NCBI GenBank assembly: GCA_001799635.1
Contig: MGTV01000029.1
Span: 65,309-129,308 of the forward strand
Reading direction: 5' to 3'
Source of the DNA: Elusimicrobia bacterium GWA2_62_23
Lineage (GTDB): Bacteria > Elusimicrobiota > Elusimicrobia > Elusimicrobiales > UBA9959
DNA: 64,000 nt
The notes beneath the pieces are model-generated. The model did no database searches and was not told where the DNA came from. It saw nothing but the letters and a program-made list of their open reading frames with translations. Below, piece after piece: positions 1 through 64,000 of this stretch. Position numbers and translations under genes: made by a program. The stretch's first letter is position 1, and the number at the start of each line of letters is the position of its first letter.

Positions 1-1046
1 GCGGCTTCGGCGGAGGCCAGGTCCAGCGCTTCGCCGGCGGTGGAGAACTCCACGTAGAAAGAGGCGCAGCCCCGGGGGGACAGCTCGGCCGAGAAATTGC
101 TGGCCAGCCCGGCCCGGTAGAAGGGGAACTTGTCACCGGGGAAATAGCCCCAGTGCATGTCCGACTTCACGCCTTTCACGCCCAGGTTCAGCACATAGAC
201 CGTGTTGTGGCGCAGCGACGCCGCGGCCCGCCGCACGGCGGCCGGCGCGTCCTCGGCCATGAGGACGAAGTCCTTGAGCGGCGAGGTGTTGATGAGGCGC
301 TTGAAATATACGGGCCCGAAGTGCCGGACCATGGCCAGGCCTTTCTTCAGGTTCACGCTCTCCACTTCCAGCCCCAGGCGCAGGCCGGAGGAGCCCATGG
401 CCAGCGCGTTGGCGAGGGCCCCTATGCCGCCGCGCTTGGGATAGTGGAAGAAAGTGTTGTAGCCCAGGCCTTCGGCTTTGCGGCCGTAGGCGCCTTCTAT
501 CACTTCCTCCGGGCGCGGCAGGGGGACGAAAGGGGCGCACCATTCGGTGGTGAGGCGCTCGAGCGGGTAGCGCCAGAGCTTGGCGTTATAGGGCAGCATG
601 AAGTGGCGCGAAATGCCGTCGCCGAAGACACGCCGCGTCCAGCGGCTGAACACCTCGGAGCCGTCACCTGTGCCGCCGCCGGCGTTGTAGGCCTTCAGGA
701 AGCCGCTGACGCATTCGGCCTTGACCTTGTCGGGCATGCCGGAAAGATTGGCCTGGAAAGGGTACGGGGTCCAGCGGTTGTGCGCGAAAATGCGCGCGTC
801 GCGTTTGAGGCGGCGGCAATTGGAGCCCAGCGCGCCGAGGATGAGCCGGGAGGTGCGGGGCCAGCGCAGGTGCAGCAGGTGGCCGGAATAGTCGAAGTGA
901 AAGCCGCCTTTCTTCACCGTGGCGGCCAGGCCGCCGGGGCGGTTCTCGCGTTCGGCCACCAGGCAGCTCTTTTTACCTTCCAGGGCTTTGGCGGCCGAGA
1001 GGCCGGCGAGGCCCCCGCCTATTATCAGCACGTCGGTCTTAAGCAT
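1..1046 (-). CDS. FAD/NAD(P)-binding oxidoreductase (amine-oxidase / UDP-galactopyranose-mutase-like), partial; C-terminus lies outside the window
   Basis: The minus frame is open from the ATG at 1046-1044 to the window edge. It is absent from the ORF track because there is no stop in the window. My translation begins MLKTDVLIIGGGLAGLSAAKALEGKKSCLVAERENRPGGLAATVKKGGFHFDYSGHLLH, a GxGxxG Rossmann N-terminus. The ATG overlaps the stop of the upstream GT9 gene (ATGCTTAA). Confidence 0.75.
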   Translation of the reverse strand, partial: MLKTDVLIIGGGLAGLSAAKALEGKKSCLVAERENRPGGLAATVKKGGFHFDYSGHLLHLRWPRTSRLILGALGSNCRRLKRDARIFAHNRWTPYPFQANLSGMPDKVKAECVSGFLKAYNAGGGTGDGSEVFSRWTRRVFGDGISRHFMLPYNAKLWRYPLERLTTEWCAPFVPLPRPEEVIEGAYGRKAEGLGYNTFFHYPKRGGIGALANALAMGSSGLRLGLEVESVNLKKGLAMVRHFGPVYFKRLINTSPLKDFVLMAEDAPAAVRRAAASLRHNTVYVLNLGVKGVKSDMHWGYFPGDKFPFYRAGLASNFSAELSPRGCASFYVEFSTAGEALDLASAEA

Positions 1047-2118
1047 GGCTGTCCTGTTCTTTCATGGCTTTCTGCGCCGCGGCTTTGAGGCGCGGCAGGT
1101 CTATGGCGCGCAGGCACTCGCGGCCGCCGCATTTTATGCGCGGGCGGGTGCTGGCGTAGGGGTAATCGTAGCAGGGCGCGCAGGGCAGGGCCGGGGCCAC
1201 TACCAGGGCCCGCGCGCCGTAGGGGGCCGTCATGGCCGGGTTTGCCGGGCCGAAAACCGTCACCGACGCGACGCCGGCCGCGGCGGCCAGGTGGCCCAGG
1301 CCGGAATCCGTGTTGACGAAGAGCGCGCAGCGCTTTATGAGGGCGGCGGCCTGGTTCACCGAGGCGCCGCCGCAGACCTGGTGCGCGGCCCGGGCGTTGG
1401 CCAGCAGGGCGGCCGCGGCGTCTTTCTCGTCGGGGCCGCAGAAGACCAGGACTTTCGCCCGAAACTCGCCCGCGGCCCAGTCCGCGAATTCCGCCAGGGT
1501 TTTCAGGGTTTCCGGCGCCCAGGCTTTGTAGAGCTGCTGCGGGTTCACGGCCGGGTGCAGGGCTATCACCCTGGCGCCGGCCAAGCCGTTCTCTTTCAGG
1601 AAGTTATCGGCGAAAAGCTCGTCCTCAGGCGACGGCCACAGCGAGAGGTCTTTGGGGGCCGCGGGGTCCAGGCCCAGCCCGGCGAGCAGGTCCATGTTGT
1701 GTTCCAGCTCGTGTTTCGGCGGCGCCGCGGGCACGCGGCGGTTCTGCAGGAAGGCGAGCGTGGCCAGTGGCGCGTGGGCGTAGGCGTGGGTGACGCGCAG
1801 CGGCGTCCCGGTCCAGCGGGCGAGCAGGTTGTACCAGGGCCTGTTGGAGGGGAAAGTTGTTACAGCCGCGTCGAACTTCTCGCGCCGCAGCAGCCAGAGC
1901 AGTTTAAGTGTCTGCGGGATGAGCCCGGGGCCTGGCCGCCGGAAGCCTACCCTGATGGTCCGCACGAAAGGGCAGTTCTTCAGGAGTTCCTCGCAGGTCC
2001 GGTCCGGCACCAGTACGGTCAGTTGTGCTTCCGGCCACGCCCGGTTGATGGCGCGCAGCAGCGGCACCGCCATCAGCGTGTCGCCCAGACCTTTGAGGGA
2101 TATTACCAGTATCTTCAT
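1039..2118 (-). CDS. Glycosyltransferase family 9 (ADP-heptose:LPS heptosyltransferase-like)
   Basis: 359 aa. It has the MKILVISLKGLGDTLMAVPLL N-terminus and an NTDSGLGHLAAAAGV motif typical of RfaC/RfaF-type GT9 enzymes. Confidence 0.85.
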   Translation of the reverse strand: MKILVISLKGLGDTLMAVPLLRAINRAWPEAQLTVLVPDRTCEELLKNCPFVRTIRVGFRRPGPGLIPQTLKLLWLLRREKFDAAVTTFPSNRPWYNLLARWTGTPLRVTHAYAHAPLATLAFLQNRRVPAAPPKHELEHNMDLLAGLGLDPAAPKDLSLWPSPEDELFADNFLKENGLAGARVIALHPAVNPQQLYKAWAPETLKTLAEFADWAAGEFRAKVLVFCGPDEKDAAAALLANARAAHQVCGGASVNQAAALIKRCALFVNTDSGLGHLAAAAGVASVTVFGPANPAMTAPYGARALVVAPALPCAPCYDYPYASTRPRIKCGGRECLRAIDLPRLKAAAQKAMKEQDSHA

Positions 2119-2134
2119 CTTTTAGCGGGGAGGG

Positions 2135-4081
2135 TCAGCGGCCGCCGTCTGCCGGCTTGCTGGCCAGCACGGCGATGCGGCGCCTGGCCAGCGGCAGGTA
2201 GGGGATGAGCAGCCGCTCGAAGAACGAGAAGACCGGGATATGGGATTCGGCGTAATAGGCCTTCTGGGTTTCGAAGCCCAGCCTGGCCAGGCTGGCTTTC
2301 ATGCCTTCGAGGGTCTTGTAATCCACGTGGGAATGGTCCTTGGCCAGCAGGAAATCGTGTTCGCGCAGGATGGTGAGCAGGCCGTCGCGGCAGTCGGTCC
2401 AGATCACCAGGCGGCCGCCGGGCTTGAGCAGGCGGCGGCACTCTTCCAGCGTCTTCTCGAAGACCTCCGGGTAGAGGTGCTCCACCAGGTCGGCGCAGAT
2501 GATGGTGTCGTAGGCCCCGGCCTCCAGGCCGGTGGCGCTGGCGTCGGCGCGCAGGAAAGAAACGTTCTTGTACTCCGAGCCCTGGAAGGCCCGCTGGCAG
2601 ACTTCCACGCTCTTGGCGCTGTAATCCACGCCGGTGATTTCCTTTACGCGCGGGGCCAGGGCCTTTTCCAAAGTGCCCCAGCCGCAACCCAGGTCCAGCA
2701 CTTTCTCGTCCTTGCCGGGGGCGTAGATCTCGAGGATCTTGGAAAGGCGGTAGCGCTGGAAGAAGGTGTTGATGTCGGCCAGCTGCTTCACCGAGGCCTC
2801 GCTGGTGTAGTAGTCGCTCTCGTCGTAATACTTGCGCATCTCCTCCTGGCGCGAGAAGTCCTGCCCGGCCGCGGCCGCGCCGGGGGCGGACTTGCGGAAC
2901 AGGTCCAGCAGGGAGGCCAGCGCGAAGGCGGCGAACATTATGATGTACGGGTCGGCGGGCACCCGGTAGCGCAGGGTCACCACGAAGAACATGTGCACCA
3001 GCGTGTAGAGCACCAGCAGCCCGGCGAGCAGGGAGGTCTTTTTGAACGAGCGCAGGCCCAGCAGCATGCCGGCGAAGCACAGCGGGATATAGAGCCCGGA
3101 GGTGGCCATGGCCGCGTATTTCTGCCAGCGGTAGGCCATCATGGGGTACAGCCGCCAGAAATGTTTCACCCGCAGGTAGAGCAGGTAGGTGAACTGGTAG
3201 GGGTTATCGTTTATCCACTCCAGGGACTTCTCCTTGCAGTACTTGTCGCGCTCCGCGAGGGGTAGTTTGGAAACGTAGTCCCAGTTCTCGGGGGCTATTT
3301 GCGCCACCTGCGGCGAGTCCTGTTCGCCCATCATCTCCACCCTTATGGCGGCGTCGGAGCAGGAGCCGTAGAAGCTGTACCAGGGCGTGGAGACCGGCAT
3401 TACGTAGCCGCCCTCGGAGAAGTAGTTCCTCATGCTCCACGGCAATATGGCCAGCAGCGTGAAAACGCCGGCGAAGAAGCCGGCCCTGAACTTGCCGGTG
3501 CGCCACCACAGCCAGGCGCAGGCCAGCAGGAGAAAGGGCAGCACGGTGGATTTGGTGAGGGCGGTATAACCCATGACCAGGCCCGCGGCGGCGAGATTGG
3601 GCCAGGAAGGTTTTTCCGAAGCGCGGGCTATGAGGTACACCGCGGCCGCCAGGATGAAAGCCATGAAGGTCTCGCTCAGGCCGTCTCCGGCGTAGGCGAT
3701 GAGGTAGGGGTAGAAGCTCAGCAGGGCCGCGGTTATGCGGGCGGTGCGCAGGTTGAAGATTATTTTGGCGGTCAGGTAGGCCAGCAGCACGGTGGCCGTG
3801 CCCAGGAGCACGTTGGCGAACTTTACCGCCATTATGGACTTGCCGAAAGCCAGGGAGATCCCGGCCAGGTAGAAGATATAGCCGGGCGGCCGCCAGGAGC
3901 CGCCGAAACCTTCGCCGGCCGCCACGCGCCACCCGGTGGTCATCCAGTCCCAGGCGTCGGGGGAAAGGCCGCCGGTGCCGGTCTTGAGGACGAAAGCCAG
4001 GCGCAGCAGGGCGGAGAGGCCCAGCCAGAACAGCAGGAAGTTGCGCTCCCCGTCCAACCAGGCCAGGAACTTCTTTATCAT
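2135..4081 (-). CDS. Fusion protein: N-terminal GT-C membrane glycosyltransferase (GT39/83, ArnT/PMT_2-like) plus C-terminal class I SAM-dependent methyltransferase
   Basis: 648 aa. The first ~400 aa are polytopic and hydrophobic with an ArnT/PMT-like layout. The last ~230 aa are soluble and carry SAM motif I, VLDLGCGWG. There is a 4-nt overlap with the upstream GT2 gene. Confidence 0.8.
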   Translation of the reverse strand: MIKKFLAWLDGERNFLLFWLGLSALLRLAFVLKTGTGGLSPDAWDWMTTGWRVAAGEGFGGSWRPPGYIFYLAGISLAFGKSIMAVKFANVLLGTATVLLAYLTAKIIFNLRTARITAALLSFYPYLIAYAGDGLSETFMAFILAAAVYLIARASEKPSWPNLAAAGLVMGYTALTKSTVLPFLLLACAWLWWRTGKFRAGFFAGVFTLLAILPWSMRNYFSEGGYVMPVSTPWYSFYGSCSDAAIRVEMMGEQDSPQVAQIAPENWDYVSKLPLAERDKYCKEKSLEWINDNPYQFTYLLYLRVKHFWRLYPMMAYRWQKYAAMATSGLYIPLCFAGMLLGLRSFKKTSLLAGLLVLYTLVHMFFVVTLRYRVPADPYIIMFAAFALASLLDLFRKSAPGAAAAGQDFSRQEEMRKYYDESDYYTSEASVKQLADINTFFQRYRLSKILEIYAPGKDEKVLDLGCGWGTLEKALAPRVKEITGVDYSAKSVEVCQRAFQGSEYKNVSFLRADASATGLEAGAYDTIICADLVEHLYPEVFEKTLEECRRLLKPGGRLVIWTDCRDGLLTILREHDFLLAKDHSHVDYKTLEGMKASLARLGFETQKAYYAESHIPVFSFFERLLIPYLPLARRRIAVLASKPADGGR

Positions 4082-5037
4082 TTGCGGCCCTGCTCCATGT
4101 CGAACATCATGGCGAACAGCAGGAACTGCGTACCGGAGATCAGCATGAGCGCCACCAAAATGGAGCGCGGCGCCGTCACGGCCCAGCCGCCCAGGAAGAG
4201 CTTGTCATAGACCAGGTAGCCGCCGTAAACAAGCCCGGCGGGCAGCAGCAGGACGGCCAGGTAGTAGAAGAACACGAGCGGGTGGAAGTCCCGGTACATG
4301 TACTTGAAGTTGATGCGCCAGAAGAAGTCGCGCACCAGCATGGGCGAGACCTTCATGGCGTAGTTGAAGCCCTTGATCTGGCTCTGGCGTTCGCCGGGCA
4401 GGTAGACGGCGGTGCGGGGGATGTCTATGAGGCGCTGGCCGTAAGCGTTGAGGCGCACCAGGAAGTCCATGGGGTAGCCGTAGCCTTTCCAGGCGCGGCT
4501 CCAGTTGATGGTCTCAATGGCTTTCTTGGTGATGGCGGTGTAGCCGTCCACCACGTCCATGGTCTTGTAGTAGCCCGAGGAGATCTTGGTGAGCGCGGTA
4601 ATAAGCCAGTTGCCGAACAGGCGGATCTTGGGCATCTTGGCGAGGGTGTCTTCCAGCTTGGCGTCCAGGAAACGGTTGCCCTTGGCGTAGTCGGCCTTGC
4701 CGTCTATGAGCGGGTCCAGGAAGTGGGCGGCTTCCGTGAGCTGCATCTGGTTGTCGCCGCCTACCACCATGGCTATGTCATAGCCGTCGGCGGCGCTCTG
4801 CAGGTAGCCGGTGATGATGCCGCCGCCGGGGCCCTGGTTCTCTTTGTGGCGCAGCAGCGTCACGCGCGGGTCTTTCTTGGCGAATTCCAGCACCACTTCG
4901 GCCTGCTTGTCCGGGCTGCAGTCGTCCACCACATAGACCTTGTCTATCAGCGGCGGCACGCCCTGCAGGGTGTGCAGGATGAGCTTCTCTTCATTATAGG
5001 CCGGTATTACGAGCGAAATCTTTTTTTCTCGGTACAT
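4078..5037 (-). CDS. GT2 polyprenyl-phosphate glycosyltransferase (ArnC/GtrB/DPM1-like)
   Basis: 319 aa. It shows ISLVIPAYNEE and VVDDCSPD GT-A motifs plus two C-terminal TM helices, which is the ArnC/GtrB architecture. Confidence 0.85.
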   Translation of the reverse strand: MYREKKISLVIPAYNEEKLILHTLQGVPPLIDKVYVVDDCSPDKQAEVVLEFAKKDPRVTLLRHKENQGPGGGIITGYLQSAADGYDIAMVVGGDNQMQLTEAAHFLDPLIDGKADYAKGNRFLDAKLEDTLAKMPKIRLFGNWLITALTKISSGYYKTMDVVDGYTAITKKAIETINWSRAWKGYGYPMDFLVRLNAYGQRLIDIPRTAVYLPGERQSQIKGFNYAMKVSPMLVRDFFWRINFKYMYRDFHPLVFFYYLAVLLLPAGLVYGGYLVYDKLFLGGWAVTAPRSILVALMLISGTQFLLFAMMFDMEQGRK

Positions 5038-5094
5038 GTTCTCCCCTATTGATGTCTATATGATATCCTCTTTTGCCCCCGTTAGGCAAATTGC

Positions 5095-5212
5095 GGGGTC
5101 AGGTCTTGATTTTTAGCACAAGGCCGGTTGTTGACACTCCGGCCGGCCTATTCTAAACTATCGCTACGGGGGAACGGACCAAGCCGTACGCTAAAATTCA
5201 AGACCTGACCCC
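5095..5212. repeat. 118-nt hairpin-forming element with 23-bp terminal inverted repeats
   Basis: GGGGTCAGGTCTTGATTTTTAGC (5095-5117) pairs with GCTAAAATTCAAGACCTGACCCC (5190-5212) at 22 of 23 positions. Internal sub-hairpins are GGCCGG..CCGGCC and TACGG..CCGTA. Confidence 0.7.
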
Positions 5213-5228
5213 GTTCGGCCCTGACATT

Positions 5229-6038
5229 ATGAGAACAACTGTTTATGGTCCAATGCTCCTTCTGTGCTGTGCTTCTATCTGTTTGGCAAAAGTGGAAAGC
5301 TCTCAATGGAATCGTCTTATGCCTAATGGTATAGGTGATGTGTACCCTGGGATGCCTGTTCAGGAGTTGCTTTCAAAACGTCCCCGATTGGAGTCGGGTA
5401 CAAGATGTTGGGATTGTTTTGATTACCCAGGGTTCTTCTTGCTGTGTAAGTGGGTTAATGATCCCAATAACCCCAAAAAAATTGATATGAGCAAAAATGC
5501 TCGGGCAATCCCTGTGCATCATCTGAAGGAAAAAATTGGGATTCCTCTGTTTGAAACGATTCACTACTATTTTTCATCCCCGCTGATTTCATGGATCGAA
5601 ATCGAAGGTTTCGTGGATACGCGTAAGGAGATTGAGGAGTACCCGCAAAAAAGAGACGAGTTAATTGTTGACTTGTTGCGGAAATGGGGCGTTCCTGATG
5701 CGGCGCATGCGGGTGTATATTCTTACGACCGGTATCTCACTATTGAGATGGTGTGGCATATGCAAGGTGCCATGGTTGAATTGAAGCTGCCTTTGGAGGT
5801 GGAGGGGTATTTTAAAGCAAAATCGATGTCGGATAAATTGGCGGCAAGACTTTTTGGCGTGTATGGGGCCCCGGTGCTGTTGCGTATTACAGATGTGGAA
5901 CAAACAAAAGCAGCGCAGCGCAAGCGGAAGCCGACTTCGGGCGACTATCGGATAGCGGATGCTAAAGAGATTGAGAGTTTGCTTGGACGCACGACTTACT
6001 ATCGGACTTTGAGACAATCCATGGAGAAATCTGATTAG
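5229..6038 (+). CDS. Hypothetical secreted protein encoded on a low-GC island
   Basis: 269 aa with a hydrophobic N-terminal signal-like segment (MRTTVYGPMLLLCCASICLAKV). I recognise no family. Composition is clearly AT-richer than the flanks. Confidence 0.6.
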   Translation: MRTTVYGPMLLLCCASICLAKVESSQWNRLMPNGIGDVYPGMPVQELLSKRPRLESGTRCWDCFDYPGFFLLCKWVNDPNNPKKIDMSKNARAIPVHHLKEKIGIPLFETIHYYFSSPLISWIEIEGFVDTRKEIEEYPQKRDELIVDLLRKWGVPDAAHAGVYSYDRYLTIEMVWHMQGAMVELKLPLEVEGYFKAKSMSDKLAARLFGVYGAPVLLRITDVEQTKAAQRKRKPTSGDYRIADAKEIESLLGRTTYYRTLRQSMEKSD

Positions 6039-6127
6039 CAGGCTGTTGTGCGCTAGAGAGTCATGGCGGCCGGTGGCTTGGCGTGGAGAGGGGCGGAAGG
6101 ATAATGATAGAATAAGAGCTGTAATAT

Positions 6128-7204
6128 ATGGCCGACGATAAACGGGAACTTAAGGTAGCGCTGGTGGGGTGCGGGCGCATTGCGCAGCGGCATGCCGAGC
6201 TGCTGGGGCGCGGGCAGATAGCGGGGGCCGGGCTCGCCGCGGTCTGCGACATTGTGCCGGCCAAGGCGAAAGCGCTGGGCGAGAAATACGGCGTGCCGCA
6301 CTATACGGACATGCTGGAGATGATGGCGAAGACCCCGGCCGACGCCGTCTCCGTGCTGACCGAAAGCGGCAACCACGCCAGGCACGTGGTGGCCCTCTCC
6401 AAATTCAAGAAACACATCATAGTTGAAAAGCCCATGGCGCTCACGCTCGACGACGCGGACGCTATGATAAAGGCCTGTGCCGACGCGGGCGTGAAACTTT
6501 TTGTGGTGAAGCAGAACCGTTTCAATGTGCCGGTAGTAAAACTGCGCCGGGCCCTGGAGGCCGGGCGTTTCGGCAAGTTGGTGCTGGGCACCGTGCGGGT
6601 GCGCTGGTGCCGCGAACAGAACTATTACGACCAGGACAAGTGGCGCGGCACCTGGGCGCTGGATGGCGGCGTGCTCGCCAACCAGGCCAGCCACCACGTG
6701 GACCTGCTGGAATGGATGATGGGCGACGTGGAAGGCGTTTACGCCATGAGCGCCACCGCCCTGGTGAAAATTGAGACCGAAGATACCGCCGTGGTGAGCC
6801 TGCGCTTTCAGAACGGGGCGCTGGGCGTGATAGAGGCCACTACAGCCGCCCGCCCGAAGGACCTTGAAGGGTCCATCTCCATACTCGGCGAGAAAGGCGC
6901 GGTAGAGATAGGCGGCTTCGCCGTGAACCAGATGAAGACCTGGAATTTCAAGCAGCCCGAGCCCGGCGACGCCGAGGTGATGGCGAAATTCTCCGTGAAC
7001 CCGCCCGACGTGTACGGCTTCGGCCATAAGGCCTATTACGAGCACGTGGTGGACTGCGTGAACAACGACGCCAAGCAGCTGGTGGACGGGGCCGAAGGCC
7101 GCCGCAGCCTGGAGCTGATAGCCGGCATTTACGAATCCATTGAAACCAAGCGCGAGGTGAGCCTGCGCTCGCGCCCTAAGAAGACCCGCCTGGGGGGGAA
7201 CTGA
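6128..7204 (+). CDS. Gfo/Idh/MocA-family sugar-nucleotide oxidoreductase (WbpB/GnnA-like)
   Basis: 358 aa. LKVALVGCGRIAQRH is an N-terminal NAD Rossmann motif. It is first in a three-gene set with an acetyltransferase and a DegT aminotransferase. Confidence 0.85.
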   Translation: MADDKRELKVALVGCGRIAQRHAELLGRGQIAGAGLAAVCDIVPAKAKALGEKYGVPHYTDMLEMMAKTPADAVSVLTESGNHARHVVALSKFKKHIIVEKPMALTLDDADAMIKACADAGVKLFVVKQNRFNVPVVKLRRALEAGRFGKLVLGTVRVRWCREQNYYDQDKWRGTWALDGGVLANQASHHVDLLEWMMGDVEGVYAMSATALVKIETEDTAVVSLRFQNGALGVIEATTAARPKDLEGSISILGEKGAVEIGGFAVNQMKTWNFKQPEPGDAEVMAKFSVNPPDVYGFGHKAYYEHVVDCVNNDAKQLVDGAEGRRSLELIAGIYESIETKREVSLRSRPKKTRLGGN

Positions 7205-7674
7205 TGGGAAAGCCCGAAATAAAACTGGCCGGTATAGCCGACGTGAAGTTCGGAGAGGGCGTGAAGGTGGTGGGCCCCTCCAACCTTTACGGCTGCGAGA
7301 TCGGAGACAACACTTTTATAGGCCCTTTCGTGGAGATACAGAAGGGCGTCAGGATAGGTAAACGCTGCAAAGTGCAGTCGCACGCTTTCATCTGCGAAAT
7401 GGTGACGGTAGGCGACGATTGCTTCATCAGCCACGGCGTCATGTTCGTGAACGACAAGTTCGCCAAAGGCCGGCCGGCCGGAGGGGACAAGAACCTCTGG
7501 GCCGCCACCAAGATCGGGAATAACGTTTCCATAGGCTCCAACGCCACCATCCTGCCCGTCTCCATAGCCGACGGCACTGTTATAGGCGCCGGCGCCGTGG
7601 TCACGAAGGATATCAAGGAACCCGGAGTTTACGCCGGGAATCCCGCCCGCCGCTTAAAGGACCTGCCGAAATGA
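7204..7674 (+). CDS. Left-handed beta-helix (hexapeptide-repeat) N-acetyltransferase (WbpD-like)
   Basis: 156 aa with repeated [LIV]G-x4 hexapeptides (IGDNTFIGPFVEI, IGNNVSIGSNATI, IGAGAVV). Its start overlaps the stop of the upstream gene. Confidence 0.85.
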   Translation: MGKPEIKLAGIADVKFGEGVKVVGPSNLYGCEIGDNTFIGPFVEIQKGVRIGKRCKVQSHAFICEMVTVGDDCFISHGVMFVNDKFAKGRPAGGDKNLWAATKIGNNVSIGSNATILPVSIADGTVIGAGAVVTKDIKEPGVYAGNPARRLKDLPK

Positions 7675-8789
7675 GCAAACAGGTAAAAGTTCCCTTCGCC
7701 GACCTGCACGCCCAGTACCTCAATATAAAGAAAGAAATGGACGCCGCCATAGCCGGGGTCATAGGCTCCTCCGCTTTCATCCGCGGGCCCTATGTGGACG
7801 CTTTTGAAAAAGAATTCGCCGCGCTGATAGGCGCGCCGCATTGCGTGTCCGCCGCCAACGGCACCGACTCGCTCTATATAGCCATGCGGGCGCTGGGCGT
7901 GAAGCCGGGCGACGAAGTTATAGTGCCGGCGCATTCCTGGATAGCCACCAGCGAGACCGTGACGCAGGCCGGCGGCACCGTGGTGTTCTGCGATACCGAC
8001 GAGGATACTTTTACCATAGACCCCGCGCTGATAGAGGCCAAAATAACCCCGCGCACGGTCGGCATAATACCGGTGCATCTTTACGGGCAGGCCGCCGACA
8101 TGGGGCCCATAATGGAGACTGCGGCCCGGCACCGCCTCTGGGTGCTGGAAGACTGCGCGCAGGCGCACCTGGCGGCCTGGAACGGCCGCACCGTGGGCAC
8201 CTTCGGCGCGGCCGCCTCCTTCTCTTTTTACCCGGGCAAGAACCTGGGCGCCATGGGCGACGCCGGGGCGCTGGTAACGGCCGACGGCGTGCTGGCCGAG
8301 CGCATGGCCATGCTGGCCCGCCACGGCGGGCTGGTGAAGAACGAGCACCGCATCGAGGGCGTGAACAGCCGCCTGGACGGCCTGCAGGCCGCGGTGCTGT
8401 CGGTAAAAATGAAACATCTCAGGAAATGGACCGCCGAGCGCAGGAAACTCGCCGGCGTTTATGACCGGGAGCTGTCCGGTATAGAAGGTCTGGAGATACC
8501 GATAGTGGCCGGCGGCCGCGAGCACGTTTACCATATTTACGCCTTGCGCCATCAGCGCCGCGACGAGCTGAAGAAATTCCTGGCCGAGCGTGGCATAGAG
8601 ACGGTGATAAATTATCCGGTGGCCCTGCCTTTCCTGCCGGCCTACGCCCGCCTGGGCGCGCGGCCCGAGGATTTTCCTAATGCCTACAGGCACCAGTCCA
8701 CGGTGCTGTCGCTGCCGCTGTTCCCGGAGATGACCCCTGAACAGCAGGCCGCGGTGATAGACGCGGTAAAGACCTTCTGCCGCGGCTGA
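7671..8789 (+). CDS. DegT/DnrJ/EryC1/StrS-family PLP sugar aminotransferase (WbpE-like)
   Basis: 372 aa with ANGTDSLYIAMRALGV and SFYPGKNLGAMGDAGA (PLP-lysine region). There is a 4-nt overlap with the acetyltransferase gene. Confidence 0.9.
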   Translation: MSKQVKVPFADLHAQYLNIKKEMDAAIAGVIGSSAFIRGPYVDAFEKEFAALIGAPHCVSAANGTDSLYIAMRALGVKPGDEVIVPAHSWIATSETVTQAGGTVVFCDTDEDTFTIDPALIEAKITPRTVGIIPVHLYGQAADMGPIMETAARHRLWVLEDCAQAHLAAWNGRTVGTFGAAASFSFYPGKNLGAMGDAGALVTADGVLAERMAMLARHGGLVKNEHRIEGVNSRLDGLQAAVLSVKMKHLRKWTAERRKLAGVYDRELSGIEGLEIPIVAGGREHVYHIYALRHQRRDELKKFLAERGIETVINYPVALPFLPAYARLGARPEDFPNAYRHQSTVLSLPLFPEMTPEQQAAVIDAVKTFCRG

Positions 8790-8805
8790 CTCCGGGCGGC
8801 AGGAT

Positions 8806-8845
8806 AAAGAAGAAGGGCCGGTCCGTACCGGCCCTTCTTCTTTTA
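8806..8845. terminator. Hairpin terminator between convergent genes
   Basis: A perfect 16-bp stem, AAAGAAGAAGGGCCGG (8806-8821) / CCGGCCCTTCTTCTTT (8828-8843), with a 6-nt loop and a T-rich 3' side. Confidence 0.6.
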
Positions 8846-8858
8846 CTTGTCAGGAGCG

Positions 8859-9584
8859 CTAATACGCGGGGGCGTGCTCATGCCAGGCGTAGATGAGAGA
8901 GCCGCCCTTGAGCTGGTTGATTAGGCGCGTGCGCACGCCCATCTCCACAGCCGGGCAGCCCCAGCTGCGGCCGAGGGGAACGTTGGCGGGCGAAACATAA
9001 GGCGCGCCGTGCACCACTATGAACCTGGCGAAGGCGTTGCTGTTGGAATCGCTCAGGCCGTAGAGGACCAGGGAATAGCCGTTCTCCCCGGTATAGGTCT
9101 TGCCGGTGAGGAACAGGCCTAAAGAGGTGGCGTGGGAGCCTTGGTCGTTGGAAAAGAGCCCGGCGTAACCGGTGTGCAGCGGGTCGGACCCGCGGCCGTG
9201 GGCCACCAGGAACGCTTCCACCTGCCCGGTCTTCATGTCGGCCACGAAAAATCTTTTTTCATTGGCGTGGCGGGTATAGTCTATCACCGACAGGTAGCGC
9301 GTATTGCCGAGGTCCCCCAGGTTGGCGCGGTAATAATTAAGCGCGGCCGCCAGCGGGCGCGGCGGGATCAGGCCCTGCGGGTCCACGTAGGAATAGTCGG
9401 TATTGTAGTAGGACAGTTTTGGCGCTGGCGGGGCGGGCAGTTCGGCGGAGGGGAGGCGGAGCCACGCCAGGAGATCGTCCAGGGCCCCGGCGGCCGGGAG
9501 GCGGGCGCAAAGGCAGAGCAGCAGGCCCGAGGTTGCGAAGGCCGTTCTGAAGATGCGTAACATGGTGTTGCGGCTTGCCGGCAT
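8859..9584 (-). CDS. YkuD_2-type L,D-transpeptidase catalytic-domain family protein, secreted
   Basis: 241 aa with a signal peptide (LRIFRTAFATSGLLLCLCARLPAAG). It carries HGRGSDP, GSHATSLGLFLTG and GRSWGCPAV (catalytic-Cys context). An alternative start lies at 9563. Confidence 0.7.
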   Translation of the reverse strand: MPASRNTMLRIFRTAFATSGLLLCLCARLPAAGALDDLLAWLRLPSAELPAPPAPKLSYYNTDYSYVDPQGLIPPRPLAAALNYYRANLGDLGNTRYLSVIDYTRHANEKRFFVADMKTGQVEAFLVAHGRGSDPLHTGYAGLFSNDQGSHATSLGLFLTGKTYTGENGYSLVLYGLSDSNSNAFARFIVVHGAPYVSPANVPLGRSWGCPAVEMGVRTRLINQLKGGSLIYAWHEHAPAY

Positions 9585-9749
9585 AACTTAGGGATATGAT
9601 ACAAAAAAGGCGTTCAGGTTTTACCCGGGCCGGGATAAAGGGCCCAGCTCCGGGGGGGCCAAAAAGAACCGGACCTTAGGTACTTTCGGCTCATACGCGG
9701 GCAACCGGATATTTGTTTGAATTGTTATATGGTTTTCAAGGAAAATTAA

Positions 9750-10415
9750 ATGAATATCCTTCGCGCTGTTTTCACTATCGTGCTGCTGTTTTCCGGAGGC
9801 GCTTTCGCTTTCGACCTGCCCGGCCTGGAAAAGGGCGCCGCTCCGGCCCGCCTGCCGGAAGCCGGCCTGCCAGCCGCCGCTAACCCCGGCGACGCGCGCC
9901 TGGCCGCCCTGCGCGCCGAAGCCCTGGCGGACCCCGTGAAGTTTTTTGACGAACATACCCCGGCCGAGATAGGGCTGGCCTACGGGCTTCCCCCTGCCGC
10001 CCGCTACCGCATAGATAACGCCGCGGCCGCGAAGGCTTCTGTGCGGCTTATAGTGAACCTGACGGACCAGCGCCTGCTGGTGGTTTCTCCCGAGCTCAAC
10101 GGTGTCTTCAAGCTCTCCAGCGGCCTGGGTCCCGACCATCTTACTCCCGGCAGCGGCCGCTGCTACGCCCCTGATTTCATCGAGGAAATGCACTATTCCA
10201 GCCTTTACAACAAAGCCCCCATGCCCAATTCCATCTTCTTCAACGGCAATATCGCCATGCACGGCACCAACGCCGAGCAACTGCTGGGCCAGCCCGCCTC
10301 CCACGGCTGTATCCGCCTGTCCAAGGCGGACGCCAAGGCCGTCTACGGCGTAGTGAAAGCCCACGGCAAGGCCAATGCCAGCATCTGCGTAGTAGGGAAA
10401 ACTCCGGTAAAGTAA
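9750..10415 (+). CDS. L,D-transpeptidase (YkuD domain), secreted
   Basis: 221 aa with a signal peptide (MNILRAVFTIVLLFSGGAFA). The canonical active-site motif HGTNAEQLLGQPASHGCIRL is present. Confidence 0.85.
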   Translation: MNILRAVFTIVLLFSGGAFAFDLPGLEKGAAPARLPEAGLPAAANPGDARLAALRAEALADPVKFFDEHTPAEIGLAYGLPPAARYRIDNAAAAKASVRLIVNLTDQRLLVVSPELNGVFKLSSGLGPDHLTPGSGRCYAPDFIEEMHYSSLYNKAPMPNSIFFNGNIAMHGTNAEQLLGQPASHGCIRLSKADAKAVYGVVKAHGKANASICVVGKTPVK

Positions 10416-10436
10416 GTTTTTCCCCGCCAGCAATGA

Positions 10437-10469
10437 AAGAGGGCCGGTTTTGCCGGCCCTCTTCTTTTT
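10437..10469. terminator. Rho-independent-type hairpin between convergent genes
   Basis: An 11-bp stem, AAGAGGGCCGG (10437-10447) / CCGGCCCTCTT (10453-10463), followed by CTTTTTG. Confidence 0.6.
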
Positions 10470-10481
10470 GTCCGCCTGCGC

Positions 10482-12341
<1,860 letters not shown>

Positions 12342-12342
12342 A

Positions 12343-13962
12343 TCAGTTCTTTCCTTTTGCGGCGTAAATGTTTATCCGGGCCGGCTTGAAGAAGAGCTCC
12401 GGCATTTTTTCGCGCAGTGCCAGCCCGAAGAGCGAGAAGTTTTCCCTGAACTCCGCGGCCGGCGCGTAGCCGGCCTTGTCCAGAGCGGCCAGCAGGCCGG
12501 GTTCGTCGGTGAAAGCCGTCTCTATATCGGTGGTCACTACCAGGTCGGGGCGCGCCTGGCCGAGCAGGTCGTAGCCCACGGCGTTGCGCCAGTCACCGGA
12601 GCCCAGCGGAACCAGCCTGACGTTTCGCAGGCCCTCGTAGGATGGATGCCGGTATTTGCGCTCCAGCACCCCGGGGCCGAACCAGGAGGGCTCGCGCAGC
12701 AGGCCTATGACCGCGCCGGGGCGGGCGTTGGCCAGGAGCCAGCCGGAGGCGGAGTCGCGGCTGTCCTCTTTGAGGGCGAGCCGCGCCGCGGCGGCCTGCA
12801 GTACCAGCAGGTTGACCAGTACCAGCAGGGGCAGCGCTTTAGCCGCCCTGAATTTTTCCCCGGCTTCGGCGAGAAGGCGCGCGCCCAGCAGGGCCAGGAA
12901 CGGCAGTACCGGCAGCATGCGGCCCGAAGAGGCGGCCTGCCCGGCTTTTACGAAGATGACCAGCAGCGGCAGCGTCCAGGCGGCCAGCAGCAGGTCGTTC
13001 TTGGTGCGCCTGAAGGCGGACAGGCCCAGGCCGGCCAGCGAGGCGGCCGCCACGCCCACGCCCAGACCTTCGCGCAGCGAAGCCCAGACCTTTAGCAGGC
13101 CGCTGAATATTCCCGCCGAGGAACCGTTGGAAACTGTATTCGCCAGCGCCCCGGTGCCCTTTATAAAACCGGGATAATCCAGCAGGGCGTAGGGGGTGCC
13201 TATGAAAAACGCGGAGGCGGCGGCCGGAACGGCGAGCAGCAGCGGCTTCATTTCGCGGCGGCGGGGGCCCAGCAGGTGGGCGGCGAGGAAAGGCAGCAGC
13301 AGCGGGGCCGCGGAATAGCGTGTGGAGACGGCCAGCCCCGTTGTGACGGCGGCGAGCAGGTAGAACCTGGTCTCGCCGGAATCCATGAGCCGCTTGAGCA
13401 GCAGCAGGGTGAGGACTATCCAGAAAAGGCCCGGCACGTTCATTACCAGGTAGCGGGAAAAGATGGAATGCGCCGGGGCCAGCGCCAGGAACAGCCCGGC
13501 CAGAAAGCCGGCAGCGGGGCCGAACATGGCGGTTCCGAGCAGGCAGAGCGCCGCGGCGGCGAGGGCGCCGTACAGGGCGGACAAGGCACGGCCGGCCAGG
13601 TAGAACTTGCCCCATTCGCCGGGGTTGGCGTAATAGAAGTCCTTGTCCGGGGTGAGGGTGAGCAGGCCGGCCACAGAAAGAGCCTTGAGCGAGGCCGCGA
13701 AAGTGTACAGGTGGAAGGTGCCTTCGCCCAGCGCGTAAGGGGTTTTCTCCCCGACGGGGTTGAAGTCCAGCTTGCCCGGGTCCATGGACTGCAGGTGGGC
13801 TATGGGCGTATTCTCGTCGCAGTTGTAGGTGTTGACGTGGTGTTGGTTGGGCAGGCCCCAGCGCAAGCCGGCCAGCGAGGCCAGCAGCGCGGCCAGGACT
13901 ATGACGGCCAGCCTGGTTCTCGTGGATTTGGGCATAAGCGTGGGGGCTGTTGCGAGCGCCAT
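12343..13962 (-). CDS. GT-C fold membrane glycosyltransferase (GT39/83, ArnT/PMT_2-like)
   Basis: 539 aa. The polytopic N-terminal two-thirds resembles ArnT/PMT, and the C-terminal domain is soluble. Confidence 0.75.
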   Translation of the reverse strand: MALATAPTLMPKSTRTRLAVIVLAALLASLAGLRWGLPNQHHVNTYNCDENTPIAHLQSMDPGKLDFNPVGEKTPYALGEGTFHLYTFAASLKALSVAGLLTLTPDKDFYYANPGEWGKFYLAGRALSALYGALAAAALCLLGTAMFGPAAGFLAGLFLALAPAHSIFSRYLVMNVPGLFWIVLTLLLLKRLMDSGETRFYLLAAVTTGLAVSTRYSAAPLLLPFLAAHLLGPRRREMKPLLLAVPAAASAFFIGTPYALLDYPGFIKGTGALANTVSNGSSAGIFSGLLKVWASLREGLGVGVAAASLAGLGLSAFRRTKNDLLLAAWTLPLLVIFVKAGQAASSGRMLPVLPFLALLGARLLAEAGEKFRAAKALPLLVLVNLLVLQAAAARLALKEDSRDSASGWLLANARPGAVIGLLREPSWFGPGVLERKYRHPSYEGLRNVRLVPLGSGDWRNAVGYDLLGQARPDLVVTTDIETAFTDEPGLLAALDKAGYAPAAEFRENFSLFGLALREKMPELFFKPARINIYAAKGKN

Positions 13963-14026
13963 TTAAATATACAATAATTAACATAGCGTAACAACCGGCC
14001 GCTCTCCGGAGAGCCGGCTTAAAACT

Positions 14027-15460
14027 ATGAAAGTCCTGCTTATCAACTTGCCGAGGGTCGGCGGCTTCCCGGTAGTAAGGGAAGAGCGCTTCGAGCATAA
14101 GGATTTCGAGATGGTCCAGCCGCCGCTGGGCCTGCTGTACTGCGCCTCCATGCTGCGCCAGGCCGGGCACGAGACCGCGCTGATAGACGCCAACGCCCTG
14201 GACCTGCCCGCCGCCGAAGTCGGCGCCCGCGCGGCGGCTTTCAGGCCCGACATTATTTTCGCGCGGGCGGCCTTCGACGCGCAGGACGCCGACGCCGCCG
14301 TGCTGGCCGGACTGAAGGCGGCGGTCCCCGGCGTCAAGGTGCTCACCCGCAACAAGATACTTTCCGACGTGCCCGCCCTGCGCGACGCCTTCCTGGCGCG
14401 CCATTCCCATATAGATTATTTCCTGCTGATGGAGCCGGAGTCGGTGATAGCGGCCGTCTGCGAGGCCCTAGCGGGCGGGCGCCGGCCGCCGGCCGCGGCC
14501 TGGCTGGAGGGGGGCAAGGTAGTAGAAGGCGCCCCGGCCGAAGCGCCCGGCCAGCTCGACGATTTCCCTTTCCCGGCCTACGACCTGCTGGAGACCATGG
14601 CCCCCTACAAGACCAGCCTGTTCGGCCCGGTCTATACGCTGGTGCTCTCCAGCCGCGGCTGCCCTTTCCAGTGCAGTTTCTGCGCCTATTGCCGCACCAA
14701 GTACCGCGAGCGCTCGGCCGAGAACGTGGTGGCGGAACTGAAGTGGCTGAAAGAGACCATAGGTCTCAAGAATTTCGTTTTCTTCGACGACACTATTTCC
14801 CTCAGGCGCGACCGCACGCTGAAGATCTTCGAGCTGATGCGGCAGAGCGGCCTGGGCCTGAAGTTCGGCATCTGCACCCGGGTGGACCTGATAGACGAGG
14901 AGATGGTCCTGGCCGCCAAGGCCGCCGGCTGCGAGGAACTCGGCTTCGGCGTGGAGTCCGGTTCCCAGAAGATCCTGGACATAGCCAAAAAGGGCATAAA
15001 GCTGGACCAGGTGCGCGAGGCTTTCCGCCTCTGCAAAAAACACAAGATCAAATCCATAGCGTCGGTGATCCTCGGCCTGCCCGGCGAGACCGAAGAGACG
15101 GTGCGCGAGACTTTCCGGTTCATCAAGGAAATAGACCCGTACTACTGCCAGTACGCCATAGCCGTGCCTTTCCCCAACACCGAGGTTTACCGCTACTACG
15201 ACGAGCGCGGCCTGATCCTCACGCGCGACTGGACCAAGTACAACCCGCTGGAGGTCACGCCGGTGTTCCGCACCGAAGCCCTGAGCGCGGAGCGCCTCGC
15301 CGAGCTGAAGCGCCAGGGCTACATCAAGTTCCTGCTCAGGCCTTCCTTCATCCTGTCCAAGATAGAGCCGCTCAACCTGCTGTGGAACATAAAGGGCTTC
15401 CTCATGTACGCCCACCGGCTGGCCGGGCTGCTCCTGGGCGGCAGGAAATACGTCCGCTGA
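14027..15460 (+). CDS. B12-binding-domain (class B) radical SAM protein, copy 1
   Basis: 477 aa. MKVLLINLP opens a Rossmann-like N-terminal domain, followed by SSRGCPFQCSFC (CxxxCxxC). Confidence 0.9.
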   Translation: MKVLLINLPRVGGFPVVREERFEHKDFEMVQPPLGLLYCASMLRQAGHETALIDANALDLPAAEVGARAAAFRPDIIFARAAFDAQDADAAVLAGLKAAVPGVKVLTRNKILSDVPALRDAFLARHSHIDYFLLMEPESVIAAVCEALAGGRRPPAAAWLEGGKVVEGAPAEAPGQLDDFPFPAYDLLETMAPYKTSLFGPVYTLVLSSRGCPFQCSFCAYCRTKYRERSAENVVAELKWLKETIGLKNFVFFDDTISLRRDRTLKIFELMRQSGLGLKFGICTRVDLIDEEMVLAAKAAGCEELGFGVESGSQKILDIAKKGIKLDQVREAFRLCKKHKIKSIASVILGLPGETEETVRETFRFIKEIDPYYCQYAIAVPFPNTEVYRYYDERGLILTRDWTKYNPLEVTPVFRTEALSAERLAELKRQGYIKFLLRPSFILSKIEPLNLLWNIKGFLMYAHRLAGLLLGGRKYVR

Positions 15461-16578
15461 TGAAATTCTGCGTCCTCTCTTCCCTTACCGCCCGCAGCGG
15501 CAGCTCCATCCGCAACCGCGGCGTCTGCCGCGCCCTCGCCGGGCTGGGGCACAGCGTGACTTACCTGGAGCCGCTGGCCCCCGGTGAGGAAGCCGCGCTG
15601 GCCGAGGGTTTCTCCCACGAACCGGTGCCGGTGAGGTCCGCCCGCCCGCTATTCTGGATGCTGCCGGCCGCGCTGGCCAACCTGGCCCGCCTTCGCGAGC
15701 TGAAGCCGGCCGCGGTCCTGGTGATGAAACCTTTTCCGCACACGGCCGTGCCGGCCCTGCTGGCCCGCCGGAACTGCGGCGCCAAAGTGGTGGTGGATTT
15801 CGACGACCTGGACTCGGGCTACGCCGCCGGGGCCCTCGCCCGCCGGCTGCTGGAATGGATGCAGCTGTTCTTTATCCGCCGGGCGGACCTGGTCTGCGTG
15901 CATAACGGCGCCCTGCGCGAGTATCTTTCCTCCCGCGGCGTGGCGCCCGAAAAGATCTCCTGGCTCGGCCAGGGCATAGAGCCGGAAAAGTACGCCGCCC
16001 GGCCCGGCGCCGGGCCCGCGCTGCCGCCAGGCTGGGAAAGTGCCACCGTACTGGTCTACGCCGCCCACCTGGGGCCGGCGGCCGCCCTCGAACCCTTGTT
16101 CGAGATCGTGGCCGGACTGGCCGGGAATTTCCGCCTCCTCGTGATAGGCGGCGGGGCGCAGTTGGAGGAATTCAAGGCGCTGGCGCGGCGGCTGGGGGCC
16201 GAAGGGCGCACCCACTTCACCGGCTACCTGTCCCATCCCGAGACCATAGCGTGGCTGCGGCTGGGGCAGATAGCGCTGAATTACCTTTACGAAGAGCAGC
16301 CGCGGGACCGGTTCCGTTCGCAGATAAAGATCCGGGAATACCTGGCGCTCGGCCTGCCGGTGGTGTCCTCGCGGGGCGGCGACATAGAACTGTTCAGGGA
16401 ATTCGTGGAGATAGCTGGAGATAAAACGGATTTCGCCGGCAGGATCATGAAGCTCGCCGCGGACCTGCCTTCGGCCGCGGCCAGGGCGGCGCGGGGCCGC
16501 GTCTGGGTGACTGAAAAATATTCATGGCCGGGCCTCGTCAGGGAATGGCTGGCCGGGTCGGGGCTGGACAAGTTATGA
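15460..16578 (+). CDS. GT-B fold glycosyltransferase (GT4-like)
   Basis: Starts at the internal ATG at 15460 (ATGA overlap with the rSAM stop). The track ORF 14671..16578 is an upstream frame extension. The sequence runs MKFCVLSSLTARSGSSIRNRG...KIREYLALGLPVVSS. Confidence 0.8.
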   Translation: MKFCVLSSLTARSGSSIRNRGVCRALAGLGHSVTYLEPLAPGEEAALAEGFSHEPVPVRSARPLFWMLPAALANLARLRELKPAAVLVMKPFPHTAVPALLARRNCGAKVVVDFDDLDSGYAAGALARRLLEWMQLFFIRRADLVCVHNGALREYLSSRGVAPEKISWLGQGIEPEKYAARPGAGPALPPGWESATVLVYAAHLGPAAALEPLFEIVAGLAGNFRLLVIGGGAQLEEFKALARRLGAEGRTHFTGYLSHPETIAWLRLGQIALNYLYEEQPRDRFRSQIKIREYLALGLPVVSSRGGDIELFREFVEIAGDKTDFAGRIMKLAADLPSAAARAARGRVWVTEKYSWPGLVREWLAGSGLDKL

Positions 16579-17543
16579 CCAAAGTTTCAGTGGTAGTGCC
16601 GGTTTACAACGGGGCCAGGACCATAGGCCTGGCCCTGGACGCCCTGCTGGCGCAGACGCACAAGGGCCTGGAGATCATAGTGGCAGACGACGGGTCCACC
16701 GACGCCACGCCGGAGCTGGTGAAAGGGCGGCCGGTGAAATACCTGCGGCAGGAGAACGCCGGGCCGGCCAAGGCGCGCAACCTGGGCTGGCGCGCGGCCG
16801 CCGGCGAAATAATTTTCTTCACCGACGCGGACTGCGTTCCGGAACCGGCGTGGGTGGAAAAACTCCTGCGCCTGTTCGAAGAGCCGGGCGTGGCCGCCGC
16901 CGGCGGAACCTACGGCCTCCGCAACCCGGAAAGCCTGGTGGCGCAGTGCATCCATTACGATATCCAGTACCGGCATTCCCGGCTGGGGCGCGAAGTCTCC
17001 TATATCGGCTCCTTCAGCCTGGCCGTGCGCAGGACCGCCCTGGAGCAGGTAGGCGGTTTCGACGAGACCTTCCGCATAGCCTGCGGCGAGGACGCGGACC
17101 TGTCGTACCGGCTGTTCAAGGCCGGCCATAAGTTCCGCTTCGATAAAGAATGCTGGGTGGCCCATCACTTCCCCACGGGCGCGGTGCATTTCGTGCGCCA
17201 GCAGTTCTGGCGCGGCTACTGGATCATGAAGCTGCTGGCCAAGCACGGCAGCACCGGCTCTCCGGGCTACAGCAACTTCCTCGACGCGCTGCAGCCGCCG
17301 CTGTTCGGCCTGGCGCTGGGCGCTCTCGCCGCCGTGCCTTTCGCGCCTGGTCTGCTGCCCGCGGCGCTGACGCTCAACCTGCTGGCCTTCTTCGCTAATT
17401 TCCCGTCGGTGCTGTTCGGCGTGCGCGCTTCCGGTTCTCCCAGGCTGTTCTTTTCGGCCGTGCTGTTCTATTTCCGCGGCTTCGCCTGGGTGCTGGGCCT
17501 GGCTTACGGCGCCGGTTTCCTGTTCAAAGGCGGCAATAAATGA
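16575..17543 (+). CDS. GT2 glycosyltransferase with C-terminal TM segments
   Basis: Starts at the ATG at 16575 (ATGA overlap). It shows VSVVVPVYNGARTI, IVADDGSTD and a FTDADC DxD motif, with a hydrophobic C-terminal third. Confidence 0.8.
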   Translation: MTKVSVVVPVYNGARTIGLALDALLAQTHKGLEIIVADDGSTDATPELVKGRPVKYLRQENAGPAKARNLGWRAAAGEIIFFTDADCVPEPAWVEKLLRLFEEPGVAAAGGTYGLRNPESLVAQCIHYDIQYRHSRLGREVSYIGSFSLAVRRTALEQVGGFDETFRIACGEDADLSYRLFKAGHKFRFDKECWVAHHFPTGAVHFVRQQFWRGYWIMKLLAKHGSTGSPGYSNFLDALQPPLFGLALGALAAVPFAPGLLPAALTLNLLAFFANFPSVLFGVRASGSPRLFFSAVLFYFRGFAWVLGLAYGAGFLFKGGNK

Positions 17544-18964
17544 AGATCCTGCTTTTAAACCCTCCAGCCAGCACCAGCCTGTCCTCCACGCTGCCCGATA
17601 AATACACGTCGGTGGATATCGGCTATTATCCGCCGCTCGGCCTCATGTACCTGGCCGGTTACCTCAGGGAGCGGACAAAACATACCGCGGCCATCGCCGA
17701 CATGGTGGCCGAGCGCCTGACGCTCGCGGACCTGGCGGCCCTGCTGGCCAGGCACGCTCCTGACGCCGTGGGCGTCTACTGCGCCAGCGCCACCGCCAAT
17801 AGCGTGCGCAAGATCTGCGCCCGGCTGAAAGAGCTGGCGCCCGCCCTGCCGGTGGTGGTAGGCGGGCCGCACGCCGATATTTATCCGGAAGAGACCCTGG
17901 AATGGTCTTCCGTGGACTACGTCATCCCCGGAGAAGGCGAGATGACGCTCGCCGAACTGCTGGAGTGCCTCGCCGCCGGCGGAAACACCTCCGCTGTCCC
18001 CGGCGTCTGGTCCAGCAGGGAAGGCAAGGCCGTCTCGGGCGGCAAAAGACCCGCCGTCACCGACCTGGACTCGCTGCCCTTTCCCGCGCGCGACCTGACG
18101 GACTATAAGCGCTACCACTCGGCCATAGGCAAGGACAAGGTGGCCACCACGCTGATGACCAGCCGCGGCTGCCCCTACCGCTGCAATTTCTGCTACGTGC
18201 AGTACGACGTCCGCTACCGGGCCCGCAGCGCCGCCAACGTGCTGGCCGAAATAGAGGACTGCCTGAAGCTCGGCATCCGGGAGTTCTTCTTCTTCGACGA
18301 GATCTTTACGGTGGATAAGAAGCGCGTGCTGGCTATCTGCGGGGAGATAGTGAAACGCGGGCTGTACATCACTTTCGAGGTGCGCTCACGCATCAATACC
18401 ATGGACTCCGAAATGCTGGCCGCCCTGAAGAAGGCCGGCTGCGTGCGGATCTCCTACGGCGTGGAATCGGCCTGCGACGAAGTGCTCAAGGCGATGAACA
18501 AGGGCATAACGGCCGCCCAGGCGCGAGAAGTGACCCGCCTTACGCAGCAGGCGGGGATAGAGGTGTTCCTGGATTTCATGCTGGGCTATCCCGGCGAGAC
18601 CGAGGAGCAGATGCGCCGCACCATAGCTTTCGCCCGCGAGCTGGACCCGGATTACGTGCAGTTCGCCATCACGGTGCTCATTCCGGCCACGCAGATCTAC
18701 CGCGACGCGCTCGCGTCGGGGCAGCTGAGAACCGATTTCTGGAAAGAAGTGGCCAAGAACCCGCCGGACCTGATAGTGCCGCCGCTCGCGTCGGATAAGT
18801 ACGGCCGCGAGTTCCTGGAGAAGATGTTCAGCCAGGCCTACCGGAGCTTCTATTTCCGGCCCGGCTACATCTTCAAGCGGCTCAGGAGGATCTCCTCGCT
18901 GACCGAGCTGCTGCGCCACGCCAGGGGCGCGGTGCAGCTGTTCTCCGGCAGCAGGGAAGGTTAA
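17540..18964 (+). CDS. B12-binding-domain (class B) radical SAM protein, copy 2
   Basis: 474 aa with MKILLLNPP and TSRGCPYRCNFC. It has an ATGA overlap with the GT2 gene. Confidence 0.9.
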   Translation: MKILLLNPPASTSLSSTLPDKYTSVDIGYYPPLGLMYLAGYLRERTKHTAAIADMVAERLTLADLAALLARHAPDAVGVYCASATANSVRKICARLKELAPALPVVVGGPHADIYPEETLEWSSVDYVIPGEGEMTLAELLECLAAGGNTSAVPGVWSSREGKAVSGGKRPAVTDLDSLPFPARDLTDYKRYHSAIGKDKVATTLMTSRGCPYRCNFCYVQYDVRYRARSAANVLAEIEDCLKLGIREFFFFDEIFTVDKKRVLAICGEIVKRGLYITFEVRSRINTMDSEMLAALKKAGCVRISYGVESACDEVLKAMNKGITAAQAREVTRLTQQAGIEVFLDFMLGYPGETEEQMRRTIAFARELDPDYVQFAITVLIPATQIYRDALASGQLRTDFWKEVAKNPPDLIVPPLASDKYGREFLEKMFSQAYRSFYFRPGYIFKRLRRISSLTELLRHARGAVQLFSGSREG

Positions 18965-20379
18965 CGGCGGCGGCCCAGCAGGTAGGCGAAGAAACTGCGC
19001 GCGCCGTAGAGTTTGCGGACCAGGTCCGCCGGCGAGGCAAAGAGCATGCGCAGCAGCTGCGAGGGTCTCAGGTAGAATTCCTTGAGTCCCCTGTCTATAA
19101 AATAATCGATCTCGGCCTTGGAGAGCTGCGGGTAACTGAGCAGCGTCACCTGCTCTCGCTCCGGGCTCACCCAGTCCTTCCATTCCTTCGGCACCAGGTA
19201 GCCCTTCTCTTTAGCCCAATCGTAAAGTTCCGTGCCCGGGTAAACGCAGATCCCGGAGAACTGCACCGTGTCCAGCGGCAGGCTCTTGGCGAACTCCACC
19301 GTGGCCGTGGCCGACTCGCGCGTCTCGCCGGGGGCGCCTATCATGAAGCAGCCGTGGATGGTGAACCCCAGCCGGGCGGCTTCGGCGGCGAATTTTTTGG
19401 ACTGCTCCAGGGTAATGCCTTTCTTCACGGCGTCCAGCGCCGCCTGCGTGCCGAACTCGAACCCCACCATGAGCATGCGGCAGCCGGCCTCGCGCATCAG
19501 CGGCAGGAGCGCCAGGTCCAGGTCCACGCGGGTATTGCAGCTCCAGGTGGCTTTCAGCCCGCGCCGGTGGATCTCTTCGCAGAGGGCGCGCATCTGCACG
19601 GCCGAGGCGGTAAGCGTGTCGGTCTCGAACATGATCTCGCGGAGCTGCGGGAAAAGCTTCAGGTCGTATTCCATCTCGTCCACGATGGCGGCGGCGGAGC
19701 GCGCGCGCATATGGCGGCCGGCCATGGACTCGGTGGTGTCGCGGCAGAAGGTGCAGCGGCCCAGGCAGCCGCGCCCGGAGATGAGCGTGAGGAAAGGGAA
19801 ACGCTTGCCGGCGTCGCGGTACCACTCGGGTTTGATGTGGCGCCAGGCGGGGAAAGGCAGGGTGTTCACGTCCACGGGGGCGCCGTAGGGATTGTTGACC
19901 GGCGCGCCGGCGGAAAGCCAGCTCAGGCCGGGGATCTCCGCCGGGGGCTTGCCGTCGGCCAGGTCCTGCAGGATATAGTCGTATTCTCCCCTGGCGATGA
20001 AATCCACCGCGCCGGCGGCCCGGGCGAAGGTGTCGTCGGGCAGGGCGGTGACGTGCGGCCCTACCAGGACCGTGCGGCAGCCGGAGAGTTCCCTGGCCAG
20101 CCGGGCGTGGGCGATGTCGGAATCTATGGACGGGGTGGTGGTGTGCACCACGGCCAGTTCCGGCCTGGCCTGGCGGATAACGTCCTTGACCTGGTCCAGG
20201 CCCAGGTTCAGGGCCGCGGCGTCGGAGAAGACCACGTCGTGGCCGGCGCGTTCCAGCACGGCTACGGCGGTAAGCAGCCAGTCGGGATGGCGCTGCACCC
20301 GCCCGCGGGATTTGGCCGCCCAGCGGGCGGACCTGCAGAAATCGTCCCCGTAGGGAGGGTTGAGCACCAGTATTTTCAT
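18961..20379 (-). CDS. B12-binding-domain (class B) radical SAM protein, copy 3
   Basis: Starts at MKILVLNPP (ATG 20379-20377, ATGA overlap with the upstream GT2 stop). It carries SGRGCLGRCTFC. Its stop overlaps the stop of copy 2 at TTAA. Confidence 0.9.
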   Translation of the reverse strand: MKILVLNPPYGDDFCRSARWAAKSRGRVQRHPDWLLTAVAVLERAGHDVVFSDAAALNLGLDQVKDVIRQARPELAVVHTTTPSIDSDIAHARLARELSGCRTVLVGPHVTALPDDTFARAAGAVDFIARGEYDYILQDLADGKPPAEIPGLSWLSAGAPVNNPYGAPVDVNTLPFPAWRHIKPEWYRDAGKRFPFLTLISGRGCLGRCTFCRDTTESMAGRHMRARSAAAIVDEMEYDLKLFPQLREIMFETDTLTASAVQMRALCEEIHRRGLKATWSCNTRVDLDLALLPLMREAGCRMLMVGFEFGTQAALDAVKKGITLEQSKKFAAEAARLGFTIHGCFMIGAPGETRESATATVEFAKSLPLDTVQFSGICVYPGTELYDWAKEKGYLVPKEWKDWVSPEREQVTLLSYPQLSKAEIDYFIDRGLKEFYLRPSQLLRMLFASPADLVRKLYGARSFFAYLLGRRR

Positions 20380-21092
20380 CGGGTAAATCTGTACTTCACT
20401 ATGTTCCAGGCCACTATGAAGCCGTCCAGCCACTTTATCTTCTTGCCCTGCGCGTAGGAGCGCGGGTGGTAGTCCACGTCCACCTCGGTGATGGGGTAGC
20501 GGCCGGTCTTGAGCACCTTGGCGGTGATCTCGGCGCAGAATTCGAAGCCCTTGGACTTTATGCCCAGTTCGTTGAACAGCCGCACCGGCATCACCTTGTA
20601 GCCGCAGGCCTGGTCGGTCAGGCGCGAACCGTAGAGCAGGTTGGTGAGGAAGGTGACTATCCTGTTCGCCAGCAGGGAGAGCAGGCGGATCTTGCCGAAG
20701 CCCTTGCGGCTCCTGGACCCGAACACGACTTCGGCCTTCTTCTCCAGGATGGGGGCCAGCAGCGGCAGGTAGTCGCCCGGGTCCAGTTCCAGGTCGGCGT
20801 CCTGCACTATCAGGTAGTCGCCCGTGGCGGCGGCGGCGCCCGTACGGACCGCCGCCCCCTTGCCCAGGTTGTGCTCGTGGTAGAGCACCCTTATTTTTTC
20901 AGTATCGCAAGGGAACCGCTCTTTGAGCAGTTCCCGGGTCCCGTCGGTGGAGCCGTCGCATACGATCAGAAGTTCCGTCTTTACCGGCAGCGGCAGGGCC
21001 GCTACCTTGTCTATTACCTGGAGGACGGTGTTCTTCTCGTTGTAGCAGGGTATTATTACCGAGAGCTTAAGCAACGGCCCTGCCTGGGTCAT
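20376..21092 (-). CDS. GT2 polyprenyl-phosphate-type glycosyltransferase (DPM1-like, soluble), paralogue A
   Basis: Starts at MTQAGPLLKLSVIIPCYNEKNTV (ATG 21092-21090, overlapping the DegT stop by 1 nt). It shows CDGSTDGT and VQDADLE. The longer track ORF is an Arg-rich extension into the DegT gene. Confidence 0.85.
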   Translation of the reverse strand: MTQAGPLLKLSVIIPCYNEKNTVLQVIDKVAALPLPVKTELLIVCDGSTDGTRELLKERFPCDTEKIRVLYHEHNLGKGAAVRTGAAAATGDYLIVQDADLELDPGDYLPLLAPILEKKAEVVFGSRSRKGFGKIRLLSLLANRIVTFLTNLLYGSRLTDQACGYKVMPVRLFNELGIKSKGFEFCAEITAKVLKTGRYPITEVDVDYHPRSYAQGKKIKWLDGFIVAWNIVKYRFTR

Positions 21093-22225
21093 TACCTCAC
21101 GGCCTCTTTGAGCGAATTCTTGACCGCGTCGGTCACGGCCTTGATCTGCTCGTCCGAGAGCTCGGGGTACATGGGCAGCGAGAACACGGTGTCCTGCACC
21201 GCGTCGCAGACCGGCAGGTCGCCGCGCTTGTAGCCGAGGTGCTTGTAGGCCTCCTGCAGGTGCAGCGTGATCGGGTAGTAGATCTGGTTGGCTATCCCCT
21301 GCTCGGTCAGGTGCTTCTGCGCGTTGTCGCGCTTGGCCTTGCTGTCGAAGCGGATGGTGTAGTAGTTGAACGAGTGGCGCGCGTTGGCGGGCACGAAGGG
21401 GGTCACGCAGACGCCCTGGAGGGCGGCGGCGTACTTTTCGGCCACTTTGTTGCGCATCTCGGTCCACTTCTCCACGTGCTTGAGGCGGATGGAGAGGATG
21501 GCGGCCTGCACGGTGTCGAGGCGGCTGTTGAAGCCTTCCATCTCGTGGTGGTAGCGCACCTTGCTGCCGTGGTTGCGCAGCTGGATGAGCGTGTCGTAGA
21601 TCTTCTGGTCGCTGGTGACTATCGCGCCGCCGTCGCCGAAGGCGCCGAGGTTCTTGGCCGGGAAGAAGCTGTAGGTGCCGCAGTGGCCTATGGAGCCTAG
21701 CATCTTCCAGTCCGTGCCGCCCATTTTGTACTTGCCGGTGAAGGCCTGCGCGGTGTCCTCGATGACTATGAGGTTATGCTTCTTGGCGAGCGCCATGAGG
21801 GCGTCCATGTCGCAGGGGTGGCCGTAGAGGTGCACCGGGGCGATGGCGCGGGTCTTGGAGGTGATCTTCTTCTCGACGGATTTGGGGTCGAGGCAGAAAG
21901 TGACGGGGTCGATGTCGGCGAACACCGGCACCGCGCCCACCTGGCTGATGGTCTCGGTGGTGGCGATGAAGGTGAAGGGGGAGGTGATGACCTCGTCGCC
22001 GGGCTTCACGCCGCTGGCGAGGTAGGCCATGCGCAGCGCGTCGGTGCCGTTGGCCACGCCCACGCAGAACTTGGCGCCGTTATGGGCGGCGAATTCGGCT
22101 TCGAACTTCTTTACTTCCTCGCCGAGGATGAAATTGGCTTTATTGAAAACGTTCTTTACGGCCGCTTCTATCTCGTCCTTGATGGGGGGATAGCCGGCGA
22201 GCATGTCTACCATGGGTACTTTCAT
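21092..22225 (-). CDS. DegT/DnrJ/EryC1/StrS-family PLP sugar aminotransferase (second copy; ArnB-like)
   Basis: 377 aa with ANGTDALRMAYLASGV and SFFPAKNLGAFGDGGA. A GGAGGA SD lies upstream of the ATG. Confidence 0.9.
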   Translation of the reverse strand: MKVPMVDMLAGYPPIKDEIEAAVKNVFNKANFILGEEVKKFEAEFAAHNGAKFCVGVANGTDALRMAYLASGVKPGDEVITSPFTFIATTETISQVGAVPVFADIDPVTFCLDPKSVEKKITSKTRAIAPVHLYGHPCDMDALMALAKKHNLIVIEDTAQAFTGKYKMGGTDWKMLGSIGHCGTYSFFPAKNLGAFGDGGAIVTSDQKIYDTLIQLRNHGSKVRYHHEMEGFNSRLDTVQAAILSIRLKHVEKWTEMRNKVAEKYAAALQGVCVTPFVPANARHSFNYYTIRFDSKAKRDNAQKHLTEQGIANQIYYPITLHLQEAYKHLGYKRGDLPVCDAVQDTVFSLPMYPELSDEQIKAVTDAVKNSLKEAVR

Positions 22226-22328
22226 TAGGGTGTCCTCCAGATCTGCCTGTTGCGGATATGACTTTATTATATTAAATGGCCGCCCCGGAAAGCCACGGCG
22301 GCCGGCTTTTGGGGGGGCGGCCCTCTTT

Positions 22329-22337
22329 TGTTATAAT
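22329..22337 (+). promoter_or_regulatory. Extended -10 promoter element (TGnTATAAT) for the GT2 gene at 22346
   Basis: TGTTATAAT at 22329-22337 ends 8 nt before the ATG. There is no SD in between, so the mRNA would be leaderless or nearly so. A G7 tract at 22311-22317 occupies the -35/spacer zone. Confidence 0.45.
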
Positions 22338-22345
22338 TTAGGCCG

Positions 22346-23062
22346 ATGAAAACCACCATAGTCATCCCGTCCTATAATGAGATGCGCACCCTGCCGGCGG
22401 TGCTGAAGGTCCTGGCCGGCGTAGCGCTGGACAAGGAAGTGATAGTGGTGGACGACGGCTCCAAGGACGGCACCCGGGAATGGCTGGACAAGGCCATAGC
22501 CGCCAAAGAGTTCCCCTACGACCTGAAGGTCATAAAACACGAGGTCAACAAGGGCAAGGGCGGCGCCCTCATCACCGGGTTCAACGCCGCGGCCGGTGAC
22601 ATAACCATAGTGCAGGACGCGGACCTGGAGTACGACCCCAACCAGATCCCGGGCCTGGTCCGCCCGATAGAAGAAGGCCGGGCGGACGCGGTTTTCGGCT
22701 CGCGCATGCTCTCCGGCAAGGCCGAAACTTACAGCCAGCTATACCTGGCCGGCAACAAGTTCCTCTCTTTCCTGGTGTCCCTGCTGTTCGGCCTGCGGAT
22801 GACCGACTCCTACACCTGCTACAAGGCTTTCCGGACGCCGCTGCTGCGCCGGCTGCGCCTGACCTCCAACGGCTTCGAAATAGAGGCGGAACTTTCCTGC
22901 AAGACGGCTTTCCTGGGCCTGCGCTTCGCCGAACTGCCCATCGTTTACACCTCCCGCTCCAGGCAGGAAGGCAAGAAGATCAATTACAGGGACGCCGTGA
23001 AAGGCGTGCTGAAAATACTCTGGCTGCGGCTCTCGCTGCGCCGGGCGGATCTTAAAGAATGA
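22346..23062 (+). CDS. GT2 polyprenyl-phosphate-type glycosyltransferase (DPM1-like), paralogue B
   Basis: 238 aa with TIVIPSYNE, VVDDGSKDGT and VQDADLEYD. It is collinear and clearly similar to the 20376-21092 protein. Confidence 0.85.
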   Translation: MKTTIVIPSYNEMRTLPAVLKVLAGVALDKEVIVVDDGSKDGTREWLDKAIAAKEFPYDLKVIKHEVNKGKGGALITGFNAAAGDITIVQDADLEYDPNQIPGLVRPIEEGRADAVFGSRMLSGKAETYSQLYLAGNKFLSFLVSLLFGLRMTDSYTCYKAFRTPLLRRLRLTSNGFEIEAELSCKTAFLGLRFAELPIVYTSRSRQEGKKINYRDAVKGVLKILWLRLSLRRADLKE

Positions 23063-23928
23063 GAGCACTTATAATAGGCGCGGACGGACAGGTGGGGGGC
23101 GTGCTCTCTTCGCTGTGCGTGCGGCGCCGCATAGAAGTTTATGGCACCGGGCTCGGAGGCCAGGGCTACCTGCATCTGAACCTCACCTCGCCCGCCACCA
23201 TCGCTCCCGCTTTCGAAAAGGCCAAACCCGACCTGGTGCTGCTCTGTTCGGCCATGACCGCCGTGGACGGCTGTGAAAAGAACCCTGAGCTGGCCCGCCG
23301 GGTAAACGCCGAGGGCCCGGCTTTAGTGGCCGAGGAATGCCGCAAGGGCGGGGCCAAGCTGGTTTATTTCTCCACCGAGTACGTATTCGACGGCAAGAAC
23401 GGGCCCTACGGCGAGGAAGACCCGGTGAACCCCATCAGCGTTTACGGTCGCACCAAGCTGGAAGGCGAGCGGGTCTGCCTGGCCGTGAAGGGCGCCCTCT
23501 CGGTGCGCACCACGGTGGTGTACTCCCATTCCCCGGAGTCCAAGAATTTCATCATGCAGTTGATCAGCAATTACCGCGCCGGCGCCAAAATGCGCGTACC
23601 TTCGGACCAGTATTCCAACCCCACTTACGCGCCCGAGCTGGCGGCCGCCGTGCTGGACCTGGCGGCGGCCGACGCCTCCGGAATTTACAACGTGACGGGC
23701 CCGGACTGGCTCAACCGCCATGAGTTCGCGCTGAAGGCCTGTGCCGCCTTCGGGTTCGACCCGGCTTTCATCGAGCCCCGGCTCACTTCGGAGCTGGGCC
23801 AGGCCGCGGCGCGGCCGCTCACCGCCGGGCTGAAGACGGACAAGCTGGCCGCCGCGCTGGGCCGCCGGCTGCCGCCCGTGGACGCCAGCCTGGCCAAGAT
23901 CGCCGCAATCCTTAAACAGTATGAATGA
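23059..23928 (+). CDS. rfbD: dTDP-4-dehydrorhamnose reductase (RmlD family)
   Basis: 289 aa. MRALIIGADGQVG is the N-terminal Rossmann motif, and STEYVFDG and YGRTK form the SDR Y-x3-K context. Confidence 0.8.
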   Translation: MRALIIGADGQVGGVLSSLCVRRRIEVYGTGLGGQGYLHLNLTSPATIAPAFEKAKPDLVLLCSAMTAVDGCEKNPELARRVNAEGPALVAEECRKGGAKLVYFSTEYVFDGKNGPYGEEDPVNPISVYGRTKLEGERVCLAVKGALSVRTTVVYSHSPESKNFIMQLISNYRAGAKMRVPSDQYSNPTYAPELAAAVLDLAAADASGIYNVTGPDWLNRHEFALKACAAFGFDPAFIEPRLTSELGQAAARPLTAGLKTDKLAAALGRRLPPVDASLAKIAAILKQYE

Positions 23929-24958
23929 CCTGCTGAGAAATTCCTGGCTTTACGCCCTGGCCTTCGTGCTGCCGCTGGTCCTTTCGCTGGCGCTGACGCC
24001 GGTGCTGCGGGCGCTGGCGCTGCGCTTCGGCCACCTGGACAGCCCCACCGACATCAAGACGCACAAGGCGCCTACTCCGCTCCTGGGCGGGGCGGCCATC
24101 TTCATAGCTTTCACGCTTTCGCTCCTGGCCATGCGCTTCTACACGTCCTTCCCCACCGGCACGCTGCGCGACCTGCGCGTTATCCTGCTGGGCGGCGGCG
24201 TGATGTTCACGCTGGGCTTCATAGACGACCTGTACAAACCGCACGGGCTGGGGGTAAAGACCAAGTTCGCCGTGCAGTTCGCGGTGGCGGCGTTCACCGC
24301 CCTGTACGGCATCCGCATAAATTTCATCCAGCCGGACTACCTGGCCTTCGCCCTGACGGTGCTCTGGATAGTGGGCGTCTCCAACGCTTTCAACATCATC
24401 GACATCATGGACGGCCTTTCGGCGGGGCAGGCGGCCCTGGCGGCCTTCGGCTTCCTGCTCATCGCCTTCCCGTCGGAGTCCATCTACGTGAACTTCGCCT
24501 CGGCCTCGCTGGCAGGCGCCGCGGCCGGCTTCCTGCCGTACAACTTCTCCAAGCGCCTCAAGATCTTCATGGGCGACTCGGGCAGCCTGCTCTGCGGCTT
24601 CGTGCTGGCCCTGGTGGCGCTCGGCACGCGCTACAGCGACGTGAACCCGCTCGGCGTGTACGCGCCGCTGTTCATCCTGGCGGTGCCCATCTACGACACC
24701 ATCTTCGTTTCCGTGCTGCGCCTGCGCCGCGGGCATTCCCCGTTCATCGGCAGCAAGGACCACTTCGCGCTGCGGCTCGAGAAGATCGGCTTCTCCCGGC
24801 GGCAGGTGGTGCGGCTGGCCTCCCTGGCCACGCTGGCGCTGGTCCTGTTCGCCTGGCTGATGACGCAGGTGCCGCTCGCCTGGGGCATAGTCATAGCCGG
24901 CATCCTCGGCCTCGAATCCGTCCTCATCGGCATCGCCATCGCCAAGATCAAAATATAG
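23921..24958 (+). CDS. Polyprenyl-phosphate HexNAc-1-phosphate transferase (MraY/WecA/WbpL family)
   Basis: 345 aa polytopic membrane protein with the family signatures IDDLYK and NAFNIIDIMDGL. Confidence 0.85.
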   Translation: MNDLLRNSWLYALAFVLPLVLSLALTPVLRALALRFGHLDSPTDIKTHKAPTPLLGGAAIFIAFTLSLLAMRFYTSFPTGTLRDLRVILLGGGVMFTLGFIDDLYKPHGLGVKTKFAVQFAVAAFTALYGIRINFIQPDYLAFALTVLWIVGVSNAFNIIDIMDGLSAGQAALAAFGFLLIAFPSESIYVNFASASLAGAAAGFLPYNFSKRLKIFMGDSGSLLCGFVLALVALGTRYSDVNPLGVYAPLFILAVPIYDTIFVSVLRLRRGHSPFIGSKDHFALRLEKIGFSRRQVVRLASLATLALVLFAWLMTQVPLAWGIVIAGILGLESVLIGIAIAKIKI

Positions 24959-25021
24959 GGAGTCGGCATGTTCTCCTCCTTCGCTGAGCGGGCGCGGCAG
25001 AAGAGGGCCTGCGTGTTCGCG

Positions 25022-25148
25022 GGCGTCAACGGGTATGCCTTCTTCGGGTACGCGGTCTCGAACACCGTTCTCGCCGCTCGTCGCTCGGCCTCGTCGCTTG
25101 CGTAAGCCTCGGCCTCCGCGACGCCCCTCCGAAGGCACACCCGTCGCC
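25022..25148. repeat. Intergenic hairpin-type repeat element, copy A (homologous core to 38243-38404)
   Basis: The core CTCGGCCTCGTCGCTTGCGTAAGCCTCGG (25084-25112) matches 38307-38335 at 28 of 29 nt. It is flanked by an imperfect inverted repeat, GGCGTCAACGGGTATGCC / GGCACACCCGTCGCC. Confidence 0.55.
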
Positions 25149-25197
25149 GTCCGCTTCTTTTACTCGGCCTGCTTAGAAGGCGGTGAGTCGGAGGGAC

Positions 25198-25315
25198 GGA
25201 CGGGGCATTGGTCCGAGCGCCATTTGGGGAGGGGGGGGCTCCGCCGCCGAAGGCGGTGGAGGGGAACCGCGCAACGGTTCCCTGCAGTCATGGCGAGCGG
25301 ACCAATGCCCCGTCC
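25198..25315. repeat. 118-nt multi-stem palindromic element (possible structured RNA or REP/MITE-like element)
   Basis: A perfect 18-bp outer stem, GGACGGGGCATTGGTCCG (25198-25215) / CGGACCAATGCCCCGTCC (25298-25315). Inner hairpins are CCGCC..GGCGG and GGGAACCG..CGGTTCCC. A G8 tract sits at 25231-25238. Confidence 0.6.
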
Positions 25316-25355
25316 GGACCGACTTAATGCCCGCGAACTTGCAGGCCTGCCGTCT

Positions 25356-26060
25356 TCAGTTGGTGTAGTCGGTGCGGAGGAGGAGTTTGAGGCAGTTGGA
25401 GGTTTCGCGCAGGGCGGCGAGTTTGGAGACGCCGGCGGCGCGGGCGCGCATGGTGACCGGGACTTCGGTTACCTTCCAGCCGCGCCGCAGGACCTTGATG
25501 AGCAGTTCGGCGTCCAGGGCGAAGCCCTCCGTTTCAAAACGGAGGGCTTTCAGCTTGTCGGCCCGGTAGAGCTTGAAGATCTGGGTGTAGGAGGTGACGT
25601 TGCGGCCGAAGCGCAGGCGCAGCAGGGCGTTGGCGCCCCAGGTGAGCAGCCGGCGCGGCAGCGGCAGGCCGCGAAAGCCCCCCAGGAACGGCGAGCCGCA
25701 GACGCAGTCGGCTCCGGTGCTCTTGGCCGCCTCCAGCAGGCGGCGGGCGTCGGCCGGGTCGAAGGAGAGGTCGGCCTCCATGAAAAGGATATACCGGCCG
25801 CGGGCCGCGGCCACGGCCCGTTCCAGCGAGGCCCTGAAGGAGTAGCGGCCGCCCGCCAGCGCGGTGACGCCGGGGCGGCTGCCGGCCAGCCGCCAGAGCA
25901 GGTCCAGCGTGCCGTCGGCGCTGCCGCCGTCCGAGAAAATGACCTCGTGGGAAGGCAGCGCCGCGGCCAGCGGGGCCAGCAGGGCGTCGCCGTAGGAGGC
26001 GGCGCAGGCCGCCTCGTCCAGGCAGGGGATTATGACGGAAACTTCGGGGGCGTTCTCCAC
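25356..26060 (-). CDS. GT2 glycosyltransferase (polyprenyl-phosphate sugar synthase-like)
   Basis: 234 aa with VSVIIPCLDEA, FSDGGSADGT and a FMEADLSFD DxD-type motif. Confidence 0.8.
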   Translation of the reverse strand: MENAPEVSVIIPCLDEAACAASYGDALLAPLAAALPSHEVIFSDGGSADGTLDLLWRLAGSRPGVTALAGGRYSFRASLERAVAAARGRYILFMEADLSFDPADARRLLEAAKSTGADCVCGSPFLGGFRGLPLPRRLLTWGANALLRLRFGRNVTSYTQIFKLYRADKLKALRFETEGFALDAELLIKVLRRGWKVTEVPVTMRARAAGVSKLAALRETSNCLKLLLRTDYTN

Positions 26061-26083
26061 CCCGATATTCTAGTAAATAAGAC

Positions 26084-26476
26084 TTACTCCGTGGTTATCG
26101 CGAATTCCGGAGGATTGTGCATGGTACGCTTTACCAGGCACTGCTCCGCGGCCTTTATCACCGCGCCCTTGTACTTTTCGGGGAAATCCTTGGGGAGCAC
26201 GATCCTGAAAGAGATCTTCTTCATCAGGTGCGCCTCCGGGTCCCAGTCCATTTCCTGCACAATTTCCAGCCCTTCGGTACTGAGGCCGCGGCTCTGGATG
26301 AAACCCAGCACGAAGATGCCCGCGCAGGTGCCAAGCGAAGCCAGGAACAGGTCGAAAGGCGCGGGCGCGGAACCTTCTCCGCCTCCGCCCGCGGGCTGGT
26401 CGGTCATGATCTCGAAACCGTGCCACAGGGCGGCCACTTTCTTGCCGCCGGGAAAAGTTATTTTCATTTCGCTCAT
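26084..26476 (-). CDS. OsmC-family protein
   Basis: 130 aa with PFDLFLASLGTCAGI and a C-terminal CLVKRTMHNP, the two conserved Cys contexts of OsmC/Ohr-like proteins. Confidence 0.85.
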   Translation of the reverse strand: MSEMKITFPGGKKVAALWHGFEIMTDQPAGGGGEGSAPAPFDLFLASLGTCAGIFVLGFIQSRGLSTEGLEIVQEMDWDPEAHLMKKISFRIVLPKDFPEKYKGAVIKAAEQCLVKRTMHNPPEFAITTE

Positions 26477-26514
26477 GGTAGTCTCCTTGTTCTGCCCTCA
26501 ATAGTTAGATGTGA

Positions 26515-26545
26515 AAAGAGCCTGAAAGTTTCAGGCTCTTTCTCC
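26515..26545 (-). terminator. Hairpin terminator downstream of the HD-GYP gene
   Basis: The palindrome AAAGAGCCTGAAA-G-TTTCAGGCTCTTT (26515-26541) is followed on the minus strand by a T4 tail. Confidence 0.5.
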
Positions 26546-26562
26546 TCCGGGGCCCTGGCGCG

Positions 26563-27723
26563 TCAGAAGTTGTGGCGGTGCAGCTCTTTGGTGATGCCGG
26601 GGATGATGGTGGTCTTCCCGTCTCCGACGGCGTGCATCTTCACTATCTCGCCGTACATCTTGTCGAAAGCGTCCACTATGGCCGGGTCGAAGGCCTTGCC
26701 GCTCTCCTCCAGGATGTACTGGCGGGCCTTCTCGGTGTCCCACTTGGGCTTGTACACGCGCGGCATGCAGAGGGCGTCGAACACGTCGGCCACCGAGACT
26801 ATGCGGGCGTAAAGCGGGATCTGGTCGCCCTTCAGGCGGGCCGGGTAGCCGGAGCCGTCGAACTTCTCGTGGTGGGAACCGGCCACCTTGCAGGCGATCT
26901 GCAGCAGGGAGCTCTCGGCGTTGCAGAGGATCTTGGCGCCGTAGACGGTGTGCTTCTTCATTTCCTCGAATTCTTCCGGGGTCAGCTTGCCCGGCTTGAG
27001 GAGGATGGCGTCCGCTATGCCTACCTTGCCTATGTCGTGCAGGGGACTGGCGTAGCGCAGGTTCTCCACCTCGCGCTCGGGCATGCCCAGACCCTGGGCG
27101 ATGATGGCGGAATATTCGCTGATATGGCGCAGGTGGATGGCGGTGTCCTGCTGGTCGCGGTATTCGGCCGTGACGGCCAGGCGGTAAATGGTCTCGAGCT
27201 GGGATTTGGACAGGCTCTCGTAGAGCTGGGCGTTCTCGATGCCCGAGGCCGCCAGCGAGCTGATGAGCTGCAGGATGCCTTCCTCTTCCACCGCGAAAGG
27301 CGTGCCGTTCTTGTTCATCGCCTCGAAAACGCCGATGATGCTGCCGCCCACGTTCTTGAGGGGGACGGCCAGCACGCTGCGCGTGCGGTAGCCGGTCAGG
27401 CGGTCCAGGTCGTGGTTGAAGCGCTGGTCCTGGTAGGCGTCCTTGATATTGATGATCTGTCCGGAGGAGGCCACGTGCCCGACGATGCCCTTGCCGAAGG
27501 GCACGCGGATCTCGGTGTGCTGCATGCCCAGCGCCACCTTGCTCCAGAGCTCGTTGGTCTGGCGGTCCAGGATGAAGACGCTGCAGCGGTCGCAGTTAAG
27601 GATGGTCTTGACCTGCTCGGCTATCAGCTCGAGCAGCTTGTTCAGGTTTGTCTCTTTGGAAACGACCCCGCCGAAGTTGACGAGCAGGCGCAGGCGGTTT
27701 TCCAGTTCTTCGGTCCTGGTCAT
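26563..27723 (-). CDS. GAF-domain / HD-GYP-domain protein (putative c-di-GMP phosphodiesterase)
   Basis: 386 aa with an N-terminal GAF-like region. It carries PLHDIGKVGI (HD) and HHEKFDGSGYP (GYP). Confidence 0.85.
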   Translation of the reverse strand: MTRTEELENRLRLLVNFGGVVSKETNLNKLLELIAEQVKTILNCDRCSVFILDRQTNELWSKVALGMQHTEIRVPFGKGIVGHVASSGQIINIKDAYQDQRFNHDLDRLTGYRTRSVLAVPLKNVGGSIIGVFEAMNKNGTPFAVEEEGILQLISSLAASGIENAQLYESLSKSQLETIYRLAVTAEYRDQQDTAIHLRHISEYSAIIAQGLGMPEREVENLRYASPLHDIGKVGIADAILLKPGKLTPEEFEEMKKHTVYGAKILCNAESSLLQIACKVAGSHHEKFDGSGYPARLKGDQIPLYARIVSVADVFDALCMPRVYKPKWDTEKARQYILEESGKAFDPAIVDAFDKMYGEIVKMHAVGDGKTTIIPGITKELHRHNF

Positions 27724-27763
27724 AATATTATTCTAGCATTATCCCCGCGAAAAACGGCGGCGG

Positions 27764-29230
27764 CTACCGGTCCCTGCCGGCCGGGGCCTCGCCCGCCATT
27801 TCATCCAGGAAAGCGCTGTAATGCACGGCCCTGGCCGAGGGGAAAGCGGCCTTCAGGCCGGAATTGATCTGGATGAGGCAGGACGTCGCGCCCACCACCA
27901 CGGTGTCCGCCTGTACCGAGGCTATGTTGCGCAGTTTGCGGTCCAGCACTTTCGCGGACAGCTCCGGCTGCGTGAAGGCGAAAGCGCCGGCCCCGCCGCA
28001 GCACCAGTCGCTTTCCGGCAGCTCCACGTAGGCGCGGCCGGCCAGTTTGTGCAGCGCGGTCCGCGGTTCCTTGCGGATGCCCTGGCCGTGGCAGGCCCGG
28101 CAGGAATCGTGGTAGGTGACCTTGCCGGCCTTCTTGAGCGCTTCCGGGGCGGGATGGGGGAGTTTGTCCGCGGGAACGAATTCCAGGATGTCCTTCACCG
28201 CCGCGGCGAAGGCGGCCGCCCGCGGGCGCCACAAGTCGTCGCCGGTGAAGAGCTGCTCGTAGGACTTCATGAAGGCGCAGCAGGAGGAGCAGTCGGCTAT
28301 CACGGGGAAATCCCCCAGCGCGGCCTTGAGCTCTTCGTAGCGCAGGATGTTGCGGCGCGCGAATTCCCTGGCGTCCTCGAGGCGGCCGTAATTGTGGGCC
28401 AGCAGGCCGCAGCACTGGTTCTCTATGAAGACGCCCTCGCCGGCGTGCCGGCGCAGCACCCGCACGGTGGCCAGCGCCACGTCGGTAAAGAGGTAGTTGG
28501 GGCCGCAGGCCGCGAAGTAGGCCCAGTTCACAGCCGTCCTGCCGTCGGTCTTCAGGGCGGGGTCCTTGCGCAGCAGGTCCGCGGCGAAGCGCAGCGGTAC
28601 CCGGTCCAGGGCGCCCTCGGCGTCGGCCAGGCCCGGCATGCCGAGGAGATCGTAAAGGCCCAGCCGGGCGGCCAGGCGCGGCAGGCCGGTGAGCTTGGCC
28701 AGGTAGGCGAGCTTGAGCCAGAAGGAGAAAAGCCCCGGGGCGTCAAGCAGCGTCTTCACCGCGGCGCGGGCGAAGAAATTGTCGCCGTAGCCATCCAGCG
28801 CGCGGCGGCCTTCCAGCACTATATCCGGCGTGGGAACCTTGGCGTAGCAGGCGCTGGAACAGGCGCCGCAGAGCAGGCAGGTGGAAAGGGCCTCAGCCGC
28901 GTCGGCCGGGTCCTTGGCTTTGCCTTCCACCAGCAGGCGCATGAACTGATTGCGGCCCCTGGCGGAAATGGTCTCGCGCCCGGTCAGCATGTAGGTGGGG
29001 CAGGCGGTCTCGCAGTAGCCGCAGCGGTTGCACTGCGCGGCCGCGTCGTAAATTGTGCGCTCGCCCAGGTCCGTCAGCAGGGAGTTGAGGTGCCGCCCGG
29101 AGCTTTCGTGGACGTACAGTTCGTTGACGTCGCTGGGAAAATGCGAGGTAACGGAGTTGAGCAGGGAGGGGTCGGCGTCCCGGCGCTCTTTCTCCTCCGG
29201 TTCTTCGGCGTAGCGCGTATGTTTTATCAT
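27764..29230 (-). CDS. (Fe-S)-binding oxidoreductase subunit, GlcF-like (2x 4Fe-4S motifs plus CCG domains)
   Basis: 488 aa with CNRCGYCETACP, CLLCGACSSACY and CCG-type motifs (CCGLL, WCCGGAG). There is a 4-nt overlap with the upstream FAD oxidase gene. Confidence 0.8.
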   Translation of the reverse strand: MIKHTRYAEEPEEKERRDADPSLLNSVTSHFPSDVNELYVHESSGRHLNSLLTDLGERTIYDAAAQCNRCGYCETACPTYMLTGRETISARGRNQFMRLLVEGKAKDPADAAEALSTCLLCGACSSACYAKVPTPDIVLEGRRALDGYGDNFFARAAVKTLLDAPGLFSFWLKLAYLAKLTGLPRLAARLGLYDLLGMPGLADAEGALDRVPLRFAADLLRKDPALKTDGRTAVNWAYFAACGPNYLFTDVALATVRVLRRHAGEGVFIENQCCGLLAHNYGRLEDAREFARRNILRYEELKAALGDFPVIADCSSCCAFMKSYEQLFTGDDLWRPRAAAFAAAVKDILEFVPADKLPHPAPEALKKAGKVTYHDSCRACHGQGIRKEPRTALHKLAGRAYVELPESDWCCGGAGAFAFTQPELSAKVLDRKLRNIASVQADTVVVGATSCLIQINSGLKAAFPSARAVHYSAFLDEMAGEAPAGRDR

Positions 29231-31296
29231 AAGTCCTTACCGCCCGCCGCCGGCTCCCGGTAGAGCCACGGATTCAGCAGGTTGCCCGGGTCCAGCGCCC
29301 GCTTCAGGCGGCGATGGTACTCGTCGGGCTCGAAAGCGTCCCAGCCGGCCGGCTCCTCGAAGGCCGCGTGCTGGCGCCTGGCGCCGGCGGTCAGCGCGAA
29401 GGTGGCGGCGATGATGACGCCGTAGGCGCCCATGGAGCCGCAGAAAAGTTTTACCGCGTCGTAGCCGGCCACGTTCTTGACGGTGCGGCCGCCCAGTTCC
29501 AGGAGCTCCCCGTCGGCGGTGACGATCTCCAGGCCCAGCAGCACGTCGCGGATGCCGGGGAAGACCTTGGAGGCTATAAGGCCGCCCACGCTGCCCTTCA
29601 GGTCGGGCAGCTCCAGGTTGAGCCCCGCGTCCTTGAGCTGCGCGCGGAACTCCTCCAGCGGCAGGCCCGCCTCCGCGCGGGCGGTGAGATTCTCCCGGTC
29701 TATGACCGCGCGGCCCCGCAGGGACTTCAGGTCCAGCGGTTTGGTGCCTTCCATGAGCTTGTCCGCTTTGAGGCGCGTGCCGAGGCCGGTCACGGCCGTG
29801 CGGGCACCGCTGCGGGCGCGCAGGCGCAGTTCGTCCACCACGGTCCTGGCTTCCGGGCTCAGGGAGGCGCGCTCCGCCAGGCCTTCCGGCGGGCCCTCGG
29901 CCCTGGCGTCGGAGGCCACCGGCAGGATCTTGTCGGGGTTGGCCAGGCCGGCCGGGTCGAAGGCGTCCTTTATCTTGCGGAAAAAATCCAGTTCGGCGCG
30001 GCCGTAAAGCCAGTTCATGGCCACGCGTTTTTCCACGCCTATGCCGTGCTCACCGGAGATGGTGCCGCCGAGGCCTATGCAGGATTTCAGGATCTCGTAG
30101 CCGGCTTTCTTCACCCTTTTCACTTCCTGGATGTCCCGGCGGTCGAAAACGATGTTGGGGTGCAGGTTGCCGTCGCCGGCGTGGAAAAGCAGCCCGGCGG
30201 TCAGCTTGTATTTGGAGAGGATCTCCCGGGTCTGGCGCAGGGCCTCGGGCAGGCGGGGGCGCGGCACCACGCCGTCCTCCACCAGCACGTCCGGGGCCAG
30301 GCGGGCCATGGCGGGGTAGGCGCCCTTGCGGGCGCTCCAGAGCAGGTCGCGCTCGGCCTCGTCCGCGGCCACCCTGAAGGCGGCGCACTTGGAATGCTCG
30401 CAGATCTTTTTTACGTCCTCGAACTCGCGTTTGACCTTTACCGCGTCCGCGCCGTCGAGCTCGATGATGAGCACCGCCTCGGTGCCGGACGGGAACGGGC
30501 TTTCCTTGCCGTTCAGGGCCGCGTCCAGCGAGACCGCGTCCATGGCTTCCAGCGCCCGGGGCACTATGCCGTCGCCGATGATCCTGGTGACGGCGCTCAT
30601 GGCGTCGTCCATGGACTTGAAGGCTGCGGAAGAGGTTTTGATGTGCCGGGGAATGGGGAGGATCTTAAGCCAGGCGTGGGTGACTATGCACAAAGTGCCT
30701 TCGGAGCCCACCATGAGGCTCATCAGGTCCGGGCCGGGATCGCGGTAGGACCAGGTCTTTACCTCGCCTTCGGGCGTGACCAGTTCCAGTTTCTCGACGT
30801 TGTCGGAGGTGACGCCGTATTTAAGGCAGAGCGGGCCGCCGGCGTTCTCGCCTATGTTGCCGCCTATGGTGCAGACTTTCTGGCTGGCCGGGTCCGGGGC
30901 GTAGAAGTAGCCGTACGGCTCCAGGGCCTTCTGCAGCTCGAGGTTGACCACGCCGGGCTCCACTAGGGCCAGCCGCGCGGCGGTGTCTATCTGGCGGATC
31001 TTCTTGAGGCGCGAGAGGTTGAGCACCGCCCCGCCCTTGAGCGGGATGGTGCCGCCGGAAAGATTGGTGCCGGCGAGGCGCGGGAGGAAAGGCACGCCGG
31101 CCCGGTGTAAAACCTTCACCACCGGGGCCACCTGGTCGGCCGCGGTGAAGTTGATGACGACTTCCGGCCTGGCCCGGGCCATGCCGGCGTCGTAGGAGTA
31201 CATCAGGATCTCCGCCTCTTCGGTGCGGACGTTCCCGGTGCCCACTATGGCTTCCAGTTCGGGCTTCAGGGCGGAGATTCTTTCGGTTTTGAACAT
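29227..31296 (-). CDS. FAD-linked oxidase, apparent GlcD-GlcE fusion
   Basis: 689 aa. The N-terminal ~460 aa look like GlcD/D-lactate-dehydrogenase type (FAD_binding_4 plus FAD-oxidase_C; ISGEHGIG). The C-terminal ~220 aa resemble a second, GlcE-like FAD-binding module. Confidence 0.75.
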   Translation of the reverse strand: MFKTERISALKPELEAIVGTGNVRTEEAEILMYSYDAGMARARPEVVINFTAADQVAPVVKVLHRAGVPFLPRLAGTNLSGGTIPLKGGAVLNLSRLKKIRQIDTAARLALVEPGVVNLELQKALEPYGYFYAPDPASQKVCTIGGNIGENAGGPLCLKYGVTSDNVEKLELVTPEGEVKTWSYRDPGPDLMSLMVGSEGTLCIVTHAWLKILPIPRHIKTSSAAFKSMDDAMSAVTRIIGDGIVPRALEAMDAVSLDAALNGKESPFPSGTEAVLIIELDGADAVKVKREFEDVKKICEHSKCAAFRVAADEAERDLLWSARKGAYPAMARLAPDVLVEDGVVPRPRLPEALRQTREILSKYKLTAGLLFHAGDGNLHPNIVFDRRDIQEVKRVKKAGYEILKSCIGLGGTISGEHGIGVEKRVAMNWLYGRAELDFFRKIKDAFDPAGLANPDKILPVASDARAEGPPEGLAERASLSPEARTVVDELRLRARSGARTAVTGLGTRLKADKLMEGTKPLDLKSLRGRAVIDRENLTARAEAGLPLEEFRAQLKDAGLNLELPDLKGSVGGLIASKVFPGIRDVLLGLEIVTADGELLELGGRTVKNVAGYDAVKLFCGSMGAYGVIIAATFALTAGARRQHAAFEEPAGWDAFEPDEYHRRLKRALDPGNLLNPWLYREPAAGGKDL

Positions 31297-31364
31297 ATTT
31301 TTCGCGACGGCGGCCTGGGGCGGGAACCTCCCGCCCGGCCGTTTCCTTATCCGACGTCAGCCGC

Positions 31365-32750
31365 TTATTTAGCGGGCTTGAGCTTGGCGGTGAAATGCGG
31401 CAGGATCGCCGGGGCTTCCACCACTTCCAGGCCCTTTATGGACTTCTTGTTCTTCGCCAGCCAGCCGAAGACCTCTATCACGTAATCTATGTGGCTCTGC
31501 GTGTACACGCGCCGCGGCATGGCCAGGCGCACCAGTTCCATGGGCGCGGCCAGATACTTGCCGTCCTTGTCGCGCTTGCCGAACATCAGCGTGCCTATTT
31601 CCACGCCGCGGATGCCGCCTTCCAGGTACAGCGCGCAGGCCAGGGCCTGGGCGGGGAAGTTCTGCGGCTTGATATGCGGCAGGAACTCCTTGGCGTTCAC
31701 GTAGACGCCGTGGCCGCCGGGCGGGTTGATGATCGGCACGCCGTGTTTGAGGAGCCCCTCGCCGAGGTAGGCGGAGGAGCGGATGCGGTACTGCAGGTAA
31801 TTCTCGTCGAGCACTTCGCGCAGGCCTATGGCGATGGCTTCCAGGTCGCGGCCGGCCAGGCCGCCGTAGGTGTTGAAGCCCTCGGTCAGGATGAGCATCT
31901 GCCGGGCCTTGGCGCTCCAGTCGCGGTTGTTCATGGCCAGGAAGCCGCCGATGTTCACCAGCGCGTCCTTCTTGGAGCTCATCCAGGCGCCGTCGGCCAG
32001 CTCGAACATCTCCTCGGCGATCTCCTTCACCGGGCACTGCGCGTAGCCTTTCTCGCGCAGCTTGATAAAATAGGCGTTCTCGGCGAAGCGCGCGCAGTCC
32101 AGGAACATGGGGATGCCGTACTTGGCGGTGAGGTTGCGCACCGCCTTGAGGTTCTCCATGGAGACCGGCTGGCCGCCCAGCGAGTTGTTGGTGACGGTCA
32201 TGACGCAGAGGGGGATGTTCCTGGCGCCTTTCGCTTTTATGAACTTCTCCATGGCGGCCACGTCGGCGTTGCCCTTGAACGGGGCCGGTTTGCCGAAGTC
32301 GAGCGCGCCCTTGGCCGGGAAGTCCATGGCTTCGGAGCCGGAGAATTCCACGTTGGCCCGGGTGGTGTCGAAATGGGAGTTGGAGATGATGGTCTTGCCC
32401 TTGCCGCCTATCACGCCGAACAGGATCTTCTCGGCCGCGCGGCCCTGGTGCACGGGGATCACCTCGTCGAAGCCGGTGAGGCCTTTTATCTCGGCCTCGA
32501 AGTTGTAGTAGCTGCGCGCGCCGGCGTAGCTCTCGTCGCCCACCATGATGCCGCCCCACTGCGCCGCGCTCATGGCGCCGGTGCCGGAGTCGGTCAGCAT
32601 GTCTATCAGGACCTTCTCGGCCTTGATGTTAAAAAGGTTGTAGTGAGCCTGCTCGAGGGCGGTCATGCGCTCCTCGCGGGTGGTGATGCCGAGCGGCTCC
32701 ACGCTCTTTATCTTGAACGGCTCTATGATGGTCTTCCATTTCCATTCCAT
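31365..32750 (-). CDS. Beta-eliminating lyase (tryptophanase / tyrosine phenol-lyase family), PLP-dependent
   Basis: 461 aa with IIEPFKIKSVEP, DMLTDSGTGAMS and SSKKDALVNIGGFL (PLP-lysine context). Confidence 0.85.
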   Translation of the reverse strand: MEWKWKTIIEPFKIKSVEPLGITTREERMTALEQAHYNLFNIKAEKVLIDMLTDSGTGAMSAAQWGGIMVGDESYAGARSYYNFEAEIKGLTGFDEVIPVHQGRAAEKILFGVIGGKGKTIISNSHFDTTRANVEFSGSEAMDFPAKGALDFGKPAPFKGNADVAAMEKFIKAKGARNIPLCVMTVTNNSLGGQPVSMENLKAVRNLTAKYGIPMFLDCARFAENAYFIKLREKGYAQCPVKEIAEEMFELADGAWMSSKKDALVNIGGFLAMNNRDWSAKARQMLILTEGFNTYGGLAGRDLEAIAIGLREVLDENYLQYRIRSSAYLGEGLLKHGVPIINPPGGHGVYVNAKEFLPHIKPQNFPAQALACALYLEGGIRGVEIGTLMFGKRDKDGKYLAAPMELVRLAMPRRVYTQSHIDYVIEVFGWLAKNKKSIKGLEVVEAPAILPHFTAKLKPAK

Positions 32751-32762
32751 GGTGTTCTCCTT

Positions 32763-33812
32763 TTACTTTACCAGCAAAGTCATCAGAACGAAGTAGCCCA
32801 GCATCAGCAGGGCGCCGGGCAGCAGGGCGACCTTGGCCCATTCGCGCGACTTGATGCCCAGTTTGGCCGAGCTGATGATGTTGGGGATATTCCCGGGGAT
32901 CAGCATGCCACCGGAGATCAAAAGCCCCATAAGTATGAAAGTTATCTGCCTGTCGGTCATGGCCGGGGTTATTTCGGCGGCGGCCAGGGTTGCGTTGTCG
33001 AGCACGGCGGAAATGGAGTTGGCCCAGTACAGCGCCCAGGTGGGCATCTTCAGCATGTAGCGCTCCGCCAGCGGCGTCAGGCCGGCCCCGAGGAAGACCA
33101 GCGCCATCACAAAAAGATAAACCTTGCCTGCCCGCTTGAGGATGTCCGTGTTGCTGTCGGGGGAGTCCTCTTCGAGCCCTGCGGATTGACTTACGGCCGC
33201 CTTGGCGCCGCGCGCCGCCAGGGCGGCGCAGAGCAGTACTCCGGGGACCACCCAGGCGCCTACCTGCTGGAACAGATAGAAGAAATCGGCGTCATGGGGC
33301 GGGCCCTTCAGCTTGGCCACCACTATGGTGGAGAGCGGCTCGCCCAGCGGCGTAAGCGCGGCGCCCAGCCCTATGGCGTAACAGGCGTAGACCGTAAGCC
33401 GTATTTCGAAGGCGCGGTTGAATTTAAGGAGCGTAACCACTTCCGCCAGGATTATCGCCGAAACTATGGCCGTAAGGAAGCTTGAGCCCAGGCCCAGCAG
33501 CGCTACCACTATGAAGACGGCGCCCGGCAGGCCTGCCCGTTGGACAAGGGCGTTGAGCCAGCCTTTCAGGCGGGAACGCACGCCGCGGAAGAGAAAGCCT
33601 ACCACGCCCACGGCTACCGTTATAGGCAGGGGCTCTTTCAGCGCCTCGTGCACCAGGTGCAGGCTCCAGAGTCCGGAGATGCTTACGGCGGCCATGCCCA
33701 TTACGAACAGGAAGGCCTCCAGGTCCTCCTCCACCCGTTTTACGGAAAAAGGGAGTACCAACGTCAGGGCCATGACCACTGCCAGGCCCGCCACTATCAG
33801 ATAGTCAGTCAT
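32763..33812 (-). CDS. Polytopic membrane protein, DUF1646-like putative transporter
   Basis: 349 aa with about 10 hydrophobic helices. The N-terminus (MTDYLIVAGLAVVMALTLVLPFSVKRVEEDLEAFLF) resembles the DUF1646 family from my memory. It ends 12 nt upstream of the lyase gene. Confidence 0.55.
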   Translation of the reverse strand: MTDYLIVAGLAVVMALTLVLPFSVKRVEEDLEAFLFVMGMAAVSISGLWSLHLVHEALKEPLPITVAVGVVGFLFRGVRSRLKGWLNALVQRAGLPGAVFIVVALLGLGSSFLTAIVSAIILAEVVTLLKFNRAFEIRLTVYACYAIGLGAALTPLGEPLSTIVVAKLKGPPHDADFFYLFQQVGAWVVPGVLLCAALAARGAKAAVSQSAGLEEDSPDSNTDILKRAGKVYLFVMALVFLGAGLTPLAERYMLKMPTWALYWANSISAVLDNATLAAAEITPAMTDRQITFILMGLLISGGMLIPGNIPNIISSAKLGIKSREWAKVALLPGALLMLGYFVLMTLLVK

Positions 33813-33876
33813 AGTTTCCTTGCCATTGCGCTATGATTAATATTTTAATATTTTAAATAGGCGGTACAAAAGCGCT

Positions 33877-34809
33877 ATGTTCAAATTCAGACGCCCTGTG
33901 GGGCTTTTTCTTTGCGGCGGCGGCGCGCTGGGGTCCTGGCAGTCCGGGGTCCTGGCCGAGCTCGTGCGCCAGGGCCTGCATTTCGACGCCGTGGCCGGCT
34001 TCAGCATAGGTTCCCTGAACGGGGCCGCGTACTGCTACAACAAGACGCATGAACTGCGCCAGATCTGGAGCGGCCTGGAGCCCTCCAGGATACTGCGCTT
34101 CAGCCCCCGTTACTACCGCATCCCGCTGGAACTTTACCAGCAGGCCGGCGGCAGCCCGGTCACCCGCATGAACTTCTTCGTGCAGAACCAGCTCTCCAAG
34201 CTTACCCTGTTCTCCAGCCAGCCGGTGCGCGAGTTGCTCAATAACTGGCTGGCCCGCAGCGGCCCAAAGTTCAGCCGCAACATCAAGTTCTACGTGATCA
34301 GCCACGCCGTGGAGATGAAGCTGCCGTATATCTCGGCTTTCGACGGGTCCACCAGGGGGCCCAACCTCTCCTTCATTGACGCGCTGATGGCCAGCTGTTC
34401 CATCCCCATGATCTTCCCGCCGGTGCCGGTGAACGAGCACGGCCGCCAGTACCACCTGGTGGACGGCGGCGTGATCGGCATAGCCAACATAAACCTCAAC
34501 ATCTTCGAGGGCTGCCGCACGGTCATCATGATCGGCAATTCGCGCGAAGAGGACCTGAATTTCCCGGCGCAGGGCCCCTTCGGCCAGTTCGAGCGGAAAG
34601 CCAGGCGCATGCTGGCCATCCATACCCAGAAGATCTACGAATCCCGCGTTTTCATCAAGTCCGAGCCCGACGTTTACCTCATAAAGCCGCCGACGGACCT
34701 GGGCGTGGGCCTGCTGGAGTTCGACGGCAAGAAATGCGACAGGGCCTTCGGCATAGGCGAGTCCGAGGCCAACAACTTCCTGCGCGGCATGGAACGGGGA
34801 GACCGTTGA
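33877..34809 (+). CDS. Patatin-like phospholipase
   Basis: 310 aa with CGGGALGSWQ (oxyanion GGG), GFSIGSLNG (GxSxG) and a VDGG Asp dyad motif. Confidence 0.8.
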   Translation: MFKFRRPVGLFLCGGGALGSWQSGVLAELVRQGLHFDAVAGFSIGSLNGAAYCYNKTHELRQIWSGLEPSRILRFSPRYYRIPLELYQQAGGSPVTRMNFFVQNQLSKLTLFSSQPVRELLNNWLARSGPKFSRNIKFYVISHAVEMKLPYISAFDGSTRGPNLSFIDALMASCSIPMIFPPVPVNEHGRQYHLVDGGVIGIANINLNIFEGCRTVIMIGNSREEDLNFPAQGPFGQFERKARRMLAIHTQKIYESRVFIKSEPDVYLIKPPTDLGVGLLEFDGKKCDRAFGIGESEANNFLRGMERGDR

Positions 34810-34810
34810 G

Positions 34811-35647
34811 ATGACCGAATTCACCCTGCCGCTCTTCCTCGGTCTGCTGGGTTTCGGCGGCTTTATCGGCCTGCTGGGCTCGGCGCTGGGCGTGGGCGGC
34901 GGCATCTTCATGGTTCCTTTCCTGGTGCTGGTCCTGAAGCTGCCCATGCATCAGGCGGTGGCGGCGTCGCTGGTGGCCATAGTGGCCACCTCCAGCGCGG
35001 TGGCCGCCGTGAACGTGGAGCGCGGCCTGGCCAACATCCGCCTTGGGATAACGCTGGAACTGACCACCGCGATAGGTTCTATCGTAGGCGCCCTGGCGGC
35101 CAGCCGCCTGCCCGCCGGCGCGCTGCAGCTCCTGTTCGCCCTGATGCTTTTCCCTGTTTCCGTGCTGATGTTCCTGAAGGGCCGGCGGCCCGCCGCCGCG
35201 CCGGCCGTTCCCGCCGGGCCCGGCACCGCCTTCGACGGGGCCTTTTTCGACCCGGCCGCCGCCGGCCACACGCCCTACCGGGTGCGCAACATGACGCCGG
35301 CCTCTTTCGTCTCCTTTTTCGCCGGCTCCCTGTCGGGCCTGCTGGGCATAGGCGGCGGCATAGTGCAGGTGCCGGTGATGAACCTGCTCTGCGGAGTGCC
35401 CATGAAAGCGGCCGCGGCCACCAGCAACTTCATCATAGGCGTGTCGGCGGCGGCCAGCGCCTACGTTTACTTCAGGCGGGGCCTGGTGCCGCTCGAGATC
35501 ACCGCGGTGATGGTGGCCGGCGTGCTGGCCGGTTCCTTCCTGGGGATCTACGCCCTTTATAAGGCGCGCTCCGAGAAGCTGCAACTGGTCTTCTCGGTGC
35601 TGACGCTGCTGGTGGGGATCAAAATGCTCATGAAGGTGCTGGGATGA
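34811..35647 (+). CDS. TauE/SafE (TSUP) family anion exporter
   Basis: 278 aa with two internal repeats of GxGGG-containing helices (LGVGGGIFMVP, LGIGGGIVQVP). Confidence 0.8.
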   Translation: MTEFTLPLFLGLLGFGGFIGLLGSALGVGGGIFMVPFLVLVLKLPMHQAVAASLVAIVATSSAVAAVNVERGLANIRLGITLELTTAIGSIVGALAASRLPAGALQLLFALMLFPVSVLMFLKGRRPAAAPAVPAGPGTAFDGAFFDPAAAGHTPYRVRNMTPASFVSFFAGSLSGLLGIGGGIVQVPVMNLLCGVPMKAAAATSNFIIGVSAAASAYVYFRRGLVPLEITAVMVAGVLAGSFLGIYALYKARSEKLQLVFSVLTLLVGIKMLMKVLG

Positions 35648-35919
35648 TAACCGAGAAAGATTTCGGCCGCCTGATACAGCGCACCCTGCTCGCGGGGGTA
35701 TTCCTGAGCTCCCTGCTGATGCTGGCCGGTTTCGGCTTCCTCGCGGCCGGCCTGCCGCCGGGCCGGGCCCTGCTCAAGGCGGGGGTACTGGTGCTGCTCG
35801 TTACGCCGGCCGCCCGCGTGGCCATGCTGGTTTACGGCTACCTGCGCGGGGGCGAGCATTATTTCGCGCTGGCTTCTTTCATGGTGCTGGCGCTGCTGCT
35901 GATTTCCGCGCTGGTCTAG
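35644..35919 (+). CDS. Small membrane protein (DUF1634-like) coupled to the TauE gene
   Basis: 91 aa with 3 hydrophobic helices. It has a 4-nt overlap with the TauE gene, a pairing commonly seen for DUF1634. Confidence 0.55.
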   Translation: MITEKDFGRLIQRTLLAGVFLSSLLMLAGFGFLAAGLPPGRALLKAGVLVLLVTPAARVAMLVYGYLRGGEHYFALASFMVLALLLISALV

Positions 35920-35927
35920 GTGAATTT

Positions 35928-37181
35928 ATGAAAACACTGCTTCTGCTCCTCGCGTTCTGCTGCGTTCCCGCCGCCGCCCAGCCGCTGGCCCAGCCGGCCA
36001 CGGCCACGGCTCCCGCCGACGACGAGGGGCTCGGCCCCGCGCTGGTGGACCTCAACGCCTCTACCAGGCCTTTCACGCTCAGCCCCGGCGCCGACGAGCG
36101 CTACGACCGCGGCATAGCCCGTATGTACCGCCTGGAATTCGACCAGGCCGAGGCGGAATTCCGCGAGATAGTGCGGCTTTCCCCCGAAAGTCCGTCCGGC
36201 TATTTCGCGCTGGCCGCCCTTTCCTGGTGGCGCTATTCCCAGAATTTCGACATGCAGGGCAGCTTCAAGGCCGTGGAGAACGAGTTCATCTCCAATTCGG
36301 ACAAGGTCATAGAACTCTCAAAACGCATGGTGCGGGAAGGGCGCGACCTGGACCAGGCCTACTTTTTCATGGGCAGCGCCTACGGCCTGCAGGGCCGCTG
36401 GTACGCCGTGCAGCGCAGCTGGTGGAGCGCCTACACGCGCGGCAAGAAGGGGCGCAAGTTCCTCAAGAAATGCGTGGAGGTGAACCCCGCCGTCTACGAC
36501 GCCTTCCTGGGCCTCGGCATCTTCGACTATTACGCCGCCACGCTGCCCGGGGCGCTGGGCCTGGGGGCCAAGCTGTTCGTGGGCGGGGACAGGGCGCACG
36601 GCATGCAGTACGTGAAGCTCGCCAAGGAGAAGGGCCGCTTCTTCAAGGTGGAAGCGCGGTTCTTCCTCATAGAGATCTACTCCATGCACGAGAAGGATTT
36701 CAAGGCGGCCTACGCCGAGACCGAAGGCCTGCGCCTGCTGGACCCCACCAACATGCTGTTCCGCGTGGGCGAGATCATGACCCATATCCAGGCCAGGGAT
36801 TGGCCGGCCGTGCTGGCCGAGAGCGAGGCCTTCCTGGGCGCCTGGCAATTGAAGCAGCAGAAAGGGCTGGAGACGCAGCTGGCCATGATCTACCTGTCGG
36901 CCGGCGACGCGCTCATAGCCATGAACCGCTACGAGGAAGCCGTGCAGTGGCTGACCACGGGCATAGAGAAGACCGGGTTCCCGGAGAAAGGCTGGGTGAC
37001 CTACTGCTACCTGCGCCGCGCCCAGGCCCTGGACCTGCTCGGCCGCCGGGCGGATGCCCTGCCCGATTACAGGACCGCGGCCTCCCGCCCGAATTTCTGG
37101 GACTCGAAAAAATACGCCAAGGCCGGGCTGAGGAAGGCCCCGGACTACAAGGAAGTCTACCGCCAGATGACGGTGGACTAG
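35928..37181 (+). CDS. Secreted TPR-repeat protein
   Basis: 417 aa with a signal peptide (MKTLLLLLAFCCVPAAA). It has helical, TPR-like repeats (YFALAALSWW, AYFFMGSAYGLQGRW, IYLSAGDALIAMNRYEEA). Confidence 0.6.
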   Translation: MKTLLLLLAFCCVPAAAQPLAQPATATAPADDEGLGPALVDLNASTRPFTLSPGADERYDRGIARMYRLEFDQAEAEFREIVRLSPESPSGYFALAALSWWRYSQNFDMQGSFKAVENEFISNSDKVIELSKRMVREGRDLDQAYFFMGSAYGLQGRWYAVQRSWWSAYTRGKKGRKFLKKCVEVNPAVYDAFLGLGIFDYYAATLPGALGLGAKLFVGGDRAHGMQYVKLAKEKGRFFKVEARFFLIEIYSMHEKDFKAAYAETEGLRLLDPTNMLFRVGEIMTHIQARDWPAVLAESEAFLGAWQLKQQKGLETQLAMIYLSAGDALIAMNRYEEAVQWLTTGIEKTGFPEKGWVTYCYLRRAQALDLLGRRADALPDYRTAASRPNFWDSKKYAKAGLRKAPDYKEVYRQMTVD

Positions 37182-37233
37182 GCGCGGCGGGGTTAAAGCT
37201 TTTCTATAATATCCGCAGGGAGAAAATGAGATC

Positions 37234-38238
37234 ATGACAAAAACAGAATTTACCGCGGTAGTGCCGGTGGCAGGGGCGGGGACGCGCCTGCGCCCGCATA
37301 CGCATACCTACCCCAAGGTGCTGCTGACCGTGGGCGACAAGCCTATCATCGGCCATATCCTCGACGACCTCAGGGCCGCGGGCATAAAGAAGGTCTGCAT
37401 GGTGGTGGGCTACCTGGGCGACAAGATCAAGGACTACGTCTCGAAGAATTATAAGGGGCTGGACGTTTCCTACGTGGAGCAGGCCGAACAGAAAGGCCTG
37501 GGGCACGCCATCTGGCTGACCCGCCGCAACGTCACCGGCCCGGTGCTGGTGATGTTGGGCGACACCATCCTGGACGCGGACCTGGCCAAGTTCATGACCT
37601 CCAAGGACGACTGCATAGCCGTGAAGGAAGTGGCCGACCCGCGCCGCTTCGGCGTGGTGGAGACGAAAGGCGGCTATATTTCCGCTATGGTGGAGAAGCC
37701 CGAGCACCCGAAGACCAACCTGGCCATAGTGGGCATCTATTCTTTCCGCAATTCCTCGGCGCTCTACAACAGCCTGGAAAAACTGGTGGATTCCGGCCAG
37801 ACCACCAAAGGCGAGATCCAGTTCACCGACGCCATGGCCGCCATGGTGAAGGCCGGCCACAAGATAAAGCCGGTGGCGATAGAAGGCTGGTACGATTGCG
37901 GCAAGCCCGAGACGCTGCTGGAGACCAATCGCCATATCCTGGACAAGAAGAAGTTCTCGCCGAAGGCCAAGAACTCGCTGATCATCCCGCCGGTCTATAT
38001 CGCGCCTACCGCGCAGGTGACCAATTCCATAGTGGGCCCTTACGTGTCCCTCGGCGACGGGGTGCGGGTGGATTCTTCCATAATCTCCGACGCCATAGTC
38101 AACGAGAACGCGTCCATCCAGAACATAAACCTGACCGGCTCGCTGGTGGGGCCGAGCGCCACGGTGGTGGGCCGCAAGGACCAGCTGAACGTGGGCGAGA
38201 ACTCCGAGATCCGCTTCGATAAAACTTCCTGCGATTAG
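37234..38238 (+). CDS. Sugar-1-phosphate nucleotidyltransferase with C-terminal LbH domain
   Basis: 334 aa. VVPVAGAGTRLRP...PKVLL is the G-x-G-T-R-L signature, and the C-terminus has hexapeptide repeats. Confidence 0.8.
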   Translation: MTKTEFTAVVPVAGAGTRLRPHTHTYPKVLLTVGDKPIIGHILDDLRAAGIKKVCMVVGYLGDKIKDYVSKNYKGLDVSYVEQAEQKGLGHAIWLTRRNVTGPVLVMLGDTILDADLAKFMTSKDDCIAVKEVADPRRFGVVETKGGYISAMVEKPEHPKTNLAIVGIYSFRNSSALYNSLEKLVDSGQTTKGEIQFTDAMAAMVKAGHKIKPVAIEGWYDCGKPETLLETNRHILDKKKFSPKAKNSLIIPPVYIAPTAQVTNSIVGPYVSLGDGVRVDSSIISDAIVNENASIQNINLTGSLVGPSATVVGRKDQLNVGENSEIRFDKTSCD

Positions 38239-38242
38239 GGTC

Positions 38243-38404
38243 GGGAACGCCACCGGGACCGGAACGCAAAAACAGCGTCGCGCACACCGTGCGCGCGCTT
38301 CCGGCTCTCGGCCTCGGCGCTTGCGTAAGCCTCGGGCAAGTTGTGTCGGCCTTACGGCCTCCACCCCGAGGCGGTTTTGCTTATCCGGTCCCGGCGTCGT
38401 TCCC
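38243..38404. repeat. Intergenic hairpin-type repeat element, copy B (homologous core to 25022-25148)
   Basis: A 20-bp imperfect inverted repeat, GGGAACGCCACCGGGACCGG (38243-38262) / CCGGTCCCGGCGTCGTTCCC (38385-38404), is extended by GCAAAAAC / GTTTTGC. The core at 38307-38335 matches 25084-25112. Confidence 0.6.
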
Positions 38405-38427
38405 TTCCGGGCGACATAATTATTAAC

Positions 38428-39594
38428 TTATTGCCAGTTTAGGGCTTTGATGCGGCGGGCGGCCTCGGCCAGTTTGGCGTCGGGCTCGGTGAGCGAGAAG
38501 CGCACGTAGCCTTCGCCGCAGCGGCCGAAACCTGAGCCGGGCGCGGCCAGGATGGAGGCCTTTTCCAGCATGAACATGATGGCGTCCAGCGAATCGCGCT
38601 TTGCCGGCGGGCGGGCCCAGACGAAGCAGCTGCCCTTGGGGTCGGGGAACTTCCAGCCGCTCTCGTGCAGGGCGGCGCAGAAAGAGTCGGCCCGGCGCTT
38701 GAAATGCGCGCGGATCGGGGGGACTATCTTCTCGTGGTTCTTGAGCGCGTAGGCCACGGCGTTCTGGATGGCGTTGAACGGCCCGGAGTCTATGTTCTCC
38801 TTAAGCTGGTTGAGCGCGCAGACCAGTTTGGAATTGCCCACCACCCAGCCCACGCGCCAGCCGGCCATGCAGTAGGTCTTGGAAGAGGAATAGAACTCCA
38901 CCGCCACGTCGCGCGCGCCGGGGACTTCCAGCAGGCTCGGCGCGGGCTTGCCGAAATAGATCTCGCAGTAGGCCGCGTCCTGCGCTATGATCACGCTGTT
39001 CTTCCGGGCCCATTTCACCAGGTCCCTGTAGAAGTCCAGCGTGGCGCCGGCGCCGGTTGGATTATTGGGATAGTTCAGGAAGAAAAGTTTGGTGCGGGCC
39101 ACCACCTTCCGCGGGATCTTGCCCAGGTCGGGCAGGAAACCGTTCTTTTCTTCCAGCGCCACGTCGTGGATGCGGCCGCCGGACAGCACCACGCCGGTGC
39201 GGTAGGTGGGGTAGGTGGGGTCCGGGACCAGGCAGTAGTCGCCGGGGTTCATCACGGTGAAAGGCAGGTGGGCTATGCCCTCCTTGGACCCGATCAGCAC
39301 CGAAACCTCGTCGTTGGGGTGGAAAGCCAGGCCGTGGCGGCGCTTGTGCCAGGCGGAGATCTCCTTCCTTAAATTCTCGTTGCCCTTGGTATTGGGGTAG
39401 CGGTGATTGCGGCCGTTCTTCAGTTCTTTGGCCGCGTCGCTCACTATGCGCCGGTCGGTGGGGATGTCCGGGTCGCCCACGGCCAGGCTGATAATGTCCT
39501 TGCCTTTGGCCCGCTCGGCGCGTTCCTTGCGGTAGAGTTCCTCGAACAAAAAAGGTTTGAACGACTTGAGCTTATCGCTGAGTTCTATTTTCAT
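38428..39594 (-). CDS. Class I/II PLP aminotransferase (LL-diaminopimelate aminotransferase DapL-like)
   Basis: 388 aa with ISLAVGDPDIPT, YPNNPTG and YSSSKTYCMAGWRVG (PLP-lysine context). Confidence 0.8.
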   Translation of the reverse strand: MKIELSDKLKSFKPFLFEELYRKERAERAKGKDIISLAVGDPDIPTDRRIVSDAAKELKNGRNHRYPNTKGNENLRKEISAWHKRRHGLAFHPNDEVSVLIGSKEGIAHLPFTVMNPGDYCLVPDPTYPTYRTGVVLSGGRIHDVALEEKNGFLPDLGKIPRKVVARTKLFFLNYPNNPTGAGATLDFYRDLVKWARKNSVIIAQDAAYCEIYFGKPAPSLLEVPGARDVAVEFYSSSKTYCMAGWRVGWVVGNSKLVCALNQLKENIDSGPFNAIQNAVAYALKNHEKIVPPIRAHFKRRADSFCAALHESGWKFPDPKGSCFVWARPPAKRDSLDAIMFMLEKASILAAPGSGFGRCGEGYVRFSLTEPDAKLAEAARRIKALNWQ

Positions 39595-39618
39595 AAATCT
39601 TGGCGCGGGCCGCCGGGG

Positions 39619-40881
39619 TTATTGCGCGAGGGTGAGCAGGCTCAGGCTTGGCAGGTAGGTGACCAGGGCCAGCATGGCGAGCAAGATGAGCAGGAAGGGC
39701 CCGACGGCGCGGTAGAGTTCCGGCAGCTTCTTGTGAAAGCGCGAGCTCGACAGGAAGAGGTTGAGCCCCAGCGGCGGCAGCATGTAGCCTATCTCCAGGT
39801 TCAAGAGGAAGATGATGCCCAGGTGCACGGGGTCTATGCCGTACTGGGCCGCCACCGGCACTATGATGGGCACCACTATGATGATGGCCGAGAAGATCTC
39901 TATCATGTTGATGACGAGCAGGAAGGCGTTGAGCAGCACCAGGAACAGGACCTTGCTGGCCACGTAGGTGTGCAGCCAGGCGAAGACCTGGTCCGGGATC
40001 TGCGCGTCTATGAGGTAGTTGGTGAAACCGAGCGCCGTGCCCAGCACCATGAAGATGGCGCCTACCAGCAGCATGCTCTTCACGGCCACGCGGGGCAGGT
40101 CCTTGGAGAAGGAGAGGTCCTTGTAGATGAAGACCTCGGTGACGATTACGTAGAAGGCCATGACCGAGGCGGCCTCGCTGGCCGTGAACAGGCCTTTGTA
40201 GATGCCGCCTATTATAAGGAAGGGCAGCGGCAGTTCCCAGGCTATGTTCCGGGCGGCCTTTTTGAGCGCGGCCGCGGAGAAGGGGATATGCTTCACGCCG
40301 GCTTTGCGGGCGGTGAAGAAGGCGTAAACCGACAGGGCCACGAGCAGCAGCGCGCCCGGCAGCAGGCCGGCCCGGAAGAGACGGTCTATGTCTATCTTGG
40401 CCACTATGCCGTAGAGGATGATGGGCAGGCTGGGCGGGAACAGCAGGCCGAGGCTGCCGGTGGTGGTGAGCAGGCCCAGGGTGAACTTCTCGGGGTAGCC
40501 CTGCTTGTGCAGCATGGGGTAGAGCAGGCCGCCCAGGGCTATGATGGTGACGCCGGAGGCGCCGGTGAAAGCCGTGAACAGGGCGGTGGTGAACAGGGCC
40601 ACTATGGCGAGGCCGCCGGGGAGCGTGCCGAACAGGGCCTCGGCCAGGGCCAGCATGCGCTGAGGGGCTTTGCTTTCCGCGAGGATATAGCCGGAGAACG
40701 TGAACAGCGGGATGGCGATGAGCGCCGGCAGCGAGGCCAGGCGCAGCATTTCCACTATAACGGCGGAGGAATCTATGCCGGCCGCGGCGAACAGGAAGAT
40801 GGCGCCGCCGCCTATGAGCGTGAAGACCGGCGAGCCCAGGAAGGCCAGTACCAGGATGAGCAGCCCTATGAGCAGGCCCAT
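39619..40881 (-). CDS. dctM: TRAP transporter large permease subunit
   Basis: 420 aa polytopic protein with a typical DctM sequence (IDPVHLGIIFLLNLEIGYMLPPLGLNLF). Confidence 0.9.
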   Translation of the reverse strand: MGLLIGLLILVLAFLGSPVFTLIGGGAIFLFAAAGIDSSAVIVEMLRLASLPALIAIPLFTFSGYILAESKAPQRMLALAEALFGTLPGGLAIVALFTTALFTAFTGASGVTIIALGGLLYPMLHKQGYPEKFTLGLLTTTGSLGLLFPPSLPIILYGIVAKIDIDRLFRAGLLPGALLLVALSVYAFFTARKAGVKHIPFSAAALKKAARNIAWELPLPFLIIGGIYKGLFTASEAASVMAFYVIVTEVFIYKDLSFSKDLPRVAVKSMLLVGAIFMVLGTALGFTNYLIDAQIPDQVFAWLHTYVASKVLFLVLLNAFLLVINMIEIFSAIIIVVPIIVPVAAQYGIDPVHLGIIFLLNLEIGYMLPPLGLNLFLSSSRFHKKLPELYRAVGPFLLILLAMLALVTYLPSLSLLTLAQ

Positions 40882-41381
40882 CAGAAAGGCCCCTCGAAAG
40901 AATCCTCGGGCCGGAAAATGCCGATGAGTGTGTGTACTCCGATCAAGGCGAAGGAAAGGGGAATGATGATCTCGGCCCAGCCGCCCTGCACGCCGAAGTG
41001 GCCGATGTAGAAGGCGATGGAGCCGGAGGCGAACTCGTCACGGATAAATTTCCACGAGGCGTGGAACAGCAGCGCGGCCGCCACTATCATGAAGCAGTCC
41101 GCGACCACCTCCAGCGGGCGCTGCAGTTTCTTGGGAGCGAACTTTACAAAAGCTTCCAGAGCGAAGTGGTGGGAGTAGCGGGCGGCGAGAGCCGCGCCGG
41201 TGAGGCCGGCCCAGAGCACCATGTGGCGCAGCAGCGGGTCCAGCCAGACTATGCCGGAATGGAACAGCAGGCGCAGCAGCACCTGCGTGAAGGACAGGGC
41301 CACCATGGCGAAAATGAGGCCCACTACCACGGCCTTTTCCGTCTTTACCACGTATTCTTCAGCCCTGAAAATGAAGCGCAT
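40881..41381 (-). CDS. dctQ: TRAP transporter small permease subunit
   Basis: 166 aa with 4 TM helices. It lies immediately upstream of dctM with a 1-nt overlap. Confidence 0.8.
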   Translation of the reverse strand: MRFIFRAEEYVVKTEKAVVVGLIFAMVALSFTQVLLRLLFHSGIVWLDPLLRHMVLWAGLTGAALAARYSHHFALEAFVKFAPKKLQRPLEVVADCFMIVAAALLFHASWKFIRDEFASGSIAFYIGHFGVQGGWAEIIIPLSFALIGVHTLIGIFRPEDSFEGPF

Positions 41382-41466
41382 ATTTTTATTATCCTAAATG
41401 CCGGCGCGGTTAAGCAAGGGAGGGGGAAAAAGTCCGGCTATTTTTGTATCATAGCGGTAGAGAACC

Positions 41467-42159
41467 ATGAATATAAATTGTCCCCATTGCGGTAAGACCG
41501 TTCCCTCGGCGGATATCAATATCCAGTCCGCCATGGCCAAGTGCTCCTCCTGCAGCGCCGTGTTCGGCTTCGCCGACAAGGTGCCCGGCGCGCTGGTCCC
41601 GGACAAGCGCGCCGTGGAAATGCCGCGCGGCTATACGCTGGGTACCGACGGGGCGGACCTGGTGATAATCCGGCGCTGGATGTCGGCCAAGTTCGTCTTC
41701 CTGTTTTTCTTCTGCGTTTTTTGGGACGGCTTTTTGTTCTTCTGGTATTCCGTGGCCGTCTCCAAAGGCGCCCCGCTGATGGCCATCCTGTTCCCGCTTA
41801 TCCACGTGGCGGTGGGCGTGGGCCTGACCTATTTCACCATAGCCGGCTTCGTGAACCGGACCAGGATAAACGTGAACCCGGCCGAGGTCCGCATAAAGCA
41901 TTACCCGCTGCCCTGGGCCGGCAACAGGACCGTGCAGCGCGCCGAGATAGAGCAGCTTTTCTGCGAAGAGAAGGTCTCCCGCAACAAGAACGGCGCCAGT
42001 TTCAGCTACATCCTGAGCGCGGTGACCCGGTCGGGCGGCCGGCTCAAACTGGTCTCGGGCCTGGACAAGCCGGAAGACGCCCTGTTCCTGGAGCAGAAGA
42101 TAGAAGGTTACCTGGGGATTTCCGACCGCCCTGTGGCTGGAGAAATGCGACAGGTATAA
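41467..42159 (+). CDS. Hypothetical membrane protein with N-terminal zinc-ribbon
   Basis: 230 aa. CPHCG...CSSCS is a CxxC pair, followed by two TM helices and a soluble C-terminal domain. I recognise no family. Confidence 0.55.
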   Translation: MNINCPHCGKTVPSADINIQSAMAKCSSCSAVFGFADKVPGALVPDKRAVEMPRGYTLGTDGADLVIIRRWMSAKFVFLFFFCVFWDGFLFFWYSVAVSKGAPLMAILFPLIHVAVGVGLTYFTIAGFVNRTRINVNPAEVRIKHYPLPWAGNRTVQRAEIEQLFCEEKVSRNKNGASFSYILSAVTRSGGRLKLVSGLDKPEDALFLEQKIEGYLGISDRPVAGEMRQV

Positions 42160-42170
42160 AAGAGGACGTT

Positions 42171-43844
42171 ATGCCTACCGACATAGAGATAGCCCGTACC
42201 ATAAAGCTCAAGCACATTAACGACATCGCCGCCGGCCTCGGCGTGCCGCAGGACGACCTGGTGCATTACGGCAAGTACAAGGCCAAGCTGCCGCATAAAC
42301 TCATAGACCTGGAAAAGGTCAAGAAAAGCAAGCTGGTGCTGGTGTCCGCCATTTCACCTACGCCAGCCGGAGAGGGCAAGACCACCGTTTCCATAGGCCT
42401 CACGCTCGGGCTCAACAAGATAGACAAGAAGACCACCGTGGTGCTGCGCGAGCCCTCGCTTGGTCCGGTATTCGGCATCAAGGGCGGCGCCACCGGCGGC
42501 GGCTGGTCCCAGGTGCTGCCCATGGAGGACATCAACCTCCACTTCACCAACGATTTCGCGGCCATCGAGAAAGCGCACAACCTGCTGGCGGCGCTCATCG
42601 ACAACAATGTTCAGAACAAGAAGAACAACCTGGGCATAGATCCCCGTACCGTCACGTGGAAGCGCGTGATGGACATGAACGACCGCTCCCTGCGCAAGAT
42701 CATAGTGGGCCTGGGCGGCACCATGAGCGGCGTGCCGCGCGAGACCGGCTTCGACATAGTGGCCGCTTCGGAAGTTATGGCCATCTTCTGCCTCTCCAAC
42801 GACCTGGCGCACCTCAAGGAGAAGCTCGGCAACATTTTCGTGGGCTACACCTACGACCGCAAACCGGTGTACGCCCGCGACCTCAAGGCCAACGGCGCCA
42901 TGGCCGCCCTGCTCAAGGACGCCATCATGCCGAACCTGGTGCAGACCAGCGAAGGCACCCCCGCCATCATCCACGGCGGGCCTTTCGCCAATATCGCCCA
43001 CGGCTGTAATTCCATCATAGCCACGCGCATGGGCATGAGCCTGTCCGAGTACGTGGTGACCGAGGCCGGTTTCGCTTTCGAACTGGGCGCGGAGAAGTTC
43101 CTGGACATCAAATGCCGCTACGCCGGGCTGTGTCCGAGCGCCGCGGTGCTGGTGGCCACGGTGCGCGCTCTGAAATATCACGGCGGCGTGGGGCTGAAAG
43201 AACTCGGCAAGCCCGACCCTGCCGCGGTGAAGAAGGGCCTGGAAAATTTGGAAAAGCACGTGGAGAACATGAAGCAGTTCGAGCTGTCCCCCGTGGTGGC
43301 CCTGAACCTTTTCGCCTCCGACACGCCGGAGGAGATCGCCGTGGTGAAGGCCAAGTGCGCCGAGCTGGGCGTGCCGGTGGCCGTGGCCGACGTCTGGGGC
43401 AAGGGCGGCGCCGGTGCCGTGGAGCTGGCCGAGATAGTGGCCCGCACCGTGGACGCCAAGAAGAGCTGCGGCTTCAAGCCGGTTTACGAGTGGGAATGGC
43501 CGGTGGAGAAGAAGATAGAGGCCATAGCTTCCAAGATGTACGGCGCGAAACACATAGACTACACCGCCAAGGCCAGGAAGGACCTGGAGAAGATAAACGG
43601 CCTGGGCCTGGACAAACTGCCGGTCTGTATAGCCAAGACGCAGAAGTCGCTGTCCGACAACCCCGACCTGATAGGCCGCCCGAAGGACTTCGTGGTGACG
43701 GTGCGCGAGATAGAGATAGCCTCGGGCGCCGGCTTCATCATCCCCATCACCGGCGACATCATGCGCATGCCCGGTTTGCCGGAGCATCCCGCTTCTGAAC
43801 ACATAGACATCGACGCCGACGGGAATATCACGGGACTTTTCTGA
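42171..43844 (+). CDS. fhs: Formate--tetrahydrofolate ligase
   Basis: Starts at MPTDIEIARTIKLKHI (ATG 42171). The track ORF from 41541 is a frame extension. It carries SPTPAGEGKTT (P-loop) and is 557 aa. Confidence 0.95.
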   Translation: MPTDIEIARTIKLKHINDIAAGLGVPQDDLVHYGKYKAKLPHKLIDLEKVKKSKLVLVSAISPTPAGEGKTTVSIGLTLGLNKIDKKTTVVLREPSLGPVFGIKGGATGGGWSQVLPMEDINLHFTNDFAAIEKAHNLLAALIDNNVQNKKNNLGIDPRTVTWKRVMDMNDRSLRKIIVGLGGTMSGVPRETGFDIVAASEVMAIFCLSNDLAHLKEKLGNIFVGYTYDRKPVYARDLKANGAMAALLKDAIMPNLVQTSEGTPAIIHGGPFANIAHGCNSIIATRMGMSLSEYVVTEAGFAFELGAEKFLDIKCRYAGLCPSAAVLVATVRALKYHGGVGLKELGKPDPAAVKKGLENLEKHVENMKQFELSPVVALNLFASDTPEEIAVVKAKCAELGVPVAVADVWGKGGAGAVELAEIVARTVDAKKSCGFKPVYEWEWPVEKKIEAIASKMYGAKHIDYTAKARKDLEKINGLGLDKLPVCIAKTQKSLSDNPDLIGRPKDFVVTVREIEIASGAGFIIPITGDIMRMPGLPEHPASEHIDIDADGNITGLF

Positions 43845-43870
43845 GCGGCCGCTTTCACCGAGGAGACAAC

Positions 43871-44938
43871 ATGAATAAGCATCATCACAATACATCATCC
43901 CCCTGCCCGCATTGCGGCCGCCGCGGCGGATTCCCGGCGCACCTGGCGCTCTCCGCGCTTTTCCTCGCCGCCGCCGTATTTTTCTGGTGGTCCGGCCGCC
44001 GAGGCGCGGCTGTCGCCGCCGCCCCGGACGCTGCCGCCAAGCCGGCCTCCATAGGCGCGCTCTCGGAGGAGAGGGTGGCCTACATGCTTTCTCCGGCCGG
44101 CGCCGACGCATGCGGTTCCTGCCTGACCGCGGCCGATAAATTCCTGCTTGGAAAAGTTGGGGTCGCCGCCGCGGCCAGGACCAGGGGCATGGTCCTGGTG
44201 AGGGCCGGGGAGTATCAGGTGGGGTCTCCGCCCGGAGTCGGCGATCCCGACGAACAGCCGAGGCACGCCGTGGCGCTTGACGCCTACTACCTGGACGCCC
44301 ACGAAGTGACGGTGTCCGACTATATGAAATTCGCCGAGGCCGTGCAGGCAAATTACCCGGAATGGGCGAAGCCGGCCGCTAAAGGCGGCACCTCCGCGGT
44401 CCGGGCCGACGCGGCCGCGGTCATAGCCAGCTGTCCCTCCTGCCCGGTGATGGGGGTTTCCCCCAAGGACGCGGACGCCTATTGTTCTTGGGCCGGTAAG
44501 CGCCTCCCCACCGAAGCGGAGTGGGAAGCCGCCGCCCGCGGCGGCACTGAAACGGCTTTCAGTTTCGGCGATTCTCCGGATGGGATAGGCGAATACGCCT
44601 GGTACGAGGTGAATTCCGGGGGCATGCCGCGCCCGGTGGGCACCAAAAAACCCAATCCTTTAGGCTTCTACGACATGCACGGGAATGTGTGGGAGTGGAC
44701 GGCGGACTTTTACGACAAAGGATACTACGCGGCGAGCCCCAAACGGTCTCCCGCGGGTCCGGAGAAAGGCAGGGACCATGTCCTGCGCGGCGGTTCCTGG
44801 GCTTTCGACCCGGGATCCCTGCGGTCCGGCAACAGGGCCAGCAGCGCCAAGGCCAATGACGACATAGGTTTCCGGTGCGCGGCGGGAAAGGCTGAAATAG
44901 ACCGCCTCGCCGAGGCGGACGCCGCCGCGGCCATCTAG
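43871..44938 (+). CDS. Formylglycine-generating-enzyme (SUMF1/FGE-sulfatase) domain protein, membrane anchored
   Basis: 355 aa with an N-terminal CPHCG plus a TM helix. FGE-domain motifs are GNVWEWTADFY, RGGSW and a terminal FRC. Confidence 0.8.
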   Translation: MNKHHHNTSSPCPHCGRRGGFPAHLALSALFLAAAVFFWWSGRRGAAVAAAPDAAAKPASIGALSEERVAYMLSPAGADACGSCLTAADKFLLGKVGVAAAARTRGMVLVRAGEYQVGSPPGVGDPDEQPRHAVALDAYYLDAHEVTVSDYMKFAEAVQANYPEWAKPAAKGGTSAVRADAAAVIASCPSCPVMGVSPKDADAYCSWAGKRLPTEAEWEAAARGGTETAFSFGDSPDGIGEYAWYEVNSGGMPRPVGTKKPNPLGFYDMHGNVWEWTADFYDKGYYAASPKRSPAGPEKGRDHVLRGGSWAFDPGSLRSGNRASSAKANDDIGFRCAAGKAEIDRLAEADAAAAI

Positions 44939-46065
44939 AGCAGATCTTCTTCTTCTTTCGGCAGGAACCAGCGCTGGGCGGCGAAGGCCGGCAGTACCGC
45001 GCTGGCTATCAGCACGCCCGTCAGCACCGAATACTGCGTCCCGTCCAGGATCCCTTCCTTCGAGCCGTAGACCGCCGCCATCAGGCCGAAGGTGAGCCCG
45101 GTTGACATCAGCAGGGTGAAGCTCCAGCGGTCTTCCGGGAAATAGCGGGCGGCCAGAAAATAAACGCCGGAGAACTTCGCCAGCTGCTTTACCAGGAACA
45201 AAGCGATGAAAAGCCCCGCCGCGCCCAGCAGCGCCGGCGGGTACACCTGCATGCCGGCCGTTATGAAGAAGAAAGGCGTGACGAAGGCGTACGCCACGGT
45301 GCGCAGGCGGCTCTTTACCGCGGCTTGGGCGCCGGCCAGCTGCGGCGCCAGCGCGAGGCCGAAGAGGAAGGCCGGCAGCATGGCCTGTCCGGCGCCCAGC
45401 TCGGCGAGGTAGATGAAGAAGAGCAGGACCAGGAAGACGTACTTTATCTCCGGCTCTATTACCTTGCCGGCCAGCGCGCGGCGGCTCATGAGCCAGCCGG
45501 AAAAGCGCCCGGCGAAGAGCAGGAAGGCGCCGGCCGCGGCCAGCAGCAGCAGGGCGGCGGCGGTGACTTTGAGGAAGGCCGCGCTGAGCGCCAGCGCCGT
45601 CAGGGTATTGGTAAGGAAGGTGCAGGCCATCAGCAGTTTACCTGTCTTCTTCCTCCCCAGGCCGGTTTCGGTGACCACGGAATAGACCACGGCCAGCGAG
45701 GTCTCGGAGAGGGCTATGCCGGCCAGCAGCGACGCCTGCAGGCTCCAGCCGGCGGCGTAGCGGCAGAAAAGCGCGCCGGCCGCGAAAGGCGCCAGGAAGG
45801 AGAGCAGGCCTATGGCCGCGGCCTGCCGGAAATTGTCCTTGAGGAGCTTCGCGTCCACTTCCGCCCCGGCGAGGAAGGTGAGCAGGATCCCGCCGAAGGC
45901 GGCCAGGTAGTTCATCCAGCCGGCCGGTTCCAGGCCCAGGCCGCCGGCGGTCAGGCCCAGCAGGATCTCAAAGACGGCCACGGACAGGCCGAACTTCAGG
46001 CTCAGCGCGCTGGCCGCGAAGACCAGCAGGCCTGCCAGCAGGGGGGTAGCGTCGGGTAGCGTCAT
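44935..46065 (-). CDS. Cation:proton antiporter (Na+/H+ exchanger, CPA family)
   Basis: 376 aa with ~11 TM helices and the typical FLAGAEVD motif. Its stop overlaps the FGE-gene stop at CTAG. Confidence 0.8.
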   Translation of the reverse strand: MTLPDATPLLAGLLVFAASALSLKFGLSVAVFEILLGLTAGGLGLEPAGWMNYLAAFGGILLTFLAGAEVDAKLLKDNFRQAAAIGLLSFLAPFAAGALFCRYAAGWSLQASLLAGIALSETSLAVVYSVVTETGLGRKKTGKLLMACTFLTNTLTALALSAAFLKVTAAALLLLAAAGAFLLFAGRFSGWLMSRRALAGKVIEPEIKYVFLVLLFFIYLAELGAGQAMLPAFLFGLALAPQLAGAQAAVKSRLRTVAYAFVTPFFFITAGMQVYPPALLGAAGLFIALFLVKQLAKFSGVYFLAARYFPEDRWSFTLLMSTGLTFGLMAAVYGSKEGILDGTQYSVLTGVLIASAVLPAFAAQRWFLPKEEEDLL

Positions 46066-46071
46066 AACAGC

Positions 46072-46110
46072 TCCTTGAAAATAAAAACCTCTACCTTTGA
46101 GGGGTAGAGG
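46072..46110 (-). terminator. Rho-independent terminator after dctP
   Basis: A 9-bp stem, ACCTCTACC (46086-46094) / GGTAGAGGT (46102-46110), followed on the minus strand by TTTTTATTTT. Confidence 0.65.
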
Positions 46111-46180
46111 TCATCAGCGCCTTCGCGCGGTTCCCCCGGGGGGCCGGGGCGGCGGACATCATCGCCGTGGTTCAATTGTA

Positions 46181-47188
46181 TTATTTTTTCTTCCCGTTGC
46201 GGAAGGCCTTCAGGGCCGCGTCTACTTTCTCCAGCAACTCCCTGGAGTAGAGCTTGCCCACGAGGGCGAGCCGCGCCGTCTGGCCGGCGGCCTCCAGGTC
46301 CTTCACTACGGCGGCGCTGGCCGGTTCGGTGAACTGCAGCCCTTTCTTCTTGAGGATAACCACCGATTCCTCGTTCTCCTTGCGGCTCTGCAGGGTCAGC
46401 GCCCTGAAATACTTTTCGCCGAGGGCCAGCATGGTCTTCTGATCCTCCTTCGACAGCAGGTCGAAGGTCTTCTTGGAGATGAGCACCGCGCCGCTGGCGT
46501 TGGTGAGCGGCAGGGAGAAAACGTATTTCATGCGGGCGAACCACTGCAGGGCTATCACGGAGAGCGGGGAGCCGTAAACGCCGTTGATCATGCCGGTCTG
46601 CAGCGAGGTCTGCACGTCGGTGATGGAGAGCGGAATTGGCTTTATGTTGAGCGCGGAGAAGGTGGCCTCGGCGATGGGGTCGCCTTCCCAGATCCACATC
46701 TTCACGTTCCTGAGGTCCTCGGGCTTGGTCACCGGGGCGTTGGAGAAGATGTTGACGTTGCCCACCTCGGCCCAGCCCAGCAGTACGTAGCCGCGGCCTT
46801 CGAAGATCTTGCGGAAGTCCGCGTCCATGGTCTTGTAGACGTGGTCTATCTCTTTGGCGTTCTTGAAGAGGAAAGGGGTGTCCAGCAGGCGCGCCTCGGG
46901 GGCCACCTCGCCTATGCCCACGCCGGTAAAGCCGCCGGCGTGCAGCTGGCCCAGGCGGATCTTGCGCACCACGTCCTTTTCGTCGCCGGCTACCCCGCCG
47001 GCGTAGATCTTGAACTTCACGCGGCCGGCGGTCTTGGCGGTGGTCTCTTCGGTGAACTGGCGCATGGCCTTCATCCAGGTGGAGCCGTCGGGCGCCAGGG
47101 TGGCGAACTTCACCATGGTCTGCGCTTTCAGCGGCAGGGCCAGGGCGGTAAGCAGGGCGAACGCGGGCAGGGTCCTAGAAAAGTTCAT
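46181..47188 (-). CDS. dctP: TRAP transporter substrate-binding protein
   Basis: 335 aa with a signal peptide. It has the DctP-type fold signature (VKFKIYAGGVAGDEKDVVRKIRLGQLH). Confidence 0.85.
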   Translation of the reverse strand: MNFSRTLPAFALLTALALPLKAQTMVKFATLAPDGSTWMKAMRQFTEETTAKTAGRVKFKIYAGGVAGDEKDVVRKIRLGQLHAGGFTGVGIGEVAPEARLLDTPFLFKNAKEIDHVYKTMDADFRKIFEGRGYVLLGWAEVGNVNIFSNAPVTKPEDLRNVKMWIWEGDPIAEATFSALNIKPIPLSITDVQTSLQTGMINGVYGSPLSVIALQWFARMKYVFSLPLTNASGAVLISKKTFDLLSKEDQKTMLALGEKYFRALTLQSRKENEESVVILKKKGLQFTEPASAAVVKDLEAAGQTARLALVGKLYSRELLEKVDAALKAFRNGKKK

Positions 47189-47978
47189 CTTTTTTCTCCA
47201 GCAGTCTCTTGGCTTTCTGTTTGGCCACTTCGTTGGCCAGGCGGGTGTCGCCGTCCTTGAGTTCGGCGGAAAGTATCTCGTTGAGGAGCCGTTCGAACAG
47301 GTCGGCGTCCTGCGCGGCCACGGCCGCCATCTTGGCGTAAAGGTAGCGGCTCAGGTGGAAGTCGGCGCCGTGCCCTTTAAGGGCGAGCTCGAAATGTTCG
47401 GCCGCCTTTTCCGGGTTGCCGCCGAGCATGCGGGGGCGGATGGCGTAGTACGCGCCCATGATGTCGTGGGCCGCGTTGTAATAATAGCCCGGCTCCAGTT
47501 CCAGCAGCTTCAGCGCGGCCGGTTCCAGCGTGGGGATCTCGGCGATGGCTTCCGGCTTGTCGCGGTTGATGTTCATGTACAGCGCTTTGCAGAAAGTGTG
47601 CCAGAAAAGCGGGTGGGCGTCCTTCGCCTTCGCGGTGTCCGCGGAGGCGCCCTTCAGCGCGCGCCCGGCGTAAGCCTGGCCCTTCAGGTAGAAGAAGGAG
47701 GCGCGTTCGGGCTGGTCCTCCTCCAGGAACATGAAGGCGTAGCCGCAGAAGCCCTGCGCGGCGTTCACCAGCATGTCCTTATTGTCCGGGTCGCTCTTGA
47801 GCAGGATCTCCATGAGCTGGAGGTTGGCCGGCAGCGCTTCTTTGACGTACTGGGGGTCGGACTGGCTGAAAACGGCGGGCAGGCCGCGGTCTATCACGCC
47901 CGAGGTCACCCGGGCCGCGGTGCGGTTGAGCGAACAGGCGCCGAGCAGGAGAGGCAGGAGCAGCAGAAGTTTCTTCAT
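47175..47978 (-). CDS. TRAP-associated TPR lipoprotein (TatT-component family)
   Basis: 267 aa with the lipobox LLLGAC. It is helical and TPR-like (LMEILLKSDPDNKDMLVNAAQGFCGYAFMFLE), resembling T. pallidum TatT-type proteins. It overlaps the dctP start by 14 nt. Confidence 0.7.
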   Translation of the reverse strand: MKKLLLLLPLLLGACSLNRTAARVTSGVIDRGLPAVFSQSDPQYVKEALPANLQLMEILLKSDPDNKDMLVNAAQGFCGYAFMFLEEDQPERASFFYLKGQAYAGRALKGASADTAKAKDAHPLFWHTFCKALYMNINRDKPEAIAEIPTLEPAALKLLELEPGYYYNAAHDIMGAYYAIRPRMLGGNPEKAAEHFELALKGHGADFHLSRYLYAKMAAVAAQDADLFERLLNEILSAELKDGDTRLANEVAKQKAKRLLEKKDELF

Positions 47979-49534
47979 TTTCTCTTTTCCTTTACCAGCG
48001 CGGAGAAAGACTCCGCCGTGTCGGCGTGCTTCTTGAGGAAATCCTCGGCGGGCGTGGGGAAGCGGTAGGTCCAGTTATGGTCGCCGAGCGTGCCGGGGGT
48101 GTTCACCCGTTCCCTGGAGCCGAAGATGTCCTGGATGGGCAGGATGACTATGCGGGAATTAGCGGCCAGCAGCGCGCCCAGGGCCTTTTCCCTGGCCTTG
48201 GTGAAAGTGGGCGGCTTGCCGGTCTCGCCGGAGACCAGCTTCCAGAAGAGCTTTTTCTCGGCGTGGTCCACCGTGTCCCACCAGTCGGCCAGCGGCTCGT
48301 TGTCGTGGGTGGAGGAGGTGGCCAGCGAAACGGGGTGGTAGGCGCCGGGGTCGGTGTAGTCGCCGTCCTGGTCCTTCTCCCAGCGCATCACCTTGTAGCC
48401 GGGAACGTTGAGGTCCCGCAGCACTTCCCCGACATAAGGGGGGATCAGGCCCAGGTCCTCGGCCACGGGCAGCATGTGGCTGGCTCCGGAGATGGCCTGC
48501 AGGAAGCGGCGGCCGCGTTCCTTCTGGCCGTGCGGGTCCTTGATGTCGAAATCGGGCTTGAGCGCCACGTCGCGCGGTATGACCCAGGTGCGGAAGAAGC
48601 CCACCATGTGGTCGATGCGGAACAGGTCGTAGAATTCCGAGGCCTTCTTCACCTTCGAGCGCCACCAGTCGAAATTGTTGGCTTCCACGGCCGTCCAGTT
48701 GTAGGCGGGCAGGCCCCAGCGCTGGCCGGTCTCGCTGAAGGCGTCCGGCGGGGCGCCGATCTCGCTGTTCAGGTCGAACTCGCCCTGGCGGCTCCAGACG
48801 TCGGAGCTTTCCTGGTTCACCATGAACGGCAGGTCGCCGAGCAGGCTGATGCCTAGGGCGCCGGCGCGGCGCTTGGCGGCGGTCCACTGGCGGTGGATGG
48901 TCCACTGCAGGTACTTGAAGAAAAGGATCTGCAGTTCCTCGCGGCCGTGCAGCTCCCGGAGGGCCTGCGGGTCGCGGGCCCGCAGCGGCGCTTCCCAGTG
49001 CGTCCAGGAGGTCCAGTCGTGGGTGTCCTTCAGGCGGCGGAAGGCGGCGTAATCCTCCAGCCAGCCGCCGTTGGCGCGGCAGAAGGCGCGGAACTCGCCG
49101 GCGAGCGCCGTGTCCTTGAGGATGTGGCGCTGGTGGAAAGCGGTGTAGATCTTCCAGAGGGTGCTGAACTTCAGGTGGCGCACCTCGTCGTACATCACGG
49201 CTTTGGCTATGCGCAGGTGCTTGAGCCCGGCCTGGAAGCGGCGGGACGCTATCTCTTCCAGCACTTCCGGGAACTCCTTCAGTTCCGGGATGTCCTCCAC
49301 GGCGATGTAGAGCGGGTCCAGCGCGAAGGCGGAAAGCGCCGTGTAGGGGCAGGAGACGCCGGGCGGCATCTCGTTGATGGGCAGCACCTGCAGCAGGTCC
49401 AGGTTCATGGCCTTCATGGCGTCGAACCAGAGCGCCATGGCGCTGGTGTCGCCTATGCCCCAGTCTTTCCTGGAGCGCATGGCGAACAGCGGGAAAAGGG
49501 TGCCGGTGTGTTTTCTTTCGAGTAACGGGTGCAT
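47975..49534 (-). CDS. malQ: 4-alpha-glucanotransferase (GH77 amylomaltase)
   Basis: MHPLLERKHTGTLFPLFAMRSRKDWGIGD is a typical GH77 N-terminus, and IDHMVGFFR and HDNEP are present. The preferred start at 49534 avoids overlap with RidA. The track start is 49567. Confidence 0.9.
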   Translation of the reverse strand: MHPLLERKHTGTLFPLFAMRSRKDWGIGDTSAMALWFDAMKAMNLDLLQVLPINEMPPGVSCPYTALSAFALDPLYIAVEDIPELKEFPEVLEEIASRRFQAGLKHLRIAKAVMYDEVRHLKFSTLWKIYTAFHQRHILKDTALAGEFRAFCRANGGWLEDYAAFRRLKDTHDWTSWTHWEAPLRARDPQALRELHGREELQILFFKYLQWTIHRQWTAAKRRAGALGISLLGDLPFMVNQESSDVWSRQGEFDLNSEIGAPPDAFSETGQRWGLPAYNWTAVEANNFDWWRSKVKKASEFYDLFRIDHMVGFFRTWVIPRDVALKPDFDIKDPHGQKERGRRFLQAISGASHMLPVAEDLGLIPPYVGEVLRDLNVPGYKVMRWEKDQDGDYTDPGAYHPVSLATSSTHDNEPLADWWDTVDHAEKKLFWKLVSGETGKPPTFTKAREKALGALLAANSRIVILPIQDIFGSRERVNTPGTLGDHNWTYRFPTPAEDFLKKHADTAESFSALVKEKRK

Positions 49535-49538
49535 GTGG

Positions 49539-49916
49539 TTAGCGCGCGGCCACGGCCTCAATTTCAACCAGCGCCGCCTTGGGGAGGGCTTTCACCTCGA
49601 TGGTGGCGCGGGCGGGGGGATTGGCCGGGAAGAAGCTGCCGTAAACCTCGTTCATCTGGCCGAACTGGCCGAGGTCGGTCATGAAGACGGTAGTTTTCAG
49701 GACGTTGGCGAGGGTGAGGCCTTCCGAGACCAGGATGGCTTGCAGGTTCTTGAGCACCGCCTCGGTCTGGGCCCGGATGTCCGCCGGGGCCATGGCGGCG
49801 GTGGCGGGGTCCACGGGCAGTTGCCCGGAGATGAAGATAAGGCCGTTAGCTTCCGTCGCCTGAGAATAAGGGCCTATGGCCGCGGGGGCGTTCTTGGTGG
49901 AGATGATCTTTTTCAT
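49539..49916 (-). CDS. ridA: RidA/YjgF-family reactive intermediate deaminase
   Basis: Starts at the internal ATG (49916-49914). It is 125 aa: MKKIISTKNAPAAIGPYSQA...GQLP...ARATIEV. Confidence 0.9.
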   Translation of the reverse strand: MKKIISTKNAPAAIGPYSQATEANGLIFISGQLPVDPATAAMAPADIRAQTEAVLKNLQAILVSEGLTLANVLKTTVFMTDLGQFGQMNEVYGSFFPANPPARATIEVKALPKAALVEIEAVAAR

Positions 49917-49918
49917 GT

Positions 49919-50116
49919 TCAGTTCCTTTTGGAGGTGCGTATGAAATTTTCTATGGACCTGTCGTAGGTGCGCTCCGCTTCGGGTGTAAAATAGCAGCCC
50001 GGCAGTTCGCCGTTCTCCCTGTGGTAGGCCACGCAGTCGCAGCAGACGCCCTTGCGGGAGCAGGGTTCGTAGGTGCAGGCGCAACTCGCCTTGTTCGAAT
50101 TCTTTTTACAATCCAT
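49919..50116 (-). CDS. Small cysteine-rich protein (8 Cys in 65 aa), uncharacterised family
   Basis: [44 protein letters not shown] recall similar conserved small DUF-type proteins. It ends 2 nt upstream of the ridA start. Confidence 0.6.
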
Positions 50117-50222
50117 GGGAGCGGCTTCTTTCTTCCCATATTTTACTATATTGAGCTTCCCCCGCGGTCCCGTTCGGGGCTTAACATCCGGCGGCCTATC
50201 TTGCTATTATCGTCTTTACCGT

Positions 50223-51449
50223 ATGAAGACACTTTTCCCGGTGCTTTTATCCGCGTTCGCAGCCGCGTACTACCTGCTTGGTCCTGGGCGTTCTACCGGC
50301 CGTATGCCCGGGGCCGGGGTCCTCACGGCCTTTCCCAGTCCGTTGGGGGGCAATGTCTGCGCCGCTTATTCCATTTTTAAGGACGAGGCAGGAGGCCTGC
50401 TGGTGGCCGGAGTGGCTTCGGACAAGCGCGAAACTTTTCATTCCTGTGTCTGGCGCCTCGGGGCTTCGGGGGCTCCTGATCCCGGTTTCGGGGCCGGGGG
50501 CCAGGTTTGTTCCTCCGGCGAGGAGTGGGCCTGGGCCGCGGTTCCAGGCGCGGATGGGCGATTTTATTCTGCTGGGATAAACGGCCGCGACTGGAAGCGG
50601 TCCAGGAGCGCCTTCTTAAGATGCTATACCCGTGAGGGCCTGCCTTGCCCCGGTTTCGGAGAGGAGGGACTGGTTTTACTGCACCCGCCGCGCCGTGGCT
50701 ACGCCGCGGTTTTCGCCGCGGCCTTTACGGGTTCCTCTGTCTTCGCGGCCGGAGCGGTAACCGACTCCGGCGGAGTTACCCGCCCCGGGATCTGGGAGGT
50801 GGACCTTTCCGGCAAGCCTTCCTCGAAATTCCTTAAAGGCGGTTTTTTCTCTCCGGAGACTCCGCCCGGGTCCAGGGATTCCCGTATAAACGCGCTGGCC
50901 GCGGGCCCCGGCTTCCTGCTGGCCGGCGGCAACCTTGACTGGCGCGAGGCGGCGCATTGGAAGTTCCTGCCCGGGGGGCCGGGAGGGGAACTCGTACGCG
51001 GTCCGGCGGGAACCATACGAACCCTTTATGTAAGGGGAAAAGATATTTTCGCGGGGGGCTTCAGGTACGGGGACCCGGCGAAAGGGCACGCCGAGACGGG
51101 CATCATTTTCAGATTGCCGGGGCACGAAGTGACCGAGCTGGATTCGCTGGAGAACCAGGAGCTCTTCTCCGTTACCGGCGCGGCCGGCGGCCTCTTTGCC
51201 GCTGGGTACGCGGACGAAGGGGGGGCGGTCAAGGCGGCGGTCTGGGGGATATCCGCCGGAGGAAAGCTCCGTTCCGGCTTCGGCCGGGGAGGAGTAAAGG
51301 TTTTCCCGGACGAACTTGGCGGCAGGGAGAGCCGGATATACTCGCTGACGCCTTACGGCGGCGGATTGGCGGCGGCCGGTTTCTCGCGGCGCGCGGACGG
51401 CGTAATGACGCTGGCCGTGTGGAAGCTGCAGGCCCTCTCCGGACGTTAA
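50223..51449 (+). CDS. Secreted repeat protein (delta-60-repeat / beta-propeller-like)
   Basis: Starts at MKTLFPVLLSAFAAAYYLLG (signal-like). D/P-x-FG-x-GG motifs recur about every 60 aa (DPGFGAGGQV, CPGFGEEGLV, RSGFGRGGVKV), each followed by AAG/AGG strands. Confidence 0.6.
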   Translation: MKTLFPVLLSAFAAAYYLLGPGRSTGRMPGAGVLTAFPSPLGGNVCAAYSIFKDEAGGLLVAGVASDKRETFHSCVWRLGASGAPDPGFGAGGQVCSSGEEWAWAAVPGADGRFYSAGINGRDWKRSRSAFLRCYTREGLPCPGFGEEGLVLLHPPRRGYAAVFAAAFTGSSVFAAGAVTDSGGVTRPGIWEVDLSGKPSSKFLKGGFFSPETPPGSRDSRINALAAGPGFLLAGGNLDWREAAHWKFLPGGPGGELVRGPAGTIRTLYVRGKDIFAGGFRYGDPAKGHAETGIIFRLPGHEVTELDSLENQELFSVTGAAGGLFAAGYADEGGAVKAAVWGISAGGKLRSGFGRGGVKVFPDELGGRESRIYSLTPYGGGLAAAGFSRRADGVMTLAVWKLQALSGR

Positions 51450-51554
51450 TACCCGGTCCAGGGCCGACCGTCGGTTCCGCAGAGCCTCTCGCGGACCACG
51501 TCTCCGCCTCCCAAAAAGGCGGCAGACCCTGCCGAGCCGGGTTTGCGGGCGGTC

Positions 51555-52445
51555 CTATTTCCGGTTTGCAACTGTCCGCGGAAGGACGCCGAAAATATCG
51601 GCCCGGACATAATAGATCTCCGATCCCTGCCTGTCGGCGCCCGGCTCCTCGTATACGCAGGCCAGTTCCACGGCTTTTTCCAAATGCTGGACGTACAGTT
51701 TCAGACCGCTCTTCGTCAGGCGGATGGGCAGCGCTTTAGTCTCGATGGGCCTGGCGCCGGCCAGCAAGGCGTCCCATAACTGCCGGAGCTTGCCGGCCAC
51801 CTGGGCCCCTTCCGGGGTTCCCGGAGCAACCTTTATCACCTTGTCCGTGAACAGGCTGCGCGCTTTGTCGCCGGAAAACTCTATCAAGCCCGCCGAGGCC
51901 AGCGCGGCCAGCGATTTTTTTATCTCTCCGGGTTTAAGCCGGGTCGCCTGAGCGAGTTCCCGTACCGGCACCCAGCCCTCGGTGTTGGTCAGATAGACCT
52001 GGCAGATATGCGTGGCGGCGTCACGGACGCGTGTTTTCCATTGGGCCAGCGTCAGGTTGACGGTGCGCCGGGAGAGCGCCTGTTGCGTGGCCGCTTCGGC
52101 CAGCTCCCGGCTGGTGAGGTCCGCGCGGACCGGGTCAGGAGCTGCCAGCAGGCTGACCAGTTCATCGGAACCGGAGAGCGCCCTGAAATATGCCTTTACC
52201 AGTTCCCTGGCCTCGGGCGAGTCCGGCTTGACGCCCAGAGCCGCCAGAATGGCCTTCAGGCGCCAGCTCTTAGGCAGCTTCTTGCCGCGTTCCATATCCC
52301 AGTAGCTCATGAAGGCCAGCCCCAGGGTCTTGCTGCCGCCTACGCTCTTGAAGAACCTGTGCGCGCTGGGGTAGCCTTGCTCCAGCCGGAGCCGGGCCAG
52401 TACGCCGCCGAATGTTTTAGCCGTTGTCATAGTGCCAGTATACAA
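51555..52445 (-). CDS. Putative HTH transcriptional regulator (XRE-like N-terminus; resembles TIGR02147/DUF4423-type proteins)
   Basis: 296 aa. The FGGVLARLRLEQGYPSAHRFFKSVGG...MERGKKLPK pattern fits an HTH. It is divergent from the secreted-protein cluster. The family assignment is from memory only. Confidence 0.5.
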   Translation of the reverse strand: MYTGTMTTAKTFGGVLARLRLEQGYPSAHRFFKSVGGSKTLGLAFMSYWDMERGKKLPKSWRLKAILAALGVKPDSPEARELVKAYFRALSGSDELVSLLAAPDPVRADLTSRELAEAATQQALSRRTVNLTLAQWKTRVRDAATHICQVYLTNTEGWVPVRELAQATRLKPGEIKKSLAALASAGLIEFSGDKARSLFTDKVIKVAPGTPEGAQVAGKLRQLWDALLAGARPIETKALPIRLTKSGLKLYVQHLEKAVELACVYEEPGADRQGSEIYYVRADIFGVLPRTVANRK

Positions 52446-52719
52446 TATTAATTAAGCCGCCGGCTTAACCCAGGTCCTTTTTGCTCAGCCGTCCCTCCTG
52501 GGTCAAAATACAACCGCCCGGTGAGTACAAGGCCTCTTGGGGAAAACCGCCGCTCAGGCTAAACTATAGTATCGCAATAAACTTCGCGGCAGACGCGCGG
52601 GGCGCGGCAGAAGTCAAAGCCCGCGAACTGCTGAGATGAGGAGAGCAGGAAGTGTGTTGGTACGGCCCCCGGCCATATGAGCCGATGCGGCCGATCTAAA
52701 AATAAAGAGGTTCAAGAAT

Positions 52720-53232
52720 ATGAATAGAATTATCGGTTTGTTTTTCATTCTGGCTCTGGTTTGTCCGGCCGCAGCCGGCGCCGCGGCCCCGGAGCTTAAC
52801 ATGCACCGTGCCGCCGACATCAAGGGATGGGACCTCAAAACGCCGGTGGTCCCGGCGCCGATACCCGCTTTCAAGGGTTATGAGCTTGCCTGCGCCGGGG
52901 GGAAGCTGCAGGTCCTGCCGAAGGACGCTTCCCGGTTCAACGTGCTGGTGAACGACGCCGCCATGACCTCCGCGCTGCGCGCGGCCGCGGCCAAGCTGTT
53001 CCAGGGAGAGCAGTATCTTAAGAATACTAGGATATTAACATCCTCCTCTTTCATGGTGACGGACCTGCTTAAGCAGGGCGGCCTTTACGACGGCGGGCAG
53101 TTCGCCCCCAAGCTGCAGCTCCTGGGCGGCGGCCGGGCGCGTCTGACCCTTACCTACTTCCGCATGGCCAACAGCCAGTCTTACGAATTCCGGGAGGTCA
53201 TCTCTTTCGACTTTTCCGGCTGCAGTAAGTGA
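52720..53232 (+). CDS. Hypothetical secreted protein
   Basis: 170 aa with a signal peptide (MNRIIGLFFILALVCPAAAGAAA). I recognise no domain. Confidence 0.55.
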   Translation: MNRIIGLFFILALVCPAAAGAAAPELNMHRAADIKGWDLKTPVVPAPIPAFKGYELACAGGKLQVLPKDASRFNVLVNDAAMTSALRAAAAKLFQGEQYLKNTRILTSSSFMVTDLLKQGGLYDGGQFAPKLQLLGGGRARLTLTYFRMANSQSYEFREVISFDFSGCSK

Positions 53233-53316
53233 GCATGCGTCGCGCTTCTTGCAAGGACGGGGTACTTCTCTGGACTGACAGCCTGGGCGGCGAGCATCTT
53301 AAATAGGTGAGAGACT

Positions 53317-53838
53317 ATGAGGAAAATGTTAATACTGGGAGTTCTCCTTATTGCGCTGCCCGCGGCGGTGCTCCAGGCCAGGGCGGAAGTCGGAGCGGAT
53401 ACGGAGGCGGTGGGGGCTTCCCTCGCCGCGGTCAATCGCGCTGAGCTGCTGGATGAACTTGCCGCGATGGCCGGATCATTCGAAGGGTCCGCGGAGGGTG
53501 ATGCCGTAGGCGCGGAAACCCGTATGGCGGAACTGTACTCCGGCTCCGGGGCCGCCGGGAGCGCAGTGCCCGGAGTTGCGGCGCGAGCTCTGTCGCCGCT
53601 GCCGGAGAGCCGGGCCGCTGGAACGATGCGGGACAGCAAATCTGAGCGGGCCGCTCTCGCGGATCTCCCGAATAATGAGTCCGGCGGGGGAATAGCGACG
53701 GGTGAAGCCCTTGAGACCCCGGATTCCGTGGATCCCGGCGCAGGTGATGACGGGCAGGCGTCGCCGCAGGTGGGGGATGCTCAGGGAGGGCATGTGATCT
53801 TGTTGGTGCTGTTCTTGGTGCTTTTAGTCTTGCTCTAA
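53317..53838 (+). CDS. Hypothetical protein: signal peptide, acidic disordered region and C-terminal hydrophobic tail
   Basis: 173 aa beginning MRKMLILGVLLIALPAAVLQARA. It is Ala/Gly/Glu/Asp-rich and ends in HVILLVLFLVLLVLL. Confidence 0.5.
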   Translation: MRKMLILGVLLIALPAAVLQARAEVGADTEAVGASLAAVNRAELLDELAAMAGSFEGSAEGDAVGAETRMAELYSGSGAAGSAVPGVAARALSPLPESRAAGTMRDSKSERAALADLPNNESGGGIATGEALETPDSVDPGAGDDGQASPQVGDAQGGHVILLVLFLVLLVLL

Positions 53839-53907
53839 CCGTAATAGCGGTGCGTGTCTGGTAGGCAGTTAGTGCGGAGGTTGATAATCGGAGGTTTAAA
53901 TAAAATT

Positions 53908-54759
53908 ATGAACAAAACGTTAACGGCGATCGTACTGGCCCTTGTTCCCGCAGTGCTCGCGGCCGGGCCGGCTAGCGGCGGGGCTGCGGCCGAGCAATTG
54001 GGGGTCTCGCAAAACGCCCACGGCGCGGAGGCCGTTGGGCCTAAGGGAATGATAGTTTCTTACGGTTATTCCAGCGACTGCAAGATGGTCTACTTCGGCA
54101 GCGAGGGTTCCGGTTCCGGTCAGTCCTCTGGGGTATTGAGACTCGAAAGCGTCTATAAGGAAAAGGACTGTCCCAGCGGCGGGGACCTGCTTAATTGCCA
54201 GGAGCTTGAGGGGCAGCGGTTGCGTGCGGATGTGGAGGTGCGTATGGCGCCTCGCGAGCTTTACCCTTGGGAAAGTGAAAGCGTGGACGTCTGTCTGCAG
54301 GGTAAAGAGCTTATGGTGAAGCCCTGGAACGTATCCTATGAATATACCGTTTCCAAGACCAACGAGAACTGGCTGGCGGTCTACACTTTCTCCCCGACGG
54401 CTCGCAAGGCCTCGCATCCTGACCCTAAGGGGCTCACGTCCGAAGGGTACCATAAGACCGGAGCCGGCTATTCCGCGGTCTTTAAGGATAAGTGGGGCAG
54501 AGAGTATTCGGGTGAGAAAGTAGAAGTGCAGGTGCAGCTGTGGAGAAAGGGTTCCCTTCTGCGGCCGGCCAAAATGGTGGGGCGTGTGGGGGCGAAATTC
54601 GAAGCCGCCGGGGAATACCAGCTGGATTTTACTTCGGCGGATATCTCGGGCGCCCCTGACGCTAAGGGGTACTATCTCTCCTGGGGCTTCCGCCGCCTGG
54701 GGGGCATATCCCTGCCCGTTCTCGTTCAGGCGCGGGATGCTCTGAGCCCGCTGAATTGA
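53908..54759 (+). CDS. Hypothetical secreted protein (4 Cys)
   Basis: Preferred start is MNKTLTAIVLALVPAVLAAGPASG at 53908 (the track start is 53854). I recognise no domain. Confidence 0.55.
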   Translation: MNKTLTAIVLALVPAVLAAGPASGGAAAEQLGVSQNAHGAEAVGPKGMIVSYGYSSDCKMVYFGSEGSGSGQSSGVLRLESVYKEKDCPSGGDLLNCQELEGQRLRADVEVRMAPRELYPWESESVDVCLQGKELMVKPWNVSYEYTVSKTNENWLAVYTFSPTARKASHPDPKGLTSEGYHKTGAGYSAVFKDKWGREYSGEKVEVQVQLWRKGSLLRPAKMVGRVGAKFEAAGEYQLDFTSADISGAPDAKGYYLSWGFRRLGGISLPVLVQARDALSPLN

Positions 54760-54851
54760 CCTGTATCTCCGGTATTTGCCCATTGCGGATCGGGCGGGTT
54801 ATTTAGTGTTCAGGTGGGTGTTTAATCTGGAAAGATATCAGGGAGGTCTTG

Positions 54852-55436
54852 ATGACATCTCGAAGTTGGAGAACATACTCGGTCATGCTGTTCATGTTGC
54901 TTGCTGCGGCGCCCTCGGGCGCATTTGCGGCTGAAAACGAGAAGGTCCGCGAAATGCCGCTGAAGTTCGACCGTTATGAACTGTCGGTGCTCTACGATGC
55001 CACTGGGTATTTCACGCTCAGCGTGTTTGAAAAGTCCGCTGACGGCGCCGAAAAAGAGACCGTCTACGGACTACGCCGGGCTGCTATGTACCTGCCGCCT
55101 GGCTATAAGTCCGGGGAATGGATGCTCTTCTGGGGTGAGCAGCCTCCTGTTTACGAGGGGGGAGGTTTCAGCGCGGTTTCCAAGGATCCCTGGCTTGTCA
55201 GCTCCGCCGGCGGAGCCTGGCGCGTGGCCCGAGTCCCGCACACTTCGGGCAAGAACGGAATCTACACTCTGCTTCGGGTGCAGCCCGGCAGGGACGGCTC
55301 ACCCGAATTAGTCTATCTGAACGGGGACGGCGAGGAGGACGTTAATTCTCCCGACGGCTGGGCCGCGGACTCCAAACTTGTCCTGAACCCTGAGAAACCG
55401 GTACGTGTAAGACGGGTGAAATTTGTGGTCCGCTGA
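54852..55436 (+). CDS. Hypothetical secreted protein
   Basis: The ATG at 54852 lies 5 nt after a GGGAGG SD (54841-54846). The signal peptide is SVMLFMLLAAAPSGAFA. I recognise no domain. Confidence 0.55.
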   Translation: MTSRSWRTYSVMLFMLLAAAPSGAFAAENEKVREMPLKFDRYELSVLYDATGYFTLSVFEKSADGAEKETVYGLRRAAMYLPPGYKSGEWMLFWGEQPPVYEGGGFSAVSKDPWLVSSAGGAWRVARVPHTSGKNGIYTLLRVQPGRDGSPELVYLNGDGEEDVNSPDGWAADSKLVLNPEKPVRVRRVKFVVR

Positions 55437-55500
55437 ATCGTGCAGGCGGGGGTTCCGGGGGTACTTGCCCGCTTCCCCGCATATTATCAATAATCTAGTT

Positions 55501-56853
55501 GTGAAAAACACCATACATTTCTCAGGCATCGGCGGGGTGGGGATGAGCGCGCTGGCGCAGGTGGCGGCCATGGAAGGCCGGCCGGTCAGCGGCTCGGACA
55601 GGGACTTCGACCGCGGCCGCAACCTGGAAGTGCGCGCGGCCCTGGAGAAACTGGGGATAAAGATCTTCCCGCAGGACGGTTCCGGCGTGAACGACGCGAC
55701 TTCAGAACTGGCTCTTTCCACCGCCATAGAGGACACCAACCCCGAAGTTGTGCAGGCCAAAGCGCGCGGGGTGAAGATAAGCCACCGCTCCGAGATCCTG
55801 GCCGCCTATGTGAACGCTTTCGACGCCATCGCCGTGGCCGGGACCAGCGGCAAATCTACCGCGGCGGCCATGACCTTCGCCGTGCTGGAGGCCGGCGGCC
55901 TGGAACCTTCCATCATAACCGGCGGCGCGCTGGGCGCGCTTAAAGAGCGCGGCCTCATAGGCAACGCCTACCGGGGCAAGGGCCGGGTGCTGGTGGTGGA
56001 GGCCGACGAATCCGACGGGACCATAGTCCGCTACAAGGCCAGGACCGGCGTGCTGCTAAATATCAGCAAGGACCACAAGGAAGTGCCCGAGCTCAACAAG
56101 ATCTTCGGCGCGTTCGCCGGGAACTGCGCGCGCGTCATTGTGAACGCCGACGACCCTGCCGCCGCCGGCCTGCTGCCCGCGGCCGAGCGCTTTGGCCTGA
56201 ACGCCGGCAACTGGAAAGTCACCGACATAAAGGCCGGCCCCTTCTCTTCGGAATTCAAGGTGAACGGCGTGCCTTTCCGGCTGCCCGCGCCCGGGCTCTA
56301 TAATATCGAGAACGCCCTGGCGGCCTGCGCCGCCGGCGCCGCCTACGGAGTGAAACTGGAAGCGGCGGCCGCCGGCCTGGCGGGTTTCCGCGGTGTGGAG
56401 CGGCGCTTCGTGCTGGTGGGGGAAAAGAACGGGATCACGGTCATAGACGATTACGCCCACAACCCGGCCAAGATCGCCGCGGTGCTCAAGGCCCTGCACC
56501 AGGCGCCCGGGCGCCGGGTGCTGGCGGTGTACCAGCCGCACGGCTTCGCTCCTACCCGCCTGCTGAAGGCTGAGTTGATAGAGAGCTTCGCCGCCGGCCT
56601 CGCCCCGGCGGACCGGCTGCTGATGCCGGAGATCTATTACGCCGGCGGCACCGTGAACAAGAACATCTCTTCCAAGGATATTTCCGACGCGGTGGCCGCG
56701 CGCGGCAAGAGCGCCGAATTCTTCCCCGACAGGGCCGCCATTCCGGCGGCGGTGGCAAGCATGGCCAGGCCGGGCGACATAGTGGCCGTGCTGGGCGCCC
56801 GGGACGCCACGCTGGCCGACTTCGCCAGGCAGATCTTTTCCGCCCTGCCCTGA
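55501..56853 (+). CDS. Mur ligase family protein, MurC-like (UDP-N-acetylmuramate--L-alanine ligase type)
   Basis: The likely GTG start at 55501 gives VKNTIHFSGIGGVGMSALAQV. It carries AGTSGKST (P-loop), EADESDGT and DDYAHNPAKI, in MurC order. Confidence 0.75.
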   Translation: MKNTIHFSGIGGVGMSALAQVAAMEGRPVSGSDRDFDRGRNLEVRAALEKLGIKIFPQDGSGVNDATSELALSTAIEDTNPEVVQAKARGVKISHRSEILAAYVNAFDAIAVAGTSGKSTAAAMTFAVLEAGGLEPSIITGGALGALKERGLIGNAYRGKGRVLVVEADESDGTIVRYKARTGVLLNISKDHKEVPELNKIFGAFAGNCARVIVNADDPAAAGLLPAAERFGLNAGNWKVTDIKAGPFSSEFKVNGVPFRLPAPGLYNIENALAACAAGAAYGVKLEAAAAGLAGFRGVERRFVLVGEKNGITVIDDYAHNPAKIAAVLKALHQAPGRRVLAVYQPHGFAPTRLLKAELIESFAAGLAPADRLLMPEIYYAGGTVNKNISSKDISDAVAARGKSAEFFPDRAAIPAAVASMARPGDIVAVLGARDATLADFARQIFSALP

Positions 56854-56936
56854 CGGCGCTGTTTTGATAAAATATACCTGCTAGACAAAATGTGCGTTTT
56901 TCGCCCGTACCGGGCGGTCAGGAGCACGGAGGCAAC

Positions 56937-58133
56937 ATGAAACCCGCGAAAATAACCGAAGGCGTCTATTCCCTGCGCGTCAACCATTTCAACCGGCACC
57001 TTTTCGACTCGCTCATCCCCCTGCCGGAAGGCACCAGCTACAATGCCTACCTGGTCAAGGGCTCCGAGAAGACCGCCCTGCTGGATTCCGCCGACCCGGA
57101 GAAGGCGGAGGTGCTGTTCGACTTCCTGCGCGAAGAGAAAAAAATAGACTACGTCGTCTCCCACCACGCCGAGCAGGACCATTCCGGCTCCATCCCCCTG
57201 GTGCTGCAGAAGTACCCCATGGCCAAGGTCGTCACGAACCCCAAGTGCAAGGAGTTCCTGATGACCCACCTGCATATCCCGGCCGACAAGTTCATAGAGG
57301 TCAAGGACGGCGAGACCCTCTCGCTCGGCGACAAGACGCTGGAGTTCGTCTACCTGCCCTGGGTGCACTGGCCCGAGACCATGGGCACCTACCTGCGCGA
57401 GCAGAAAGTGCTGTTCTCCTGCGATTTCTTCGGCTCCCACCTCGCCACCGGCGAGCTGTTCTCCGAGGAGCACATAGTTTACGAGCCCATGAAGCGCTAC
57501 TACGCCGAGATCATGATGCCCTTCCGTTCCAACATCAAGGCGCATCTGGAGAAACTGGCGAAGTACAGCATGGAGTTCATAGCGCCCAGCCACGGTCCCG
57601 TGCACCCCAACCCCAAGTTCATCATGGACATCTACAAGGACTGGGCGGTAGGCGAACCCAAGAACCGCGTGCTGGTGGCTTACGTGTCCATGCACGGCAG
57701 CACCTACATGCTGGTGAACCGCCTCATCAGCCGCCTGCAGGAAAGCGGCGTCTGCGTGGAAAAGATAAACCTGGACCAGTTCGACGAGGGCCGCGTGGCC
57801 ATGGCGCTGGTGGACGCCGCCACCATAGTCATAGGCACGCCTACCGTACTGACGGGCCCGCATCCCAAAGCGGTTTACGCCGCCTGCCTGGCCAACCTCC
57901 TGCGCCCTAAGGCCAAGTTCGTGTCCGTCATAGGCTCTTACGGCTGGGGCGGCAAGGCCGTGGAAGGCATAGCCGGGCTCATTCCCAACCTCAAGGCGGA
58001 AGTGCTCAAGACGCTGCTGGTGAAGGGTATGCCCACCGAGGCCGATCTCAAGCAGATAGACGAGCTGGCCGCGCAGATAGTGGAGAAGCAGAAGGGCCTG
58101 CCGCCCTGCGGCGGCAGGGGCTGCATAGCCTGA
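56937..58133 (+). CDS. Flavodiiron protein (FprA-type; metallo-beta-lactamase plus flavodoxin domains)
   Basis: Starts at MKPAKITEGVY (ATG 56937, with a GGAGCACGGAGG SD region). HHAEQDHSG is the di-iron H-x-E-x-D-H motif. The flavodoxin-like C-terminus reads VLVAYVSMHGST. Confidence 0.9.
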   Translation: MKPAKITEGVYSLRVNHFNRHLFDSLIPLPEGTSYNAYLVKGSEKTALLDSADPEKAEVLFDFLREEKKIDYVVSHHAEQDHSGSIPLVLQKYPMAKVVTNPKCKEFLMTHLHIPADKFIEVKDGETLSLGDKTLEFVYLPWVHWPETMGTYLREQKVLFSCDFFGSHLATGELFSEEHIVYEPMKRYYAEIMMPFRSNIKAHLEKLAKYSMEFIAPSHGPVHPNPKFIMDIYKDWAVGEPKNRVLVAYVSMHGSTYMLVNRLISRLQESGVCVEKINLDQFDEGRVAMALVDAATIVIGTPTVLTGPHPKAVYAACLANLLRPKAKFVSVIGSYGWGGKAVEGIAGLIPNLKAEVLKTLLVKGMPTEADLKQIDELAAQIVEKQKGLPPCGGRGCIA

Positions 58134-58167
58134 AACATTTGCGGAAGATAGACAGGGGAGGAACGTT

Positions 58168-58656
58168 ATGAAGAGAACATTATTCGCGCTGATCCTGTGC
58201 GCGGGTTTCGCCGGCGCGGTTTGCGCCGAGGACGCGGCTCCGGCCGTGAACCCGGCCGGCGAGCAGGTGCAGGCCAAAGAGCAGGTCCAGACCAGGGAGC
58301 AGGCGGGGGAGAAGGGCCAGGGAGAGATGAAGAAGAACCGCAAGGAACACCGCAAGGAAATGCGGGAAAAGCGCGGCGAAAAGCTCGAACAGAAAGGCGA
58401 GCGGCGCGAGAAGCGCGGCGAGGCCATGGAGAAGAAGGGCGAAAAGATGCAGGAGAACGCCGAAAAAATGCGCGAGCAGGCGGCCAAGCTGGAGGAGAAA
58501 GGGAACGAAAAGGCCGCAGCCAAACTGGAGCGCAACGCCAAGAGAAAAGAGAACCGCGGCGAAAAGCTGGAGAACAAAGGCGAACGCATGCAGAAGCCGG
58601 GAGAGCGCGAACAGCGCCGCGGCGAGCGCAAGCAGCGCGGGGGCAAAGGGAAATAA
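58168..58656 (+). CDS. Secreted Lys/Glu/Arg-rich repeat protein
   Basis: 162 aa with signal peptide MKRTLFALILCAGFAGAVCA. The rest is almost entirely charged, with an internal duplication (EKRGEKLEQKGER / ENRGEKLENKGER). A strong terminator follows. Confidence 0.65.
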   Translation: MKRTLFALILCAGFAGAVCAEDAAPAVNPAGEQVQAKEQVQTREQAGEKGQGEMKKNRKEHRKEMREKRGEKLEQKGERREKRGEAMEKKGEKMQENAEKMREQAAKLEEKGNEKAAAKLERNAKRKENRGEKLENKGERMQKPGEREQRRGERKQRGGKGK

Positions 58657-58674
58657 CGAGCTTTGGTCATGAAA

Positions 58675-58709
58675 AGAGCCCCGGCCTTAAAAGCGGGGCT
58701 CTTTTTTTT
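58675..58709 (+). terminator. Rho-independent terminator
   Basis: The stem AGAGCCCCG (58675-58683) / CGGGGCTCT (58694-58702) is followed by a T8 run ending at 58709. Confidence 0.8.
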
Positions 58710-58714
58710 GGGCC

Positions 58715-58743
58715 TTGAAATTTCGGGTTTCGTCTGCTACACT
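58715..58743 (+). promoter_or_regulatory. Sigma70-type promoter (TTGAAA-17 nt-TACACT) upstream of paralogue P1
   Basis: TTGAAA at 58715-58720, a 17-nt spacer ending GTTTCGTCTGC, and TACACT at 58738-58743. It closely resembles the promoter at 60075-60103. Confidence 0.6.
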
Positions 58744-58830
58744 CTACTAACGGATAACCTGTTTTTTCAGTTTCCCGCGCGGGAAAGGTGGAAAGCAGGC
58801 GCGCTTATTTGTTGAGGACAGGGGGCTGCT

Positions 58831-60078
58831 ATGGCCGACAACTCTAACAACAGGAAGAAGACGCTGGTCATCGGCGTGCTGGCGTTCCTGCTGACCGGCG
58901 GCGGGGTCTTCCTCTTTTTCGTCATACAGGGCTCCAACGACCTTACCGGGGCCAATAAAAAGAACACGTTCACTTACGGCGGCGCCGCGCGCGAGGCTAC
59001 CGCGTCCTTCTTCAAATTCATCGGCTTCGACGACGTGGAATCTATAGCCAAAGAGGGGCCCAAGGAAAGGCTGCGCATGAAGGAATACGCGGCTGCCGGG
59101 ATACTTGAGGACGGCGGGATACGGTCGGGAGCGGATTCTGATATTCCTTGGGCGCCCCCGGCAGCATCGGGACGCTCCGCGGCCTCCTCCAACATTCCAA
59201 GGATGGGCGGCAGGGGGACTTCCGGGATCGGCGGCATAGGCGGCGGGGGGAGCAAATCTTCCGGAGGAGTTTCGCGCTTCGGGGGCGGCAGCGGCGCGGG
59301 CAATACAAAAATATCGGCCGCGGTGCAGGAGGGGGGGGGCGGGGTCAAGGGCAAGGACTCGTTGGCCTCCCTGGCAAAGGCCAGGGCTATGTTGGGAGAC
59401 GGGCTGCGCAGCGGTTCCGCGTCCACGGCCAAGGGCAAGTGGGATTCCAGCTTTGGTGTGGGCCGTTCCGCAGGGGGCGGCGGCAATAGCCTGGCCTACG
59501 GCAAGACCGGCCTGGTTAACCTGGATAAGATCAAGAAAGGGGAGGTGGACAATCTGAAAACCACGGATCCCAAGTCCCTTAAAGTGCCGGAAGTGGGAGC
59601 CCCTGTTGCGGATGAGAAAGCCGCCGCCGAGAAGGCCGCGGCGGATAAAGAAGCGGCCGAGGATGCCATTAAGAAAAGCATGGCGTCGTCCATGCTGGGG
59701 GCTATGGGCCAGGGGTTATCCAACTCCATAGGGGGAAAAGGCGACACCGGGGATCCTGACTCCAGGTCCGGTGCTCCCGAAAGCCGGGATTCCGGGGACT
59801 GCTCAAGCGGGGCCACCGCGGGGGTTTGCTCGGCCGCTGTTGGCGCGCAGATCCCATCGGACACGAGGGTTTCCTACAACAAGGTGGGAAGTAACGCCAA
59901 CGGAGACGTTTATGAAGTGATTTATGAGGGGACCGGGAAAGGGATAACCCCTGATTTGAAGGGGACCCCGGTGTCTTACAAGGATACGGCCATAGTTCAG
60001 GTCACGCCGGATGGACCCCAGATACTGTCTATGGGTGCTATAAACGAAACCCCTGCGGCGGTTTCGACCAGCCCTTGA
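58831..60078 (+). CDS. Membrane-anchored Gly/Ser-rich protein, paralogue P1 (unknown family)
   Basis: 415 aa with a basic N-terminus and a TM helix (LVIGVLAFLLTGGGVFLFFVI), then a long G/S/A-rich region. It shares the motif LKTTDPKSLKVPEVGAPV with P2 and P3. Confidence 0.65.
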   Translation: MADNSNNRKKTLVIGVLAFLLTGGGVFLFFVIQGSNDLTGANKKNTFTYGGAAREATASFFKFIGFDDVESIAKEGPKERLRMKEYAAAGILEDGGIRSGADSDIPWAPPAASGRSAASSNIPRMGGRGTSGIGGIGGGGSKSSGGVSRFGGGSGAGNTKISAAVQEGGGGVKGKDSLASLAKARAMLGDGLRSGSASTAKGKWDSSFGVGRSAGGGGNSLAYGKTGLVNLDKIKKGEVDNLKTTDPKSLKVPEVGAPVADEKAAAEKAAADKEAAEDAIKKSMASSMLGAMGQGLSNSIGGKGDTGDPDSRSGAPESRDSGDCSSGATAGVCSAAVGAQIPSDTRVSYNKVGSNANGDVYEVIYEGTGKGITPDLKGTPVSYKDTAIVQVTPDGPQILSMGAINETPAAVSTSP

Positions 60079-60103
60079 CAAGTCAAGGTTTGTCTGCTAT
60101 AAC
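60075..60103 (+). promoter_or_regulatory. Sigma70-type promoter (TTGACA-17 nt-TATAAC) upstream of paralogue P2
   Basis: TTGACA at 60075-60080 (overlapping the P1 stop), a 17-nt spacer ending GTTTGTCTGC, and TATAAC at 60098-60103. Confidence 0.6.
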
Positions 60104-60206
60104 ATTATCGTAAAAATTAGCTTTGCCTTGAACGCCCCGGGTGGCTGTGTTAAGGAAAGTTCGAATTTATTTTTGCGGGGATACGGCGGGGAAAACTGGC
60201 GGGATT

Positions 60207-61145
60207 ATGATAAAACTCCAGACTAAAAAATCCAAGACTACGCAGTACATCATAGGCGGCGTAGTGGCGGTGATCATCCTCGGCCTCTGGGTGTCGCTGC
60301 CGCTCATGAACAATTCCTCCCTGGACGCCTCCATGGCGGCGGGCAACCCCTTCCGCTCCAAGGTCGCTGACATCTCCACTCTGGGCAGCGACATCCCCTC
60401 GGAAGGCGGCGCACCCGGCTCGCCTCTGAGCGGCGAGATGATAAATAATCCCGCCACTTCCGGCGAGGACATCGCTTCCTCCCTCTTTCAGTCCGGTCTG
60501 ATGGAAGAAGCCCCTTTGACCGAATCCGTCTCCGCGGACGCCTCCGCCGCGCCTTCTTCCGTACCTTCCGCCAGTTCCGGCGCGCCCATGCCTGCCGCCC
60601 CGATGGGGAAGCTGAACACGGTAGCCTCCATAAGCGGCGGCAACTCCAATTCCATGACGGCCGGCGGCCTGCACAATAAGTTTTTCGGCGGCGGCGGCGC
60701 GAAAGCGGAATTCGCCCCTGCCACCGGTCCCGATCTTAAGAAACTCGCCTCTTCTGACGACAAGAGGTCCGCCCTTGTGTCCATGCTCAACAACACGGCC
60801 GAGAAGAGCCAGCTGGCGGCCAAGACCGGCAGTATGGACGCGGCCAAGGGCGGTGCTACCGCCGCTTTCACCAACAGCGCCAAGCTCGGCGGCTCCGATC
60901 TGGACGACAAACTGGAGAACCAGTCCGCTTCCTCCGGATTACAATTGGGACAGACAGCGGCTGACCTTAAGAAGAACGACCCTAATATCAACAAGAACAA
61001 GGTTAACGTGCCCGAACCTAAGCCGGTAAAAGACGACAAGGCAGATGAAGAGTTCAAGAAAATGATCATACAGATGATATTCCAGAGCGTGATAGGGCCC
61101 ATGTTTGGTGCTATGGCCAACAGTATGTTCCCGGCCGCTAAATAA
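60207..61145 (+). CDS. Membrane-anchored Gly/Ser-rich protein, paralogue P2 (unknown family)
   Basis: The preferred start, MIKLQTKKSKTTQYIIGGVVAVIILGLWVSL at 60207, is chosen by analogy to P1. The track start is GTG at 60141. It has the motif LKKNDPNINKNKVNVPEPKPV and then the Met-rich MIIQMIFQSVIGPMFGAMANSMF. Confidence 0.6.
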   Translation: MIKLQTKKSKTTQYIIGGVVAVIILGLWVSLPLMNNSSLDASMAAGNPFRSKVADISTLGSDIPSEGGAPGSPLSGEMINNPATSGEDIASSLFQSGLMEEAPLTESVSADASAAPSSVPSASSGAPMPAAPMGKLNTVASISGGNSNSMTAGGLHNKFFGGGGAKAEFAPATGPDLKKLASSDDKRSALVSMLNNTAEKSQLAAKTGSMDAAKGGATAAFTNSAKLGGSDLDDKLENQSASSGLQLGQTAADLKKNDPNINKNKVNVPEPKPVKDDKADEEFKKMIIQMIFQSVIGPMFGAMANSMFPAAK

Positions 61146-61169
61146 TTTCAGGAAACTTCGGAGGATTTT

Positions 61170-62927
61170 ATGAACGACTACAATGAAAAGAGAGAGAAGA
61201 AAGGCGGTTTCTGGTCCGCCCTTGCCGGTCTCGTTCGCGGCGGCTCTTCCGCGGCCGGTTCGGGTTTTGGGTCCGCAGGGAGCGCGGCGGGCGGCCTTGG
61301 CGGTCTTTTCGCCACAAAGGCCGGCGTTGTGGGAATGATCCTGGGCGGGGCTACCATAGCCGCAGGAGTCGGCGTGGTCTATAATTTCATCGGGCCCTCC
61401 TCCAAACCGGCCTATTCGCCCGAACTCTTTCAGAACAGTTATTACGAGGAAGAGGCCACCAAGGCCGGCAGGGAGCGTGCGCAAGCCCGCGACGCTTCTG
61501 CCGCCGCGTCCTCCACGCTCGACATGTTCAAGGAACAGGCCAGGAAGGACGGCATAGGACTGGATGGAGAATCAGCTTCCGGCCAGCCGCCGGATGCCGT
61601 TTCCCAGCTCCCCGGAGACGCCCCTTCAGCGGATGCCGCGGCCCCCGAGGCCCCGGCCGGGCAGGGCGCCGGCGCGCCCAAGCTCCAGGCCGCTTCCGGT
61701 TTCGGTTCTAAAGGCGGCGGCGGCGGCTCCTCCATGCCGCGCATGCAGGGCGGCGGCGGCCTGTCCGGCGGCATAGGCAGCCAGTTCTCTTCCGTGTACC
61801 GGCCTCCGGCCCAGGCCGTGGGCGGCAAAATGTCAGGTATGACCGCTTCCGCGGCTCGCGTCAAGAATTCTCCTAAATACGCGGTGCCGAACTTCAATAA
61901 GAGAGGAGCCTTTGGCCAGGCCAAGTTCGCCAATAAAATGGCGAACGCGGGCCGGTCCATGAGCGACACCGGCGCCAAAAGCACCACCGCCATTCCTTTT
62001 GACAGCGCGAAGCAGACCGGCACTGGCGAGGTCGGCACCCCCGAGGCCGGCACCGGCCTGGGCGGGGCCGGCTTGTCCAACGGTTCCAAACTGAAAGGTA
62101 ACGATCCCAGCCTTAACAACAGCGAGGTCACTCCTCCCAAAGTGCCGGAGCCGGAGAACGTTTCCCCGTGGAAAGCGTGGACCGACCGGGCCATGTACGC
62201 CATGCTGGCGGCTACGGTACTTATCCTCATCACCAACATGCTGGCTAAGTTTGCCAAGACCACGCCGTGGATGTACACGGCGGCCCTGATTACCGGCTAT
62301 GCCGCCATGGCTGCTGCCGCTCTGGTTATGGTCTCCGGCCTTATGCTCATGACAAAATACGGCCAGAAATGGCAGGGCGCCATGTACCTTGTGGCAGGCG
62401 CCATGCTGATGTGGCAGGCTTACCAGGCCTTGGCCGGTGTTGGCGAGGCCGCCACTAAGAACGGTGTGGACATGGGCAGTATGGGCAAGGCTTGTCCGGG
62501 CTATAACCAGCCGCAGGCCTTCGGCAACGGTCTGGCCGCGAACGGCGGCGATGTGAGCAAGATGAGCTCCGCCGGCTGGGAGACTACCGGGACAGGGGCG
62601 GACGCCAAACTTGTGGCCCCTGAGGGTGTGACTACCGTTGACGGCAACTATTCCATCCCGAACGCTTCCGGCGGCGGGTCCAATCTGGTAAGCCCCACCG
62701 GCGAAGCCGCCGGAAAGGTTACACCGGGCAACAATGTCATGGATGCCAGCAGCAACAAGATCGGCACCCTGAACTCGAAGGGGGAGTTTGTGCCGGATAC
62801 CCCGAAAACCACGGTGCAGCCGCAGACTTCGGTGCAACCTTCGACGCAGGTCACGACTGAGCAGGTCATCGGCGGCCAGAACCTGCAGCCTACGGACGTC
62901 AGCCCTGAGCAGGCTGCGATGGATTAA
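61170..62927 (+). CDS. Membrane-anchored Gly/Ser-rich protein with extra TM bundle, paralogue P3 (unknown family)
   Basis: 585 aa with a GGAGG SD upstream. It has an MNDYNEKREKKGGFW N-terminus, a TM anchor, STLDMFK, GAFGQAK and LKGNDPSLNNSEVTPPKVPEPENV. About 3-4 TM helices and a T/Q/P-rich tail follow. Confidence 0.65.
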   Translation: MNDYNEKREKKGGFWSALAGLVRGGSSAAGSGFGSAGSAAGGLGGLFATKAGVVGMILGGATIAAGVGVVYNFIGPSSKPAYSPELFQNSYYEEEATKAGRERAQARDASAAASSTLDMFKEQARKDGIGLDGESASGQPPDAVSQLPGDAPSADAAAPEAPAGQGAGAPKLQAASGFGSKGGGGGSSMPRMQGGGGLSGGIGSQFSSVYRPPAQAVGGKMSGMTASAARVKNSPKYAVPNFNKRGAFGQAKFANKMANAGRSMSDTGAKSTTAIPFDSAKQTGTGEVGTPEAGTGLGGAGLSNGSKLKGNDPSLNNSEVTPPKVPEPENVSPWKAWTDRAMYAMLAATVLILITNMLAKFAKTTPWMYTAALITGYAAMAAAALVMVSGLMLMTKYGQKWQGAMYLVAGAMLMWQAYQALAGVGEAATKNGVDMGSMGKACPGYNQPQAFGNGLAANGGDVSKMSSAGWETTGTGADAKLVAPEGVTTVDGNYSIPNASGGGSNLVSPTGEAAGKVTPGNNVMDASSNKIGTLNSKGEFVPDTPKTTVQPQTSVQPSTQVTTEQVIGGQNLQPTDVSPEQAAMD

Positions 62928-62995
62928 GTTCAACGGCACCAGTGAGATCAAGGCCAGTTGATGCCGCGGTCGTTGGGACATTTTAGGGAGGCGTT

Positions 62996-64000
62996 ATGAA
63001 CGACAATCTGCCTGACATAAACTTTAAGGAAAAGAAAGAAAAGAAGGGGGGCGCTATCGGCTGGCTCAGGGGCCGCCTGGGCATGGGCTCGCGCGGAGCC
63101 ATGGGCGAAGCCGGCATAAGCCCTTCCGCTATGAACGTCGGCAGGACCGCCTTCGGCGCCGGCAAGTTCGGCGCTTCTTCCGGAATAGCGGGACTTCTGG
63201 CCGGCAAGGCCGGGGTCCTCGCTACCATAGCCGCGGTGGCGGTGGCCAGCGGCGTCTACCTGGCTAATAACGCGCCGGCGCCTTCAAGCAACAGCGCCTT
63301 CAATTCCGGCGGCAAGGTGGCGGATAACTACGTGCCCGCCATTCTGCGCAGTCAGGCGGCCAACCAGGGTTCCTCTCTCGACATGTTCAAGGACACCAAC
63401 AGGGGCGCCGGCCTGGCCATGGAGGAAGACCCTTCCAAGAAGGCCGCCAAACCGGCCGGGGACACGCCTGCTTCAGCCGAGGAGGAGGCCGCCCAGGAGC
63501 AGCCCGCTCCCGACCAGGGCAACATGGCCCAGGAGATGATGGGCAAGCTGCAGGGAGGGAACATAGGGGAACTGAGCACCTCCATGGGCGGCGGCTCCAA
63601 TAAGTTCTCGTCAATGGGCGGGTTTGGTAACAAGTTCAACCAGGGGCAGATGGGCGCCAAGACCGGCTTCACTTCGGGGATCGGTTCAGGTTTCCAGGGC
63701 ATGCCCAAGTTCGACGCGCGCAAAGCCAAGATGACGGCCATGAAACCCTCCGCCAAGCCGGTCTTTTCCAAGGCCGGGGCCGGCAAGAAAGGCAAGTTCG
63801 GCACCGGAGCCTTCGGCCAGGCCAAGGGGCTGAGGGCCACCCAGAAATCCTACACTGGTAACCAGACCGATAAATTATCCGGCACGCAGGACGCGGCCTG
63901 GACCGGGGCCACGCCCGACGGCAGCGTGGACGGCGGCGGCGGCCTCAGCGACGGCGGGGCGGGCATCATGAGCTCTCCTTCGCTCGATAACGCCGGCGGC
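62996..64000 (+). CDS. Membrane-anchored Gly/Ser-rich protein, paralogue P4, partial (runs off the window)
   Basis: It is not in the ORF track because there is no stop in the window. The ATG at 62996 follows an AGGGAGG SD. My translation is MNDNLPDINFKEKKEKKGGAIGW...AGKAGVLATIAAVAVASGVYL...SSLDMFKDT...GAFGQAKGL, closely paralleling P3. Confidence 0.65.
   Translation, partial: MNDNLPDINFKEKKEKKGGAIGWLRGRLGMGSRGAMGEAGISPSAMNVGRTAFGAGKFGASSGIAGLLAGKAGVLATIAAVAVASGVYLANNAPAPSSNSAFNSGGKVADNYVPAILRSQAANQGSSLDMFKDTNRGAGLAMEEDPSKKAAKPAGDTPASAEEEAAQEQPAPDQGNMAQEMMGKLQGGNIGELSTSMGGGSNKFSSMGGFGNKFNQGQMGAKTGFTSGIGSGFQGMPKFDARKAKMTAMKPSAKPVFSKAGAGKKGKFGTGAFGQAKGLRATQKSYTGNQTDKLSGTQDAAWTGATPDGSVDGGGGLSDGGAGIMSSPSLDNAGG

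Follow-up and report, generated by a model that had tools for sequence, protein, structure and literature searches.

A cassette of three radical-SAM enzymes and glycosyltransferases conserved across bacteria and archaea, with a putative role in tailoring cell-surface sugars

Three radical-SAM genes, R1, R2 and R3, are interleaved with glycosyltransferase genes in the 64-kb stretch of Elusimicrobia DNA analyzed here (hereafter, the window), and the same gene combination, as judged by sequence comparison, recurs far outside the circle of related genomes, in bacteria and archaea alike. We put at about even the chance that, in this cross-domain cassette, the coupled glycosyltransferases build membrane-anchored intermediates of an envelope glycan or glycolipid and the radical-SAM enzymes tailor the sugar rings of these intermediates. 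The product is probably an unusually modified cell-surface sugar made via a pathway so far undescribed: our literature search found no publication on the R1-R3 cassette and no described pathway, in agreement with an earlier, sequence-only reading of this DNA.

On the forward strand, R1 (14027-15460; 477 aa; GCPFQCSFC at residues 211-219) is followed by a soluble GT4-family glycosyltransferase (GT4, 15460-16578; 372 aa; Pfam Glyco_trans_4_4 and Glyco_trans_1_4), a membrane-anchored GT2 (GT2a, 16575-17543; 322 aa; Pfam Glycos_transf_2; C-terminal hydrophobic segments at 243-261 and 291-309 in the hydropathy profile) and R2 (17540-18964; 474 aa; GCPYRCNFC at 210-218). The reverse strand carries a DegT/DnrJ/EryC1-family sugar aminotransferase (DegT, 21092-22225; 377 aa; Pfam E 6e-118), a small soluble GT2 of the polyprenyl-phosphate glycosyltransferase type (GT2b, 20376-21092; 238 aa) and R3 (18961-20379; 472 aa; GCLGRCTFC at 204-212), such that R2 and R3 are convergent and share 4 nt (18961-18964). 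A divergent intergenic region of 64 bp (13963-14026) separates R1 from a reverse-strand operon that consists of a PMT_2/ArnT-like membrane glycosyltransferase of the GT-C fold (12343-13962; 539 aa; Pfam PMT_2 and PMT; about eight hydrophobic segments by hydropathy) and, as the final gene, an AsnB-type glutamine amidotransferase (10482-12341; 619 aa; Pfam Asn_synthase and GATase_7), at the end of which there is a terminator-like hairpin (10437-10463). On the other flank, the forward strand encodes a second small polyprenyl-phosphate-type GT2 (GT2c, 22346-23062; 238 aa), an RmlD-like SDR reductase (23059-23928; 289 aa; Pfam RmlD_sub_bind) that overlaps GT2c by 4 nt, and a WecA/MraY-family polyprenyl-phosphate sugar-phosphate transferase (23921-24958; 345 aa; Pfam Glycos_transf_4; about eight hydrophobic segments by hydropathy). 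The window as a whole contains four small polyprenyl-phosphate-type GT2s and two GT-C enzymes.

All these genes lie where the sequence-only reading placed them, and the start/stop overlaps support its claim that the three radical-SAM genes are translationally coupled to glycosyltransferases. The ATGA overlaps that it reported are indeed found, as 4-nt overlaps, at the GT4/GT2a (16575-16578), GT2a/R2 (17540-17543) and GT2b/R3 (20376-20379) junctions, but the R1/GT4 and DegT/GT2b junctions are 1-nt overlaps (TGATG at 15460 and TAATG at 21092, respectively). With two of the five overlaps only 1 nt long, its term "stoichiometrically coupled" overstates what is inferred from overlaps. The R3 reading frame extends to a GTG at 20433 (490 aa); we took the ATG at 20379 as the start because the homologs measure 470-476 aa. 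The only two sigma-70-like matches between 10000 and 26000, both of them consensus matches only, fall within 13963-14026, one per strand, and this region probably holds the promoters for both the GT-C/AsnB operon and the R1 operon.

The three proteins, which start with MKVLLINLP (R1), MKILLLNPP (R2) and MKILVLNPP (R3), all match the Pfam Radical_SAM domain (E 1e-14 to 2e-29; 99.6 bits for R2). The Pfam B12-binding domain also scores above the gathering score in each, with 85.5 bits for R2, 38.6 for R3 and 33.6 for R1, the last being marginal against the cut-off of 32.1 bits. The earlier assignment to class B (B12-binding) is doubtful for R1, given this marginal match and the lack of a Pfam B12 match in most members of the R1 family (41-60% identity across phyla). 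Pairwise identity among the three is 28-32% over the full length; they were correctly called paralogous, although they are ancient, distantly related paralogs, each representing a separate widespread family. The CxxxCxxC cysteines of R1 are residues 212, 216 and 219, and R2 has further conserved cysteines at 241, 267 and 301. The R3 homologs share 55-68% identity across phyla, archaea included, and 161 of the 472 positions of R3 are at least 95% conserved.

Among the NCBIfam models, HpnJ ranks first and BchE second for all three proteins, but all three fall short of the curated cut-offs of HpnJ, BchE, AprD4 and every other named family, in line with the earlier expectation that they have no confident orthology to enzymes of named pathways. 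The HpnJ model (TIGR03471; cut-off 577.6 bits) gives 342 bits for R3, in a full-length match, 208 for R2 and 167 for R1; the BchE model (cut-off 481) gives 99, 179 and 165 bits, respectively, and the AprD4 model (cut-off 500) gives 75-139. The R3 family is the sister of HpnJ in a neighbor-joining tree without support values, and R3 aligns with genuine HpnJ at 33% identity (E 3e-82), whereas R1 and R2 are, by model scores, roughly equidistant from HpnJ and BchE. The closest solved structure by sequence to all three, and by fold to R1 and R3, is AprD4, the top PDB match of the AF2 models of R1 (pLDDT 91; TM 0.77-0.81) and R3 (pLDDT 90; TM 0.76-0.78).

GT2b has ArnC, DPMS and GtrB as its best solved relatives; its position is a variable one, since the corresponding proteins of the closest relatives share just 43-45% identity with it. 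GT2c is 41% identical to GT2b and belongs to a family (c5) that recurs adjoining R3 orthologs, usually followed by a DUF2304 membrane protein. GT2a shows no similarity to HpnI beyond the GT2 fold. DegT falls below every NCBIfam equivalog cut-off (PseC 244, ArnB 200 and DesI 191 bits), the RmlD-like protein scores 210 bits against 224 for TIGR01214, and the WecA model gives 113 bits against 326 for the product of 23921-24958. The AsnB-type protein, which scores 465 bits against 817 for the XrtA/PEP-CTERM amidotransferase model, is the probable amidating enzyme for a uronic-acid carboxyl group within the glycan. The GT-C family (c26) recurs adjoining the cassette in Elusimicrobiota, and at loci L175, L088 and L177 its position is filled by other PMT_2 or polytopic proteins.

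The set of R1, R2, R3, GT4 and GT2a, with or without AsnB, a small polyprenyl-phosphate GT2 and a GT-C enzyme, is found in Elusimicrobiales relatives, two of which (L001 and L008) keep the layout of the window and a third (L009) the same gene families, and in genomes with 29-37% GC. At L178 (34% GC), AsnB-R2-R3-R1-GT4-GT2a form a single operon, with 37, 39, 61, 56, 39 and 49% identity, respectively, to the proteins of the window. L175 (37% GC) has the order GT4-R1-GT2a-rSAM-R3-GT-C-GT2b next to a WecA-like gene, a flippase and an archaeal-type STT3 oligosaccharyltransferase of 930 aa, whose listed PDB matches comprise only eukaryotic STT3 and archaeal STT3/AglB-type chains, and L177 (29% GC) has GT4-R1-GT4 and GT2a-R3-DUF2304-small GT2-11-TM protein. 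The R1-GT4 pair recurs at L091, L175, L177 and L178. GT2a is the commonest conserved neighbor of R3 orthologs across phyla, archaea included: a tblastn match to its family is present at 28 of the 87 R3-ortholog loci examined and, under stricter clustering, the family is represented at 19 of the 43 R3 loci outside housekeeping contexts, and the loci that combine R3 with this family include those of DPANN and methanogen-group archaea. Among related loci, where DUF2304 and GT-C partners recur, R3 occurs with a GT2 in the cultured Brachyspira catarrhinii, an R2-family gene in Brocadia is coupled to a GT2 followed by a PMT_2 GT-C, and an R1-like gene accompanies a GT4 in a spirochaete. The link to glycosyltransferases that had been claimed is not universal, however: 35 R3 orthologs in Omnitrophota-type bins (55-60% identity) are surrounded by aconitase, leuCD, aroC and ilv genes, and their neighborhoods lack glycosyltransferases, an Asgard R3 ortholog likewise stands alone, and some R1 homologs are also found outside glycan loci.

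For the cassette, we infer a lipid-linked sugar as the substrate, along with the order of steps and the chemistry of each enzyme. GT4, GT2a and the ArnC/DPMS-like small GT2s would load sugars onto a membrane-anchored carrier, most probably polyprenyl phosphate, after which the soluble R1, R2 and R3, through the 5'-deoxyadenosyl radical, would rework the sugar rings at unactivated carbons, and the GT-C enzyme would hand the completed unit over to its ultimate acceptor beyond the cytoplasmic membrane; DegT, the RmlD-like reductase and AsnB would supply amino, deoxy and amide functions. The chemistries involved may include ring contraction, deoxygenation or C-methylation. Because R3 is sister to HpnJ, its most likely reaction is a rearrangement without methylation, for example the ring contraction of a hexose to a cyclitol. 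R1, with its similarity to AprD4 and its degenerate B12 domain, most likely carries out deoxygenation by radical dehydration. The minimal cassettes lack additional sugar-nucleotide genes and any obvious reductase partner, which favors a self-contained isomerization or rearrangement. That the nearest characterized relatives, HpnJ and AprD4, are sugar-ring enzymes counts for sugar tailoring; both are non-methylating, so that the C-methylation implied by the earlier "multiply C-modified" product finds no support in them. The HpnJ reaction is known by inference from a deletion mutant only, and in sequence-similarity networks HpnJ co-clusters at stringent thresholds with the C-methylases Fom3 and MoeK5; closeness to HpnJ therefore does not fix the chemistry. 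The absence of an HpnK-type deacetylase counts against our reading, as do the dissimilarity of GT2a to HpnI, the near-equal distances of R1 and R2 from HpnJ and BchE, and the R3 orthologs that stand apart from glycosyltransferases. As for timing, the substrates of the three enzymes could instead be nucleotide sugars, modified prior to transfer, and not lipid-linked ones.

A rather unlikely but serious alternative is that R1-R3 are cobalamin-dependent C-methyltransferases that, like GenK, GenD1 and MoeK5, introduce methyl branches at unactivated sugar carbons of the growing glycan. Most characterized class-B radical-SAM enzymes are methylases, MoeK5 of the moenomycin A pathway being among the single-methyl ones, R2 has a full B12-binding domain, an AsnB-like amidotransferase is present here as in the MoeK5 pathway, and the co-clustering of HpnJ with Fom3 and MoeK5 points in the same direction. 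Nevertheless, no methylase model approaches its cut-off (for R2: KedN5, 78 of 700 bits; PhpK, 149 of 600; HpnR, 113 of 650), the best family matches (HpnJ and BchE) and the best structural match (AprD4) are non-methylases, and the B12 domain is marginal in R1 and gives no match in most of its family. Furthermore, related radical-SAM genes in Brachyspira, Lawsonia and a nanoarchaeote adjoin several class-I SAM methyltransferases, which could already explain methylation.

We consider it improbable that the enzymes modify the lipid part, meaning either the polyprenyl carrier or a membrane lipid (its tails or its skeleton), with the glycosyltransferases just building the head group. Lipid skeletons are the substrates of several B12-domain radical-SAM enzymes, the models here being HpnP/HpnR, GrsA/B and the ladderane-associated enzyme, R2 scores 140 bits with the rSAM_ladder_B12 "lipid biosynthesis B12-binding/radical SAM" model, and the standalone R3 orthologs of Omnitrophota and Asgard would fit a general membrane-lipid role. 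However, this score is far below the cut-off (360), as is that for HpnR. Glycosyltransferases and sugar-modifying enzymes make up the recurrent partners, and lipid-synthesis genes do not recur; moreover, the cassette is shared by bacteria and archaea, two domains with different membrane lipids but similar polyprenyl-phosphate sugar carriers.

Much less credible still is the assignment of R3 as HpnJ, or of the trio as BchE-type cyclases, in the known hopanoid or bacteriochlorophyll pathways, for which the ranking of the NCBIfam matches and a submitter's label of HpnJ on one R3 homolog could be cited. The curated cut-offs are missed by a wide margin, the identity of R3 to genuine HpnJ is just 33%, GT2a is not HpnI, and the 56 ORFs scanned in the window included no squalene-hopene cyclase, hpnH/I/K or bch gene; the R3 family is also present in archaea, which are not known to make hopanoids. 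Finally, a chance neighborhood of functionally unrelated R1, R2 and R3 is barely conceivable, even with many R3 orthologs and some R1 homologs outside glycan loci: five to seven families co-recur, with overlaps preserved, in genomes of 29-64% GC from both domains, and because the cassette recurs in close relatives and in unrelated low-GC genomes, as the earlier reading had proposed to check, the neighborhood is not accidental.

Returning to sugar tailoring on a membrane-anchored carrier, one of the closest parallels is the HpnI/HpnJ/HpnK system, in which, as envisaged for the cassette, a GT2 adds a hexosamine to a membrane lipid before the hexosamine ring is remodeled by a B12-domain radical-SAM enzyme; HpnJ acts on hopanoid-linked glucosamine, a membrane-anchored sugar, for which ring contraction has been proposed. 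R3 and HpnJ align over the whole length as sister clades, but R3 misses the HpnJ cut-off, has invariant cysteines (267, 300 and 344) that are absent from HpnJ, and belongs to a family found in archaea; unlike the Hpn system, the cassette locus has three radical-SAM enzymes rather than one, lacks HpnK and hopanoid genes, and has a GT2 unrelated to HpnI beyond the fold. AprD4, a diol dehydratase that acts with AprD3 in apramycin 3'-deoxygenation (PDB 6FD2, with bound paromamine), shares length and domain order with R1 and R3 and has an aminosugar ring as its substrate. Its Rossmann-like N-terminal domain does not bind cobalamin, a feature that R1 may share. Yet AprD4 is merely 22-25% identical to R1-R3, its substrate is a soluble aminoglycoside, and it requires a partner reductase, whereas the sole candidate here, the RmlD-like protein, is encoded next to no radical-SAM gene and is missing from the minimal cassettes. 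Calditol synthase (Cds) of Sulfolobus offers a further parallel, going by its description: this radical-SAM enzyme has been proposed to turn a lipid-linked hexose into a five-membered carbocycle by ring contraction, which alters membrane-surface properties. It is limited to acidophilic archaea, and no GT/GT-C cassette has been described for it. The substrate of MoeK5 is a lipid-phosphate-linked sugar, and AsnB-like amidotransferases and several glycosyltransferases belong to the moe cluster as well, but MoeK5, like GenK and GenD1 of gentamicin synthesis, is a methylase of an actinomycete antibiotic pathway, whereas the cassette is part of envelope-glycan loci that also encode polyprenyl-phosphate GT2s and GT-C enzymes. 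In the latter respect, it resembles the ArnB/ArnC/ArnT and PpgS/Rv3632/Rv3779 relays, in which the amino sugar produced by an aminotransferase is attached to polyprenyl phosphate by a small GT2, which many related loci pair with a DUF2304 helper, and is then transferred outside the membrane by a GT-C enzyme. The cassette differs in that the Arn equivalog cut-offs are missed (ArnB, 200 of 631 bits; ArnC, 54-63 of 529) and no DUF2304 gene was found within the 64-kb window, and none of the known polyprenyl-phosphate sugar relays includes a radical-SAM step.

The block of B12-domain radical-SAM (rSAM) and glycosyltransferase genes described in the sequence-only reading is present as reported and consists of four operon-like units. 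Unit A, on the minus strand, comprises the genes for a GT-C membrane transferase (13962 to 12343) and then an AsnB amidotransferase (12341 to 10482), with a strong hairpin beside it at 10437-10463. Unit B, on the plus strand, runs from the first rSAM gene, R1 (14027-15460), through the glycosyltransferase genes GT4 (15460-16578) and GT2a (16575-17543) to the second rSAM gene, R2 (17540-18964). Unit C, on the minus strand, leads from a DegT aminotransferase gene (22225 to 21092) through the small glycosyltransferase gene GT2b (21092 to 20376) to the third rSAM gene, R3 (20379 to 18961), such that R2 and R3 are convergent and share 4 nt. Unit D, on the plus strand, consists of a second small GT2 gene, GT2c (22346-23062), followed by genes for an RmlD-like reductase (23059-23928) and a WecA-like transferase (23921-24958). 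Of the five start/stop junctions, three have ATGA overlaps of 4 nt, and R1/GT4 (TGATG) and DegT/GT2b (TAATG) overlap by 1 nt each. Within the 16 kb scanned, sigma-70-like sequences, which are consensus matches only, occur just twice, in back-to-back arrangement, in the 64-bp gap that separates unit A from unit B. The rSAM proteins, GT4, DegT and AsnB are soluble, and GT2a has C-terminal membrane segments. The GC content of the window is 60-69%, except for a lower-GC stretch at 4001-6000, and its closest relatives are Elusimicrobiales metagenome-assembled genomes, at 81-97% protein identity.

R1-R3 are putative class-B enzymes, with some doubt for R1: all three combine the CxxxCxxC motif, the Radical_SAM domain (PF04055; 103, 100 and 55 bits for R1, R2 and R3, against a cut-off of 29.5) and an N-terminal B12-type domain, the match of which is marginal in R1. 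The motif cysteines (C212/216/219 in R1, C211/215/218 in R2 and C205/209/212 in R3) are invariant within the respective families. The B12-binding model PF02310 scores strongly, over the full domain, in R2 (85.5 bits) and modestly in R3 (38.6). In R1 it barely passes its cut-off of 32.1 (33.6 bits), with an alignment confined to profile positions 10-85 of 121, and the majority of the R1 family lacks a PF02310 match. A Rossmann-like domain is seen in the predicted models of R1 and R3. These ancient paralogues share only 28-32% identity, and each heads a large family of its own. R3 is the most conserved, with 55-68% identity across phyla, including Asgard, DPANN and methanogen-group archaea, and at least 95% conservation at 161 of 472 positions; R2 (40-55% identity across phyla) and R1 (41-60%) have 71 and 76 such positions, respectively. 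Further cysteines are invariant in R3 (267, 281, 300 and 344, of which only Cys281 is common to HpnJ, the hopanoid cyclitol ether rSAM) and conserved in R2 (241, 267 and 301). A 92-nt tRNA-Arg(CCG) called by ARAGORN at 20124-20215 (plus strand) lies wholly within R3, antisense to its coding sequence, and is almost certainly spurious. The search for the R1 family also returned P0356, an 832-aa R1 homologue with intein and LAGLIDADG domains (PF14890 and PF14528), that is, an rSAM protein with an inserted intein.

The neighbourhood of rSAMs and glycosyltransferases is meaningful. Its gene order, the conservation of which the sequence-only reading had left to be checked, is kept in two related Elusimicrobiales loci (L001 and L008), and its core genes recur in unrelated genomes (L175, L177 and L178); in another locus, L009, the same gene families are present. 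In L178 (GC 34%), a single co-directional operon reads AsnB-R2-R3-R1-GT4-GT2a, with identities to the window proteins of 37, 39, 61, 56, 39 and 49%, in this order. In L175 (GC 37%), the order is GT4-R1-GT2a-rSAM-R3-GT-C-GT2b, directly downstream of genes for a 930-aa STT3 oligosaccharyltransferase, a WecA-like transferase and a flippase; the PDB matches listed for this STT3 protein are all eukaryotic STT3 or archaeal STT3/AglB-type chains, and L175 looks like an archaeal N-glycosylation locus. L177 (GC 29%) carries GT4-R1-GT4 on one strand, facing GT2a-R3-DUF2304-small GT2 and a gene for an 11-helix membrane protein. Across the 80 genome loci found with R3, the recurrent partners beyond close relatives are the GT2a family, ArnC/DPMS-like small GT2s, usually with a gene for a DUF2304 membrane protein behind them, further B12-type rSAM paralogues and GT4. 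A search of the window for a DUF2304 gene found none. The cultured Brachyspira catarrhinii carries an R3 orthologue and a GT2, followed by class-I methyltransferases; related arrangements are also found on plasmid 1 of Lawsonia intracellularis and on a plasmid of Solidesulfovibrio carbinolicus, and in Brocadia, a GT2 gene and an R2-like gene precede a PMT_2 GT-C gene.

In L010 (Elusimicrobiota), six consecutive B12-type rSAM paralogues stand at 4102-15158 alongside one gene of the GT2a family and one for a GT-C enzyme. GT2b (20376-21092 in the window) is a variable spot in the otherwise 81-97% conserved locus, with only 43-45% identity to the corresponding protein of the nearest relatives. Between DegT and GT2, at least one of these relatives (L001, 7616-9988) has two extra genes, one for an SDR epimerase/dehydratase and one for an NTP transferase.

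The association with glycan genes does not extend to all homologues. Thirty-five R3 orthologues (55-60% identity), from Omnitrophota and Planctomycetales-labelled bins, are flanked by aconitase, leuCD, aroC and ilv genes and have no glycosyltransferase gene within 10 kb, and one Asgard R3 orthologue stands alone. In many Omnitrophota-type loci (L043, L045, L049, L055, L057 and others), the R3 orthologue is directly followed, in the same direction, by a gene for a small ferredoxin (93 aa, two [4Fe-4S] motifs), which may supply electrons to the radical-SAM cluster. Some R1 homologues adjoin a polysaccharide deacetylase or sit among housekeeping genes. These R1 neighbourhoods were read locus by locus and not taken from the metagenome scan with the R1-family alignment, which yielded nothing closer than distant class-B relatives (25-36% identity) and was dominated by the generic GCPxxCxFC pattern.

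The partner genes suggest which kind of substrate is handled. The best solved relatives of GT2b are ArnC (E 1e-14), DPMS and GtrB, which load sugars onto polyprenyl phosphate; GT2c shares 41% identity with GT2b, and both match AglJ, PpgS, ArnC and DPM-type models, all below the equivalog cut-offs. The GT-C gene (12343-13962) has PMT_2 and PMT matches and about 8 hydrophobic segments, and a second PMT_2 protein is encoded at 2135-4081. With four ArnC/DPMS-type small GT2s and two GT-C enzymes in total, the window points to glycosylation via polyprenyl-phosphate-linked sugars that would end outside the membrane. In the scheme that we propose, the glycosyltransferases would place sugars on a membrane-anchored carrier, R1-R3 would remodel the rings of these sugars through radical reactions, and a GT-C enzyme or, in the presumed archaeon of L175, the oligosaccharyltransferase pathway would deliver the product. 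We give this putative function of the cassette, that is, rSAM tailoring of membrane-anchored sugars, an even chance of being right. The sequence-only reading, in which coupling of three class-B rSAMs to glycan assembly genes implied a multiply C-modified sugar or lipid anchor, is supported in part. Precedents for such substrates are HpnJ, which acts on hopanoid-linked glucosamine, and calditol synthase, which acts on a tetraether-linked hexose. A third rSAM precedent acting on a membrane-anchored sugar is MoeK5, of moenomycin biosynthesis.

As to the chemistry, R1, R2 and R3 score below every curated family cut-off. The HpnJ model (TIGR03471) yields 342.3 bits for R3, 208.5 for R2 and 167.4 for R1, all below the equivalog cut-off of 577.6; the BchE model (TIGR02026) yields 165, 179 and 99.5 bits for R1, R2 and R3 (cut-off 481), and that of the AprD4-family diol dehydratases (NF033070) 131.9, 139.3 and 75.5 bits (cut-off 500). 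R3 aligns with a genuine HpnJ from a Mycetohabitans hpnI-hpnJ-hpnK locus collinearly and at full length (33% identity over residues 1-467, E 3e-82), and it forms the sister clade of HpnJ in a neighbour-joining tree rooted with BchE and drawn without support values. For all three proteins, the closest solved structure by sequence is AprD4, an rSAM diol dehydratase of the apramycin pathway that acts on an aminosugar and has the same architecture as R1-R3, yet does not bind cobalamin. AprD4 is also the best PDB match (TM 0.76-0.81) of the AlphaFold models of R3 (pLDDT 90.3) and R1 (pLDDT 91.2), closely followed by the cobalamin enzymes MgmA, TsrM, CysS, OxsB and TokK. The candidate for an AprD3-like partner reductase is an RmlD-like SDR encoded in the locus (23059-23928), but it is coupled to GT2c and to no rSAM, and is absent from the minimal cassettes of other phyla.

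Given the affinities to HpnJ and AprD4 and the lack of accessory genes in the minimal cassettes, we favour a non-methylating rearrangement or dehydration as the probable reaction. C-methylation of the sugars by R1-R3 stays a serious rival because similarity networks group HpnJ together with the methylases Fom3 and MoeK5, although the methylase models KedN5, PhpK, HpnR and TIGR03975 all score far under their cut-offs for the rSAMs and below the HpnJ, BchE and AprD4 scores. A pairing of GT2a and R3 by homology to HpnI and HpnJ is ruled out for GT2a, which matches HpnI only at E 0.012 over 95 residues. The locus is not a hopanoid, bacteriochlorophyll or apramycin pathway, since the cut-offs are missed and the partner genes are absent, with no bch genes in the window and no hpnI, hpnK or hopanoid synthesis genes in a Pfam scan of 56 of its ORFs. 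Confident orthology of the rSAMs to enzymes of a known pathway, one of the two objections foreseen in the sequence-only reading, is not seen in the family-model scores.

Elsewhere in the window, on the minus strand, a second polyprenyl-phosphate/GT-C module (1039-5037) comprises an ArnC-like GT2 (4078-5037) whose C-terminus carries membrane segments, an unusual 648-aa fusion of a PMT_2 GT-C to a class-I SAM methyltransferase (2135-4081) and a GT9 heptosyltransferase (1039-2118). Next to it, a low-GC stretch (5040-6130; GC 0.54 in 4001-6000 vs about 0.64 elsewhere) may be a foreign insertion; its one ORF of 269 aa (5229-6038, plus strand), which is without a Pfam match, encodes a protein with a hydrophobic N-terminus. 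Three plus-strand genes at 6128-8789 encode a GFO/IDH/MocA oxidoreductase, a hexapeptide acetyltransferase and a second DegT aminotransferase, a domain content that we take to resemble a WbpB/WbpD/WbpE-type route to a 3-acetamido sugar. Between the two groups of glycan genes lie two L,D-transpeptidase genes, YkuD_2 (8859-9584, minus strand) and YkuD (9750-10415, plus strand), and L001 has a YkuD gene at the equivalent position. Farther away, a fluoride riboswitch (RF01734; 46098-46175, minus strand), which scores 41.6 bits (gathering score 34), immediately precedes a membrane gene of the Na+/H+-exchanger family (44935-46065, minus strand). In the 767-aa formate-tetrahydrofolate ligase ORF (41541-43844, plus strand), the Pfam match begins at residue 213, which means that the start codon has been mis-called or that the protein has an N-terminal extension of 210 aa.

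We found no publication on the cassette in the literature on rSAMs with glycosyltransferases, polyprenyl or dolichol carriers, LPS or HpnJ homologues. As rSAM tailoring of glycoconjugates, it would be of a known kind; its three-enzyme composition and cross-domain conservation are notable. That R3 is so extremely conserved, with 161 of its 472 positions almost without variation, suggests that very different cells share its substrate. B12-domain rSAM enzymes number more than 220,000, most of them without known function, and the cassette ties three orphan families together and to glycosyltransferases, from Elusimicrobiota to archaea, which provides a concrete, testable setting for finding their substrates. 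If lipid-linked sugars are edited, HpnJ/calditol-type chemistry would no longer be confined to two niche lipids but would include envelope glycans in general; unusual sugars of uncultivated phyla, be they acid-stable, deoxy or branched, might find an explanation; and new catalysts for carbohydrate editing would become available. A more specific and less probable version, which we offer tentatively, is that the three dedicated enzymes edit the carbon skeleton of polyprenyl-phosphate-borne sugars by radical chemistry (ring contraction to cyclitols, deoxygenation or C-branching), after which the GT-C enzyme or an oligosaccharyltransferase would install the units on bacterial lipopolysaccharide and archaeal N-glycans. 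If true, this would reveal a layer of glycan chemistry that spans both domains and has so far gone unrecognised, and would give three large orphan rSAM families their first functional assignment. Among known systems, the locus in the window resembles an Arn- or PpgS-type polyprenyl-phosphate relay to which rSAM steps have been added, whereas the known relays contain no such steps.

Follow-up and report, generated by a model that had tools for sequence, protein, structure and literature searches.

TolA/TonB-type proteins of the diderm envelope combine a single N-in transmembrane (TM) anchor with a long, compositionally biased periplasmic region. Other described systems that invite comparison with the locus reported here are EsaA, YueB and Pip (YhgE), the minor-pilin operons (fimU-pilVWXY1E), and surface proteins in which a cassette-swapped distal domain sits on a conserved anchor, represented by the S-layer proteins SlpA of C. 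difficile and SapA of Campylobacter and by the streptococcal M proteins. The Elusimicrobia form a widespread phylum of which very few members have been cultured and whose envelope biology is little known. The 64,000-nucleotide stretch of Elusimicrobia DNA analysed here (the window) ends in four genes, P1–P4, that are part of a six-gene (perhaps seven-gene) cluster confined to Elusimicrobia, and no description of this cluster was found in the literature. P1–P4 are best explained as four of the six parts (perhaps seven, if the adjacent outer-membrane-like gene is counted) of a proposed envelope complex that belongs to the core genome and is restricted to the Elusimicrobiales.

A first-pass annotation of the window had placed four consecutive genes in this region and had read P4 as open past base 64000. 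Both the coordinates and the open end of P4 were borne out, and all four ORFs lie on the + strand. The features of the region are as follows.

58715–58743, + strand: sigma-70-like promoter with an extended -10 before P1 (TTGAAA-N17-TACACT after TGC)
58831–60078, + strand: P1, 415 aa
60075–60103, + strand: second promoter-like site, before P2 (TTGACA-N17-TATAAC, TGC extended -10)
60207–61145, + strand: P2, 312 aa, the minimal member
61170–62927, + strand: P3, 585 aa
62996–64000, + strand: P4, first 335 of 474 codons, P3 paralogue, open to base 64000

The promoter-like pattern of P1 recurs at an equal distance upstream of P1 in eight other species, and that of P2 is kept before P2 in the loci L033 and L047. 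Within the 64 kb, GTCTGCTAYAMY occurs only before P1 and before P2, with 0 occurrences expected. P2 starts at the ATG at 60207, and its orthologues (59 loci) align from residue 1. The full P4 (474 aa) was read from a public contig (L001, 11827–13251) that is identical to the window across the entire 12,831-nt overlap. Both reported gaps (24 nt and 68 nt) are present, as are the GGAGG-type sites before P3 and P4, and the proposed P2-P3-P4 operon is upheld as a tight unit (median P2–P3 and P3–P4 gaps of 25 and 33 nt in 50+ genomes), P1 and P2 each having a promoter-like site of its own. The GC3 of P1–P4 is 0.72–0.75, compared with 0.85–0.9 in most genes of the window, and long antisense ORFs overlap P1–P4.

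The family had been expected to continue beyond the window. There, P4 is completed and is followed by P5 (523 aa) and P6 (1031 aa), after which an outer-membrane-like protein is usually encoded. The gene order MurC-flavodiiron-P1-P2-P3-P4-P5-P6-[DS]-D287 is kept in ~60 Elusimicrobia species genomes. Orthologues of the window genes were found in 50–59 of ~60 Elusimicrobia loci (P1 in 50, P2 in 59), and all six genes P1–P6 in 39 of the 61 loci, the remainder lying mostly on contigs too short for the whole cluster. D287, a secreted protein, is conserved, has ..GAGVKF as its C-terminus and is encoded 126–264 nt after P6 in 17 of 29 loci; it is termed outer-membrane-like solely for its signal peptide and C-terminal Phe and has no family match. 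That the cluster is linked to murC and D287 may have historical, not functional, reasons. Since conserved housekeeping genes flank the cluster, an origin from a mobile element or phage was rejected; the setting of the cluster is housekeeping, not mobile. An HMM search of all ORFs in the window revealed no further paralogue. At least 228 homologues of P3 were identified, every named one from Elusimicrobia, and when 1.84 billion representative proteins were searched exhaustively with a profile, only 375 matched, all source-named ones again being from Elusimicrobia. Consistent with the earlier view of an undescribed family, the named homologues are all annotated as 'hypothetical protein', except for a few P5 orthologues ('DUF456 domain-containing', NCBI).

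The related proteins are laid out alike: the basic N-terminus leads into a single TM anchor, which is followed by an acidic linker, then by a basic, conserved core and lastly by a hydrophobic end, either one helix or a bundle of 3–4 TM helices. The core is rich in Gly and aromatic residues (IPRMQ and a Gly run, KGAFGQAK, LKxNDP..VPEP), and the charge pattern repeats in each paralogue, with a linker of pI 4–5, a core of pI 9.2–10.1 (net +3 to +9) and an acidic variable end. In P1, a basic N-tail and TM1 (aa 14–34) precede a basic Gly-rich motif core (aa 116–262; IPRM and a Gly run, LASLAKARAMLGDGLRSGSA, LKTTDP..VPEVG), a Met-rich helix (~aa 281–295) and an acidic, variable C-terminal domain with two Cys (aa 301–415). 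P2 consists of TM1 (aa 15–35), an acidic Ser/Ala/Pro segment, a basic motif core (aa 141–272) ending in LKKNDPNINKNKVNVPEPKP, and a Met-rich hydrophobic helix at the C-terminus (aa 283–308). P3 begins with a conserved, putatively cytoplasmic N-tail (MNDYNEKxEKKGGF) and a Gly-zipper-like TM1 (aa 51–74), which are followed by a helix bearing STLDMFK, an acidic Pro/Ala linker, a basic motif core (aa 173–332; IPRMQGGGGLSGGIGxQFxSVYRPP, KGAFGQAK, LKGNDPSLN..PPKVPEP, VSPW) and three TM helices (aa 333–430). The TM helices and Thr/Gln/Pro tail (aa 431–585) ascribed to P3 in the first reading are present, but the tail is clade-specific and poorly conserved. P4 has the N-tail MNDN..KEKKEKKGG, TM1 at aa 71–90, SSLDMFK, an acidic linker and a Gly/Phe/Lys/Met-rich core that carries GAFGQAK; its VSPW motif and four hydrophobic helices lie past the window end. 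P3 and P4 each carry all marks of their type, namely the N-tail MNxYNExEKKGG, a Gly-rich TM1 with GLFATKAG, S(T/S)LDMF(K/R), KGAFGQAK, (LKGN)DPSL, VSPW and 3–4 C-terminal TM helices. Every peptide quoted in the first-pass annotation was found again (the TM anchors, IPRMGGRGTSGIGGIGGGG, SSMPRMQGGGGLSGGIGSQF, STSMGGGSNKFSSMGGFGNKF, MND..KEKKGG, S(T/S)LDMFK, GAFGQAK, LKxNDP..VPE(P/V) and the Met-rich helices).

Basic residues precede TM1 in all of the proteins, and TM1 starts with LVIGVLAF in P1, YIIGGVV in P2, GLFATKAG in P3 and GLLAGKAG in P4. P5 contains six invariant and further near-invariant Cys residues, all after TM1, and the conserved Cys of P6 and the Cys pair of P1 are also located after TM1, a placement that speaks for an oxidising, extracytoplasmic location of those regions. 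From the positive-inside rule and the Cys conservation, we infer an N-in inner-membrane topology, in support of the earlier description of membrane-anchored proteins with an extracytoplasmic Gly-rich region.

As judged from sequence and profile comparisons, P1–P4 appear to be distantly related, with only P3 and P4 being clear paralogues. P3 and P4 align by BLASTP (E=3e-13) and by hhalign (probability 100%, E=5e-57), and the HMM of either family recovers the other in the window. BLAST detected no relation between P1 and P2 or between either of them and P3 or P4. The hhalign probabilities are 95% for P2–P3, 91% for P1–P6 and 82% for P1–P2, and all three fall below 1% with reversed profiles, which excludes composition alone as the source of the P1/P2 kinship. 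The pairs P1–P3, P1–P4 and P2–P4 are weak (11–47%), and P5 has no detectable relation to the others (<7%). P1 and P2 share only a putative periplasmic module of ~90–160 residues, at the profile level. This common module was recognised in P1, P2, P3 and P6 (82–95% in the forward direction), and it was defined by the motif order (I/V)P(R/K)M and a Gly run, a K-G-x-F/L amphipathic helix, LKxxDP, VPE and a hydrophobic helix. The order is identical across the module proteins (IPRMQ and Gly run, KGAF..helix, LKxNDP, VPEP, hydrophobic helix). In addition, P3, P4 and P6 have in common a conserved N-terminal peptide, MN(D/F)YNE..EKKxG, that is predicted to be cytoplasmic. Of the four clearly related paralogues claimed at first, P3 and P4 stand as such, whereas P1 and P2 share only the remote module.

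P1–P4 are real, intact genes under purifying selection. The dN/dS ratios are 0.09–0.32 for P1–P5, the Gly-rich core included (P1, 0.10–0.25; P2, 0.10–0.14; P3, 0.18–0.26 in the core and 0.3–0.7 in the tail), ~60 genomes contain orthologues, and the orthologue alignments contain invariant motif columns. The region previously regarded as low-complexity Gly/Ser filler is a strongly conserved series of motifs. The first interpretation is partly supported, its observation being confirmed and its 'four clear paralogues' and 'low-complexity' being corrected. Among L002–L006, within-population SNPs are too scarce for a pN/pS estimate. The mean pLDDT of the AF2 predictions was 52 for P3 and 54 for P5 (the latter structure predicted through database hits), and only the C-terminal helix bundles were modelled with confidence (P3 aa 333–430, pLDDT ~90; P5 aa 340–470), although the alignments were shallow (20 and 42 sequences) and the low confidence may reflect their depth, not true disorder. 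The loops between the C-terminal helices are 4–6 aa long. Unusually, the Gly-rich sequence is apparently disordered yet under strong purifying selection.

Searches of Pfam, NCBIfam and PDB agreed with the earlier statement that no domain is recognisable. The best E-values of P1–P4 against Pfam-A/NCBIfam were 0.1 or worse (10–12 bits versus cut-offs of 27–969). Nothing consistent was obtained with Pfam/NCBIfam for P1–P6, D287 and U162, either singly or across 20–42 orthologues, and 20 P3 orthologues pointed to no consistent Pfam family. PDB profile searches with P3, P1, P5, P6 and D287 and a single-sequence search with P6 returned only coiled-coil noise (E 0.001 or worse), and the best E-value of Foldseek against PDB, run with the P5 model only, was 1.0. 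PDB matches of the ClyA/Hbl/Nhe type (E 0.02–0.2) were judged not significant, and the DUF456 label of NCBI was not reproduced by Pfam with 42 P5 orthologues. VPEP followed by a hydrophobic helix might suggest a PEP-CTERM/exosortase system, which is marked by a PEP motif directly before the TM helix, an Arg-rich extreme C-terminus and an N-terminal signal peptide. However, VPEP sits 10–20 residues before the hydrophobic helix and its counterparts are VPxPE (P3 consensus) and VPEVG (P1), and this assignment was rejected on the spacing, the missing Arg tail and the lack of a family match. FtsX/MacB-type (type VII ABC) permeases, in which a Porter/Sabre domain folded in the periplasm lies between TM1 and a C-terminal FtsX domain of three TM helices and which have an ABC ATPase as partner, are alike in coarse topology alone: Pfam gave no FtsX match, and no ABC ATPase was found in ~60 loci. 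The family looks new by sequence and fold.

P6 differs strongly between its two parts. Its N-terminal 360 aa are 90–100% identical between sister species, compared with 0–30% in its C-terminal 450–900 aa. Its mosaic nature is illustrated by the pair L024/L028 (N-terminal part 94%, C-terminal part undetectable) and the pair L023/L033 (77% and 65%), and the C-terminal part has only three homologues in 5.8 billion proteins. These comparisons indicate that sister species differ in P6 by cassette-like replacement of the C-terminal domain, a second unusual trait of the cluster. P1 also has variable parts, and P6 and P1 lend some support to the idea of a scaffold with a variable head. A purely internal scaffold would not readily account for hypervariability in a periplasmic domain of a diderm.

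Because these putative inner-membrane proteins, found only in Elusimicrobia, resemble nothing characterised, their cluster probably gives rise to a so far undescribed structure of the cell envelope. Each protein would be embedded in the inner membrane, its short basic N-terminus facing the cytoplasm and a segment of 250–350 residues being exposed to the periplasm; in P2, P3, P4 and P5, this segment would be tied back by a C-terminal hydrophobic helix or a 3–4-helix bundle. The core motifs shared by P1, P2, P3, P4 and P6 would serve as contact surfaces that create a heteromeric scaffold at the periplasmic face of the inner membrane, and this scaffold may attach to anionic parts of the envelope, be it phospholipid head groups, peptidoglycan or the outer membrane. 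Acidic, fast-evolving, cassette-swapped distal domains would be contributed by P6 and, less markedly, by P1 and P3; they would face a partner that itself changes fast, for instance phage, neighbouring cells or a surface. We tentatively favour such a heteromeric, inner-membrane-anchored envelope scaffold with variable distal domains, a function that we infer. It is doubtful, albeit conceivable, that the cluster specifies a new envelope organelle, in which five to six paralogues co-assemble via the Gly/aromatic motifs, by fold-on-binding or as a gel-like mesh, and so span the periplasm. Recombining ectodomains (P6, P1) would be displayed on it to the outside, possibly through the adjacent OMP, as a new, Elusimicrobia-specific interface for recognition, adhesion or defence.

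The mosaic C-domain behind the conserved N-module of P6, an arrangement as in polymorphic surface proteins and toxins, could also be the cargo, whether adhesin, receptor or effector, of a trans-envelope apparatus for secretion or surface display, with P1–P5 as the inner-membrane platform or conduit and D287 as the outer-membrane pore. The OMP-like gene is directly downstream, D287 is itself mosaic in some pairs, TM1 is rich in Gly zippers, and P5 orthologues give weak Gly-zipper matches in Pfam. We nevertheless consider such an apparatus unlikely: across ~60 loci, neither the cluster nor the DNA beside it contains an ATPase, secretin, usher, POTRA or any further known secretion component, P6 is not trailed by an immunity-like small ORF, its long, presumably cytoplasmic N-tail and uncleaved-looking anchor do not constitute a secretion signal, and Pfam, NCBIfam and PDB gave no match. 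The contig past position 64000, where a look for further members, ATPases or secretins had been suggested, contains P5 and P6 but no ATPase or secretin, which weakens the secretion/motility idea of the first-pass annotation.

A role as lineage-specific cell-wall growth or division factors that replace FtsN, FtsQLB, RodZ or TolA-like proteins, their periplasmic motifs regulating peptidoglycan synthases, appears quite improbable. The adjacency to the MurC-like ligase is conserved and the location is in the core genome, but the flavodiiron gene stands between MurC and the cluster, and no other dcw-type genes are nearby. Bitopic proteins with short conserved motifs within low-complexity periplasmic regions, three of which (P3, P4 and P6) share the N-terminal peptide, would suit this role; however, the cassette-like hypervariability of P6 is unexpected for a divisome protein, and the searches revealed neither SPOR, POTRA or LysM domains nor any other domain that binds the cell wall.

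The tandem arrangement of paralogues that keep an N-terminal TM helix and vary at their C-ends, the C-terminal Cys pairs and the presence of one very large variable member also recall a pilus-like or filament-like polymer encoded by a minor-pilin-type operon with a PilY1-like P6. Type IV pilins and pseudopilins have a short basic leader ending in Gly, an N-methylatable Phe/Met, Glu at +5 and a hydrophobic helix. In P1–P4, there is no G|FTLIE leader, direct reading of GLFATKAG gives Lys, not Glu, at +5, and no N_methyl motif or pilin family of Pfam or NCBIfam was matched, so that the pilin/pseudopilin reading of P1–P4 was rejected. The putative cytoplasmic N-tails of 45–70 aa and the bundles of 3–4 TM helices in P3, P4 and P5 are, moreover, unlike extractable pilins, leaving a polymer of this kind with very little probability. 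Finally, the lower GC3, the antisense ORFs and the Gly/Ser/Ala-rich composition might suggest decaying or spurious low-complexity frames in GC-rich DNA, a notion with practically no probability left that is refuted by the comparative data, i.e. intact orthologues of similar length in 50–59 loci, the dN/dS ratios and invariant motif columns, and the conserved gene order, short gaps and promoter-like sites.

The results define a new set of protein families with clear boundaries, motifs and a testable topology. The genes for the six putative membrane proteins form a core-genome cluster that is strictly syntenic throughout the order and has no detectable relative elsewhere. If the envelope assembly is real, it would represent a new building principle for diderm envelopes and another case of conserved linear motifs acting in the periplasm, and the hypervariability of the P6 domain would be a sign that, in groundwater communities, phage or neighbouring cells are engaged in an arms race with the carriers of the cluster.

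Compared with the described systems, the cluster proteins are like TolA/TonB in their single TM anchor and long biased periplasmic region, but there is no match in sequence, profile or fold, and the cluster has no TolQR/ExbBD partners. In contrast to TolA/TonB, the biased region has invariant motifs and would be tied back to the membrane in P2–P5, and six paralogous or associated genes are present instead of one. P3, P4 and P5 resemble EsaA/YueB/Pip (YhgE) in having an N-terminal TM helix, a predicted extracytoplasmic segment of 270–400 aa and a C-terminal multi-helix bundle, and the likeness in the variable ectodomain is seen in P6; however, the cluster has no Pip/YhgE match in Pfam/NCBIfam and no type VII ATPase, and the long helical fibre of those proteins contrasts with the Gly-rich, predicted-unstructured ectodomain of a probably diderm host. 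The minor-pilin operons share with the cluster the tandem paralogues, the conserved hydrophobic N-terminal helix, the divergence of the C-terminal parts and one very large variable protein, whereas the cluster lacks a prepilin leader/N-methylation motif and a pilin family match and has long N-tails and TM bundles. P6 is like the surface proteins SlpA, SapA and the M proteins in that a conserved anchor is followed by an abruptly dissimilar, mosaic domain; there is no sequence relation, and those anchors are SLH, LPXTG or LPS-binding, whereas that of P6 is a putative inner-membrane TM helix with a Gly-rich module, its surface exposure being putative as well.

The four consecutive forward-strand ORFs that the first-pass annotation placed at the 3' end of the window are present at exactly the coordinates it gave, and the peptides that it quoted, the 24-nt and 68-nt gaps and the GGAGG-like sites preceding P3 and P4 were all verified. 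The public contig L001, which is identical to the window across the entire 12,831-nt overlap, provides the sequence missing past the window end. The genes and their neighbours lie as follows:

U162: window 58168-58656, + strand, 162 aa, signal peptide followed by Lys/Glu/Arg-rich repeats (EKGxxxxEK...)
P1: window 58831-60078, + strand, 415 aa
P2: window 60207-61145, + strand, 312 aa
P3: window 61170-62927, + strand, 585 aa
P4: window from 62996, open to the window end, + strand, 474 aa in L001, where its C-terminus consists of four hydrophobic helices
P6: L001 15297-18392, about 2.5 kb past the window end, 1031 aa (800-1300 aa elsewhere)
D287: L001 19590-20453, conserved protein of 287 aa with a signal peptide, ending in ..GAGVKF

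Orthologue alignments give no support to an alternative P2 start at the upstream GTG (60141). An exact-protein look-up of P3 returned several groundwater metagenome contigs, L001 among them. Full (100%) identity of P5 with the NCBI locus A2049_10380 marks the organism as an Elusimicrobia bacterium of the GWA2_62_23 type. The dN/dS values (Nei-Gojobori) of P1-P5 are 0.09-0.32; within P3, they are 0.18-0.26 in the Gly-rich core (aa 130-330) versus 0.3-0.7 in the C-terminal tail. Rather than being of low complexity, as had been proposed, the Gly-rich region is an array of conserved motifs: in an alignment of 20 P3 orthologues, the chain IPRMQGGGGLSGGIGxQFxSVYRPP, KGAFGQAK, GAGLGGAG, LKGNDPSLN, PPKVP and VSPW is near-invariant. 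This conservation, together with the low dN/dS, refutes the alternative that the ORFs are decaying, and P1-P4 are therefore real genes. The GC3 of P1-P3 (58831-62927) is 0.72-0.75, versus 0.85-0.92 in most genes of the window, and is likewise low in other nearby secreted or hypothetical genes (50073-51449 and 53854-55436).

At least 228 P3 homologues exist, and each named one is a 'hypothetical protein' of Elusimicrobia MAGs. Scanning one genome per GTDB species yielded 60 loci, all from Elusimicrobia, Elusimicrobiales or Elusimicrobiaceae. The gene order determined by tblastn is single and invariant: MurC-like ligase, flavodiiron protein, (U162), P1, P2, P3, P4, P5, P6, (deoxyhypusine synthase) and D287. 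The full P1-P6 set is present in 39 of the 61 loci, and the remainder are mostly contigs too short for the whole cluster. The system does continue past the window, as first suspected, with six or seven genes instead of four. U162 lies directly upstream of P1, with a terminator-like hairpin after it (around 58672-58708); of about 60 loci, just 8 have a detectable copy. P3 seems to be duplicated in two loci (L041, 3148-5920; L051, 10001-12451) and split in another (L027, 10001-11747). Locus L009 carries a 458-aa ORF between P4 and P5 (13363-14739) with a Cys-x3-Cys-x2-Cys cluster, which looks like a B12-binding/radical-SAM enzyme; it may act as an accessory modifier or have inserted there without relation to the cluster. 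Similar gaps of ~1.6 kb at L008, L017 and L056 suggest the same insert.

Median intergenic gaps across genomes are 151 nt (P1-P2), 25 nt (P2-P3), 33 nt (P3-P4), 132 nt (P4-P5) and 340 nt (P5-P6), which fits putative units of P1, P2-P3-P4, P5 and P6 and agrees with the P2-P4 operon proposed earlier. P1 and P2 each have their own upstream sigma-70-like site with an extended -10, similar to each other. The 12-mer GTCTGCTAYAMY of the extended -10 region occurs at 58732-58743 and 60092-60103 and nowhere else in the 64-kb window (0 expected by chance). Since it precedes only these two genes, it suggests that P1 and P2 may be regulated in common. Eight other species have the promoter-like pattern at the matching position ahead of P1, and two have it ahead of P2.

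BLASTP detects a relationship for one pair alone, P3 and P4 (E=3e-13). Profiles built from 47-58 orthologues per gene were therefore compared using hhalign, with the following results:

P3 and P4: 100% probability, match over the full length
P2 and P3: 95%, the LKxNDP..PP..P segment and the helix after it
P1 and P6: 91%, from IPRMQ plus the Gly run through the amphipathic helix
P1 and P2: 82%
P2 and P4: 47%
P1 and P3: 35%
P5 and all others: below 7%

Because composition could yield such matches, the comparison was repeated against reversed target profiles. Non-TM matches dropped below 1%; a TM-only match still reached 73%, so TM similarity was not counted as evidence. The forward matches and their collapse in this control show that P1, P2, P3, P4 and P6 have an ancient, predicted periplasmic module in common, and P5 appears to be an associated but unrelated protein. 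The relatedness of the four genes thus holds in graded form, clear for P3/P4 and at the profile level for P1 and P2. No further paralogue was found within the 64-kb window.

P1-P6 each start with basic residues and a single N-terminal TM helix (TM1), and P3, P4 and P6 have the N-terminal peptide MN(D/F)YNE..EKKxG in common. In each paralogue, an acidic segment or Pro/Ala linker (pI 4-5) follows, then a basic Gly/Ser/Lys/aromatic core (pI 9.2-10.1, net +3 to +9) and a hydrophobic element, which is a Met-rich helix in P1 and P2 and an amphipathic helix in P6; in P3, P4 and P5 it consists of 3-4 TM helices. Conserved cysteines after TM1 (in P5, six that are invariant plus others nearly so; in P6, C372/C433/C435 as well as a C-terminal pair; in P1, one pair) argue that these regions are probably extracytoplasmic. 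AlphaFold2 was confident only for helix bundles, at aa 333-430 of P3 and aa 340-470 of P5; the P5 bundle is modelled as a helical hairpin rich in Cys that runs into the TMs. The pLDDT of the cores is below 50, a weak sign that they may be disordered, since the alignments held only 20-42 sequences.

Of all members, P6 tells most about the system. Its N-terminal ~360 residues comprise the N-tail, TM, shared module and amphipathic helix. Between sister species, this part is 90-100% identical, and identity falls abruptly to 0-30% over the other 450-900 residues, in the same pairs in which P2-P5 are mostly 80-98% identical. In loci L024 and L028, the N-terminal parts are 94% identical and the C-terminal parts lack detectable similarity, whereas the more distant L023 and L033 show 77 and 65% identity, respectively. 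This mosaic pattern implies that the C-terminal part was replaced through recombination, not point divergence. Only three homologues of this part of the window's P6 are detectable in 5.8 billion proteins. The C-terminal region of P1 and D287 behave similarly in some pairs. D287, judged by its signal peptide and ..GAGVKF end, looks like an outer-membrane protein (barrel); it follows P6 at a distance of 126-264 nt in 17 of 29 loci; in 9 of the 29, a deoxyhypusine synthase gene intervenes.

Elsewhere in the window, a fluoride riboswitch (46098-46175, - strand; Rfam RF01734, 41.6 bits) precedes a gene of the Na+/H+ exchanger family (44935-46065, - strand), not the usual crcB or eriC-F. The formate-tetrahydrofolate ligase ORF (41541-43844, + strand) encodes 767 aa, of which the Pfam domain spans residues 213-767 only; either its start is mis-called or it has an unannotated N-terminal extension of ~210 aa. 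A tRNA-Arg(CCG) called by ARAGORN (20124-20215, + strand) is 92 nt, unusually long for a bacterial tRNA-Arg, and falls within a long - strand ORF (18961-20433).

The family is undescribed, as the first reading had supposed, and lies outside all known families tested by sequence and fold. Neither Pfam nor NCBIfam matched P1-P6, D287 or U162, whether single proteins or sets of 20-42 orthologues were scanned; searches of the PDB by sequence and by profile returned coiled-coil noise only, and Foldseek with the P5 model nothing below E=1. When 1.84 billion cluster representatives were searched exhaustively by HMMER using the P3 profile, no more than 375 proteins reached E <= 0.001; only two of the ten looked up carry a source name, both Elusimicrobia. 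As candidate identities, type IV pilin, PEP-CTERM and FtsX were rejected: the cluster proteins lack the pilin leader, the PEP-CTERM geometry and the FtsX domain, and belong to no family model.

The most economical reading, which we advance tentatively, is a heteromeric envelope scaffold anchored in the inner membrane, in which the common motif-bearing basic cores would be assembly or binding surfaces and the variable acidic distal domains, P6 above all, would be turned towards a partner that changes rapidly. Topology, assembly and function are inferred in this reading; the data themselves show the genes, the constraint on them, their paralogy and synteny, the mosaicism of P6 and the lack of known domains. 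A secretion or display apparatus using D287 is unlikely; ATPases and secretins, which had been thought worth seeking past position 64000, are absent from the cluster and its flanks, and no other recognisable machinery was found in or adjoining the loci. Division or cell-wall regulators are less probable again, a pilus-like polymer is improbable still further, and spurious ORFs may be practically dismissed in view of the constraint on the genes. The left-over probability belongs to something not yet conceived. The finding bears chiefly on the envelope biology of uncultured phyla, and it poses the puzzle of a periplasmic module that looks 'disordered', is strongly conserved and is fused to a cassette-swapped domain. 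Among known systems, TolA/TonB-type anchors, minor-pilin operons and surface proteins with a conserved anchor and a variable head resemble the cluster in logic only, as does EsaA/Pip in its topology.
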